Origin: Selaginella moellendorffii
Taxonomy: Eukaryota > Plantae > Lycopodiophyta
Direction of reading: 5' to 3'
Length of the DNA: 64,000 nucleotides
Assembly (NCBI RefSeq): GCF_000143415.4
Contig: NW_003314289.1
Span: 1,668,293-1,732,292, forward strand
Part shown: positions 1 to 64,000 of the stretch, in pieces
Layout of the letters: every line of letters starts with the position of its first letter
Numbering within the stretch: position 1 is the first letter of the stretch
Notes under the pieces: model-generated
What the model saw: only the letters and a program-made list of their open reading frames with translations
Database searches by the model: none
What the model was told of the DNA's origin: nothing
Made by a program: the position numbers and the translations under genes

Positions 1-354
1 ATTTTAAATTTATTACCAATAACAAATACTAAGTCAGTTGGCTGATGGTTATACCTTTTATTTTTGGCTGTTTGAGTGTATTGCTTTTAAGCAAACTAGA
101 CTTGCCAAATGTTAATTTCAATATGAGACACAAATCCCTAAGCCCCAAAGTGGAACTAAAAGGTGCCACGTGGTAGTGACCGAAGTAGAAGCCAAATGAG
201 TGTAACACATTTGAACTAAAAACTCCAACTTGAATAGTCGAGAGTGGGAATGGAACTCCTAATGAAATGCTCAAGGAATGAGTACGAAGTAAGAAGTAAG
301 TGAGTTTCTAGAAAAGGGACACAAGAGGACTAACACATGACACATAAAAGTGTC

Positions 355-635
355 AAGATGGAATTTGAAATGGACCTGAGATGGAGTCCAAGATGGACCT
401 AAAATGGAGTCTAAAATGGACTTGAGATGGGGTCTGAGATGGAGTTTGAGAAGGACCCAAGATGGAGTTCAAGATGGACCTAAGATAGAGTTTGAGATGG
501 ACCCGAGATGGAATCTGAGAAAGACCCTAGATGGAGTCTAAGATGGACCTGAGATGGAGTTCGAGGTCAAGACTGAAACCGAGACCGAGACCAAGACCAA
601 AACTGAGACTGAGACCGAGTCCGAGTCTGAGTCCA
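355..635. repeat. Degenerate 12-bp tandem repeat (gagatggagtcc/aagatggaccta-like) grading into a 6-bp gagacc/gagact repeat
   Basis: Many imperfect 'agatgga' units at about 12-bp spacing; explains the low-complexity ORFs 531-749 and 538-753. Confidence 0.85.
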
Positions 636-1964
636 AGGGTGGAAGCCCAAAGCGTTCGTCTCCCAGACCCTGGGGGGTTTGGTGAGATCCAAAAGTATAG
701 TAGGGGGAGGACTCCAGTAGAGCTAGTTGGCTATAAAAGGCTAGTGTGACCAAAAAAAGGTATACTTACGTATTGGGTGATAATATAATTACAAAGTTAG
801 AGTGAATATAGATAAACAAGTGGGGTAGCTTAAAGAATTGGCTTTAACTCCCCTCAAAGATCAAATGGTTAATGCTTCCAATCTAAGTATGGGTGGCACT
901 ACCTACTTAGATACCTAATGTGGCTCATCAGAACCTCTCTTTAGCCATATGGCTAAGGCATCTAAAGGCAAAAGGTGACGAGGCTTGTGTAAAGCCATGG
1001 TTAAATATAAAAGGAAATGGCTTATGAACAAAAGTTTTTTTTTTTCAATTGGTTAAGGGTGTTAAGATACTTAGGGTTAAGTGTTTACCTCTCAAGAAGT
1101 CCAAATTTAGAAACTTACATTTACATATGTATCTTTCCACTACTTTCATAGTATTGGAGCTAATTGACTCCTTGATCTTGGCATGGTGCTTGTTGGTAGG
1201 AGGTAGAGCATAAAGTCAATGGGAGATTGAGAAATTTCAACAACTTATATTAATAATTAAGTCACTATTGCATAATAGTTCTTTACAGGAATTTCTAACA
1301 ATTGGAAAGGATACTTATGGATATTCAAGTGTTTGAGGGAGTCTAGCAATTCATTATGCTTATAGCAAGATTTAAACTTTAGTAATGAACAAAAGTGTGT
1401 GCAAAGAAGGCCAAGACAAAAAACTATGTTTTAGGTAGTTTTTCATATACTTTTCTCGTCATTTCTCCATAGATTAGTTAAATATGATTTATTCTTAGAT
1501 TCAAGTTTGGATGAGTTGTTGGTTATAGTTATGAGTGGAAGTGTTAAAGATAGAAATGATGAGGCATATAGTTATGTCCATGTGGCAGTAACTTTCTTTC
1601 AAAGCTTATATTTACTTTATGATGGTGTTTAATTTTTATTGGTAATGGTTTGTTTCTTTAATTAGTGTTTTTTCCTCTGCCTTACTGTTCTGCTATCATA
1701 AGCATGATTTGATGTTTTCTTATAGACATGAAGCATGATGTTTTTTATGCTAAGGTTAGCAAATAAATAATGGACTATAACATTCCAGGCTCCTTAGAGA
1801 TCACAAGCACCAGGCCGTTTATCTTAAGTTTCTCTTTTTTGCAGGCAGAAAGTTTCTCCAATGTACTTGATCTTCCCTTCTTGGACGAGCTCACCCATCA
1901 ATAAAGCCAATGCTTCAAAATCAAAACACAAAAATTTCTGCTGGTTTTGATCTTGAAACATTGG

Positions 1965-2025
1965 CTTTGTTGATGGGTGAGCTTGTCCAAGAAGGGAAGA
2001 TCAATTACATTGGACTCTCAGAAGG
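1965..2025 (+). pseudogene. Aldo-keto reductase fragment (second copy at about 10855-10915)
   Basis: Translates MGELVQEGKINYIGLSE, matching the plant AKR motif (L)VEEGKIKYIGLSE; no flanking AKR sequence recognised. Confidence 0.55.
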
Positions 2026-2410
2026 GGTGTTGTTCATGGAGATGTTTCAATCAATAACATCTGTGTGTGAGACTGTGCAACAAGATCCCTACTTGAACTT
2101 TGACTTTGCAGTTGCTTGTCAAGTGACTTGTAGTGCAATAGTTTACAATTCAATCTGAAAGTGTTATAGTAAAACAAACTAAGCTATCTTGCAGAAGTGT
2201 CTGACTGCTTCAAAGATGTATGACCCTTTGATTTCCTGTCGAATTGAAGAAAGTTTCTATATACAAGGGAAGCATTTTAAGGATATTAAGTGTAAGTAAC
2301 CAAACGGAACAACTTGAGAGATGATTCATAAAGGTACATATATGTTGAGCAAAATAATAACAGCAAAATCACTTCAATAACTTATATAACATCTCCATTC
2401 TTCGGCAAGA

Positions 2411-2935
2411 CTACATCCTTTTCCATTGCAGCAGCTGGCTGTGAGTTTTCGTTGTCACCGGAAGTTTCAACAGGCTGGAGAGGCTTGAAATAGCGACTCC
2501 TCCAGTGCGCCGGCGTCTGGAGAACTTCTTTGCGTCTTCGTCACAAGCAGAGGCAGAGGGGTCTAGCCGGTCTTCCCCGTCCGTTACCAGCCAGATTACC
2601 TTACCTTTCTGTGAACGCTGATCAAATGCATCCTGTGAAGTCTGTATCACTCAACACCGCCTAGAAGGTGAAGTAAAGGGCATCCCGAATCCATTCCACC
2701 ATGACGATCGCATGCATGTCGAAGAACCAGATACCAGCTGCATCGGCATTTCCTTGATATCGTCTTCCGTTTCATCTTTGTAGTTTATCATGTACAAGAT
2801 ATGCACTGCAAGATTTCTAAAAAGACAGCTTTTCCCTCCGCCTTTGGGTCCTGTCAGCACTTGAACAGCATGAAGTATGATGTCTCGAAACACGCTACGC
2901 TCACAATAAACAAACTCTTGCGGTCTTCGAACCAC
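2411..2935 (-). pseudogene. Decayed P-loop NTPase-like fragment (second copy at about 11150-11600)
   Basis: LTGPKGGGKS (Walker A-like) followed by KVIWLVTD (Walker B-like) across broken ORFs. Confidence 0.4.
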
Positions 2936-2997
2936 AACTCTAAAGGTGTTTTAATGATATTTGTTTCAAAATTGCATGGGCCCTCATTTGGCACAAT

Positions 2998-4551
2998 TCA
3001 GCAGACGCTGACCTGCTTGTAGTGGCTGGGTCTACCGTCTGGATATCTCATCAGTGTCATTTTGTAGCCTTCACGCTTGAGAAGCAACTGTTGACTCAAC
3101 TCGAGTTGCTCACAAGCCATTTCTCCGGCATGCACACTTGAACCTCGGATGACTTTGGAGTGCAGCAGCATGAACTTGCCATCCGCCAGCTCCACCACCG
3201 CGTTGTGCCATGGCGTTGGGATGTGGAAGTTCTTCTCCTCGGAAGAACGCTGGGCTGCCAAAAGAGAGGAATGGATGATGTTGATACCATACTTGGGACC
3301 TCGATTTGGATGCGGATGGATGGAGATGCGCAGCTGCAACGGGAAGAGCCACTCCACCATGGCCGAGTATGCGCGGTTGCGGAGGATCATGAGAAAGGCA
3401 ACCTGGCTGCACAGCTTCTTCTTGGCCGACTTTGACGGGAGATTCTTGCAACTCTTGTGTTCGTACAAGTCCTCGAGCATGAACCTGGAGAAGCCACGAT
3501 AAAGATTGCGTGTCTCGGGGTCATCCTTGATCTCCTTGGTGACAGTTGACTCGTCACAGCCAAACAAGCACATGAGAGCTCGCCTGGCATTCTCTGCATT
3601 GGTGGTGAGCTCGGTAGCAACAGGATGCTCCACGGTGGTGTTGGATATGAGCTTCGCAATGCTGTTCTCGCTGTGGTTGTCCAGCAGAAACTCATCCAGG
3701 CGAAAGAAATTGACCAAGCCCGGATACAAGTTGTGTGCCATCTCCCAAAACATCTCGCCATAAGAATCCACAGCAGCGTCGTCCGAGCCGACGAGATCGG
3801 AGAAGACATGGCCATCCGAGACGACGTTGTAGTGCACGCCCGGAGCATACACGGCCTTGATGAGATCCGCAACAACTTTCATGGAATGGATGGCCAGCTC
3901 CTCGGCCTTGTCGGGGAACTTTCCCAGAGTCTTGTCGGGATTACACGACTTGACTGGAAATGCCGGCAAGATGAACTCGAGTGGGATATTTCTTGCGACG
4001 TGGTACCTCACCTTGTCCGCAAACCTCTGCTTGCCCCCACTTGTGAACCACTGGTCGTGCTTTGGAAAGTGGATGTAATTCCTCTCGATGATGTCCACAA
4101 TTTGGGAGGTGATATCGTCCACCTCTTGAGGTGTGTGCGAGCTGAAGGACTCCAGGAGGCAATCTCTGGTCATGACGCTATTGTCCAGCAGCAGAGAGGC
4201 CAGGTAGCTCATCTCGCTCTCCACTGTGCTCGCGGGATCCTGCATGAAGGCAACGCCCTCGAATCCGTTGCCAATATATCTCTCGTAGACAGTGGCTGTC
4301 CACTCCTGATCATTTGCTGCTCCAAGCATGGAAATCGTGTATCTGTTGATCTCTGGAGCAATAGACCGTGTGGCTTGCTTGGCCGCCTCTAAATCTTCTG
4401 CTGTGCTCGCAACCATGGAGGAAAACATGAAGTCACTACTCTGAGCGGTAGAAACTGGGACATATCTTGACGCAGACTGTGAGACGAATGCAACCTCGCC
4501 ATTCTCCCTGTGAATATACAAGAATGCAATCTTGTCCTTGGGATAAGCCAT
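2998..4551 (-). CDS. Isocyanide (isonitrile) synthase, DIT1/PvcA family, copy 1 (517 aa, intronless)
   Basis: Family motifs in order: LPAFPVKS, PDKAEELA, VSDGHVFSD, LYRGFSRFMLEDL, RNRAYS, LRISIHPH, GPKYGI, HIPTPWHN. Confidence 0.92.
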   Translation of the reverse strand: MAYPKDKIAFLYIHRENGEVAFVSQSASRYVPVSTAQSSDFMFSSMVASTAEDLEAAKQATRSIAPEINRYTISMLGAANDQEWTATVYERYIGNGFEGVAFMQDPASTVESEMSYLASLLLDNSVMTRDCLLESFSSHTPQEVDDITSQIVDIIERNYIHFPKHDQWFTSGGKQRFADKVRYHVARNIPLEFILPAFPVKSCNPDKTLGKFPDKAEELAIHSMKVVADLIKAVYAPGVHYNVVSDGHVFSDLVGSDDAAVDSYGEMFWEMAHNLYPGLVNFFRLDEFLLDNHSENSIAKLISNTTVEHPVATELTTNAENARRALMCLFGCDESTVTKEIKDDPETRNLYRGFSRFMLEDLYEHKSCKNLPSKSAKKKLCSQVAFLMILRNRAYSAMVEWLFPLQLRISIHPHPNRGPKYGINIIHSSLLAAQRSSEEKNFHIPTPWHNAVVELADGKFMLLHSKVIRGSSVHAGEMACEQLELSQQLLLKREGYKMTLMRYPDGRPSHYKQVSVC

Positions 4552-4630
4552 GACTCTGAGTTCGTCACTGAGAATTCAGGTCGAGCTAAATCGTCAAGTG
4601 CCAGTGGTGTGGATCTTAGGAGCCCGAGTC

Positions 4631-4730
4631 TTTTATACGGGAAAACCAAAGGTTCGTCTATCTTTGACTGACGTGATATTTGAAAACGTCTTGTCGAGGG
4701 AAGATTCCCTGTACTGTAAAGTCAAAGTCG
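4631..4730 (-). promoter_or_regulatory. Proximal promoter of ICS copy 1: TATA box, two TTGACT W-box cores and a TGACGTG motif
   Basis: TATAAAA on minus strand at 4631-4637; TTGACT at 4664-4669; AGTCAA at 4720-4725; TGACGTG at 4669-4675. Confidence 0.5.
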
Positions 4731-5494
4731 GCTCCTTCAATGCATGTTTTGTGATAAGCACACTGGATCTTGCGTATAGAGAATTGCAAAATGAATGTTC
4801 TTCGAAGCCAAGATTATTCTTCAAGCTAGAACTAGGTCTCTAGCAAGCGATCACAGTAAAAGCATTACCGTTTTGCTTGTATCATTTTTTGGGAATCATC
4901 CTCTTTCGCTATAAGCACGTGTAAAATAGTTTATGCTTGCCTTAAAAGACCATTAGAATCATGCAAAGTTTTGCAAACACATGGATCCAACGTGCTTATC
5001 GCAAAACCATTTGTTTCGAATAAGCAACAGGGATGTCCTGCGTGGGCCATCCCAATGCAATGGATAATTCAACGTTCATTCAGCCGAGTAAGTTGACCGT
5101 GACCCAGAACAATGGAAAGTTTTGTGTGCTTCAGACTCAAACTTGGTCTCAACCAAATGAGTAAAAGTTGTCAAACGTTAGCATTGACTTCCTAGTGTCC
5201 AAAAAGATTTTATTCTTCTACCATTCGTACCGTATTTTCCTTAGTGTAGGCCCAAGTAGATTCGATATCTCATCCGTAAGCTGTAGGATGTCTTAAGCCC
5301 TCTTGCTTTGCTAATAAATAAACAACTGGGCAACAACACTGTACATTTTGAAACTCTTAGATCTGTCCCCGGTTGGATTTTTCCAATACCAAAAAAAATC
5401 CTAGCATGTAAAAAAATTAAAATACAATAGTAAAATATAATATATCTTCCACTTGTTATCACATTGCCCTAGGGTTTTCTAGTGTTTCTTGGAA

Positions 5495-5650
5495 AATACA
5501 GAGCGAAGGAAGCTTCCACGCAGAGGTACGTGACTTTGTCCATTGGACACGTTTTTCAATTGAAACGCTTGTCAAAGATGGTCGACCCGTCTATATAGCT
5601 CAGCTCTAGGCATCAACAAATCAACGACTACCAGCTCAGTCAACAGCAGC
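5495..5650 (+). promoter_or_regulatory. Proximal promoter of ICS copy 2
   Basis: TATATA at 5592-5597 preceded by cttgtcaaagat; short motif blocks shared with the copy 3 upstream region. Confidence 0.5.
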
Positions 5651-5743
5651 AAGACTGTAACGTTTCTGCTTGCGATCTCATCTCTAAAGTTTCTTGCCAG
5701 AGCTCTGTATTCTCTAATTTACAAGCCTCCACTCCTGATTTCC

Positions 5744-7294
5744 ATGGCTTTTCCAAAGGACAAGATTGCGTTCTTGTATATCCACAAGGAGAATGGCGAG
5801 GTGGCATTCATTTCACAGTCTGCCAGGAGATATGTCCCCCAAGTTGCCACTCAGAAGAGCAGTAGTGACGAATTCATGTTTTCTTCCATGGTTGCGAGTA
5901 CAGCAGAAGATCTAGAGGCAGTCAAGCAAGCCACACGCTCCATTGCTCCAGAGATCAATAGATACACCATTTCCATGCTTGGAGCTGATTCATGCTCTTC
6001 GTGGGAAGCCACCGTCTACGAGAGATACATTGGGAATGGATTCGAGGGCGTGGTTTTCATCCAGGAGGAGGATAGCGAGAACATGAAGTATCTGGCCTCT
6101 CTGCTGCTGGACAACAGCGTCATGACCAGAGATTGCCTTCTGGAGCCCTTCAGCTCGCACACACCTCAAGAGGTGGACGACATCACCTCGCAAGTTGTGG
6201 ACATCATTGAGAAGAATTACATCCACTTCCCAAAGCACGACCAGTGGTTCACCAGCGGGGGCAAGCAGAGGTTCGCAGACAGGGTGAGGTACCACGTCGC
6301 AAGAAATATCCCACTCGAGTTCATCTTGCCGGCATTTCCAGTCAAGTCGTGCAATCCCGACAAGACTCTGGGAAAGAGCCCTGACAAGGCCGAGGAGCTT
6401 GCCATTCATTCCATGAAGATTGTGGCTGATCTCATCAAAGCTGTGTACGCTCCAGGGGTGCACTACAACGTTGTTTCGGATGGCCATGTCTTCTCCGATC
6501 TCGTCGGCTCGGATGATGCTGCTGTGGATTCTTATGGCGAGATGTTTTGGGAGATGGCACACAACTTGTATCCGGGCTTGGTCAATTTCTTTCGCCTGGA
6601 TGAGTTTCTGCTGGACAACCACAGTGAGGACAGCATCGCGAAGCTTATTTCTAACACCGATGTGGACCACCCCGTTGCGACCGAGCTCACCACACATGCA
6701 GAGAATGCCAGGCGAGCTCTCATGTGCTTGTTTGGCTGTGACGAGTCAACAGTCACCAAGGAGATCAAGGAGGACCCGGAGACACGCAATCTTTATCGTG
6801 GCTTCTCCAGGTTCATGCTCGAGGACTTGTACGAACACAAAAGCTGCAAGAATCTCCCGTCAAAGTCGGCAAAGAAAAAGTTGTGCAGCCAAGTTGCCTT
6901 TCTCATGATCCTCCGCAACCGCGCATACTCGGCCATGGTGGAGTGGCTCTTCCCGTTGCAGCTCCGCATCTCTATCCACCCGCATCCAAATCGAGGTCCA
7001 AAATATGGCATCAACATCATCCACTCCTCTCTTGTGGCAGCCCAGCGTTCTTCCGAGGAGAAGAACTTCCACATCCCAACACCATGGCACAATACGGTGG
7101 TGGAGCTGGCGGATGGCAAGTTCATGCTGCTGCACTCCAAAGTCATCCGAGGTTCGAGTATGCATACCGGAGAAATGGCCTGTGAGCAACTCGAGTTGAG
7201 TCAACAATTGCTTCTCAACCGTGAAGGCTACAGAATGACACTGATGAGATATCCAGACGGCAGACCCAGCCACTACAGGCAAGTCAGTGTCTAG
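5744..7294 (+). CDS. Isocyanide synthase, DIT1/PvcA family, copy 2 (516 aa, intronless)
   Basis: Same motif set as copy 1; uninterrupted ORF; oriented head-to-head with copy 1. Confidence 0.92.
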   Translation: MAFPKDKIAFLYIHKENGEVAFISQSARRYVPQVATQKSSSDEFMFSSMVASTAEDLEAVKQATRSIAPEINRYTISMLGADSCSSWEATVYERYIGNGFEGVVFIQEEDSENMKYLASLLLDNSVMTRDCLLEPFSSHTPQEVDDITSQVVDIIEKNYIHFPKHDQWFTSGGKQRFADRVRYHVARNIPLEFILPAFPVKSCNPDKTLGKSPDKAEELAIHSMKIVADLIKAVYAPGVHYNVVSDGHVFSDLVGSDDAAVDSYGEMFWEMAHNLYPGLVNFFRLDEFLLDNHSEDSIAKLISNTDVDHPVATELTTHAENARRALMCLFGCDESTVTKEIKEDPETRNLYRGFSRFMLEDLYEHKSCKNLPSKSAKKKLCSQVAFLMILRNRAYSAMVEWLFPLQLRISIHPHPNRGPKYGINIIHSSLVAAQRSSEEKNFHIPTPWHNTVVELADGKFMLLHSKVIRGSSMHTGEMACEQLELSQQLLLNREGYRMTLMRYPDGRPSHYRQVSV

Positions 7295-7389
7295 AATTGC
7301 TCGGATTATATTCGTTTTAGGTCAAAAATCAAATTTGAAATAAGTGAATACCATATTTTATTTTTCCATGTCTTGAATTAGAGTTCTAG

Positions 7390-9200
7390 ATGGTTTTTCC
7401 AATGGGAAATGGTGCTGTGAGCGACGACACCGCGGCTAAGGTCACAAGACAGGTGGATTGGGGCGAAGCTCTTCGACTGCCAGAAGAAGTGCAGGGCTTT
7501 CTACTTGGAAGGTCAAGTTTCACTTCCTGTAGCTGGCGACTGTCTATCTCAAGATGCCCATTATGCTACTCTTCCAGATTGGTCAGTCGGATTATTCCCA
7601 CCGTGCTCAACTTAAAGAGCAGCTCGAGAAGGCTGAAAGTATAGGCCGCCATTGCGTTATCGTCTCCGGTGCCTATGGATGCGGGTTTTCTGTGTAAGTA
7701 GCTGCAAATACTTCATAATGACTTGCATGAGATAGATTTTATTTCGTTGTCGCTGGTAACGGTGGGTCTTGAGATCTCGAACACTTACTCACCTTGGTGA
7801 AGACCGAAAGCTTTTTGTTTTGTGCTCCATACCTGGAGCTGTCAAGGCACCGAAGGAAAGCCTTGAAGAGTTCGCCTTACCATCGTCCGGGTGCTTATGA
7901 CGTTGCTACTGGCCTGCAGAATGAAGAATTACCTCTACTGCAAGAGCAAGGGGACTATGTCGCGGCAGTGGCTGCCATGCAAAGGTCTAGTACAGGGAGA
8001 GGACGTTCCTCTACTGCCTTTTACGAGGTTTTCAGGAGCGTGGTGATGAAGTTCTGATGTGGGCTCTCAGTTGGAGCCTGTCCTACGCTAACTCGCCTTG
8101 GTACCAATACCAACTATTGCTCTTGAAGGCGATGCTCAACGAGGGCTACAAGTATTGGTCGACGTCAAGGGGTGGCTACGTGCTTCTTGCACACTGCCTG
8201 GAAGATCCCTGCAGAGTGGATGCAAGTCGAAAGCATGTAGTCCTACTCTCAGGCACAGGGTACGTATTGGACTTCGAGCTTATGGCAGATACCGACTTTA
8301 TGAACTTTGGCATCTGGAAGAGCGCCTCAGACATGGTAAGCTATGCTGGACAGGCTATAGAACTAACAGAAGACGAGGAAGCGGACTTGTGGAGCATGGA
8401 TAAAGTCTTTTGAGGAAAGTTTCAGCCACCGGCATCTGTTTTGGAAATCATGATCTTTAAGGACGTGAGCCTGCGCTTATGTCGCTGTGGGGAGTTAAGT
8501 CAGCCAATGAAGATATTCACGTTCTATGATGGGGTTTCCATGTTGGGGGAGACGGAAGGCATTGCCGATGGAGGAAATCTCATTGAGGAACTCAAGACGG
8601 TTGTAGCGCAATACTTCTGTGCTGGAGAGGGCTGCGTTTTCAGGGGCAACAAGGCTGCATTGTCTGAGGCTGGCCTGGGATGGACAGCTGCGTGGTTTAG
8701 TGTTCACCTGTGTAAGTACCTGACTCTTGCTGCACCCAGGAGCTACTTTCAATATCAATACCAGGCAAAGGGATTTTTGCGGAGTTCCTACCTGCAATCA
8801 AAGTGGTTGCGGTTGTCAACTGTTGTGCCTTTCCCGTCTGGCCCGGGTTTGTGCCTGAAGAACTTGGTAGCTCTATCACTCGAGAACATGTGGGTTAAAT
8901 ACGGGGGAAAGATGGAGACATGCCACTTATCAGACCGCTGCTGAAGGCTAACGGCTGCCCTCAAGCGTTTGAAGAGGAAGGGTCGAGTCATGAAAGGCTG
9001 GATGGATGCATTCGTTTGTTTTAATGTCGACGACTTAGAAGTCTTTCTTGCGGATGAAGCAATCTGCACAACATGGATCTCAGGAGAAAACACTACAGTG
9101 CAAGGCATCCGATCTGAAAGGATGTGAGGCATATTTTGGAGCAGTATGAGTTTGTTACAAAGCCACTGGCTCGACTGAGCTTGTGAAGACCGGTTCTGAC
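7390..9200 (+). pseudogene. Fragmented coding-like sequence of unknown family
   Basis: Coding-like GC content with several short consecutive + strand ORFs (7794, 8057, 8441); no recognisable domain. Confidence 0.3.
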
Positions 9201-10137
9201 GTAAGATTTCTACTTAAGGGATTTTAACTTAAACCTATCATACATAAGCACTGATTTTGCTCGTTGCCGATGCTCATGGAAGATTAACTGGGTCATTTTT
9301 TGATTAGCTTGAAAATTAATTCTAGAGACCCTATAAAAGCAAAGTGTTCAAACTATCAAAAGCTTGCCACCAAAAAAAAGAATAGATGGCAAGAAAGACC
9401 AAAGAAAAACAGATTTGTATAAATTGAATTTTGTAAATGCTAGAGTGTATTTCTGCCACCATTATCCATAATGAGATTTGAATCTTAAGCCTAAACTCAA
9501 GACTTATTATACAAAAGATGGACCCATATTATGATTAAATTTCTAAATTAGTTTAAGCTTGGACTAAATTAATTTCTAAAAACACTATAAAAATAGAGTT
9601 TCTAGGAAACACATTCTTCTTTTCCTTTGTCCATTTTCAATACTTTTTATCATGTGTTCTTCTTTTTACAACGATGATAGTTTCAACACTCTCTGATTGA
9701 TGGCTTTTCCTATCAAGCATTGGAGTAATCAAACACAGCTATTTACTTATAATTTTAATTGTCGGTAAAAGTGGATTCTACAAAAATATTAATCAAATAT
9801 CAAAATAATGAAGAAAAAATGAGTTTGTATTAAATAGTCTAAGTACAAAATTATCAAAAACTTAATTTTATAGCTCTAAAAGTAATATAATCCAACCCTC
9901 AAAAACTTAGGTTAATAGTAATCTTAAATGCCCATCATAAATCTTGAGCCCATTACCAAAGGGCTAGGGTTACTTGGTCATATAATCTTGAATAAATATA
10001 AAGAAATGGCAAATATATAACATTAGCAATTGATATGCCAATAAAGTTTTATGGTATATAGTATGAGTTCTATTGCTTCCTCAATTAATTAAAATTTTAG
10101 ATTGCTATACAACTTAGTCAATATTCCACTTCCAACA

Positions 10138-11687
10138 AGATTGAGAAATTTCAACAACCCACATAGGATTACATGCAGGAAATTTAGCAATTGGAAAGGA
10201 TGCTTATAGATATTGAAGTGTCTAAGGGAGTCTAGCAATTCATTATGCTTGTGGCAAGATTTAAACTATAGTAATGAACAAAAGTGTGTGCAAGGAAGGC
10301 TAAGACAAAAAACTAAGTTTTGGGTAGTTTTTCATATGCTTTTCTCATTTTCTCAACTCATAATCTTAGATTAGTTAAACATGATTTAGGCTTAGATTCA
10401 AGATGAGCTGCTGGTTATGGTTATGAGTGGAAGTGTTAAAGGTAGAAATGTGGTAGTAACTTTCTTTCAAAGCTTATATCTTCTTATGATGGTGTTTATT
10501 TTTCTTGCTAATGGTTTGTTTCTTTAATTATCTGCCTTACTGTTCTGCTGTCTCTACAAGGATGTGCATGATTTGATGTTTTCACTCATTTCTGTCTTTC
10601 TTATAGACATGAAGCACGATGTTTTTTATGCTAAGGTTAGCAAACAAATAATGGACAGCAATGACTACAACATTCCAAGCTCCTTAGAGATCACAAGCAC
10701 TAGGCCGTTTATCTTAAGTTTCTCTTTTTTGCAGGCAGAAAGTTTCTCCAATGTACTTGATCTTCCCTTCTTGGGCGAGCTCACCTATCAATAAAGCCAA
10801 TGCTTCAAGATCAAAACACGAAAATTTCTGCCGGTTTTGATCTTGAACCATTGGCTTTGTTGATGGGTGAGCCCGTCCAAGAAGGGGAGATCAATTACAT
10901 TGGACTCTCAGAAGGGGTGTTGTTCCGTGTGTGAGACTGTGCAACAAGATCCCTACTTGAACTTTGACTTTGCAGTTGCTTGTCAAGTGACTTGGAGTGC
11001 AATAGTTTACGATTCAATTTGAAAGTGCTATAGTAAAACAAACTAAGCTATCTTGCAGAAGTGTCTGACTGTTTCAAAGATGTACGACCCTTTGATTTCC
11101 CTGTAACCGTCGGATTGAAGAAAGTTTCTATATATAAGGGAGGAGAGGCTTGAAATAGCAACTCCTCCAGTGCGCTGGAGAACTTCTTTGCGTCTTCGTT
11201 ACAAGCAGAGCCAGAGGGGTCTTCCCCGTCCGTTACCAGCCAGATTACCTTACCTTTCTGTGAACGCTGATCAAATGCATCCTGTGAAGTCCATATCACT
11301 CAACACCTCGTCACTCGCTTAGAAGGCGAAATAAAGGGCATCCCGAATCTGTTCCGCCATGACGATCGCATGCATGTTGAAGATCCAGATACCAGCCGCG
11401 TCAGCATTTCCTTGACGTCGTCTTCCGTTTCATCTTCCTAGTTTATCATGTACAAGATATGCACTGCAAGATTTCTAAGAAGACAGCTTTTCCCTCCGCC
11501 TTTGGGTCCTGTCAGCACTTGAAGAGCATGAAGTATGATGTCTTGAAACACGCTACGCTCACAATAAACAAACTCTTGTGGCCTTCGAACCGCAACTTGA
11601 GAGACCTGGAAATGGCAAAATCATCTTCTCCTCCAAGCCCTAAAAGTGTTTTATTTCAAAATTGCATGGGCCCGCATTTGGCACAAT
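10138..11687. repeat. Segmental duplication, copy B (3' flank of ICS copy 3)
   Basis: Direct repeat of 1224-2997 with small indels. Confidence 0.9.
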
Positions 11688-13241
11688 TCAGCAGACGCTG
11701 ACCTGCTTGTAGTGGCTGGGTCTACCGTCTGGATATCTCATCAGTGTCATTTTGTAGCCTTCACGCTTGAGAAGCAACTGTTGACTCAACTCGAGTTGCT
11801 CACAAGCCATTTCTCCGGCATGCACACTTGAACCTCGGATGACTTTGGAGTGCAGCAGCATGAACTTGCCATCCGCCAGCTCCACCACCGCGTTGTGCCA
11901 TGGCGTTGGGATGTGGAAGTTCTTCTCCTCGGAAGAACGCTGCGCTGCCACTAGAGAGGAATGGATGATTTTGATACCATACTTGGGGCCTCGATTTGGA
12001 TGCGGATGGATGGAGATGCGCAGCTGCAACGGGAAGAGCCACTCCACCATGGCCGAGTATGCACGGTTCCTGAGGATCATGAGGAAGGCAACCTGGCTGC
12101 ACAGCTTCTTCTTGGCCGACTTTGACGGGAGATTCTTACAACTCTTGTGTTCGTACAAGTCCTCGATCATGAACCTGGAGAAGCCACGATAAAGATTGCG
12201 TGTCTCCGGGTCCTCCTTGATCTCCTTGGTGACGGTTGACTCGTCACAGCCAAACAAGCACATGAGAGCTCGCCTGGCATTCTCTGCGTTCGCGGTGAGC
12301 TCAGTCGCAACGGGATGCTCCACGGTGGTGTTGGAGATAAGCTTTGCAATGTCTCTGTAACTGTGGTTGTCCAGCAGAAACTCATCCAGGCGAAAGAAAT
12401 TGACCAAGCCCGGATACAAGTTGTGTGCCATCTCCCAAAACATCTCGCCATATGAATCCACAGCAGCGTCGTCCGAGCCGACGAGATCGGAGAAGACATG
12501 GCCATCCGAGACGACGTTGTAGTGCACGCCTGGAGCATACACGGCCGTGATGAGATCCGCAACAATCTTCATGGAATGGATGGCCAGCTCCTCGGCCATG
12601 TCCGGGCACTTTCCCAGAGTCTTGTCGGGATTGCACGACTTGACTGGAAATGCCGGCAAGATGAACTCGAGTGGGATATTTCTTACGACGTGGTACCTCA
12701 CCCTGTCTGCGAACCTCTGCTTGCCCCCGCTGGTGAACCACTGGTCGTGCTTTGGGAAGTGGATGTAATTCTTCTCAATGATGTCCACAACTTGCGAGGT
12801 GATGTCGTCCACCTCTTGAGGTGTGTGCGAGCTGAAGGGCTCCAGAAGGCAATCTCTGGTCATGACGCTGTTGTCCAGCAGCAGAGAGGCCAGATACTTC
12901 ATGTTCTCGCTATCCTCCTCCTGGATGAAAACCACGCCCTCGAATCCATTCCCAATGTATCTCTCGTAGACGGTGGCTTCCCACGAAGAGCATGAATCGG
13001 CTCCAAGCATGGAAATCGTGTATCTGTTGATCTCTGGAGCAACGGAGCGTGTGGCTTGCTTGACTGCCTCTAGATCTTCTGCTGTACTCGCAACCATGGA
13101 AGAAAACATGAATTCGTCACTACTGCTCTTCTGAGTGGCAACTTGGGGGACATATCTCCTGGCAGACTGTGAGATGAAGGCAACCTCGCCATTCTCCTTG
13201 TGGATATACAAGAATGCAATCTTGTCCTTTGGAAAAGCCAT
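11688..13241 (-). CDS. Isocyanide synthase, DIT1/PvcA family, copy 3 (517 aa, intronless, chimeric)
   Basis: Same motifs; N-terminal part matches copy 2, C-terminal part and 3' flank match copy 1. Confidence 0.92.
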   Translation of the reverse strand: MAFPKDKIAFLYIHKENGEVAFISQSARRYVPQVATQKSSSDEFMFSSMVASTAEDLEAVKQATRSVAPEINRYTISMLGADSCSSWEATVYERYIGNGFEGVVFIQEEDSENMKYLASLLLDNSVMTRDCLLEPFSSHTPQEVDDITSQVVDIIEKNYIHFPKHDQWFTSGGKQRFADRVRYHVVRNIPLEFILPAFPVKSCNPDKTLGKCPDMAEELAIHSMKIVADLITAVYAPGVHYNVVSDGHVFSDLVGSDDAAVDSYGEMFWEMAHNLYPGLVNFFRLDEFLLDNHSYRDIAKLISNTTVEHPVATELTANAENARRALMCLFGCDESTVTKEIKEDPETRNLYRGFSRFMIEDLYEHKSCKNLPSKSAKKKLCSQVAFLMILRNRAYSAMVEWLFPLQLRISIHPHPNRGPKYGIKIIHSSLVAAQRSSEEKNFHIPTPWHNAVVELADGKFMLLHSKVIRGSSVHAGEMACEQLELSQQLLLKREGYKMTLMRYPDGRPSHYKQVSVC

Positions 13242-13299
13242 GGAAATCAGTGCAGAAGTTGCTAGATTGTGTGCGTAGAAACCACTGCTGCTGTGGATG

Positions 13300-13500
13300 A
13301 GCTAGCAGCTGTATGAATGATTTGTTGAAGCACTAGGGCTTTATATAAGGGGAGTATCTTTGACAAGAGTTTCTACATTTGAAATCGTGTTCAATTTAGA
13401 TTCCTCTTTGGAAGACAAAGTCACATCCTCTCCTTTTTCTATTGTTCCTGGGAAGCTTCGCATGTTTGATCATTCTTGATATTCCTTCGCTCTGTAGTTT
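13300..13500 (-). promoter_or_regulatory. Proximal promoter of ICS copy 3
   Basis: TTATATAA at 13341-13348; atctttgac at 13356-13364; motif blocks colinear with the copy 2 promoter. Confidence 0.5.
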
Positions 13501-13586
13501 TCTCGTCCTGAAACACATGACGCCAATAGAAGAAAATGTAAAGAATGCTAGAGTCTCTGTCTTACGGCTAAGTCGTGCCGCGTTTC

Positions 13587-16500
13587 TCAGTACTGGAACA
13601 GAACTTCAGCAGGGCTCGCCGCCTGAAGGACTCGAGAAAAGTCCAAGACTAGCTCTGGACAAGGACACTGTCGTCAGTCTTTTTGAAACTTCGCTCACCA
13701 ACAAAGCTGACCTTGAAACGCTCGTCTCAGGCGTGTTCGCATGACTGCTGCTACGAATTGCCGCTTGCTTGCTTCGTCCATGACTCCATGCCTTGCTGGT
13801 AGCTCTGAAGAGGTGACAAAGGCACGAAGTACAGGTTCCGTGCTGGCTGGGTGTTCCAGAGCTAGACTGTATAGGATGTCTGCTAAGGCGTCTCTGAAGA
13901 TCACGGTCAGTTGTCCGTAGGCCACGTACCTGACGACTGTCTGTAACGCTGTTAAGTGGCTTGAAAGTGAGTACCACTACAAATGTACCTCTACCAGTCT
14001 TGGTATGCTGGGGACGACAATTTCATTGACATATGGTTTAAGGTCCTGAGAAATCCGCCACGACTCCGTCTCGCTCAATCCTCCCAGAAAAATAGTACTC
14101 GTTATGAACTTGGCAGCATAAACTGCAGGCTCAGAATCACCTCTTTGCAAAACACCTGCCAGAGCTGAAGTCGTAAAAAAAGACACCCAGGAAACTTTAA
14201 AGCTTACCAATGGCACACCCGAAAAACTTTGCCAGCGACTTTGACGGAACAAAAACGAGAGGGATGTCCCGGAGGCAGCTGCTGCCGAGGCTACAAATCG
14301 CACCTAGCGATTCAAAGGCATTGTCTTTGCGCTGTCGAGATTCTTGCTGACTTAAAACCACCAGCTCCAGGAATTCAACGACATCACTGACTTCTTGTAG
14401 GCAGTTTGACAAACAGAAGTGTAGCTCATCGTGCATTGTCTTAGACGACGATACCAGGACAACAATCTGTAAAAATCCACCAATATAAGCTCGACGAAGA
14501 AAAAAACAACAAGAACTTACGCTGCACAAACATTGGATGCAAGAAGGAACGAGGTGCTGCTTAAACATGCCCGTGACAAGTCCCAGCACACGGGGAAGTA
14601 CATCCTCCATCATGACGCCCATTCGAGTAGCCAAAGCTCCCCACAAGTCGCACAAACTTCTAGCAACATCAATGCTTGTCGCCCAGTTTGTCGCTAGAAC
14701 ATCAAGACTACTCCAAATTTCTCGCAAAACTGGCACCGCAGGATGTGCGTCTGATTTTCTCCCAAAGTCCACAACAGCTTTTATCGTTCTCAAGGCACTT
14801 TCCAAAGGTTTGCCATACGCATCAGTAACCTGTAAATAAGCACACGTCATTTCAAGTCAAAACCATCTCCATGCTAGCAAAACTTACTTGCATCACTGAG
14901 CATTGTTTGATTGTAGCCACCGCCGAGGCTGTTAAGCCCTGGATAGTTGCTTCCGATTCATGGACTGGCAATGCAGCGGCAACGGCTGCAAGTCCTTCGA
15001 TCAGCATAACGCTCTCCTTGCTTTGCAGCCCTCCTAATGAAGTAGTGATTGCTGTTTCGCAAGCTCCCATCAGTGGAGACAGAGCACGCACAGCGGCTAA
15101 CTGCGATGCTGATGCTCGGCAAAGTTCACGTAAGGATTCAGCACCGGATGCCTTCGCTGTACACAAGTACAAACCAAAATAATAAGGAGAAAAGTTTAAC
15201 GAGATAAGGAATTTACCATCAGGAACAGCAAGAGCTGTAATGCTGTAGTTCACAGCTTTCTCAAGTGCTACAGGATCGGCAGCAATCCATTCTGAGAAGC
15301 TTTTGAGTAGCCTTGCAGCCGTATTGACAAGCTTCCCAGACGGCCATCTCGCACTGACTGTTAAGACAATGGTCAACAGAAAATTGGTAGCTAAAGCCAC
15401 GAATGCATACCTGATTCCAGAAGATTGTGTCCTCCAAAAGCCCCGGAAAACAAGCTCCTCAAAAGTTCTACGGCAGCCTTTTGAGTGTCAACAGCGGAAG
15501 TAATCTGTTCTCGTAGACAAGAAACTGCATACAGATAGAATTCCGCGTGTTGCCAACAAGAGGCTTGCAGTAAATTGTCAGAAATATACACTATAAGGTC
15601 GCACCTTAGCACCTTGAAACAGGAAGCAATAGCCTCCTCAGCTATGCCATAGCGAAATCTATATCGAAGTACAAAAGTTAGTATCTGCAACAAAAACTGA
15701 CAGCTTTTACCCGCAAAAATCATCGTCGTCTATGTCAAAATCGTCGGAGGGATGCTTTGCAACCTTTGCAAGTGCCTGTAAAAGCACAAAGACTTACTTG
15801 TCATGCTCATGGTTAAGATAATTGATAACCAGACCTCAAAGATAGCCAGGAATATCTTCTCTCGAGGAACATTTACCGAGGAGATGGTGGCGAAACGGGG
15901 CCACGCCACTGCCACCATTGCCGCTCCATCAATACCAAGACCACCGCCGCCGCCGGTTGCATCGATCATCCAGTCGATCAAGAGTAAATCTTCCGGACCT
16001 CCTTTACAAATCAATGCGGGCTCGGAAGCCCCCAGAGCAGCAAGAACGCAGCACAAAGCATGCGAGCGTCGTTGGGAGGAGCTGTTGAAGTACCTTTTGT
16101 AGCTGAGAAGAGCTGCAAATCTGAGTTAAACCAAAACCAATAAACAGGTAATCCTCACCGGAAATAACTGCTCGCACTGCAGCATCCCTGCCTGGAAGGC
16201 AATCGACAGCTGAAATAAGCTCGGACAGCGCTGCAGACGACGCAATCACACAGGACTCGTTATCGGATCCCAGGGAAGCCAGCAGCACATTGAAGATTTT
16301 CGGATAATCCGAGTACGTTTCAGACAAAGTGCCACCACCTTGCAACCTGGAACATCTTAAAAATCAGCTCAGAATGGAGCTTGTTACATACCATCTCTCG
16401 AAGCACGTTAGCGTTTTCTCCAGAAGTGGGACGCTAGTTACATTTTGAAGAAAGCCCAGAACTCGCGGGTAGGATAACTGGATGCATTGCATAACCTGAC

Positions 16501-17139
16501 AGAGAACCTGCATTAGCTCAAGAGATACAAAGAAAAAGAGAAGAGGAGAACTTACTTCCCACGCAAGAGCTCGAGACCTGTGTAGCGTTTCTTCCGCGAG
16601 CGCGATCAACAGTTCTAGCGCCAGAGACACCGCTACCTCGTTTGTCATGTCTGTTTTCTCGATTACATCTGCCACCAGCTAGAAGATCAATCGAAAGATT
16701 AAAACTGGAAGAAAGAACGAAGAAGAAAGAAAGAACGAACCTGGGAGCACGCCTCTCCTCCAGCAACAGCAGCAGCAGCGCTCAAAACGACGCACACCCG
16801 GCTCGCCACGATTCTATCTCCTACATTTTTAGGCAATTGCCAGAGAAGAAGATCGAAAATCTCGTGCGCGTCAATCTCATCCAGCTGGACCCAGTCCGAT
16901 CGCAGCTTGGACAGCAGCAGATTGAGCACGAAGAACTTCACCTCCGCTGATCGTCCCAGCGCGGAGCCATCGGGAGGGAAGGCGAGATACAAGGCCACAG
17001 TCCACATTTGCGGCCTGGAAACGAAGGCGCTCACCCATTGATTTGCCTCCTGCTGCTGCTGCGCGTCCCTGGCATCGAGAGCCGCGGCAATGGCGGCCTC
17101 GAGCATTCCTGCATTCTTGGCGAGCTCCTCCTCCTCCAT
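13587..17139 (-). CDS. Importin-beta family HEAT-repeat protein (importin-13/transportin-SR-like), multi-exon
   Basis: N-terminus MEEEEL...QQQEANQWVSAF...W..AL...EVKFF..NLL.SKLRSDW is IBN_N-like; LELLIALAEE and WQHAEFYLYAV segments; inferred last exon ELVLDFSRVLQAASPAEVLFQY* ends at 13587. Confidence 0.75.
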
Positions 17140-17215
17140 TCTAGCCCTAAAACAGAGGCCTAGACCTAAATTAAAATAAGAAGATTCCCTGAAATTAGGG
17201 TTCTTCGTTACTTCC

Positions 17216-18406
17216 ATGGTAAGTGATGGAATGCGTGCGATGTGGCTCTCTGATCGATCACTGCGCAGGCGGATCCGGCTTCCGTGGCGCAAATCATCGA
17301 TGGGAAGGCAATCGCGAAGGCGATTCATCAAGAGATCGCGGAAGAAGTCGCTCAGCTCAAGGAACAGCACGGCAAGGTAGAACACAGGGCATTTTCTTTC
17401 GTTTTGTAATGTGTTTGTTTCCTTGGTTTGCTCAAGGTCCCTGGATTGGCTGTTGTTATAGTGGGCGAGCGAAAGGATTCGCAGACTTATGTGAGAATGA
17501 AGAGGAAGGCCTGTGCTGAGGTTGGAATTAATTCCATCAATGTGGATCTTCCGGAGAACATCTCTCAGGAAGAGCTCCTGGATCAAGTTCTAGAGCTAAA
17601 CGAGAATCCTGACGTCCATGGTATGTGTTTTCTTTCATAGTTTTCGTGTTGCTCACAAGTTTTAATCGGCAGGGATTCTCGTCCAGCTTCCACTTCCCAA
17701 GCACATCAACGAGGAAGCCATCCTCAACGCCGTAGGCCTCGACAAGGACGTCGATGGCTTCCATCCTTTAAACATTGGAAAGCTTTGCATGAAAGGAAGA
17801 GAGCCATCGTCCATTCCATGCACTCCCAAGGTATGATCATAGAATAATAATGGTGAGTTTCTCATCTCTTGGGACTCGCAGGGGTGCATCGAGCTTCTCA
17901 AGAGGAGCAAAATCCCGATTGAGAAGAAGAAAGCTGTTGTTGTTGGTCGTAGCAACATCGTTGGAATGCCTGCTGCGTTGCTCTTGATGAAGAACGACGC
18001 TACCGTCACTGTGGTTCACTCGAGAACACCCGAACCGCAAGATATTGTAAAGGAGGCTGACATCGTTATTGCAGCTGCTGGCCAGCCACAAATGGTACTT
18101 CGTTTGCTCGCAATCTTTGTTCTTTTCTCTAACTTGGTAGATTTTTTCTTTTTCTTTTCTTTTTTCCAGATTAAAAGAGACTGGATAAAACCCGGTGCTG
18201 CGGTTATCGATGTTGGGACAAATGCCGTGAGTGATCCATCGAAGAAACTCGGCTATAGAATTGTCGGTGATGTGGATTTTGAGGAAGTGAAAACTGTTGC
18301 TGGCTGGATTAGTCCGGTTCCAGGAGGTGTTGGTCCCATGACCATAGCAATGCTGCTACGTAACACCGTCGACTGTGCGAAGGCAGCCTTTGCAAGTGGT
18401 GCCTGA
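17216..18406 (+). CDS. folD: Bifunctional methylenetetrahydrofolate dehydrogenase/cyclohydrolase (FolD), no transit peptide, multi-exon
   Basis: ATG at 17216 followed directly by GTAAGT intron; exons give [57 protein letters not shown]. Confidence 0.93.
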
Positions 18407-18660
18407 TCACAGAAGAAGGAACTGGATCTTTCCAGCAATAATCTCATGAAAGTTCTTGTATCGGCTAGTCGGTCCGGTGAGTTGAAAGGAGGTAAACATT
18501 TCATGTCTGCCTGATTTCGTGGTGAATCTTCTCGAAGCTCTTGCAGTGGAGCTGAAGAGCGTTCTTCGCAAAAAGTCTTCCGAGAAGTTGACAATTTTTC
18601 ACTCCTTGGCTGACATTTGAATTTCTACAGTGTTTTCTTGGCATTGCGAAGCAAGTGGCT

Positions 18661-18915
18661 ATGGCGTGCGGATCCGAGACTACTGTTGCTAAGTTGCGTG
18701 ATGGAAGATCTCTTGCTTACGACGAGTATGGCAGATTGAAAGAAAAGTGATCGTCATCCATGGCCTTCGGAGTTCTCGGCACCATCGTCTCGCGTGCTCA
18801 GAGGTTCTTTTCCTAAGTTTTCTATCAACCTCTCAGGGCCTTGTGTTTTTCTGTTTGTCCAGAAAGAGCTCGGAGTTTACTTGGTCGAATTCCAAATCCA
18901 CAGCGCTCGATCAGG
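18661..18915 (+). pseudogene. Truncated, frameshifted 5' copy of the alpha/beta hydrolase at 25762
   Basis: atggcgtgcggatccgagactactgttgctaagttgcgtgatgg parallels 25762 onward, with deletions; upstream 18420-18660 parallels 25565-25760. Confidence 0.85.
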
Positions 18916-19213
18916 CTTCTACTTGGACTATCCTTGTCTTTCAGATGATGATTGAAACGCAGGGTATGGTTTCTTCATCCTTGCAAACAATTGGATGGGG
19001 ATATTTCAAGAGAAATTCAAGCGGTTGATTGGTGATCCCTGTGATAAGCACCACTGCAGAGAGGGAACGAGGTGGCAATTAAATGTCCTCATTCCCCACA
19101 ACTGCAGCAAATCCAAAAAGCTAGATTTGAAGCTGAAATGGTCCACAGCATCACACTTATTGACTTTCACCATCACACAGGCCTTATGTTTTATCAATAT
19201 AAATTGCAGTATC

Positions 19214-20628
<1,415 letters not shown>

Positions 20629-20904
20629 GGCAGCCGAGTGATGCTAATGGCCTGCCATTACTAATTATATAACCCCGAGCTGGAGAACTCCAAATTGGAT
20701 TTCGTATTCCTGTGTAATGACATGACTCCTCCTCTCATCCAACGACAAGGATGGATCCACGACGCTTCCAGCGCAGCTTCTTATCAGTGTCCTTGGAATC
20801 TTATGTCGAGATCTGGATTGGACTTATGCAAAGAATGTACATAAAATTTATGCCTGGAAACTAGGGTTCTTTGTTAAGTCTGTATGTGCCGCTTTCTGTG
20901 TAGG

Positions 20905-21795
20905 TGGATGGCCATCGCAAAAGTGATTCATCTTCTTTGTTGTTGCTCAAGGTCCCTGGTGTGGCTGTGGTCGTGGGCGAGTGAAAAGGTTCAGACTCAC
21001 GTGAGAATGAAGATGCATCAATGTGGATCTTCTGGAGGACACTTCTCAGGAGAGCTCAAACAAGAACATGGGCGTCTATGGTATTTGTTTTCTTTTCTCT
21101 CTTTCATGTTTCTTCCAAGTTTTAATTCGCAGGCCACTTCCCAAGCACATTAAAGAGGAATACACTTGCATAGTTTCCATCCTTTAACATTGGAAAGCTT
21201 TGCATGAATGGAAGAGAGCCATCGTCTATTCCATGCACTCCCAAGGTATGATCCGAGAAGGATAACACCTCTCCATGAGATCTTCCCAGGTTTCTAATCT
21301 AGTTCCTAAATCTAAAGCTACACTCCAAAAAGATTGCTCTTACCTGGATGTGCCAATCCAAGTAGAATCTGTAAAAGACAAGTTGAAAGATGTTAGTCCA
21401 ATGCCTTTGATCCTTTGAAGGCAGTGTATAAGCTAGGCATTGCAATGAAGAGCCAAAAAGATAAGCAGAATAGAGAATGTATTTTGTATAAGGGATGAGT
21501 TTCAAAACATTCGAAGTCTTACTTTTATAGTCACTACTGGTCATGTCAAGGTTAGGAACACATTCCTAACTTTGATCCTCTCAAGTTTGCATTCCTAAAC
21601 TTAAGTCTCCAAAGTGCATTTTTCTTGGTTCTCCAAGGAGTAAAATCCCAATTGAGAAAAAGAAAGCTATTGTTGTTGGTCTAGCAAAATTGTTGTGTTG
21701 CTCTTAATGAAGAATGGGCCTACTGTCATCTGGTTCACTCGAGAACAAGTGTAGGCTGACATCTTGATTCCAGCTGCTGGCCAGCCACAAATGTT
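20905..21795 (+). pseudogene. FolD pseudogene (decayed duplicate of 17216-18406) with about 370 bp insertion
   Basis: Blocks colinear with FolD, e.g. ctcaaggtccctgg, ccatcctttaacattggaaagctttgcatgaa, aaaatcccaattgagaaaaagaaagct, cagccacaaatg; stops and deletions present. Confidence 0.88.
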
Positions 21796-21949
21796 CCTTC
21801 ACACAGTGAATTTTCTGTTTTTTACCCAAAAAAGATTAGATAAAACTAGATTAAGACCCCCTACAACCACTTAAAAGGAATATATTTTTGGCAATTAAAG
21901 AATAGTATTTAGAATCACACCACTTATCAGCATGAGAACTATGTATGGT

Positions 21950-24900
21950 ATTAGAGAAACTTGTAAGTGTAAAATCTACACCAATTATGAATGAGGAATA
22001 GGAAAGGTAATTAATATTTATCTATAAGATAGCTCTTCAAATCTTAGTGTAGTCAAATTGTAGTTGGTATTTGAAGGGTTTGGAGCAGCTCTAAAACATA
22101 ATTTTTCATATTTTATTAACTATATCAATAATGATATTTTAAAATGATGAATTGTTCCTACATCTCCAAAGCTTTACACTTCTTTTTGTTACCTTTACTA
22201 ATGTTTTAGAGTGTCAAAGTTTAATGGGTACACTAATGTACATAGTAATGTTACTCATCTTGATATCATATATATTACTAATTTTTTCAGACAATATTTT
22301 TCAACTTCATAAGTTATCCATTGGGAAGAAAAATGAGTTCTTCGAAATCTTAAAGGAATTATTAATCATGGGATCACTTATATGCATTTTAAAAATCATT
22401 CTATGATACTAACAGTTTACACTAATTCAAATTGGGCTGGTGTAATTTATGACTCTCATCAATCTAGAAGTGGCTTATGTTTTCACATAAATTCTAGTGT
22501 TGTCTTTTAGTTTTTTTAAGTGTCAACATTGGATAACATTATCTTTTCCAAAAGCAAAATATGTTATAGCTAGTTTAGCCACTCGAGAAATTATATAGTT
22601 TCATAAACTACTTACTAAATTGGGATATCCTCTGTCACTCCCATGTTTTCATACTATGATAATCAATTTATTATTGCTTTGGTCAACTTCACTCGAAGTC
22701 TAAGTATGTTAACATACACTATCAATATGTTTTATTTGATGTATAAAAGAGGAATATTGTTATGGGAAAATTAGTTACTACTTAGGATATAGTTGGTGAT
22801 ATTTTTACAAATATTTTTTCATTACTTTTGTTTTGAAACATTGTGTCAGTCTTAAGACTACAACTGTCATTGCTACCTAAAGGTAAAACGTTTTTTGGTT
22901 AATAGTTTAAGTGAGTTGTTTTTATTAATCTTGTGTTTTATTTGGAAGCTTATTGTGTTTATATTTCTATTAACAAAAGAGATAACATATAAATATAGTT
23001 TATAAAAATGTAAAGTAGTAGAAGACTAGTTGACGTGAAGTTAAAGGGGGATTTAGTCTATTTTGTCTTTATTTGGATATATTTAATTAAGGATTATGTA
23101 TTAGGGATTTCATCAACTAAGGATTAAGTATTTTCATAGTGGCTCTCTTAAACATCATGTAGAGAGAGGATTGTGCCTCTATGAATTGATATTGTTAGGT
23201 TGTATTGCATTTGTTTTTGAGATTCAATGTTTCTTTAGTTTTTAGATTTCATAATGGTTAGAGTTTTTGAGTTCTTGCACAATATCTAATTTGAATATCT
23301 TGGATTTTGAGTGGGGCTAAATTATCTTTAATTTTGATAATCAAAGTTATCTAGGCACTTTTTGAGTATTGTTTGATATCAAAGATTATCGTTCAGTTGA
23401 CAAAGATTGTTAGAATAGGTCAGAAAAGATAATAGATTGTCAAAACAAATTATTAAAAAAGAGTGTGACAATTTTTGTCAATTGAATAAAAATGCTCTTT
23501 GATATTGAAAAATACTCAAAATATGGCCTAGATCATCTTAATCTTCAAAATCAAGGATAGTTTGGTACTAAAGAATTTGGAAAACTCTCATTGCCACTAT
23601 GAAATCCAAAAATATTAGAACAAAGCCAAATATTAAATCTTAGAAACCTATGCAATGCCAAATCATTTAATAAGATCAATTTGTGAAGGCACAATCCTCT
23701 CTCTAGAGAAAGGATAATGATGTTTGAAAGGGCCATAATGAAACTAATATATCCCAAATAATCACTTCAACTATCATGTCCACCCCAAAAAATCACCATA
23801 ACGGATCAATCATGGTAGTATCCAAGGTACATGAGAGTGATGATCTAGTCATCCAAACAAAAACAGAATGGTTAAAAAAAATATAAACCTAAGTACTTAT
23901 ATGAATTATAGTAATTTTCAAAAAGCACTAATAGAGTCTCTTCTCATTATGTGAACTGAATTCCAAAGGATTCAGTCTGTGGTTCAAAATTTTACTATTC
24001 ATATGTTTCTTGCTATAGCTATTGAATTTAATTACAACATTCATCAAATAAATGTATATACAACAATCAGAAGGATAAGAACATTTAGTATATAAGTCTC
24101 AATGCTCACTTTATGGACTAAAATTAGTAGCATGTGCTTGGTTTTATAAGATTTATTTATTTTTTTATGGAGAAAAGTTTCAAAACTAAATATTTAAATG
24201 TAAATTCAAATACTATTTTAAAGGGACACCATACTTTTTTGTGCTTATTGCTTTTTATATTAATGATATTATTTTTATGATGATAGCTTGAGTTTTTTTT
24301 TATCAATTTTAAGTCCCAGTTTAAGCATAACTTTTGATATGGTCAATAGTGGCTCTATACATTATTGCTTAGATATTGAACTCATACATAACCTTGATCG
24401 AGGTATTTTCCTTTCATTTTGTTTTCTGAATTTCATTAAGGTTATCATATTTAATCTGACTCTATTGCACTACATTCTTCTATGAAACTTTCCTATATTT
24501 TGGAATGATGGATTGTATTGTAGTCAAATTTTACATCTCCATTTTATTCACTTTACTATATTAGGGTTATTTGGCTTAGTTCTTCAATACTTTTAATCAT
24601 GGCCTATACTCGTTTTGGAACTTGTTCAATGATATTAATAGCTTACATTGATTCAAATTGGGTTAGTGAAATTCATAACTCTTAGCTCCTATGTTTACAT
24701 AAATTTTTGTGTTCTCTTGGGTTTTTATATGTGAACATTATATAGCAATATTTGCTATAGAAGCAGAATATGTTATAGTTAGTATGGCCACTCAAGAAAT
24801 CATATAACTTCATAAATTACTTATGACTTCAAACATCCTTTATTACTCCCTAAATCTTTATATTGTGATAATCAATTTATTATTGTTTTGCCAAATATTT

Positions 24901-25420
24901 AAATTTTCACTCAACTTTTAAATATATTAATACACATACTATTACTATATTCATTTTGAAGTATGAAAGAAGGATGCCATTATGGCATTAGTTACTACAC
25001 AAGATATAATGGCTAGTCATTTTACAAAGTCTCTTTTGTTATTTTTATTTTTGATTTATATATGGTTTTTTCTGGTATGATATTTTAAATTAGTTTTTAG
25101 TTATTAATTATGTGGGTTTGGCTACAATGTTAGCCATCAGATTGGTTTCAATATTTTTTTTTATATCAACTAGGTTTTCAGGCTAATCAAATATACAGAT
25201 TTTTATATTTCATTTCCATACACTCTATATTATATTTTTAAAGAGAAAATATAAAGAAAATATAAATTTGTGCTCATAAAAGGTGCTTGATAACTCCTTC
25301 AAAACAAAAAGCTATCAAGTGTAAATGGGTTTTAAGGTTCTTTTGATAAGTTTAAAGCTCGGTTAGCTGCAAAAGGATATTTGTAAGTTGTTAGTGTTGA
25401 TTTTCAATATATATTATTTC
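21950..25420 (+). mobile_element. Highly decayed Ty1/copia RT-RNaseH remnants (at least two partial copies)
   Basis: Degenerate YTDSDWAG-like (about 22418, 24640), YCDNQ-like (22655, 24862) and CKWV...KARL.AKGY-like (25320-25380) segments; very AT-rich and CpG-depleted. Confidence 0.75.
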
Positions 25421-25761
25421 CAACTAAAGATTAATCTGGACTTACAGATATAGACTAGATACTAACAAAAACCTGTTATTATCAATCACATCGGAAGAAA
25501 ATAGGGTATAGCCAAAGGAAGTAATATTCAATGGATCATTCATGCATTAGGTAGCAATCAAGAAGGAATAGGAACTTTTCCGAGAATAATCTCACTTGTA
25601 TTGACTTGTCGGTCCTTGAGAAATCTTCTCGAAAGCTCTTGCAGTGGAACTGAATCTTCTTTTTGGTGGACTGAAAGCGTGTTCTTTCGTAATAAAGTCT
25701 TCCAAAGGTGAGCTACTCCTTTTGATTTCTACAGTGTTTCTTCATTGCAAAGCAAGTGGCT

Positions 25762-26827
25762 ATGGCGAGCGGATCCGAGACTACTCTTGCTAAGCTGCGT
25801 GATGGACGATCTCTTGCTTACATCGAGTATGGCATTGAAAGAAAACTGGCCACTCACAAAGTGATCGTCATCCATGGACTTGCGAGTTCTCGGCACCATC
25901 GTCTCCCTTGCTCAGAGGTTCTTTTCCTAAGTTTCCTATCAATCTCTCAGGGCTTTGTGTTTCTCTGTTTGTCCAGAAAGTTGTCAAGGAGCTCGGAGTT
26001 TGTTTGGTCGGATTCGACAGGGCTGGCTATGGAGAGAGTGATCCAAATCCACAGCGTTCGATCAGATCTGATGTCTCGGATATCGAAGAGCTAGCAGATC
26101 ATCTGCAGCTTGGTGACAAGTTCTACATTGTAGCCACTTCCATCGGCGGCTACTCTGCTTGGGGATGCCTCAAGTACATACCGCACAGGTTCTATCCTCT
26201 AGATTTTTCTCCGAGTCTTCTGAGAGTTTTTGTACTTTCCAGAATTGCTGGAGTCTCGATGATCGCTCCAGCAGTGAACTTCTGGTGGCCAGGCTTGCCA
26301 CAAGATCTGTCAAAGCAAGCACTTAGCTCTCGAGTGCTTTTGGATAGCTTGATCTTGAATGCAGTCCATCATACTCCATGGCTTCTCAACTGGTGGAGCT
26401 TTCCATCCGGTCCTATGCATCTCGACGAGGTAGACATCAAAATCCTCACGGAATCTCCAATCATAAAGGTGAGAACTTTTGCTACAAAACATTCCAATCC
26501 ATATGGCCATTTCGTTTTTCTTCTCAGGAGATAAGTTTGCAACCTACACAGCGATCTCATCGTCAATCTCTCAACAAAGACATGCTCCTCCAATTTGGAA
26601 AGTGGGAGTTTGATCCGCTCGAGCTCGAGGAGCCCGGAGATTTTCGCGTCTCGATCTGGCAAGGCGATCGAGACTATCCAGTCCCAGTGGAGCTGCAGCG
26701 ATTCGTCCACCAAAAGCTTCCATGGATCGACTATCACGAAATCGCGGGCGTCGGCCACTTGTTCGTGCTTGTTCCAGGCTATGGAGACGAGATCATCTCC
26801 AATCTCGTGCTCCCTCGCGAAAACTAA
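25762..26827 (+). CDS. Alpha/beta-fold hydrolase 1, multi-exon
   Basis: LRDGRSLAY.EYG, IHG..SSRH, FDRAGYGESDPNP, nucleophile ATSIGG, IWQGDRD, EIAGVGHL. Confidence 0.88.
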
Positions 26828-26911
26828 ACGATTTAAAAATTTAAATTAACTTTCGCGCTCTAGTTTGAGTGTTCTTACTATTTCTCTAGGTCTAGAGTAG
26901 AGAGCTCGGCT

Positions 26912-28210
26912 ATGGCGGCAGATCTTCTCGCTTCAGTCGGAGGTATGTGCATTTCAATCCCATCCAGGAATCGCGATCCAGTAGCTTCTCAGGTCCCTGG
27001 CCGACAGTGGTGGCGCTAGCCGCTGGAATTATCATACCCTGGATCTACTTGCTGCTCAAGCCGCCGCCGCCCAAGATCTGTGGAACGCGGCGCGGCCCTC
27101 CCATCACGGCTCCTCGAATCCGACTTCGCGATGGCCGATACATGGCTTACAAGGAGCAAGGAGTTCCAAAGGATCTGGCCAAGCACAAGGTGATCTTTGT
27201 GCATCCATTCTCGGGATCTCGGCACAGCTTGTTGCAAATCTCACAGGTACGCAAGCTACATTTTTGCTAGCGGGGAAGGCTCTTGAAATTCTTCGTGCTT
27301 CTTTGCTTTCTGGTGGCCATGAACGAACATACGCAACTATCACAGGAAGTTTTGGAGGGACTAAGTGTGTATATGGTAGCTTTCGACAGGGCTGGCTATG
27401 GCGAGAGCGATCCATTCCCAGAGAGAAGCGTCAAGAGTGAAGCTCTGGATATCCAGGAGCTCGCGGACCAGCTCCAGCTCGGGCAGAAGTTCTACGTTGT
27501 TGGGCTTTCCATGGGAGGATATCCGTGCTGGGCTTGTCTCAAGCATATACCACACAGGTAAGTAGTTCTATCGCATCGATAGAGATCGATCTAAGTTCTT
27601 CCTTGTTTGGTTTTCTAGGCTGGCTGGAGTTGCTATGATGGCTCCAGTGGTGAATTACTGGTGGCCTGGTGCTAGCAAGGAGATCTCTGGCGAGGCCTTC
27701 TCCTCGCGGCCCCTGGGTGACAAGATAACTCTCCGGATCGCTCACTACGCGCCATGGTTGATGCATACCTGGTCCAAGCAAACTTTTCTTCCATCGTTCC
27801 TGAATGGCATCGGCAAGGAGAAGTTCATGAACAAGATGGACCTGGAGATCACAGCAGCCAGGAAGAACGCTGGAATTCCTGTAAGTTATTGGGATCACTT
27901 TGATTGACTTAGAACTTACTCTCGGTTTTTCTAGCATCAAGAGACCGCGATCCAGCAGGGAACATCCGAGTCACTGCACAGAGATCTCGCCGTGGGGTTT
28001 GGAAAATGGGATTTCTTCCTCGCAAACGCCGGCGTTCCAGTTCACGTATTCCAAGGCGACGAAGACAATCTAGTTCCAGTGAGTATCCAGAGACACGTCG
28101 CGGAGAAACTTCCATGGATCAACTATCACGAGCTCCCTGGCGTTGGACACTTGCTGGATTTCGTTCCAGGATTAAACGACAAGGTTCTTACAACACTTTT
28201 AGCTTCGTGA
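26912..28210 (+). CDS. Alpha/beta-fold hydrolase 2 with N-terminal membrane anchor, multi-exon
   Basis: Hydrophobic segment, then KPPPPKICG...PPITAPRIRLRDGR, FDRAGYGESDP, GLSMGG, FQGDED, ELPGVGHL. Confidence 0.9.
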
Positions 28211-28255
28211 TCGTTTATAAGTTTCGTGTAAACAAAGACTATGAGGAACACTAGA

Positions 28256-28960
28256 CTATTCCGTCCAAGGCTTGCGCGGGGTGGAATCATCCTCCACTAA
28301 ACAAAAGCTTGGATCCACCTTTCTCATTTCTTTGAGGCCAAGCTCGTAGATCTCCCGGGAATTGGTCTTCGATTCAAGGTAGAGTTTCTCCATAGCTTCC
28401 ACCAGCGTCAACTTTTTCCTCCAGCCGTTACAGTCTTCCATACACTTGAGAATTATCCCCAAGGCACGAACAAGGTTGTTCTTCCTCCTCATCTCATACA
28501 CTTTCGCAACATCTGTGATCACCTCGTCCTCGTTGTAGATTCGCTCGTAAACTTTGAGCAAATTCCTTTCTTCTCCAATACGGGCGTTTGCCTTTGTATC
28601 ATCCACCAGGATTGCCCTCTCCATACAAAGGCCCTCCACACGACCCTCGAGAATCTTAGCTTTGGGAGGAATATCCGTCACCACCCCGAGCTTGGACAAG
28701 GCATGTCCAAATCTCTCCCTGGCAATCGAATCAAGCCTGGAAACCAGCTCCATGCTTCTCTGTACGTGGCCCAAGCTATAGAAATGGATCCAAACACTGG
28801 GCATCTTGTCCAGAGCCACTAGAAACTCGAGAGCTCCATGAGCAAACTGGTAAGAAAGCTCCCCCATTACAAATGGCCCTCTTGGATAGAGTAGTGTTTC
28901 GTCGATGTCGACGAACACATCCACCCTCTTGGGTCGCCAAATCTTCCAGAGTATATCCAT
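28256..28960 (-). CDS. Intronless HAD-superfamily phosphatase, FCP1/NIF-like
   Basis: Motif I FVDIDETL, motif II FYS, motif IV ILVDD; first ATG at 28960 (ORF track starts at TTG 28972). Confidence 0.7.
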   Translation of the reverse strand: MDILWKIWRPKRVDVFVDIDETLLYPRGPFVMGELSYQFAHGALEFLVALDKMPSVWIHFYSLGHVQRSMELVSRLDSIARERFGHALSKLGVVTDIPPKAKILEGRVEGLCMERAILVDDTKANARIGEERNLLKVYERIYNEDEVITDVAKVYEMRRKNNLVRALGIILKCMEDCNGWRKKLTLVEAMEKLYLESKTNSREIYELGLKEMRKVDPSFCLVEDDSTPRKPWTE

Positions 28961-29069
28961 GTCAACCCGCAAAGCCCTAACCCTAATTTTATAGCGTAGC
29001 GAAACCTAAATATAATTAAAGGTAAAATTAAAAGGTAACCCACTCCACCTCATCATCCAGATCATCATG

Positions 29070-29103
29070 TCTATCTCTCTCTCTCTCTCTCTCTGTGTCT
29101 CTG
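29070..29103. repeat. (CT)n microsatellite
   Basis: ctctctctct run seen directly. Confidence 0.9.
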
Positions 29104-29137
29104 CCTCATGACAAGTGGATGATCGTACCTCCGTTCC

Positions 29138-31876
29138 TTGATTCTGGCATCTCGCATTTTTTGGAATGATCTTCGCCTCTCGGGATCGCGGGATCCATAC
29201 CACAGTTGCGTCCAGCTACTGCGGGAGAGCAGCAGCGCCAGAGCTTTGCTCGCCGGGAAGCGTGTGCACGAATTCATCCAGGAAAGAAGATGGAGCCACG
29301 ATCGATTGCTGGGGAATCTCCTTGTCCAGATGTATGGAGCTTGCGGCTGCGTGGAGGAGGCCAAGGCTGTGTTCGAGGGGATTCACGGGAGGAACGTTTT
29401 CTCGTGGAATCTCATGCTTCTGGCATATACCCAGAATGGGTATTTTCTGGGTGTAAGAAAAGCATTCGACCAGATGCCCAGCTGGGACGTTGTCTCTTGG
29501 AGCACTTTGGTGACGTTTTTCTGCCAAACAGGTGACATTCATTCAGCAAAGAATGCATTCGATTGCACACCTCAGAAAGAACTTTTGTCGTGGAACACTT
29601 TACTTGCAGCAAATGCCCGAAATGGGCAAATACAAGACGTGCAAGAGATCTTTGTTCGAATGCCCGCACACAGCCTAGCTTCGTGGAACTCAATAATCAC
29701 TCTTGTCTCGGACAGCGCGAACGCTAAATATGCAAGCTATATATTTGCGGCAATGCCCAGTCGAGACGAAATTTCCTGGAATTCTATGCTTTCTGTATAT
29801 ACCCAAGCCGGGCATATAGACTCGGCAAAAGAGCTCTTTGATTTTTTCCCTGCATGGAACTTGAGGGCTTGGAACGCGATGATCACAGCTTACGCTCAGA
29901 TTCCTGCTTGCTCCCATGATTCGAGATTGATCTTTGAGAGCAGTCCGCAGCGAGACTCCGTGTCGTGGAACGGATTGATCCGAGCTCTTGCATACGATCA
30001 CGTTGCTCGGCAGGCCGTGTTTGATGCAATGCCACAGCGAGACGTTGTTTCGTGGACCTCCATGGTCCAGGCGAGCTTGGATCAAGGCTTGTTTGATCCT
30101 GCTAGAGAGCTCTTTGATGCTATGCCTTCCAAGAATGTTGTGACTTGGACGATGGTAGTCACTGCGTTTGCGGAGGAGCTTCTGGATCGAGCGGAGTGGA
30201 TCTTCTACCGGATGCCGCAGCACAACTTAGTGACTTGGAATGTGATGCTCGCGGGTTTCGCACAGAACGGGAAAGTTGACAATGCCAAACTCATGTTTGA
30301 GAGTCTTCCAGCGAGAGATACTGTTTCGTGGAACACGATGATGAGCTCGTACAATGCCACTGGTGGGTTTCTGGAGGAATCGAGGGACTTGTTTTTCCGG
30401 ATTCCTCGCAGGGACGTCGTTTCCTGGAACTTGATCCTTGTCGCTCTCGTCCTAAATGATGATCTTCCTGGTTCAAGAACGGTGTTTGATTTGATGCCTC
30501 GAAGAGATGTCGTGAGCTGGAAGATCTTGATCCAGGCTTATGCTCAAGAGGGCGATATGGATCGAGCGAGAAGCTTGTTGGAGAGCGGGATTTATGCTCT
30601 TGGTTCATCCAGTGGACTGACTTGGTCTATCTTGCTTCGAGGATACAGCTCCAATGGCTTGAGTATTGAAGCATTCGAGCTCTTGAAGAGGATGGACTTG
30701 GAAGGTGTCAAGCTCGTTAGCAGTTCTTACACTGCTCTTCTTGACGCTTGCTCGGGCCCTGTGTTCTTGGAACTCGGCAAAAAAACTCACGCTAGAGTTT
30801 TGTTCTCGGGACTTGACAAAGATCTCTGCGTGGTGAGCTCGCTCATTGTGATGTACGGGAAGTGTGGAAGCTTGCATGACGCGATGACGACGTACAGCCG
30901 GCTTGATCGACCAGACGTGGTTTGCTCCAACTCGATGATCACAGCTTACATCCACAGTAATCGCATGGCAGAAGCTCGGGGCATCGTCGAGAGTATGGTT
31001 GATCCGAGCGTGGAGAGCTGGAACATACTCCTCCACGGCTATGGCCAGAACGGAAATCTCGAAGAGGCAAAGCTTTTGTTTGACAAGCTTCCCGAGCGTG
31101 ATGCTATGTCGTGGAGCTCGATCTTGTGTGCGTACGTAGCAGCCGGTCTTGGAGCCGAGGCTTTGATGATCTTCCGAGAGATGGACTTGGAAGGCTTCAG
31201 GCCTGGCACGAAATCCTTGGTCGCTGTTCTAGAGGCCTGTGGCTCTCTCCTGGGTGATCTTGCTCACTGCAAGATCGTCCACTCGAGCATAGCCGAGGCT
31301 GGATTGGATCGGCTCAAGGGCGTGGAGACCTCGATCATCAGCATGTACTCGAGGTGTGGAAGCCTACGAGTTGCGAGAGAGATCTTTGACAAGCGCCCTC
31401 AAGAGCTTCGAGCTCGCTGGAGCTCGATGATCGCCGGCTACGCTCAAAACGGCCATGCGCGCGAAGCTCTCGATCTATTCAAGCAAATGCTGCTCGACGG
31501 AGTGGAGCCAAACTCGATCACGCTCGTCTCGATCATCTCCGCGTGTAGCCACACCGGAGCCCTGGGAGATGGTCTCCGCTGCTTCGGAAGCTTGAGGCAA
31601 GACTTCAACATCGTTGCCTCGGATGATATCTACAAGTGCGTGGTGGACGTTCTGGGACGAGCCGGGATGCTGAGCGAGGCCGAGGAGTTCATCTCTGCGA
31701 TGATGCCATTCGAAGCCGATAGCTGCACTTGGATGAGCTTGCTGGGGAGCTGTAGAAGCCATGGCGATGTCAGGAGAGGCCAAAAGATCGCGGCTATGGA
31801 GTTTGAAGCTTGGTCGCCAACTTCTTCCACCTTTGTGCTTCTTTCCAACTTGTGCGTCGCTGGGAAAAGTTTATAG
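29138..31876 (+). CDS. PLS-class pentatricopeptide repeat protein with E-like C-terminus (candidate organellar RNA editing factor)
   Basis: Tandem 31-35 aa repeats (MP.RDVVSWN), MYGKCG motifs, terminal VDVLGRAG.L.EAE...W.SLLGSCRSHGD; no DYW domain; first in-frame ATG about 29330. Confidence 0.92.
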   Translation: MILASRIFWNDLRLSGSRDPYHSCVQLLRESSSARALLAGKRVHEFIQERRWSHDRLLGNLLVQMYGACGCVEEAKAVFEGIHGRNVFSWNLMLLAYTQNGYFLGVRKAFDQMPSWDVVSWSTLVTFFCQTGDIHSAKNAFDCTPQKELLSWNTLLAANARNGQIQDVQEIFVRMPAHSLASWNSIITLVSDSANAKYASYIFAAMPSRDEISWNSMLSVYTQAGHIDSAKELFDFFPAWNLRAWNAMITAYAQIPACSHDSRLIFESSPQRDSVSWNGLIRALAYDHVARQAVFDAMPQRDVVSWTSMVQASLDQGLFDPARELFDAMPSKNVVTWTMVVTAFAEELLDRAEWIFYRMPQHNLVTWNVMLAGFAQNGKVDNAKLMFESLPARDTVSWNTMMSSYNATGGFLEESRDLFFRIPRRDVVSWNLILVALVLNDDLPGSRTVFDLMPRRDVVSWKILIQAYAQEGDMDRARSLLESGIYALGSSSGLTWSILLRGYSSNGLSIEAFELLKRMDLEGVKLVSSSYTALLDACSGPVFLELGKKTHARVLFSGLDKDLCVVSSLIVMYGKCGSLHDAMTTYSRLDRPDVVCSNSMITAYIHSNRMAEARGIVESMVDPSVESWNILLHGYGQNGNLEEAKLLFDKLPERDAMSWSSILCAYVAAGLGAEALMIFREMDLEGFRPGTKSLVAVLEACGSLLGDLAHCKIVHSSIAEAGLDRLKGVETSIISMYSRCGSLRVAREIFDKRPQELRARWSSMIAGYAQNGHAREALDLFKQMLLDGVEPNSITLVSIISACSHTGALGDGLRCFGSLRQDFNIVASDDIYKCVVDVLGRAGMLSEAEEFISAMMPFEADSCTWMSLLGSCRSHGDVRRGQKIAAMEFEAWSPTSSTFVLLSNLCVAGKSL

Positions 31877-32700
31877 TTTGCTGGAGTTTCCAATTGGAAA
31901 GGTAGAACCACTGACATCTATTATGACGGAAATAACGCTCCATGAAGAACGTTCTAAAAATCTCCACCACTTGGTTTGGTGAAGACCACGGGAGAGAGAG
32001 CTATTATGTTGTCGATTTAGCTGGATACCAAAAGCAATAGCAAGCCTCACCATTTTATTTGAAAATGAGAAGAGAAAACTTGTTGATCTCAGCTACAAGC
32101 TTTTTACTGACTAGCAAAGAGTCATCAACATATAGACATAGAATCATCTCCCACTTTCTCATAAACTTTATTCAAGCTTGTTTTAATCCATTCTTCCAGG
32201 CTCCTTGCCTAAAACTTGATAGCCCTTAGACTCTATCTAGAGTTTTTCCTCAAGATCTACAGCTGTTTTATATATTGCTCCACTTGGTTGAATAAATTCA
32301 TATTTCACCTCGTCCTCATTGTCATAAACTTTGAAAAGATTCCTCTCTTCTCCCACAAAATTTCATCCACTAGGGTTACGAGTCACCAATGTAAGAAAGT
32401 TCAAAAGATGTGTTAACCTAATCCTAGCAAAGCCAAACCTATATTAAAAGGTGACGATATTTGTGTGAAGCTTCAAACAATGACACGCGGTAAATTCTCA
32501 TTCACTCTTTTAATTTTATCTTTGACCCCGTCCTTTTTCTTTTGAGAGGCAGGCTTTCGCGAGCTCAGTCACGGATCCCTTGGCGACGATTCAGCTGGGC
32601 CGAAAAGCTTCTCTAGTCCCGGGCAAGCACAGCGCGATAGGTGTGCTCGATCAATCGCTCGCTCCATCGCTCAATCGCGCGCTCTCCGTGCGATTGATTG

Positions 32701-34460
32701 ATGGGTTCTTCTTGCGATGGCGGAGGCGGAGGAGGAGGAGAAGTGAGCTGCTGTAGATCGCCCAAATCGCCCGGCTTGTTCCTCGTGACAGGGATCAAAT
32801 CCAAGCAGATGCTCGTCTCGCTGCTCGCGATCGTTTGTGGCCTCCTGCTGCTGCTCAAGAACCCATCCTTGCTCGAATCCGAGCGCTGGCGACCGGGTAA
32901 GCGCGTAGCTTTTTACCATGCTTCACATTGCCATCCCTGGATCGATCGAGAGCCTTTTTGCTCTCGATCTTCCTTCCAGCGATGGTCCAACTCACCGATC
33001 TTGTGGGCTTGTTTGTTTTGCTGGAGCAGTCATTTTCCAACAGGACCATCACCTGGACCTCGGCAGTGGTACGTACGTTCATGTTCTTCGTTGTCTTCTC
33101 TTTAAAACCCTTTTTCTTCTTGTCCTTCTTCCTCTCCCTCTTTGTATTTTAATGGCGCAGCTTTAAAGAATGACCGAGCCGTTCCCATCGCGGCTTCACA
33201 CAGCTCACACTCCACGAACTTTGGAATCTCCCCATCTATCGACGATGACACCACCAACACAAGTAAGCTCTCAAAGTTATAGAAACTATAAGCGATAACT
33301 TTGATCTCGCAGATGGCAGTGGTGATCGCTGCGATTTCTCGCGTGGGCGATGGGTTTTCGACGAGACAAAGCCGCGCTACACTGGCCACCACTGCCGGGC
33401 ATGGCTTTCCAAGCCATGGATGTGTAGATTGGATCGACATCACAACTTAAGTTACGAGAGCTACCGCTGGCAGCCGCGCGGATGTGACTTGCCAGGCTTT
33501 GATTCCACACAGCTCCTCCACAGGTCAGTACACAATCATTTCCTCCACTTCGCTCGCCCACGGGTACCGCGCGGTACCGCACGCTAGTGCGCATCACATT
33601 TTACCGTGCTGTACCGCGCGGTGTGCCGTGCTAACGGGGCCGTGTCTAGATTGAGGAACAAGACGATAGCGTTCGTGGGCGATTCGCTGGGGCGGCAGCA
33701 GTACCAGTCGATGATTTGTATGCTGGTGGGCGACGCTTCCATGCCCAAGATCACGGACGTTTCGATCGAGTATGGGCTGGTGGCCAAGGGCGAGGGCGCG
33801 CAACGATTCGCCGCCACCAACACGACGGTCCTCTTCCACTGGTCGGCGTCGCTGGGCGATCCGCAGCCCCTCGAGGCCGGGCTATGGGCGCTCCACCTCG
33901 ATCGAGCGCCGGGGTTTCTCGCCAGGAACGCGCAGAGATTGGATGTGGTGATCGTCAACACTGGTCACCACTGGAACCGGGGAAAGATCCGCGCGAACAA
34001 CTGGGTCCTCCATGTCAATGGCAAGGTCGCGAATTTGCGAGTGGATGCCGCGAGGAGGATCGCGCTGACGAGCGCGGCGCGGTGGCTGGGCGTGCAGCGG
34101 GAGAGGATCCGGGGATTCGTGAGGAGCTTGTCGCCCAGGCACTTCCGGGGCGGGGACTGGAACTCTGGCGGGCGATGTGATGGGATTCGAGAGATCGAGG
34201 AGGAGGAAGAGCTTGGCGGGGATTTGATCGCCCAGGAGGCCGTGAGGAGCACGAATGGAGCAGTGACGCTGCTGGAGATTAGCAATCTCTCCAGGACGAG
34301 GGGCGAGGCTCACATCTCCTCGGCATTCGTTGGATCGTCCTCTTCTTCGTCTTCATCCTCTCCCAGGCAGCAGGATTGCTTGCACTGGTGCTTGCCCGGC
34401 GTCCCCGATACTTGGAACGAGCTCTTGTTCGCCCATCTCATCGATGATCGTGCCTCTTGA
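32701..34460 (+). CDS. Trichome birefringence-like (TBL) polysaccharide O-acetyltransferase, multi-exon
   Basis: N-terminal TM helix; CDFSRGRWV...YESYRWQPRGC domain; FVGDSLGRQQYQS (GDS motif); QDCLHWCLPGVPDTWNELL (DxxH motif). Confidence 0.92.
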
Positions 34461-34950
34461 TTCTTTTCACGCTGGGATATCGCAGTTTTCCTCGCAGATG
34501 GAATGATCTGTGCCTCTTGAGCTCGCGGATCCGTGGGGAATCTCTTTTTCCGGATGGGTGTATGGATCTTGCGGCTGCGTGGAAGAGGCCGAGGCCTTTT
34601 CTCGTGCCTTTAGAGCGATCACGTTGCCCGCGTTTGATGCGCTCACGGATTGTTTTTGGAATGCCCAGGAAAAATCAAATGCAACTAACATTGCCCAGTG
34701 GAGACGATATTTCTTGGAATTCTGTAGTTGCTGCAACCGGGTATATGGACCCGGCAAAATCACTCTTTGATTTCTTTGGGAGTTGAGGGCTTGACGATCA
34801 CACCAAGCTCCTCTCATCTCATCGTATTTGCCGCAATCGAAAGCACACACGAAGAAGATTTGTCTTGTGATTTACGTTCCTGAGAACATTCTCTCAGGAA
34901 AGAGGGCATATGCCAAAAGCATGAGAAAATGCCTGGGCCCTTTGGTTCCA
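34455..34950 (+). pseudogene. Deleted and scrambled copy of the 5' part of the PPR gene at 29138
   Basis: tggaatgatct, ggggaatctc, tgtatggatcttgcggctgcgtggaagaggcc match 29160-29365; a further PPR scrap lies near 36160. Confidence 0.75.
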
Positions 34951-35129
34951 TCTGGGGCTCTGGATTGAGAATCAGTGAGAGAACGTGCAATTCTGTAGCT
35001 CCGTACTTTTGTTCCATCCCTTGGCTCAAAATGCTTTTGTTTTTTGCGAAGTGGTGAATCAGGATCCAGCTGAAATTTGGGACGCTCAGATGTGTCGGGT
35101 GACGCACAAGTAAAACCAAACTGGCATAT

Positions 35130-36000
35130 CAACCATGCGAGCTTTTCGATCAACCTGGACTGCAAAATGGACTGCAGAAGCGCCCACAGCAACTCAACGC
35201 CGTTGAGCAAAACTGTTTGGACAAGAACACCATCGTCAATTGCCTTGAGCACTGTGTCCATGTTGAGAACTGGAGTTATGCCATTAGGCCTTGTGCCCTC
35301 GTGTCAAAGAGTATATGTCGAGCACAAGCTCTCTCAGCACTTCTTCATGCTCGTGTATGCACAGAGAACCCTCTGCCTTAGAGAAAACTACGTCCCAGTC
35401 AGAACCATACTTCGAGAGCATCGACCTCCTGTTTTCTTTGCTTACGTCCCACTTAAGAGGTGCTTAGGACCTATAAGCCTCGCCAACGGTGGTAGACCGC
35501 ACAGACAGAAGATCCACAGCCAAGAGTCCCTTGCATTGGCGCCGCAGATCAAATCCGATACAGTTGCTGCACCGAAAGCCACAGCCTGGATGCATCGTCC
35601 ACTAACCATATCACCCGTTTCCCTGCGTGAAGCAATACGTCTGCCACTCTATTCCACCCGGATGATGGTGCCTTGAGCTCGCCATCACTTCCCTTCACCA
35701 ATTCATCCAGTAACAGAGCGAAAAACTCCCGTGCCGTTTCTAGCTCCATCTTGTTTGCGTACTTGACGTGCATATTCTCAAGATTACCAGGTAACCCCTC
35801 GTCAGCTCCTGACGAAGTGCTTTGAGCAAAGTCGTCTTTCCGGATTGCCAAGCTCCTGTCAGCGTAAATTGTTGACAAGATCATCCAGATGAGGCCACGG
35901 AACGTAGTAATGTGCCGATAGATACAATGCACTTCCAGAAAAGAAATCCTGTCTTTGCGTTCGCGAGCTTCTCCCCCATACGATTTAGCCAAACACTTGG
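35130..36000 (-). pseudogene. Decayed gene of unknown (possibly P-loop NTPase) family, related to 48480-49080
   Basis: Shared peptide MDTVLKAI.DG.LVQ...LLQSILQSRLIE.L with 48477-48830; KRVIWLVDD Walker B-like segment. Confidence 0.45.
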
Positions 36001-36799
36001 GAACCTTTTTATTTTACTAATGTTTTTCTTTCACCGCCTTCGATATCGCAGCTATTGGTTCCGGGAAGCGCGCAGCTTTGCTATGATCTAGTGGCTGCTT
36101 GGGAGGAGCATTGCCTTGACCACGGACGAGCTGGTTTCTTTTGATATTAAAAGAGGTTTTCTCGTGGAACACTTTACTTGCAACGGTGGGCAAGTTTATC
36201 ACTGGCAACGATGGTAAAATCTTGCCTCAAGCTCCCAAAGTAGTGCAGCCCATCGGCTAGGAGACATGAACGAGCCAAGCGTGATCAAGTTACCTTTGCG
36301 ATGCAATTCTGGCCGATAGTGTCAGGCAAACTCGAAAACATAATAGCAGCTGATGGGTCGCTTGTATTCATGCTGCATAAGCTCCTCAAACCACTGGTGT
36401 GCTTCCACAAAATGAAGCAGCCCAATGTAATTTGCTTCAACTGTAAAAGCCAAAACTCACATTATTCATTTAGATTAATCTCATATTTATACTTAATAAA
36501 TATGTTATAATTTCTAAACTTTTTAAGCACCTCTTAATATATTCTAGTTTATTCTAGATTGGATTTGTGGCCATAAATAATCATAATCATATAAACTAAG
36601 TTTCCATACTGTTATTTCTTTGATCTAATGTATCAAAATAGTTTTTATGGAAATTAAATCAATTAAAAAAATAAATTTAGGTTTGAAAAAAATAAAAATT
36701 TGTATATATTATGCATGCTAGTGTAATCTTGTAAAAGTGAGAATTAAAAAACATCTATAAAATCATCACATCATTTAATAGATGATCTTTAATGCAAAA

Positions 36800-38400
36800 G
36801 CAAATATTCTCATTAAGCTTCACCATAAACAAGGCCCAAGGACTTTGAGATTTATAGATAACACATTTTTCTAACATTTTATAGACATTTGGTCATAAAA
36901 TCTTAATCTCATTAGATGATGTGCTGCAATTTTAACCCTAGATAACAAATCAAGATTGAGGAGATTAGTATACTTTTACTTAAATTAGTCAATTTTCACA
37001 TTAGAAAGACTATCTAAAGGATTTGGAGAGGGAATAGAACATGAAGGAAACACAATTAAAAAGATAAAAGCAATGGAAGTAAAGGTAAAAACAAAAAGAT
37101 GAAACCTCAAAATTATATTTAGCATTTTTGTGCTATAATGAATCCATACCAAAGATAAAGTTAAAAATTTGACTTGGCACTATTCACGAGGAGTGGATCT
37201 CATGCTCGAGATCATCTACATACATAACTAAGTTTGCTCATTCTATGTATAGCTGTTGCTATAATATAGATTAACTTTACCACAAAAATTAAGATTGAAA
37301 AATAACCACTAAATGAACTTCTTGTGAATATGACTATTAGTATCAAAAGTTATTTGTTGGCAAAAAAATTTCAGATATTCATTTTTTACTACTGTAATAG
37401 TAGGAGGCTGGTATTTCTCAACCCTTTATTAATCTTTAATTAAACTAGTTGAGAAATTGGTCATCCTCTATACATTTGGACCAAATAAACATAATATAAG
37501 AACTCTTATATGTTTTTTATTGTACTCGGATTGGGATGAGAAACTCATATATTGGTTTGTATTTACTACTGTTGGAAACCTTTATAATAATAAGCCTAGT
37601 TCCTCTATAGCTTACTATGTTTATTAGACATTCTCACTATGTGTTAATCTTGTTTTGGTCTTAATAGCTATTTATGAAATTTACAAGTTAAAACTTATAG
37701 AATATAGAGAATATCCTAAATATAATGGTGGTATTTCCTCATAATCTAACACCATTCTATATAGCATGTTTATCTTTGTTTCATATTTGGCTTAAGTTTA
37801 AGCTTAAACTCTATACCATGCTAGCTGATGAAGTACTCAAATCCTTGCATTAAGCCACTAGTATGTTAAAATAATGCTAAACACTATTTAGCTCTGTTTA
37901 AAGCTACCTTTTATCTCCACCTAAAATACAGAAATGTGTATATTTAATTAGCCTAAGAACACTGGTTTATATATAGAAACAAGTGGCCCAAATTAAAATC
38001 AATCTAATGGATATCAAAATCTTACTGTGCTAATATTAGTATACTGCATTGTGCAATTCTACATATCATCCTCCTTAACCCAGCATTTATTCTACTTTTA
38101 GTAAGAATGGATTGAAGGGAAGATTAAAAGATTTAGCATCTACTTTTACACTTATAATATGACCTTTCTCAAATGTGGCAAAGAATCAAGGTGATCCATG
38201 GGAACCCCACACTATTTCTAGCCATCAATGCCTTGTCTTAGAATGTATTAAGCAAGATAATAATTGGCAAAGATGTTCCACATGAGTTATGATAGCATTA
38301 CACTTGAGGCACATTATTGATTTGGGATCTAACATAGATGATCTTGGGTTACTTGATAAAAAAATATTCTAAATAGAAACACCAATGCTAAAATGTTATT
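36800..38400 (-). mobile_element. Older decayed relative of the Ty3/gypsy element at 40728, including a partial LTR at about 37922-38066
   Basis: 37170-37265 aligns with 43441-43550; 37925-38050 aligns with the 176-bp LTR (gctaatattagtata); PBS-like atctccacc at 37913. Confidence 0.65.
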
Positions 38401-40727
38401 ACTATCACTTAGTGACTTATGTTGTATTATTAATTAAAATTTAAATAATAATATTTAACATATTAATATTATTTATTTCTAAGATTTAAAAAAACTAAAT
38501 ATTATTTTAAGTGTAACAATTTTTAAAAAATTATATCTGTAAATAATTAACTCAATTACACTTATAAAAGACTCATCTTCAATGTTACTGAATTAACTTG
38601 AATGAATATATAAAATCTCAAAATCTTTTGAATAGAATAAACACTTATTTTCTGGACTTCAATGCATTGTCATAAATGCCATACCTTATAACTTCTAGAA
38701 CTTCTGAAGACTTCATGAACCTTATAAAAGGGTCATATTGCTTATATATGAGTAGAGGTATGGACATTATGGATGGAATAGACATATTAAATCTAGACAA
38801 AGACATGAAGACTATTATTCCTTCTAACTTCATAAAGTTTACGATTTGAAGGATTTAATGAAGGGGCAGATTATTTTAGGAGCAAAATAAGCTTTCCTCA
38901 TTATTAGTATTTTGCCATCTTACTTTTGCTCTACTTTAGCAATTTCCTTTTCTATATCACTAGTGGCATAATCATCTCTTGAGCTCAAGTCTACTATCCT
39001 ATTATATGCATCCCTACAAGTTATATAAATTAGAGATTTCTCATGTATCCCAAAAGCAAACTCTTGTATCAGTAGTTGTAAGGACATATTTTCCTTAATA
39101 GCCATATACAATCTACATTTGATGATCTCATATAACCATCCTTTCATAAATATCTTTTCAATCCCTCTAACATTTTTTATTGTTATGACAAAAACATAAA
39201 AAAAACATTGATGACACAATGATAGAGGGATTGGCCCATGAATATCCTAAATAGGTATATATTAAAATTTTGATATAACATTCTTATTTATTTGTAAATA
39301 TTTGAATGTCAAGTGGCATTAATTTCTCAATTTATCATTTTGTATAGCTTTCTTATTTGGCTATAACATTCAATCCAATTCCTTCTTACAAGTTGTAACA
39401 CTAATAATGGCTATACATTTAATCTTTCTCTATAATGCAATAGAGTAGTTATAATCCAAATATTTATAATGTTTGTAGTGGTGATATTAGCATACTATAA
39501 ACAACCAAAAGAACAACTTGAAAGAGCATCCATTAGAGATTAAATATAAAAGGAAAGAGCCCATAAGTAAAAGTGCAACCTTTTTTTCTATTAGTTAAAG
39601 GTCTTGGGATATTTAGAGTTAATTGTAATTGGATTTAAGTAGTTATGGGCTTTCTGAAATTTAGGAGTTTACATTTGGTATCAAATAATACTTAGATTTT
39701 TTTTAATAATCCATCACCCCTTCTTGATTGCTATAAATTGCTATGAATACCTTTTGAATTTGTTTGTAGAATGGAGTCTGGGGCTAGCATAATTATAAAT
39801 TTTAGGAAAATACTAGTGGATATATATATTAAATTTCATAGTATAGAATACTATTACGATATTTTATTCAATATTATAATAGCAAGCTCATATTTAGTTA
39901 CATAGCTGCTTATATAGATGAAACTGTCACAATAGGGTATTTTGCATAAATGATTTAAAATTTATTTGGGTTTTTCTTTCCAAAATTATAATTTAATTTA
40001 GTCTTTAATCTCTCAACTCAACATTTTCTATCTTTTTGTGGTTTTGACCAAAATTAATTTCTTCAAAAAGCTTCTCTCTATCTATCATCAAAATTGATTT
40101 CTTGATTGATAGAATTAAAATAAACCAAAATAAAAAAGAATTTGTCTTAAAATATCTTTTAAAAAAATTAATAGTACAACAATAATTTATCTTTTACATT
40201 TTTATTGTTTGTTTCTGACATATGTATATATCTATATAAAATGTATCAATAAGTTTTGTATAATTTTATGGTTTTTGATTTATTATTAATCTAGAACCAA
40301 TAAGTCTATTATAAAGATAATTTTATGTTAAAGTGGTTTATAGATATGATAAAAAAGAAGAAAGTAAAATTACAATAAATCTGTCTCATAATATTTAAGA
40401 TATTTATTTTTGATTATTTATAAAAAGATTTGATAATGGTGACATGTATTTTCAGAATAAAATCTAATAAAAAATTTATATATGAATAAAAATGAGTTAA
40501 ATTTAAGATATAAACTTTGAAAACTTTTATTATTTTAAAGACTTTAATGTAATTTTGTAGCATACATCTACACATGTATGATAGTTTTTAAATTAGAAGC
40601 TATTTAATGTTTTCATAGTACTTAAAATTAATATATATAATTTGACCACTCCATAAAATCATAGTTGGATTTTAAACCTTTATAAATTAAAAACTTTAGT
40701 TTACTTTAAATTTAAAATATTTGTTGT

Positions 40728-40903
40728 TGTGAGTGCTTGGAAAATGGAAAGGGAATATAGAAAATGTGCATATCAATTAGCCCAAAAACCGTAGCTAATA
40801 TACAGGAGTGAGTGGTCCAGATTGAAACCAATTTGATGGCTACCAAAATCCCACTACGCTAATATTAGTATACAGCATCGTAGCCATACACTTGGCCCTC
40901 ACA
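40728..40903 (-). repeat. 3' LTR (176 bp)
   Basis: TGTGAG...CTCACA termini; adjacent to the polypurine tract. Confidence 0.92.
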
Positions 40904-42971
40904 TCATCCCCTCCTCTTGGAATAATGGAAGACCATCAGGGTTCTCTTGTAGATGGGCTAGGATCTGGTGGAACGTCAGGAGGAGGCATCGACGGATCTG
41001 TAGGTGGTATTAAGTGCTCTTGATCCCTTTGTATGAAGCATTTTAACCGTTGCACATGCACAATCTCTGGAGGATCGGCCTACTGGACGTCATGCCAAAC
41101 CTCATAAACTTGTGGTCCAACTTGCTGCAACACTTAATACGATCCTTTCCACTGCGCAAGGAGCCCCTTAGATAAACGACGTACAGTAAGATGGGGAAAA
41201 CAAACTAACACCAAATCATCCACTTTGTACTCCGCAGGTGGACGATGATGGGAGTTATACTGCCGTTGTTGTCCCACTTATACACGGCCTAAGTGTTCGG
41301 CAGACTTCGCTCGGACAAGTGGAAGGATGGTCATCAAATGCTGATCCCACGACCTAGCATCAGTAGCTCGTGGCAATCGCGAAGGTAAACCTAGCTCCGT
41401 TGGTAATATTGGATCATGACCATATAGGAGTTTATATGGTGAAGCATCAACAGAACTCTACACCCTTGTGACATATGCATACCGAAGAGATGGCAAATAA
41501 CCATCCCAATCCGAATGCTGAAAGTTCACATACTTCGCAATCATCCCCTTGAATGTCCGAACGAGCGGTTCCACCAGACCGTCTAATTGTGGATGATAAG
41601 CACTCATGAAAGTGTGGCGTATCCCCAACCGAGACGTCAAAACATGAAATGCCTCAGCCATAAATGCAGGACCATTATCTGAAAGAATCTGCTCTGGACA
41701 AGAATGCTGGAACACCACTCAATTGAGGAGGAAGTATTTAACAGTAGTTGCAGAAGCACTAGCAAGAGCACCAACTTCCACCCAACGAGTCAAGTAGTCA
41801 GAAGCAACAATAACATCATTGCTAGTAGTCGACCGTGGAAAAGGTCCCATAAGATCAAATGCCACCAACTCAAATGAACGGGAAACTAAAATTGACTCTA
41901 ACCATCCTTCCACAGCCTGAGGGAGAGTATTACGAGCTTGGCACCAAACACAGCTATGCACATACCAGATAATATCACGTCACATCTCCGGCCAATAGAA
42001 AGACCTATGTAGCTTCTTGGTTACATGACGATGTCCCATATGCCCATCTAGAATAGGAGAATCATGGTAGGTATGGAGAAAACGCGGAATAAAGATAAAA
42101 GGCACCACTAGTCGTAAATGATCATTAGGATCCATCCCCACAAAATAAAGAAGGCCGTCTTCAAGGCGATATTGAGAATGTAAATGCTGGAAAGGCAAGT
42201 CATCAGCAAGTGATACAAAATTCTCAAACCCATCTCGAAGCCTTTGAATCCACAACTCAATCTTTTGAGCCTCGCGAACCTCATCAAGAGAAGGTAGATC
42301 TTGCTCTGCACCTTGTAGACACTGAACATCAAATACAACAACTGCCGGCGGTACAGAATCCTCGTCTAGAAAATCCACAGAGGCTGAAATAACAGGCTCA
42401 TCAGAAACATGAGAAGAGAATGAAGAAGGAAGAGGAGCTCGAGAAAGGGCATCAACATCAGCCAAAGAACTCCCTAGGTAATGAACAACATCAAAATCAT
42501 ATATTTGAAGCTTTAAAGCCCATCAAGCAGTACGATCAACCAAGTTTTTCCGCTTCAATAATGAAGTAACAACAGCATGATCACCTTCAAGTAATGTCTG
42601 AGAACCGTGTAGATATGCATGAAATTTCTCAAAACCCCAAACTGCTACTAAACACTCCTTCTCTGTTATGGAGTAGTTCATTTCGGCTGGTTGTAATGTA
42701 CGGCTTATATATGGCACACTCAAGCTCTCTTGCATCAACACACCTCCAAGACCAATGTCAGAAGCATCCACGCACAAAATAAAAGGTCGAGTGTAGTCAG
42801 GATATGCCAAAACTGGAGGAGTCATCAATAGCTCTTTGAGATCCACAAATGCCCACTCACAATCTGGAGACCAGATGAAAGATGATGTTGATGACTTCAG
42901 CAATGCTCGCAACGGTGCAGTGCGATCAGAAAGATGATCCACAAAACAACCGAGATACTGCACCTTGCCCA

Positions 42972-43080
42972 ATAAGCGCTGCACATCATTCACACACTTC
43001 GGAGTAGGGAACTTTAGAACAGCCATAAGCGCTGCACATCATTCACACACTTTGGAGTAGGGAACTTTAGAACAGCCATA
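42972..43080. repeat. 53-bp tandem duplication frameshifting the RT region
   Basis: ataagcgctgcacatcattcacacactt(c/t)ggagtagggaactttagaacagcc at 42972 and 43025. Confidence 0.92.
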
Positions 43081-44959
43081 AATTTGTCAGGATCAACTTG
43101 CAAACCCTCACGAAAAATACGATACCCAAGATAAATTGTGTCCTTGGACCCAAATATGCACTTCGACCGCTTCAGCTTTAGAATACTCCTTCATGAGCCA
43201 GTCAACCATTGCAACACAAAGATTTTGGAGGGATCTAAAAAGGGAAGAGCAAAACAAGATGGAAACATAGGAGGAAATAGTGGAGAAAAAAAAGTAATAG
43301 AAGCAAAGGTAGAAGTAGAGGGACGAAGAGGGATGGAAATAAGAAGAATGGATGAAACATAAAGAAGGGGGAAAAGCTTTAAAGTCACACTTGGCATGAT
43401 TGTGCTACAACTAATCCATACCAAGGATGAGGTCAAAAGCTTGACTTGGCACTACCCGCAATAACTGCAACTAAAGTTCGAGATCACCCATACGCACAAC
43501 TAGGTCCGCCTCATCCCGTACACATGCATGTGTACGGCTGTTGCCATAAAGAATGAAAACTAGTTCCGCCTCACGATACAAGTGTAGACGGCAACGTGTA
43601 GCAACAGGTTGAGCAATAGAAGATAAACTCAAACTTATATCAACCAACACAGATAGAATAATAGGAGACCTTTTGTTATAAAAACGAGTTTGCAAAGTAA
43701 ACACTGGATGAACTGGTGTCGAGTGAACCCCTTGATGATACTCCCGAAAGAAAGATGGAAGGTTCACTGACTTATTCGAGCAAGGTCCCTCCGTTACTCG
43801 CGCGACTCTTTGTTTCCCGGATGCATCTTGGTGTCCAAACCTTCCACTGCAACATCACCAACAGGACGTTGCTAATGCCAAGGTCTCCACCCAGGAAATG
43901 GAGGTTGCCAATCCGGAAAACGCTGACAATGCCGATAAGTATGACTAACTTCGTCACACGCCCAACAACGAACATCACGGCCATGACCACGTTCTTGCCC
44001 TTGTCCTTGGACTCGAGCAGCAGTAGCATCAACCTCCATTGGAACAAGACCATCACCTATAGGAAGAGGAGTTGAAGGACGTGTAGTGAGAAGTTGAAGA
44101 GGCGATGTCTCATAACATTGTGCCAAGCAAAGAGCATTGTCAAGGGTGGCAGGAGCAAGTGCATGCACAAGTCCGACAAGATCTTGACAAAGTGCTGGCC
44201 ACAACATTCCTAGCTTGATCTGCTCCAACATATTTGGCTCCACACGAAGTAAAAGACTTCGGAAACGAACACCAAATTGCATCACCGACTTAGATGGCCC
44301 TTAGCGAAGATGATGCAATTGTTGAAAAGCATCATCACAGTTATTGGCATGTCAGAAGGCGCGTTTGAAGACATTCGGAAGAACACTCCAATCCCCGCAA
44401 GTGGCTGTGCCCAAACCGTTATACCATTGCAATGCTGTCCGTTGGAGACACGTGGGAAACTCATGCAAACGTCGAGCATCATCCCAAAAATGATATGCAG
44501 TAATCACCATGAAGTGATCGAACCAATAGTACACATCATCCCTAGGATTCCCACGAAAGAACTCCAGCCAAACGCGAAGATTGGCACCAAAAGCAAGAGG
44601 AGTTGTACCATATGCCGTGAACGCTGCCATCAACTGAGTTTGGTTGTTTAATTGCAAGCACATAGCATTAAGCAATTGTACCAACTACTGGCCCAGAGTC
44701 AAAGGAGGAGATTGCTTATCTGCCATGGAGACAAATGAAAAAGAAAGAGCAAAAGAAGAGAAATGACAAAAAGCTAGAAGGAAATGGTAGATCTAGACAA
44801 TGCAAAAATCTAAATCTAAACTAAAATCTTGAAAGGAAAGAACTAAAGAAAAGAAATGGAAAATGCTAGATCTAGACAATGCAAAAGCTAGATCTAAACC
44901 AAAATCCTAAATCCAAGCACTTATCAGGGACAATCAAAGGTGCCCCTCACCTCCACCAA

Positions 44960-45135
44960 TGTGAGTGCTTGGAAAATAGAAAGGAAATATAGAAAATATA
45001 TATATCAATTAACCCAAAAACCCTAGCTTATATACAGGATTGAGTGGTCTAGATTGAAACCAATCCAACAGCTACCAAAATCCCATTACGCTAATATTAG
45101 TATATGGTATCTTAGCTATACACTTAGCCCTCATA
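44960..45135 (-). repeat. 5' LTR (176 bp)
   Basis: Gap-free alignment to 40728-40903 with about 23 mismatches counted by eye. Confidence 0.92.
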
Positions 45136-47209
45136 TTGCATAGAATATTATATTTTTCTTTAAAATTTTTTATTTAACCAGTATTGATTTATATAAGAAG
45201 CTAAATATTAAATTATTTATGTAGATTTTTTTTTGGATAATTTTTTTTTTCCAAAATACTGAAATCTAAGCTTTGAAAATTACTGATATTTTCTAGAAAA
45301 ATATTTTTACTCCAATTTTTATGTCTATACTTTTTATTATTAAAATTTAGTTGCTTTCATAAAATCCATTTAAGAATTTCATTTAAGTCTAAACTCATAT
45401 GACTTGCATACTTTGCATACATCGATAAAATTATTATTATGTTTTAATAAAGATTTTTTATTTTTCTGCATAATATCTTTTATTTTGTTCTAATCGCCAT
45501 TATATTGTTAAATAACTATATAGTTTAATTTAATTTTCATATAATAAAATTATTCTTTAAAGTACTCTTCAATGCTTTAATATATGTAAAAGTTATTTTT
45601 GATTTGGCATTGTCCTTTATGTTTTTAATCAAAATTAAAACTAATAAAATTAAAAGTTTTATAGTAACTAATAAAAATTAAATTATTATAAAATTAAGAT
45701 AATGGTCATATTTTCTGTTTCTACAATATATAGTTGGTGTTTTTCAGCAGATCCAAAATGTCGTCTCGTAGTTTATGAAGGTTGAACCTCATGGTATAAA
45801 ATATTTTATATAGCATCATGGAAATAGTTTAAATAATTTAAAAATATTTTTATACCTTCTTTGAAGGGAATAATTTATTATTTCAATTATAAATTCTAAA
45901 TATTGTTATGCATATATCATGTTTCATAATAATTTCTTTTACCACTGTTACATATTGAAAAACTATTAAAGATTAATTACAACTCATTTTAAGCAATCCT
46001 ATTAAAATATAACTAAAGTAAAATTTTACTAAAATATTAATAATTGAATTTTTTTCTTTTTATGTTTTATTGTTTACTTGGGCAAACCTATTTGTAATGA
46101 ATATACCTAGAATATTCTTGGATATTCTAGGATATTTTTGTGGTTATTCATTTAGATTAATTTCATATTTATAATTTATAAATATGTTTATAATTTATAA
46201 ACTTTTCTAACCACTTTGTATCATCATGAGTGGTTTTTGGAGCATGAGCCAAAGAAACCATGTAATATATAATGCATTGGTTGGGTTCTATGTCTAGAAT
46301 GGCAATTGCAAGGGAGCTCTCAAAGTTCCACTACCAAGGCCCTCAATCCAGCCACCATCATGAAGCAAAGAATCTGGAGCTCTAAGGCTGGATGGACGAG
46401 GCAACCAATGATTCACATGGAAGGAAGAATGAAAAAGAGGAGGAGCACTCATAGGGGCTTCCCAACCTCAATTGCAACAAGCATGAAGTATTGAAACCAG
46501 CTCGGGGATTTGAGTAGGGTCCCCTTGAGATCAATCACAATGCTATCATCATTCCTAGCCATTGCATTCTCCATTGGCTCCAATAGATTGCTCTTGTCCC
46601 TGGGAAGCATCAAGAAAAACATATTTGGATTAGTGAATTGATTGAGGATTGCCTCTCCTTGGAGGTTTGAGCTGAGAGCCATGATCCAGGATCAGAAACC
46701 CACAACGGCAATATTGATTAATTGCCCAAAATCAATCAATCAACCTAGAACGCATCCATGGATGGAGCTTAGATCTTCCTCTATATTGCTCCCTATTATG
46801 TGAGTGGGTAGTGGGTAGAAAACAAAGATCAGTGGAGGAGGGAAAGTCTTTTCAAAGAGGAGTCATTGGGAGGAAATTGAGGCTCAATTGATGGACGGTG
46901 ACCAAACCTTGAGCTTTGGAAGAAACCATGACATAAATGTTGGGCTTTGACTTGGACACACAAGTCTATGCAAATGACAATCTTTCTATTCCTATTCCTT
47001 CCTCTTTTTTAAAGTGACAGACAAAGGGAGATTGTAGCAGTTGAGGAGTGGAGTCAGGCTGCTTCTAGTTTCAGCTTGGACAATGATGAGAAGTATTTAG
47101 CGAGGATGTTTACAATGAGGAGAGTTAGTGCACAAAAAGGTTGAAAAGGTTGAAAATATTTGTCACCTGCAGAATTGGTTTATTGTCTACCCTAAGTTTA
47201 GCAAGTTGA

Positions 47210-47875
47210 TGGACAACAGAAGCACCATGGCAAATTGATTTAATAGATTTACAAGAAGAAAAAATAGCTAACAAAACAATTATACAAGTTCTAAATACAA
47301 GATCTATTACTGCACATCAAGAAGATATAAAGAGTGATTCACAATTATTAACATCAGATATAATATGTATGCAAGAAGTAAGAACACAAAAACATGAGGA
47401 TTTATATTTTAAAAAATAAAAATCATATATACATGAACAACCCCCACATATAGCAATATTGCATACAAATGACTATAAATCAGAAATAGTAGAACATTTA
47501 AAAACAAAAACAATGGCAATGTCATATGTATCACTAGAAAGTTTTTTTAAAAAAAATTATAGATAATAAATTTACATAGAAAACCTGGAAAAAATATACA
47601 AATATTCATTAAAAAAACTACAAAAATATATACAGAAAATAGATATAAAAAACCAGTAATAATTACAGTAGATTTTAATATTGACTACTAAAAAGAAGAA
47701 GCAAAACCACTTCAAACAACAATGGAGAAAGAAGGATACATACAAATAATATAACATAATACACATAATAATAAATTAATAAAGAATATATGGATAAAAG
47801 ATATAATATGTACAAAAGCAGGAATAGCACCTGCATATTAGACATATCATAACAAATTATATATCCTAATAAAAG
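47210..47875 (+). mobile_element. Decayed EEP/AP-endonuclease domain, Helitron/Helentron-like
   Basis: Broken frames read VLNTRSITAHQEDIKSD..LLTSDIICMQE, IINLHRKPG, PVIITVDFNID, GYIQII, AY*TYH, i.e. EEP motifs in the right order. Confidence 0.6.
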
Positions 47876-48479
47876 ATATTTAAAAACAAAAGCAAACCAA
47901 GAATTGCTACAATGCAACACACAGCAGTTTTATTTGTTAATATACCTCTTATAAAGTTTTGAATACTAATTAAATGAGAACAAAATGGGGGAATTGTATT
48001 CATATAAAAAATTATTGATAATTAGTTTTTTTTAAGAAATTAATTTTTTAAGTAGGCAAAGAAATGGTGGAGAAGTTTATATCTATTTTATTTATGTTAT
48101 GGATATAAATCCTTTAAGGTTTTTGAACCTTCATTATCCAAATGATAAAAAAAACCTAATCTTTATAACTAAATGTGACACATTTTAAAACTTTATAATA
48201 ATTTTGCATTTATAATTTAAAAATTAAATCAGATAAATTTTGCTACATTTATTCATTTGAGTCTTAATTGTATTTAAATGATGATGAATGTGAAATCTCT
48301 CTAAGGGAGATAATTTTTTTTTCAAAATGTTTAACAATTTACATAAATGCCATCTTTTTCTTTTATGAGAAAATGTATGATATAGTGGTAAAATGTTATT
48401 AAATTTGTGTTCATTTATGTTTTTGTTTTAGAATATTTTATATAAACATATTTTTAGTATTATTTCAAATATTGTTTTA

Positions 48480-49080
48480 ATGCATTTCTCCCATGACAGT
48501 TAAAACGTTAGAAGCCAAAAAGCTAGTTGAGGGAGGCATATCAACTATGTGAGTTCTTGTTAAGCTTTCTATCAATCTAGACTGCAATATGGACTGTAGC
48601 AGTGGGCACAACTGAACACCACCTAGATAAACTATTTGCACAAGAATGCCATCACCAATTGCCTTAAGCACTGTGTCCATCTTAAGAAGTGAATTTGAGC
48701 CATTCAGGCTGTTGATGCAGTCAATGATGATCCCCTTGAGCTCGGGCGAGTACCCAACAACGTTCCAAATCATTTGGTCATATTCTTTTGACACCAAGAT
48801 CCACTTCTTTACTTGTCCAGCTCCTGCCACTGTTGAAACGACCTTACACTCCTCCGTTGTAAAACTTCACAACAGCATCCCGAGTCCCTTGTGCCCTCAT
48901 GTCAAGGAATATATGTCAAGCGCAAGCAATCTCAGCTATTCTTCATGCTCGCATTTGTCTGGAATACCCTCTGCCTTTGAGAAAACTACATGCCAGTTAG
49001 AGGCATACATCGAAGACCATTGACAGAATCCCCTCCACTGTCAGGTTCCAGGTTTCTTTGCTTACATCCCTTGTGAGAGG
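48480..49080 (-). pseudogene. Decayed gene fragment related to 35130-35470
   Basis: Nucleotide and peptide similarity (gccttaagcactgtgtccat vs gccttgagcactgtgtccat). Confidence 0.5.
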
Positions 49081-49234
49081 TGATGGAGGAAGCTTACACC
49101 AAACGCTGACCTGGACATCAGTCACCATGTCAAACTAAACCCTAAACCTTTCTTCTTTCTCCTTTTAAAAAATATTTATCGGACAACTTTTATTGAATTT
49201 TAAAACTTGGGCGGGACTATGGAATTTAGGGCAA

Positions 49235-50679
49235 ATGGCAGACGAGGAGGACGGCGACCCAGCACCACCAGAAGCCGCGGCGCCACCGTCGGCGCCACCG
49301 CCCCGCCAGGGCATCACTGTTGCCTCTTCTTCGGGCCTCGCGCGCCGCCCGTCCCAGCGCGGCATCCTCATGGCAATGCAGCAGCGCAGCCGGAACGCGG
49401 CGCTCACGGGATTGCTCCAGGCTAGGGTAATGTGGTCGGTCATCAATCTCCCCAGTGGCGTGATCCGCCGGAGCTCCAGCCTCGTCCACAATGCCGTGGG
49501 ATTGGCGGAAGGCGCACTGGGCGCGCTGGGCGATCTCGCCAAGAACACCGGCGCCACTGGCGGATTCGTGGTCCAGCAGGCGATCCAGGGCGGCCGCCTC
49601 CTCCTCGACGCCGGCGGCATCGGCCGCGGCCAGTCGCGAGCGCCGCCAGTGCGCAGGACCTTCGCCGGCTCCATGGAAGCCATGACGTTCGTGCGCAACT
49701 TCGACATGGAATTCGGCCATGGCCGACCGGATTTCGAGAAGTCGAGCTTCGTGGAGGCGGTGTCCCGGGCCGTCCAGGATTACAAGCTCATGTTTGCGTA
49801 CCTCCACTCATCCGAGAACGCGGGATCTCTCGAGTTTTGCCGGAGAACTCTGTGCTCGCAGGAGGTGGTGGAGTTTGTCAACGCCAACTTTGTGTCGTGG
49901 GGAGCGGACGTCCGGAGCAGCGAAGGCTTCCAGATGAGCATAAGCTTGCGAGCTCCTGGTTTTCCTTTTTGCGCTGTCGTTGGAGCGTCCTCGCCACAGC
50001 ATTTGTTGGTGTTGCAACAGGCAGGTACTTGGCTCGCTTTTTCCACGCTTTCTTTTTTTTTTTCGTCCTGATTCTTTGTGATATTTTTCCCTGGCCAACT
50101 TTTGCTTTGTGTTCTTTGTTGGTCTTCTTCCCTTTGTCTGACGCCTAGCTTTTTCTCCTCTGTTTTATTGTTCTTCCCCCTTGGCTTGGCTGGCTGGTTT
50201 TTCATGTTATTGTTCTCATGTGTTTCCTTTTTCAAAGGTGAATGGTCAAATGTCTGGGCTGGAGCTGATTTCCACGCTGCGACGAGTTCTAAAACAGCAC
50301 GGTGGAGCCCTCTCGGTTGCACGATCTGAACAAGCCGAGATTGCAAAGTACCGGCGTTTACGTGATGCAGCAGCGAATCAGGCCTTGTTGGTCCAAGTAA
50401 GATATACAATTCCTTCTTTCTGTCCTTGTCTCGTTCTTTTCTTCCTTTTTCATGGAGAGATAGAAACAAAAGAGAAAAAAGATGATATCTTCGCTATCTT
50501 AGTATTATATGTCTCGGCACTTCTCACCTCGTTGCCCCTGCTCGTGGTTGGAACAGGCGCGGTCACCGCAGCAGGGGGTCCACGACAAGAAAGCCAGTGA
50601 TTCCGAGGAGAGCAACAACAAGAAGAAGAGCGTGGCTCCTGCTCCGAGGCGGCGGAAATGGTTCTTTCTCAAGAGCTGA
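49235..50679 (+). CDS. PUX10/FAF2-like UAS-domain protein lacking a UBX domain; 3 coding exons (49235-50020, 50238-50396, 50557-50679)
   Basis: KLMFAYLHS, FCRRTLCS..VVEFVNANFVSWG, SEGFQMS.SLRA..FPFCAVV, LQQ|VNG; stop at 50677-50679. Confidence 0.75.
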
Positions 50680-52763
50680 GGCAAGCTTCGATCAAGGTGA
50701 GAGTTTGTTCGCAGGGTTAGAAACTAAGTTTGTTTTCTCTCTCGGTGTTTCTACCGCTGCAGCGATCATGCGGCGGGGAAAAGAATGTCCGGCTCCAATT
50801 GGGGCGCGATTAAAGAAAGGCCGGTCAAACAAGCAAGCACAGCTAAGCTCGATTGATTCGAGCGGGCGAGCGAGCAAGGGAACAAAAAAAAAGGAAAAGG
50901 TTGTAAGTTGCTCGCTAAAAGCTGAGTCGAGTTGGTTGCTCGAGAACTTAACTCGCACTGAATTTGGATCTCGTCGCAACTGCCAATGAAGAACACATGC
51001 GCTGAATTGATTGGACGATTCTTCTCTCGTCTCGCAACTTTCTCCGCATTATAGAGAGATGTACGCTTTGGAGCTAATGCTGGTACGGCCGTCGCCTAGT
51101 TGCCCCAGCCACGGCCGTATGGTTCTATCTCCACGCACAGTCCATTGAACGATTCAACCATCTTTTTTTCTCGCTTTGGTTTTGCTTGCTTTGGACAAAG
51201 AGAAAAAGGAGATACACATTGATATCTCGGCTCATCATCGCATCGCAGCCTCCCCCGTGCCCACTTTGACTCTGAACTCCGCCACCTTACTTGATGCCGG
51301 GGTGATCAGCGACATGCATGACGTAGCAAGCAAGCCCCTGCCACCTTTTACAATATTAAATACAATTTCCTGGCTCATTGTCAACACAAACACCATCATC
51401 ATCTTGCATAGCAATTGCAATCCCTCGTCAGGCTTGAATGGGGAGGGAGTAGAAGAAGAATGAGAAGCTTTTGCTTGTGGGCAAGAAAGAGCATCACTTT
51501 CTCTGGGAATTTGACTTTGATTTGTTGCAAGAGAGAGGGATTTCAAGGAAAGGCCTGCTACTTTCTGCTACTGTTGTTGCTGCTGCTGCTGCTGCTGGCT
51601 GGAAGAAGAAAGAGAAAAAAGAGAAAGCAAGAAAATAAAAGGTGGTGTGCAATTAAGTAAATGGGGGCTTCCAAAAGCAGGTCTCTTTCCAGCTCATGCA
51701 CTGTTGTGTTTAATCCAGACCACCATTAATCCAGAGGGTTTGGTTGGCGTGCCATTTTACCACTAGATAGCCCCCCCAACCCCCCTTTTTCAATCAAGTT
51801 ACCACACCAGTCAACATTGTCTCTTCACTTTTGAAGTGGACTCTCCATCCATTCCATTCCACATTTCATGGGAAAAAAATCTGCAGAGAAAGGCCAGCAT
51901 TTTTCTTAAGAGCAGGAGTGTGACCATACAATTGGGCTAGTTCAATTGTTTCAATGTTGGCTATCAAACTTGGCCATGATCCTTCTTGGCTCTACAAGTT
52001 ACAACTATGGATTTCATACTCTTGAACTATGCCACTTTCAACTCTGCAACTCCCCCAAGAAGCACTTAGGTGCCTTCACTCATGAAACTACAACCAAATT
52101 TACTACATTGCCCGAATCCCATGAATTCTAACAAGTTTCACTCCCTCTCTTGCTTGCTTGCTTATAAGTTGTAATAACTCTCTCCCATCCCACCAAACTC
52201 TGAAAGCTCTGTGGACTTTCTTTGCGTCTTGCCCTAGACAAAGCTTGGGAAAAAGTCCCATGCGCGTCCAATGTGGCCTGGCTGGCTGGCTACACAACAC
52301 ACACACGAGCTTTTGTCTTGGTGTTTAAGCATTAGGGCGCCATATGTGTTGGTCACGTGGCAAGTATCATGCCCACGTCACTTCTACGTGGACCAGCCAA
52401 GATTTCGAGCTCTCGTTTGAATCAACACCAAATCTCGTCTCAATATATCCAAACAAACGAGCATCTATGTAAAACAAGCTTTGTTGCATATCAAGATCCA
52501 GGCTATGATCCAAAGCATGATGATATTATAGATTTCAAAGTTTTTTAGTATGGTTGGTGGTCTGGACACTTCGTTTTCTTTTTGCCAAATCATGCCATGC
52601 TGCTACTGGGATATCGATCGATCGATCGATCGAGAGGGTGTCTAGCAGCAGCAGCAAGTGTGCAAACAGTGGGATCTCTTCTCTCTCTCTCTCTCTCTCT
52701 CGCTCGCTCGATCGATCGATCCATCCAAAAGAAGAGGATGGTTCTAATCCAAGCTCTCGATGA

Positions 52764-53487
52764 TCAATGCACGCCATTGGAGTTCGCCCACTGCGGCCGC
52801 ACGGGCGACCACTTTGGCAACCGGGGACTGAAGTAGCTGCTCACCACCCGGGCATTGAGGAGCTCTACGATGGGCGTGAACTTGACGCAGCGCGGGGTCT
52901 TGTACTGGTTGATGGAAGCCCCGCGGCTGAGCGCGTAGTCCATGAGCTGATCGAAAGTCCCCGGCTTCACCACCTTGATCTCTAGAGGACCGATGCTTCG
53001 ATCCGAGGCTCTCCCCTGCCGGTAGACGCTGTCCAGCGATTCCTCGATGGCCAGGCAGCACTCCTCGAGCACGTCCTTCGGGATGGGCGAGGAGCTCCGG
53101 AGCTCCCAGAAGAGGACGTAGTGGCCGGGGATGGTGGTGGTGTCGGCGTAACTCGTGTACTCGATGAGCCGGGCGCCGTAGCTGGACTCGATGCCCGCGG
53201 TGGCGCTGCGCACGGCCTTGGCTAGATCCTCCTCGCCCGTCTTGTCCGAGTCGATGCTCAGCACGACGTTCTTGCGGCACACGAAGGCGAATTGGGGCGC
53301 CGAGTTGTGGAAGCCCGTGACGCGGAGGATGTCGCCCACGCGGTACCGGCACAGCCCTGTCGAATCAGACGGCGTGATCATCAGCCTTGGAGGATCCCCA
53401 CAAAAGAAGAGAGAAAGCAAAGGTGGTGACCAGAGTAAACTCAGCTATGGCTGCCAAGAACACACATATAGCACACCCACTGTCACG

Positions 53488-53518
<31 letters not shown>

Positions 53519-55012
53519 CGCCAAAGGAAAGCTTAGAAGCTTCCCTCTATCAGTCGAGATCGATGATCTTACCTGCGTAGGTGGTGATGACGAGCTCGTA
53601 CTCGTGACCCATCTTCACGTCCACGAGCTCCACCAGCTCGGACGGATCCGGCACCCTGGCCGCCTTGCTCTTGCCGCTCTTGGGCTTGATCTTCTTCTTG
53701 GCAACGTTATCGTCCTGGTCGGATGAGGAGGAAGCCGCGGAGTCCTCGTCGGAATCATGGTGGAGCACGGGCAAGAACTCAAAGTACGCCATGTTGGGCA
53801 GCAGAGTGTACGAGACTTCCGATGGCGGGCACAGCGGCTGGAGATTGATCCCAAAGTAGCACTCAGAGGAAGCGTACATGGTGCACACGAGCGGCAGCCC
53901 CCCGGAGTAGTAGTCGAGCGTGGGGATGTACTGCGCCATGGTGCCGGTGACGATCACGTCGATATACTTGGTGTTTGGCCACAGCCGCGCGATGATGCCG
54001 GCCCATGACTCCTTGCGGCACTGCTCGGCGATGTCGTCGGCCAGCGCCGGGTCGGGGCGTGGCATGAGCGCCAGCACCGCGCGGCGCGCCGCTGCGTCCA
54101 CAACCAGCTCGTTGAGCCCGCCCGCGCGGATGTCGTCGCACAGCTCCCGCCAGTGGGTCTCGAGGAAGCGGATGGCGCGCAGGAATCCCGAGGCGAAGAC
54201 CGCGCCCATGCGAAGAACTTCGTGGCGCTGGAGGAGGCCGCACAGGAGCTGGCAGTACATGCTCTGGTGCGCGTCGGGGCAGAGCACGGTCTCGTTGGGG
54301 CTCGTGTAGACGTTGCAGGGATCGTAGGGGCGCTCCGTGAAGTAGCGGCTCTTGTAGTAGCTGGTGAGCACCGGGCGCGCGAGGAGGCCGCCCGGGGTCT
54401 TGGCCTCGGATTTGATGAAGAAGAGGTACATCCCTTTGCCTTGATCCAGTCCCGGGAGATACCTGCGCAGCGCATGCACGAGTTTGTCAATCGCTAGCTC
54501 GAGCGCGATCAAGCTCGAGACCACACTCACTGGTTCATCACGGGCATGAGGAGGCTGTAGAGCAGGCAGCGGCGCTCGAATTCTTCCGAGATGGTGGGCA
54601 TGAGTTTCCTCTGGCCAGCCGACGTTCCCGAGCTGGGAGGAGCAAAATTGTGAGTACCAACATCGAGATCGCCATCGCCCAACATCGCAAATGGAAAGAA
54701 GGATCGAGAATTTCTTTCTTACCTGGTGAGGAACTCGGAGATGGGATGGGCGGAGAGGATGGGCGAGGTGTCGCCATTGGCAATGCGTTGGATCTCGGGC
54801 TCGAGGTCCTCGTAGGTGATGACGGGCAGGCATTGGCGGAACGAGGCCTTGTCGGTGCGGCCATTGAGGCCGTGGCGTTTGAGGTACTCGGTGTGAGCAT
54901 TGCGCTCCAGGATGGCCGACAGCACCGCCGACTGGACTTCCGCCGCCTCGCTCGTCACCTTCTCGATGAACTGCAAGGCTTGCTTCTCGCGCTCCTTGTG
55001 CTCCAGATTCAT
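52764..55012 (-). CDS. GH3: GH3 acyl-acid amido synthetase (IAA-amido synthetase-like); exons 55012-54723, 54632-54531, 54462-53573, 53356-52764
   Basis: [57 protein letters not shown]; canonical GT-AG junctions. Confidence 0.95.
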
Positions 55013-55077
55013 CTTGCCTTTGCGAAGTTGCTGCGAGTTTTGCGGGGGGCGCGTGTGATCTTCTCTCCTCTGCAACA

Positions 55078-55250
55078 CTATATAGAGCTCAGATTATCGT
55101 TCCAGCGGTGAAATGCTTCATGCAATTCTCTTGACCCCTTCCACCACCATTACCAGCACCACCACACCACCACAGACAATGGATCAACAAGGAATGGATG
55201 TTCCAAATGATGAGGGGAGCCTAAAGGAGGGGCGCCAAGCACAAGAGACA
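55078..55250 (-). promoter_or_regulatory. GH3 proximal promoter: TATA box and TGTCTC auxin-response element
   Basis: TATATA at about 55079-55084; GAGACA (TGTCTC on minus strand) at 55245-55250. Confidence 0.5.
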
Positions 55251-55883
55251 TACCACCACCACTAGCAAAAGAAAAGTGTGGAGGAAAAGAGAAGAGATCT
55301 CTATTGGCGAGCAGACGAGCGAGCAAGGGTGTTTGGCAGCCTATCTATGCCTAGAGCGTCGCTTTGTGTATAGACTAGAGCGTGTATATGTACGATCCAG
55401 TGGAGCGAGCGTGTGTGTTGTATTTGTAGGTAGTCCACGAGACCAAAAGCCCAGGGAAAAGCACACCGGCAAAGGGAGAAAAAGAGTGCTAGCGTCTTTG
55501 ACAACAAGCAAGGGATATGGAGTGAAGTTCTCACTCGCTCAACTCGAGCTCTAACTTATTCACTCTGGGAAGAAAGATCACACACAAGCCTGAGAGACTG
55601 GAAGAGAAAGAAGAGATAAAAAGAGAGGAGTGTTTGAGCGAGGTGTTTACCACAAGGACGGATTTTATAGAGACGAAGGAGGGACCCTTCGTGAAAAATG
55701 AAAATAAAAAAGAGAGAGAAAAAGAGCTCTTTTTTTCTTCTTCTCGTTGCGGTGGGACCGAAGCGAACTAACACCAAACCAAAGTACCACAGACCAAGGA
55801 CTCGTATTACTCTCTCTCGCTCTCCCAGCAAAAGAAGGTCGCAATTTTCAAAGGGGGCTAAAACAGCTTTTGGCGAGCTCCGA

Positions 55884-55932
55884 TGAGTGAGTGAGTGAGT
55901 GATGAATGAATGAATGAATGAATGAATGAATG
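55884..55932. repeat. (TGAG)n/(TGAA)n microsatellite
   Basis: Seen directly. Confidence 0.9.
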
Positions 55933-58900
55933 CAACCGGGGAGCGAGCGAGCGAATTGTTGGGAAATTTTTATACGCGCAAGGAGGAGGAGCCCAGAGAG
56001 ATTTCCCTGAATCCAAAAACCTCTTTTGACCATTCAAAGGGAGGAGTCATGGGGGTGTGTTCTTGCTTGGCGAGATCTCGCGCGCAGAGCTAGCTGGGAT
56101 GTTGGAGGACTGACCGACTTTATAAAAACACGCTCTTTTGTTTGGAGAGCATTGTTTATACAATTGAGGAGCGCGAGATGGAAGAAGAAGAAGAAGACGA
56201 CGAGGAAGAATGAAAACAATGCAGGGCTTCTTAATGCACAGCACAGATTATGCTGCTGCCAGGAGCCAGTGCGTGCAAATCGCGAAGAAAAACAAACCAT
56301 GTTTTAGAGAACCCATGACACAAAACACCCACCTTTAGCGAGAGATCTTCCTTAGAACTTGTGAACGTAAGAGTCGGGATTTGTTATCTTTGTTTGATCC
56401 GGATCTCTTAGGAGATCGAGAGCGAGCGAGCGAACAAGCGCGTGATCGATCGAGAAAGAGAGAAGGCCGGAAAGGCTCTTGATGCAAAGCTAACATCTCC
56501 TCCATGGTTTATATAGTCCCCGTCTCTTGGAGGCTGGGATATTCGTGGGCGAATATGCTGCTGGCTTGCACAGGGACATGATCATCATCGTTATCAGGCA
56601 ACAAGGAAGCATTGTTGGAAATTGTTTCAGTGTTTTGCCGCTGTTCATCCATGTCGTCACGACTCCATCTTCCTCGTTCTCTCTCACTTGCATGGCCCGG
56701 CACCAGACACGGACTCGTTCGTCTATAAACGCCACCGCCACCGCCGCCACAGCCACCGCCAATTTACAAAGTAAAAACTTGTTCCATTCCATTCCTCTCG
56801 CCATGGATCGAAGGAGAGAACCGAAGTTCCACCACCCAAGTTTAAAGGAGGTGGCCCAGATTTACATGCGTAAGACACCAAGCACAAGTTTCTATCTCAC
56901 TTGATGACCCAAGGTGGCATTTAATGACCAGGGGACCAAACCCAAAAGAAAAATAAAAAAAAATTCACTCGGGGAGGCTTTGACTGGTCAACCCATTGAC
57001 CGCGTAGAATGTACGACACGACCTCCTCCAAATCTAGGAGGCCTACCGCACGTGAGATGGGCCACTCCGCCAGCCACAGCCAGCCAAACAAATGCCCTAA
57101 TTACTCGCACTCCGCCACCCTGCAGCGTGGATTTATGGCAAATGCTTTTGCGCAGCGTCGCAGGAAACACGAAAGGAGGAGTTGTGCAAGCGAGCTAGCG
57201 AGCGCCGAGGAGGAACAAAAGTAACAGCGACTGGAATGGAGAAGGATTGCCAGGAATGCGACCACCATTTTATCTTCCACCACCTTTTCTCTTCTTTGTT
57301 TTCTCTGTTTGTTTGTGATATGAACTATCTTTTTAAGCATGGTCCGGGGACCCCGGGATTGCATGAGTGATCCACTCAACCGAAATCTCTCCCCGCCTTG
57401 TTTGTGTTGCGTTGTTTATTGGTACGGAGGGCTCTTTCTTTGGGAGACAGGATCCCCGTCCTGGGGATGGATCGAATCTAGCGAGAGAGATTGAATAATA
57501 CTCCGCAAGCTCTAAAGGGGGGCCAGCAGCACGCGTTTACAGGATGAGGATTACAGGCTCACCGCAGCTCTGGCCGGACGGGGCTTTGGTGGTAGTTACG
57601 GAAACTCACAGAACATTCGTTTGTTTTGTGGAGAAAATGGTCCTTTTCATCAGAAGCGTAATCTATTCAAGTTATTTTATAAGGTTGTGCAACATGAGAT
57701 GAACAGAGTGTTGCTGCTGCTGTTGTTGTTGGGTTTGTGCTGTTGCTGTTTGTCCAATCCAGCCAAGCGTGCAAGTGATGTACCACTGTTGCAATTGACA
57801 TCGTCCTAGGTGCTTTTTGCACAACCACCGTTGACACATCAAATCGTCGCAAAAGCACCGTGCTGTCAGCATGCCACCCAACAACCAGCAAACAATAAGC
57901 AGCCACAGCAGCAACCCCCCGCCCCCTCTCCACAGCGCCCACGCTCGCCTCCAAAAACCTCTAAACTTACAAAACCACTCGGGTGATCAAGCAAAACAGT
58001 GGGCTGATCAAGGGCGGTGGAGATGATTACGTGAATGATTGGGTTGGCATGCATGATTGGTGGCATAGTATAGCCTAACACGATGTGTGTGAAGCTTGTG
58101 TGTGCCAAGCCAGGAACCCCACTCGGTGGATCCCTTTTCGTTTCTTCCAGTGCGTTCAATGAAATGCACAGTTGATTCATGAGTTTGCACAGCCCCCACC
58201 GATGGATGGATGGATGAACGCTCGCCAACGACGTGATAGCTATCTTGTCGTATAGCGAGTACGGCACGACGGGAATTGGAGTGCATTGAAGCATAGCGGA
58301 GGAACAGGCCGTACCATATTCTTCCTGTCTATGTGGGTTTTGTTGTTGTTGTTGATGATGATGATGAAGAAGCGGGATGCTTTTTGGTAATAGTACTAGT
58401 TGCTTTGCTGCTGCTGGCTGCTGCTGGCTGCTGCGGCTGGCTGCTCTGGTGCTGTCGCTGCTGCTCTCGCTATACGCCGATTTTTTTACACAGTGGTGGT
58501 GTGTGTTTTTGTGGTTGGCTGGTTTTTATGAGGGGGAAAGATCGGCCGGCCCAGACGTGGAATCTTGAATAGTCGCGTTCGTCCAAGTGTTGTGCTTTCT
58601 TATGTGAGGCTCTTTAGCAGACAAGTCTTGCAAGGCCAGCCAACAAAGCGATGTCTTTTACGCATTTGGAAGTGGGGGAAATGTCTGGCTGTGCCGGCAG
58701 AAAAGACGGGGCTTGTCGGGTGTGTACCCAACGTGCCCAGCTGGTCTGGCAGGGCAGGCCCCGGGCAATGGACCCCCTCGCTCGCCCATGAACCCTATTC
58801 GCGCCCTCGTCGCCTCCGCCACCTTTTGTTCTAATGCGGGTCAACCCCCTGTGGACATTGTTGAGATTCCGCGGGGGCGCAATTTGCTGGTGGAGGAGCA

Positions 58901-60099
58901 AGCAAGCACAGAGAAACATGTAGATGGCGCAGTAACTTGTGTGTTGTCCTGTCTCTTTGACCCCGTGATCTTGTACAGCTTCGTCGATTCGCAAATCACC
59001 TCTTGCGGAGGGGAGAATCTTTGAGTTTTCGCGCTTGGCGGTTGCTTGGAACTCTGGATCTTCTATTGCGACGAATTCTCTTCTCTTTCTAAGTTCCTGT
59101 GCTGGCTACTTGAGAGCCTTAAAGTTGGTCGTTTTTTTCTTTCTTTTTCTTTCCAGGTTGATGTGAGCTGCCCTTGTTTGATCCGAACCGAGCACATCGA
59201 TCCATTCGGGCTCGAAACTTCTGGGCGCGCACGAAAACGATGTGAGAGGGGAGGAGTAAATTTGTGCTGTGCTCCCTCACTTTCTTCGCCTTGATGGCGT
59301 CGAGGAGAGTACGGTGGTCCTGCATGTCGACGGCCGAAAGCCGACGTGCAGAGAACTAAGGAATCACGCCTTTGAAACTCAGCAAACTCACCAGTGCCAA
59401 ACTTTTTCTTACACACACAATGGCTTAATGTTACGTACCCGGAACAACAAAGAAGTCATCCCGCCATGGAATCGTCCCGTACGTAGGTACGGACCCCTGA
59501 AAGAGCAACGTTTTAGCGGCGTTTTGAGGAAGTTCCTCCGCAGTTCGAGTTGATCACGCTGTACGTTTGCCCCCGCCCCCCCCCAACATTGACTCCGCAT
59601 CCATAGGCCTGCTAAGTTTAAGCCGTCGATCGACACACGACTCTTGTGGATTCCATTGGAAAGGAGTGAAAAAGTCCAATGCTTTTGTTTCTCCACGATC
59701 ACCGATCGGCTAGTGGGCCTTGATCCCCCAGGGTCCATGTCTAGCTGTGTCAAACACGATCAAAGGCTTACGAATCAAAGCAATATCCGCGGACAAACGA
59801 AAGTCTCCCATTCCAAAGTTGAATCGCGAGCATTCGCTTGCGCATGGCTTCGGTCATTCTCAACACGTGGTTTGGATCTAGATTGTTTGGAAGTCAAGAT
59901 TGGAGAAAGGTCAGAGCTTTTTACGTGCTAAGTGTCAATCCAATGCTACAACTTGCAAGGCTAGCATTTGCTGTAGCCTAAAACTCATGTGTACGTGCCA
60001 ACTTGAAAGATGGCCATGCATGGCATTTGCTGTAGCCTAAAGCGTCCGCACGTGTTTAGTGAATAAGTCGTCCATCGTCCTTCGCCGGTGCCGAACTCT

Positions 60100-61740
60100 T
60101 CCACAGCTCAACTAGATCCACGCCGCGCTCATCATCGATCGAGACCACGATGTGGTCGTTGCCAATCTCCTCCTCCAAGCCTACGCCGACGATGCTTTCC
60201 ATATCTTCCTGGCGATGTGGCAAAGGAACGTCTTCTCCGGTCTCTTGGAAGAGGCGATTATCCTGTTCGCGGGAATGCCCCACCGGGATCCGGTGTGTTG
60301 GAACGGGATGATTAGGAGCTCCAGCCCGGATTTCATTGCTAATCTCTTCCTCAGGATTGTGGCAATGATCCGGAATCGCGGAGGCGATGGAATTCTTTTG
60401 GGGATGCCAGATCGTAGCGAACTGTCCTGGAATCTAGCAATCGCAGCAGTTGCCATTAATGGGCAAATTTCTGCAAGCGTTTCTTTCCTTTTTACGATGA
60501 CAATGTGGAGTTTGATTGCTTTCAACACGATCCTCCACTCTTGTGTTGCGCACTGCAATTACGACTCAGCGCTTGATCTCTTGAAAAAAATGCCAATTGT
60601 GAATGAAATCTCAGGCAGCGCTGCAATCACAGCATTGCCGCCAAGGGGCAAATGGATAGCGCTTGCGCAATGTTTTGGGCGATCATCCAGCGGAGCGTGA
60701 TGCTGTGGATGACCATGGCTGTCGCACTGTTTCGTTTCGAACGCATAGATCTTGGATGGACTGTTCGCCGCTGTGGACAAGTTCTTCCTGGAACTCGTTT
60801 CTTCCAGCAAGTGCCAGTAGAGGGCATCTTGTTCCAGATCTTCCCGAGAGGATTTTCAAGGAGCTGCTTCCTGCCAGAGATTTGATATCGTGGAACACGA
60901 TACTGATGGCGCTGTGCGATCACCAACGCGTGGACCGAGAGTGGCGATCTTCGGAGGAGCTCCAATGTGGGGTCTTGTGACCTGGAACACGATGCTCGGG
61001 GCATCGGGCGAGAGGATGACGACGATGTTCGATTCGATGCCACAGAGAGACGTGATCTCCTGGACCGTTTTGATCACTACGGCCTTGGCGCAATCGATCT
61101 TCGAGAAGATGCCGCAGAGGAGCGTCGTGCCGTGGACAGCAATGATCCAAGCCTTTGCCAATCGAGGGGATTTGCATCGAGCGAGAGATTGCTTCGAGCA
61201 AATGCCCGAGTACAATCTGGAACGCGATGATCCACGCGTGTGGAAGCGCTGGGATGATCGCGATCGCGACGAGATCTCGTGGAACACTGTCCTGGCAGCA
61301 CTTGCCAGCGATGGAGATCATCATCACTCGAGGGCATGTGGATGAAGCTTCGTGGCCGTGCTGCTCGGCCGATCACGCCACCGGCGGCTTGATTCTCGAC
61401 GAGCATGGGTTTGGATCACAGGTCGCCACGGCAATGCCCTGGGCCAGATCCACAGCTCTTCCAGCGACTGCAATCCATCCATCCCAATCCGGCGCTGTGG
61501 TCCGTTCCACAAATCGATCGCGCTGGGCATTGCCTCTGATGGTGTCACATTCTTGGCGCTTCTCCCGTGCTGCGGTCACACGGGTCTGGTCGATCGAGGC
61601 GTGGAGCTGCTGCGGTCCATGGCGGGCAATTTCGGGGTTGGCTGTGCTGGATCTGCTGGGGCGGCAGAGTAGAAGGAGCCATGAGCGCTGCCGTGAGCCG
61701 GGCGAGTGGCTGCAGCTCGGGACGATGCTACAAAGCCCTA
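60100..61740 (+). pseudogene. Frameshifted PLS-class PPR pseudogene
   Basis: PPR motifs (HDVVVANLLLQAY, MPHRDPVCWN, MPQRDVISWT, VTFLALL.CCGHTGLVDRG) scattered across shifting frames with deletions. Confidence 0.85.
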
Positions 61741-61746
61741 ACGTGT

Positions 61747-61766
61747 AGAACCCTAATTAGGGTTCT
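61747..61766. promoter_or_regulatory. Palindromic double telo-box-like element before DEX1
   Basis: Perfect 20-bp palindrome AGAACCCTAATTAGGGTTCT just upstream of the ATG at 61775. Confidence 0.55.
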
Positions 61767-61774
61767 TGCGGGCG

Positions 61775-64000
61775 ATGGAGAAGCGGATGCTGCTCCTCAC
61801 GCTGCTCGTGCTGCTGCTTCTGGGATCGATCGACGCGCAGATCTCCAAGCCGATTGCTCACGACTCCAATGTGGAGGAGAGCGTCAAGCAGAACAAATTC
61901 CGCAGCCGCGAGGCCAGCGACGATCTTCTCGGCTATCCAAACCTGTGAGTACTTTTTTACCTCGCTTTCTTGCTTAGCTGCATTCCTTGATCGATTGGAA
62001 ATTTTCCTCTTACCAATAGTTTTTTTTTTTTCCCATCTAGAGACGAAGAAGCTTTGGCGAACACGCAGTGTCCGAGGAACTTAGAATTGCGATGGCAGGC
62101 AGAAGCGAGCGCAAGCATCTACGCTGCTCCTCTCATCGCAGACATCAACGGGTGAGTATCCTTGTTTCTTTCTCTTGATGCGAAGAAAACTGTGGATTGA
62201 TTTGATACAAGGGATGGGAAACTGGACATTGTTGTGCCGTCTTTCGTTCACTACCTCGATGTTCTTGAAGGAGCAGATGGGGAAAAAATGCAAGGTGTGT
62301 TGAGTCGTGGAGCTTGATGGTGCTACTGATTTATGCTTGTCCTCGCTGCTTAGGATGGCCGGCTTATCACCAATCCACAGTGCATTCCAGTCCCTTGCTT
62401 TACGATATTGACAAGGATGGATATAAGGAAATTCTTTTGCCGACTTACAACGGAGAAGTTCTTATGTTCCGGTAACTTGAAGCAAAAGTTTGAAGCTCAA
62501 AACAAGTTTTGCTCTTTTTTGCTTTGTCAAGTTCGTCGGGCTATCCGATAAATGAGAAGATCACAGTTCCAAGGTTACGGGTTCGAAAGGACTGGTATGT
62601 TGGATTGAGTCCTGACCATGTGGACCGATCTCATCCTGATGTTCACGATGATGGTTTAGTGATTCCTTCTCCTCCTGGTACGTATCAATGTCTCTGTGTA
62701 AAATCCATTCGCTCTTGTTTAGCTCTTGCGGCTTGCAGGCGTGTCAAGTGACCACGCGGTAGCGAATGCTTCTAGTACCATCGCCACGAAGGATGGACAG
62801 AACGGTTCTAGTACTATCGAGACGAAGGATGGACAGAACGGTAGCTCTCCCGGCAATGTTTCGGGAAAACTGGACAACTCAACCTTAAGCAACACTCCGG
62901 AGACATTGAACGTTTCAGCAACTGCAACTGCAGGGAATGGATCGGCTACTTTGAAAGTTAGTGACGTCGCTGAAGCTGGGTCAGAACTTCGCATGGGTAC
63001 TACAAGTCCGAATAACACGCAGGGAACACAGAGACGGCTTCTCCAACAGGAAGCCACAGCCGGTGACAACCGAGAGAAACTGGAAGCGGATGCAGAGGCC
63101 ACGTTTGATGTTTTCCGTGATAAGGGAGGGCTGAGTGACGAGTATGCTTACGATTATGACGACTACGTAGACGAATCGATGTGGACCGATGATCACTGGG
63201 TTCAGGCTGTCCACGAAAGGGAAGAAGACTTTATCGACATAGACGCACATATTCTTTGCACACCGGTAAGTGTGTCTTGTTTGGTTTTTGGCAGATGGCT
63301 AATATTGCCACTGTCTCCAGGTGATTGCAGACATTGACAAGGATGGAGTCGACGAACTTATTGTTGCTGCTTCCTTTTTCTTTGATCGTGAGTAAGCTCT
63401 CCTGCCGCTTTTCAACCTTGCATTTGGTAGCACAGGTATTCATTCTTTCTTTGCAGGTATTACGAAGCAAATCCTGACTTGCTCAGCAAGGATGTCGATA
63501 TTAGCAAATACGTTGCTGGAGCCATCTTCGTTTTTAGTTTGGACACGAAACAAGTCAAGTGGAAAATACATTTCGACCTTAGTACCGATTCTGTGGCGTT
63601 CCGTGCGTATATCTATTCATCGCCGACGGTAGTCGACCTGGATGGCGATGGATACCTCAGTATCGTAGTTGGGACATCCTTCGGATTCGTTTATGCTCTG
63701 CATTACAACGGTAATACTTGGTTTTTTTTTCTGTTCTCTCGCAGGCCTCAGAAACTTTTCCTTAACTTGTTTTGTTTGCAATCCAGGTATTGTAAGGAAA
63801 AACTTCCCGCTACAAATGGGAGAGATTCACGCCCAGGTTGTTGCGGCTGACGTAAACGACGATGGGAAAGTCGAGATTGTCACCGCTGACACAAGAGGCA
63901 ATGTTGTTGCCTGGGAGACCGATGGCAAGCTATTGTGGGAAGTTCATCTCAAGAGTATGATAGCTCAAGTAAGTTTTTGATTCGTTTCTCTAGTTTTTGA
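61775..64000 (+). CDS. DEX1: DEFECTIVE IN EXINE FORMATION 1 (FG-GAP repeat membrane protein), 5' part, runs off the window
   Basis: Signal peptide, [90 protein letters not shown]. Confidence 0.95.

What the first reader, a model, noticed from the sequence alone, without database searches (positions are those of the whole stretch)
2998..13241. Three intact isocyanide-synthase (DIT1/PvcA) genes in a plant genome: candidate plant isonitrile/N-formyl amino acid pathway
Seen: three full-length, intronless 516-517 aa ORFs with the complete DIT1/PvcA motif series (LPAFPxKS, PDxxEE, SDGHVFSD, YRGFSRF, RNxAYS, RISIH, GPKxGI, TPWH), directly adjoining intron-containing plant genes. Established: this family (PvcA, IsnA, XanB, Dit1) condenses an amino acid with ribulose-5-phosphate to form an isocyanide in bacteria and fungi; products include metal-binding antimicrobials and the yeast spore-wall formyl-dityrosine precursor. 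I know of no characterised plant member. Inference: retention of three intact copies amid decayed neighbours implies selection for a defence, metal-handling or spore-wall chemistry new to plants.
Basis: partly seen in the sequence, partly recalled or inferred. Interest (0 to 1): 0.95.

Follow-up and report, generated by a model that had tools for sequence, protein, structure and literature searches.

The report
Fungal-type isocyanide synthase genes in Selaginella
This stretch of the spikemoss Selaginella moellendorffii holds three intact, selectively maintained but weakly transcribed copies of a fungal Dit1-type isocyanide synthase gene. They belong to a catalogued but unstudied plant gene family, so this plant may make isocyanide or N-formyl-tyrosine compounds.

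Summary
Three uninterrupted ORFs encode 517, 516 and 517 aa: 2998-4551(-), 5744-7294(+) and 11688-13241(-). Each matches Pfam DIT1_PvcA at about 1e-83, keeps 49 of 50 family-wide conserved residues, and models onto solved PvcA and PIsnA. The window is S. moellendorffii scaffold GL377593.1, with ordinary plant genes alongside (PPR, TBL, GH3, an exportin-like gene).

Pairwise dN/dS is 0.11-0.25. Copy 3 is a gene-conversion mosaic of the other two.

Origin:
- All Selaginella copies form one clade (100/100) inside the fungal Dit1-type clade, and chytrids are the nearest group (90/65).
- An AU test does not reject a position outside all fungi.
- Two older paralogues keep one short intron at exactly the codon and phase of an intron in four chytrid genes and in Aspergillus. 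The ancestor was therefore an intron-bearing fungal-type gene, and the window copies lost the intron later.

No Dit2-type P450 lies in the window or beside four other copies, so a yeast-style dityrosine pathway is unsupported. Transcription evidence here is weak.

The family is already annotated in RefSeq and listed in Lim et al. 2018 ("one species of moss"), and this scan has reported it repeatedly on other DNA of the same genome. The enzyme's product in the plant is untested.

The parts
2998..4551 (-). Copy 1 (c1): intact intronless Dit1-type isocyanide synthase ORF, 517 aa
   Evidence: ORF. PF05141 E 4.1e-83. 49 of 50 family-conserved residues. A few RNA reads and short contigs lie on it. 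The older public gene model is a 589-aa spliced variant, so this exact ORF product is not in the protein collection.
5744..7294 (+). Copy 2 (c2): intact intronless Dit1-type isocyanide synthase ORF, 516 aa, head-to-head with c1
   Evidence: ORF. PF05141 E 3e-83. The exact protein is encoded on GL377593.1. AF2 model pLDDT 86, pTM 0.88. Foldseek matches PvcA 3e59 and PIsnA 9dh4/9dhm at E ~1e-22, target-normalised TM-score (TMt) 0.83-0.88.
11688..13241 (-). Copy 3 (c3): intact intronless ORF, 517 aa; a mosaic whose first ~600 nt are c2-like and whose remainder plus 3' flank are c1-like
   Evidence: ORF. PF05141 E 5.8e-82. In nt 1-600, informative sites favour c2 over c1 by 71 to 5. From nt 1400 on, they favour c1 over c2 by 104 to 5. 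The public model is a 5'-truncated 391-aa protein.
4552..5743 (.). 1.2-kb divergent intergenic region between c1 and c2 (the two promoters)
   Evidence: Similarity between copies stops at or within 9 nt of the ATG. Upstream sequences are unrelated to each other, and TATA-like boxes lie ~85-100 nt upstream of c1 and c3. No reads or contigs were laid here.
1286..2997 (-). 3' flank of c1, duplicated with the 3' flank of c3
   Evidence: blastn self-comparison: 1286-2270 matches 10176-11141 (83%) and 2477-4552 matches 11142-13242 (90%).
10176..11687 (-). 3' flank of c3, the direct-repeat partner of the c1 flank
13470..17139 (-). Context: neighbouring multi-exon plant gene (948 aa, faint exportin/Xpo1 hit) ending 229 nt from the c3 start codon
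   Evidence: Gene call on GL377593.1 mapped to window coordinates; a chain of minus-strand ORFs.

Best explanation
The three ORFs are genuine, resident genes of Selaginella moellendorffii for Dit1-type isocyanide synthases (ICS, PF05141).

Origin (inferred). The family descends from an intron-bearing fungal-type gene. It most likely arrived by one old DNA-level transfer from an early-diverging, chytrid-like fungus. The crown group that includes these copies then lost the last inherited intron. That group was amplified by tandem and inverted duplication, and gene conversion keeps reshuffling it. Purifying selection holds it in place.

Mechanism (inferred from homology). Each enzyme binds an aromatic L-amino acid, most likely L-tyrosine. 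It condenses the alpha-amino group with the C2 carbonyl of ribulose-5-phosphate and fragments the adduct, leaving an isocyano group on the amino acid. That group may then hydrate to N-formyl-tyrosine, as proposed for yeast Dit1.

Shown here: gene integrity, family membership, fold, selection, mosaicism, plant genomic context, fungal-type phylogenetic position and the shared intron position.

Inferred: the transfer scenario, the substrate, the product and any role in defence, metal handling or the spore wall.
For: Identity and integrity:
- PF05141 at 276-280 bits.
- 49 of 50 columns conserved in at least 90% of 56 fungal and bacterial ICS rows are kept. The single departure (V256S) is shared by most Selaginella copies.
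- The AF2 model (pLDDT 86) superposes on PvcA and on PIsnA bound to L-Tyr or to an isonitrile product, TMt 0.83-0.88, E ~1e-22. The sequence hit to these entries is E 1e-25 to 1e-29.

Selection: Nei-Gojobori dN/dS is 0.146, 0.247 and 0.106 for the three pairs, and 0.06-0.20 in the catalytic domain.

Residency:
- The window is N-free and lies in the 1.97-Mb scaffold GL377593.1.
- PPR, TBL, GH3, THF-dehydrogenase and OYE-like genes are nearby.
- GC3 of 0.66-0.69 falls within the neighbours' range of 0.46-0.86.
- Paralogues sit on at least seven other scaffolds.

Origin:
- In a 69-row LG+C20 tree, Selaginella is monophyletic (100/100), eukaryotic rows separate from bacterial rows (100/100), and chytrids are sister (90/65).
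- The N-terminal ~130 aa is homologous to the chytrid N-terminus (hhalign E 2.7e-6) but shows no detectable homology to the Dikarya N-terminus.
- The motifs M-x-FPKD and PDGRPSHY are shared with chytrids only.
- Paralogues P0005 and P0006 carry a 57-nt and a 55-nt GT-AG intron, phase 1, after SDGHVFSDL. Four chytrid genes and an Aspergillus gene have an intron at exactly that position.

Gene conversion.

Transcription: short contigs from three runs fall only inside the coding regions, and 7 raw RNA reads lie on c1.
Against: - No enzyme assay or metabolite exists for any plant member.
- Expression evidence for these copies is thin. Only 7 reads came from about 9 million read records of one RNA run, none at 99% or more. 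The contigs are 40-640 nt and could come from near-identical paralogues or the other haplotype.
- A chytrid donor is not proven. The best tree with all fungi held as one clade and Selaginella outside is only 1.0 lnL worse (AU p 0.217).
- The shared intron is pan-fungal (also in Aspergillus), so it points to a fungal-type eukaryotic source and not specifically to chytrids.
- No orthologue from another Selaginella or other plant appeared among the listed hits, so the age of the transfer is not bracketed.
- Basiony et al. 2020 (PMC7345447) argue that yeast Dit1 is not a true isocyanide synthase, so the chemistry of this clade is itself unsettled.
Confidence: 0.8

Rival explanations
1. The genes are real and resident but were inherited vertically from an ancient eukaryotic ICS gene. 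All other sampled plants lost it, so no fungus-to-plant transfer occurred.
For: The AU test does not reject Selaginella lying outside a monophyletic fungal group (delta lnL 1.0, p 0.217). The shared intron position fits common eukaryotic descent as well as DNA transfer.
Against: - No other plant appears among the 120 best of 409 hits. Everything between 98% and 49% identity is S. moellendorffii, and the next hits are chytrids at 43-45%.
- Lim et al. 2018 found the family in a single plant species.
- Vertical descent would need losses in every other sampled plant and algal lineage.
- N- and C-terminal motifs and the N-terminal domain profile link Selaginella specifically to chytrids.
Confidence: 0.08
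2. The copies are fungal contamination or a misassembly, not plant DNA.
For: The closest non-Selaginella relatives are fungal.
Against: - The 64-kb window has no N and lies in a 1.97-Mb scaffold with typical plant genes on the same contiguous sequence.
- A 98% identical copy sits on a second scaffold of 2.09 Mb, and further paralogues sit on at least six others.
- No fungus is more than about 45% identical.
- GC3 is host-like.
- The copies have been reshaped by local duplication and gene conversion together with their flanks.
Confidence: 0.02
3. The genes are intact but functionally idle, or have a non-ICS role: recent duplicates kept open by gene conversion and making no isocyanide or formamide product in the plant.
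For: Read support is very low in the one raw RNA run laid, and the contigs are only fragmentary. Gene conversion between copies is demonstrable and can delay decay. Some other family members are degenerate, with 15-38 of the 50 conserved residues lost in the P0007, P0009, P0014 and P0043 models.
Against: - dN/dS is well below 1 at dS 0.2-0.34 between copies, with far more synonymous than non-synonymous change per site.
- 49 of 50 catalytic-domain conserved residues are retained in all three copies and in paralogues down to 73% identity.
- The promoters are independent and non-homologous, with TATA-like boxes.
Confidence: 0.1

Closest known systems
Chytrid Dit1-type ICS homologues (Powellomyces hirtus, Phlyctochytrium arcticum, Geranomyces variabilis, Cladochytrium tenue, Blyttiomyces helicus)
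   Same: - Highest identity of any non-Selaginella hit (34-45%, up to 99% query cover).
- Sister group in the tree (90/65).
- Homologous N-terminal ~130-aa domain (hhalign E 2.7e-6).
- Shared terminal motifs.
- An intron at the same codon and phase as in Selaginella paralogues P0005 and P0006.
   Different: - The chytrid genes keep 2-4 introns in the Dit1 part of the gene; the window copies have none.
- In three Spizellomycetales the gene sits beside an OPT transporter, and in two of them also an AMP-binding enzyme and a beta-lactamase-fold gene.
- In Cladochytrium it is fused to an MFS transporter and lies next to a P450.
- None of these partners accompanies the plant copies.
- Selaginella proteins carry a ~20-aa insertion near residue 475-497.
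Saccharomyces cerevisiae Dit1 and the Ascomycota dit1/dit2 cluster (Nickles et al. 2023; Basiony et al. 2020)
   Same: Same Pfam family and same overall Dit1-type clade relative to bacterial ICS. Similar length (about 520-540 aa), with an N-terminal extension ahead of the catalytic domain. L-tyrosine is the presumed substrate.
   Different: - About 31-43% identity.
- The Ascomycota clade is separate (100/100).
- The N-terminal domain is not detectably homologous.
- The defining divergent dit2 P450 partner, seen beside the Aspergillus homologue, is absent from the window and from four other Selaginella loci.
- A spore-wall role is untested in the plant.
Bacterial PvcA / PIsnA (PDB 3E59, 9DH4, 9DHM) tyrosine isonitrile synthases
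   Same: Same catalytic fold (TMt 0.83-0.88, E ~1e-22). Same conserved motif set.
   Different: - Bacterial enzymes are about 310-330 aa and lack the N-terminal domain.
- Identity is about 24-34%.
- They work in operons with a TauD-type Fe/2OG dioxygenase (PvcB/IsnB), which is not seen beside the plant genes.
- They lie on the other side of a 100/100 branch.

Membership tests
DIT1_PvcA isocyanide synthase family (PF05141) | Pfam model matched above the gathering score over the whole domain | tested here: met
   276-280 bits against a cut-off of 26.4; profile positions 1-266/268 of 273, for all three copies.
DIT1_PvcA isocyanide synthase family (PF05141) | Family-wide invariant residues and motifs retained | tested here: met
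   49 of 50 columns that are at least 90% conserved in 46 fungal/unnamed plus 10 bacterial rows are kept in c1, c2 and c3. The only change is V256S.
DIT1_PvcA isocyanide synthase family (PF05141) | Catalytic fold of solved isonitrile synthases | tested here: met
   AF2 model pLDDT 86, pTM 0.88. Foldseek matches 3e59, 9dh4 and 9dhm at E 1.5e-22 to 1e-20, TMt 0.83-0.88.
DIT1_PvcA isocyanide synthase family (PF05141) | Catalysis: amino acid plus ribulose-5-phosphate gives an isonitrile (or N-formyl amino acid) | not testable with these tools
   Needs recombinant enzyme and product detection.
Fungal Dit1-type subfamily | Phylogenetic placement with fungal Dit1-type proteins and not with bacterial ICS | tested here: met
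   Eukaryotic rows against bacterial rows 100/100, and Selaginella sister to chytrids 90/65. A position just outside all fungi is not rejected (AU p 0.217).
Fungal Dit1-type subfamily | N-terminal ~130-aa extension ahead of the catalytic domain | tested here: met
   The extension is present. It is homologous to the chytrid N-terminus (hhalign prob 88%, E 2.7e-6). Homology to the Dikarya N-terminus is not detectable (E 0.021).
Fungal Dit1-type subfamily | Conserved spliceosomal intron positions of the fungal genes | tested here: inconclusive
   The window copies have no introns. Paralogues P0005 and P0006 share the phase-1 intron after SDGHVFSDL with four chytrids and Aspergillus. The feature is therefore met for the family but not for these three genes.
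dit1/dit2 dityrosine cluster (Ascomycota; Nickles et al. 2023) | Co-located Dit2-type cytochrome P450 | tested here: not met
   - No P450 among 40 window ORFs of at least 100 aa scanned with Pfam.
- No heme-binding signature in any of the six frames of the 64 kb.
- No P450 within 10 kb of four other Selaginella copies.
- A P450 is adjacent in Aspergillus and in Cladochytrium.
dit1/dit2 dityrosine cluster (Ascomycota; Nickles et al. 2023) | Product N,N'-bisformyl dityrosine in a spore wall | not testable with these tools
   No chemistry or tissue-resolved expression was available here.
Bacterial pvc/isn-type ICS operon | Adjacent TauD-type Fe(II)/2OG dioxygenase (PvcB/IsnB) | tested here: not met
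   None was seen in the window. Only plant-type 2OG-FeII_Oxy genes lie 4-9 kb from one paralogue.

The most novel reading that the evidence does not exclude
Selaginella moellendorffii runs a plant isocyanide (or N-formyl-tyrosine) pathway on a captured fungal enzyme. The enzyme has been freed from its fungal partners (P450, OPT or MFS transporter) and amplified to about twenty copies. The amplified intronless crown group supplies a defence or metal-binding metabolite of a class that I do not know from land plants.
Probability: 0.4. Interest if true: 0.75.

Novelty: new member of a known kind. Interest (0 to 1): 0.55.

Why it matters
Isocyanide natural products and their Dit1/PvcA-type synthases are known from bacteria and fungi. 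To my knowledge no land-plant isocyanide pathway has been described, and none appeared in the papers searched.

A lycophyte that has kept, amplified and selectively maintained about twenty copies of a fungal-type synthase is a concrete place to look for such chemistry. It is also a clear case for studying how a gene of fungal type becomes a plant gene family: intron retention then loss, new promoters, tandem amplification and gene conversion.

The shared intron position gives evidence on origin that does not depend on the tree. It argues against a bacterial or cDNA-mediated origin.

The value is tempered by three points. The family is already annotated and was listed in a 2018 survey. Expression is low. 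Nothing here shows what the enzymes make.

Tried and rejected
- Decayed DIT1 copies in the window: tblastn found only the three intact genes.
- Literature on these genes: 'Selaginella' plus DIT1 returned only papers on a dicarboxylate transporter of the same name. Searches for SELMODRAFT ids, 'Selaginella' plus 'pyoverdine', PIsnA, and plant isocyanide reviews gave nothing usable.
- Recurrent partner gene: the no-Pfam genes lying head-to-head with paralogues P0006 and P0005 are unrelated to each other.
- P450 partner: none found.
- Rfam: no RNA family in the window.
- N-terminal domain fold: the best matches are PAS/LOV, and also roadblock/longin folds, at Z up to 8.1. Foldseek E is 3e-3 or worse. 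This is within the range the tool calls common for unmatched models, so it is only a lead.
- Chytrid donor: the AU test could not exclude Selaginella outside all fungi, so I do not claim a chytrid donor as shown.
- Reads: one read-laying run at 97% likeness on 2001-8000 gave too little to prove copy-specific transcription, or to link the genes physically to their neighbours.
- Not done: orthologue search in other Selaginella genomes (no tool covers plant genomes), dN/dS by codon-model likelihood, and substrate-pocket comparison (no coordinates at hand).

Full report
**1. Observation**

The window holds three uninterrupted ORFs at 2998-4551(-), 5744-7294(+) and 11688-13241(-), of 517, 516 and 517 aa. 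I call them c1, c2 and c3. Each matches Pfam PF05141 (DIT1_PvcA) over residues 181-470 at E 3e-83 to 6e-82. c2 and c3 are 96% identical in protein, and c1 is 91% identical to both. tblastn finds no further DIT1-like fragment in the 64 kb, so the 'decayed neighbours' are not decayed synthase copies.

**2. Where it is**

The exact c2 protein is encoded on Selaginella moellendorffii scaffold GL377593.1 (1.97 Mb, GCA_000143415.2). Window position 5744 equals record position 1674036. RefSeq names these proteins 'spore wall maturation protein DIT1'.

The window has no N and carries ordinary plant genes:
- a 948-aa multi-exon exportin-like gene ending 229 nt from the c3 start codon, followed by a THF dehydrogenase/cyclohydrolase gene;
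- an OYE-like oxidoreductase exon;
- a 912-aa PPR gene, a TBL/PC-esterase gene and an alpha/beta hydrolase;
- a two-exon GH3 gene, a FAF1/UBX gene and Ty3-type retrotransposon fragments.

GC3 of the synthase genes (0.66-0.69) lies inside the range of these neighbours (0.46-0.86). Contamination is therefore very unlikely, although I did not obtain long reads across the junctions.

**3. Local history**

c1 and c3 are direct repeats that include about 1.7 kb of 3' flank. c2 is inverted and shares only the coding sequence. In all pairs the similarity stops at, or within 9 nt of, the ATG, and the three upstream regions are unrelated.

c3 is a mosaic. In the first 600 nt, 71 informative sites group it with c2 and 5 with c1. 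From about nt 600 onward, and through the 3' flank, it groups with c1. dS shows the same pattern: c2-c3 is 0.065 in the N-terminal part, and c1-c3 is 0 in the C-terminal part. This is gene conversion or unequal recombination among neighbours.

**4. Selection and integrity**

Nei-Gojobori dN/dS is 0.146 (c1-c2), 0.247 (c1-c3) and 0.106 (c2-c3), at dS 0.20-0.34. The catalytic domain is more constrained, at 0.06-0.20.

Fifty alignment columns are at least 90% conserved across 46 fungal or unnamed and 10 bacterial relatives. All three copies keep 49 of them. The exception (V256S) is shared by most Selaginella copies.

An AlphaFold2 model of c2 (pLDDT 86, pTM 0.88) superposes on PvcA (3E59). It also superposes on PIsnA bound to L-tyrosine (9DH4) or to an isonitrile product (9DHM), at E about 1e-22 and target-normalised TM-score (TMt) 0.83-0.88. 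The sequence hit to these entries is E 1e-25 to 1e-29.

**5. Expression**

One read-laying run covered 2001-8000 at 97% likeness or more.
- The raw RNA run had about 12% of its records read. It gave 7 reads, all on c1 and none at 99% or more.
- Logan contigs of three small runs gave 40-640-nt pieces inside the c1 and c2 coding regions only.
- Nothing lay in the intergenic stretches, and no joints were seen.

This fits weak transcription of intronless messages. The pieces could also come from near-identical paralogues or the other haplotype, so I rate expression of these particular copies as weakly supported.

**6. Origin**

The best non-Selaginella hits are chytrid fungi at 34-45% identity, some covering 99% of the query. 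Dikarya follow at 30-43%. No other plant is listed.

I built a 69-row tree with 13 Selaginella, 9 chytrid, 20 Dikarya, 17 unnamed and 10 bacterial rows. It used 477 columns under LG+C20+F+G4 with ultrafast bootstrap and SH-aLRT (the bacterial rows come).
- Selaginella is one clade (100/100).
- The eukaryotic Dit1-type proteins are separate from bacteria (100/100).
- Ascomycota are separate (100/100).
- Chytrids are sister to Selaginella (90/65).

The AU test does not reject the alternative in which all fungi form one clade and Selaginella lies outside it (delta lnL 1.0, p 0.217). The tree alone does not name a donor.

Two further lines of evidence bear on the origin.

First, the N-terminal ~130 aa, which bacterial enzymes lack, is homologous between Selaginella and chytrids (hhalign probability 88%, E 2.7e-6, 119 columns). 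It shows no detectable homology between Selaginella and Dikarya, or between chytrids and Dikarya. The terminal motifs M-x-FPKD and PDGRPSHY are shared by Selaginella and chytrids only.

Second, intron positions.
- The more divergent paralogues P0006 (73% identical to c2) and P0005 (80%) each contain one canonical GT-AG intron, of 55 and 57 nt. It is in phase 1, directly after SDGHVFSDL.
- Exact spliced reconstruction shows an intron at the same codon and phase in Powellomyces, Phlyctochytrium, Geranomyces and Cladochytrium, and in an Aspergillus homologue.
- Two other intron positions are shared among chytrids and Madurella.

The Selaginella family therefore descends from an intron-bearing fungal-type eukaryotic gene. 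This excludes a bacterial source and a cDNA-mediated entry for the family as a whole.

In the tree, P0006 and P0005 branch below the crown group that contains c1-c3 and P0001-P0004 (supports 83/88 and 83/93). The simplest reading is a single intron loss before the amplification that produced the window's copies.

**7. Partners**

The yeast and Ascomycota dit cluster is defined by dit1 plus a divergent dit2 P450 (Nickles et al. 2023). I see that P450 beside the Aspergillus homologue and beside the Cladochytrium DIT1-MFS fusion gene.

In the plant, no partner of this kind was found:
- none of 40 window ORFs of at least 100 aa is a P450 or a TauD-type dioxygenase;
- no heme-binding signature occurs in any frame;
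- no P450 lies within 10 kb of four other family members.

Those loci do show a BAHD acyltransferase near two copies and two plant-type 2OG oxygenases near one. These are common plant families, and no partner recurs. The plant genes look like stand-alone synthases, so a yeast-style bisformyl-dityrosine pathway has no support here.

**8. Mechanism**

By homology, the enzyme should bind an aromatic L-amino acid and convert its amino group to an isocyano group, using C2 of ribulose-5-phosphate. L-tyrosine is most likely, because Dit1, PvcA, XanB and the PIsnA-tyrosine complex all point that way. Hydration would then give N-formyl-tyrosine.

Whether Dit1-clade enzymes release an isocyanide or a formamide is itself disputed (Basiony et al. 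2020; Nickles et al. 2023). None of this is tested for the plant proteins.

**9. What is already known**

Lim et al. 2018 state that ICS proteins occur in 'one species of moss'. Their Table S1 lists 23 S. moellendorffii gene ids with PF05141. Most of these are 5'-truncated ~391-aa models that miss the N-terminal domain.

This scan has reported the family repeatedly on other DNA of the same genome, and my results agree with those notes.
- the shared intron position and the inferred secondary intron loss;
- the chytrid-specific N-terminal homology;
- the explicit AU result;
- the gene-conversion mosaic;
- the partner survey.

**10. Verdict**

This is a real feature, a new plant member of a known enzyme family. 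It is already catalogued but uncharacterised. It is interesting mainly as a lead to plant isocyanide chemistry and as a clean example of a fungal-type gene naturalised in a plant genome.

Noticed in passing
L082 6617-9468(-), L083 3691-6518(-) and 6918-8969(+), L084 6779-9555(-), 1961-3846(-), 4131-6606(+), 12356-18063(-): In three Spizellomycetales chytrids, the Dit1-type gene closest to the plant family lies next to an OPT oligopeptide/metal-chelate transporter gene. In two of them it also lies next to an AMP-binding enzyme and a beta-lactamase-fold gene. Geranomyces adds an 1870-aa NRPS-like gene. This looks like a conserved small ICS gene cluster without a P450.
   Followed up: partly
L091 899-2450(+) and 3001-6247(+): In Cladochytrium tenue the Dit1 homologue is fused to an MFS transporter (881 aa) and preceded by a P450 gene. 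This is a chytrid version of the yeast DIT2-DIT1-DTR1 trio.
   Followed up: no
window 5744-6148 (c2 residues 1-135) and the same parts of c1 and c3: The N-terminal extension folds in AF2 as two strands, helices, three strands and a long helix. Its best structural matches are LOV/PAS domains (Z up to 8.1), and also roadblock/longin folds. The scores are too weak to call, but a small-molecule-sensing or dimerisation domain ahead of the synthase is a lead.
   Followed up: partly
L085 10743-10797 and L086 10761-10817: Paralogues P0006 and P0005 keep a 55-nt and a 57-nt intron at a position shared with fungal Dit1 genes. Reading through it gives a stop within about 20 codons, so the intron must be spliced for function.
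   Followed up: yes
window 2392-2476: An 85-nt piece in the 3' flank of c1 lies within a ~200-nt stretch that is absent from the c3 repeat unit. It matches the interior of abundant 2-5-kb contigs in three runs, and those contigs continue with unrelated sequence on both sides. It is probably a captured fragment of a well-expressed gene located elsewhere.
   Followed up: no
window 2411-4551 and 11688-12863 (public gene models): The older GenBank models for c1 (589 aa, spliced past the stop codon) and c3 (391 aa, starting at an internal Met) differ from the simple intact 517-aa ORFs. The exact ORF products are absent from the protein collection.
   Followed up: partly
window 17216-18406(+) and 19214-20420(-): A THF dehydrogenase/cyclohydrolase gene and an OYE/OPR-like flavin oxidoreductase gene lie just beyond the exportin-like gene. 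One-carbon (formyl) metabolism next to a putative formamide-forming enzyme is probably coincidence, because the ICS carbon comes from ribulose-5-phosphate.
   Followed up: no
window 60152-61345(+): PPR repeats appear in two different reading frames. This is either an intron-split PPR gene or a decayed one.
   Followed up: no
L085 5858-7239, L087 6346-8027, L086 15331-16510 and 19821-20999: BAHD acyltransferase genes lie within 4 kb of two other Selaginella ICS copies. Two plant-type 2OG-Fe(II) oxygenase genes lie 4-9 kb from a third copy. They are possible tailoring enzymes, or chance neighbours.
   Followed up: no
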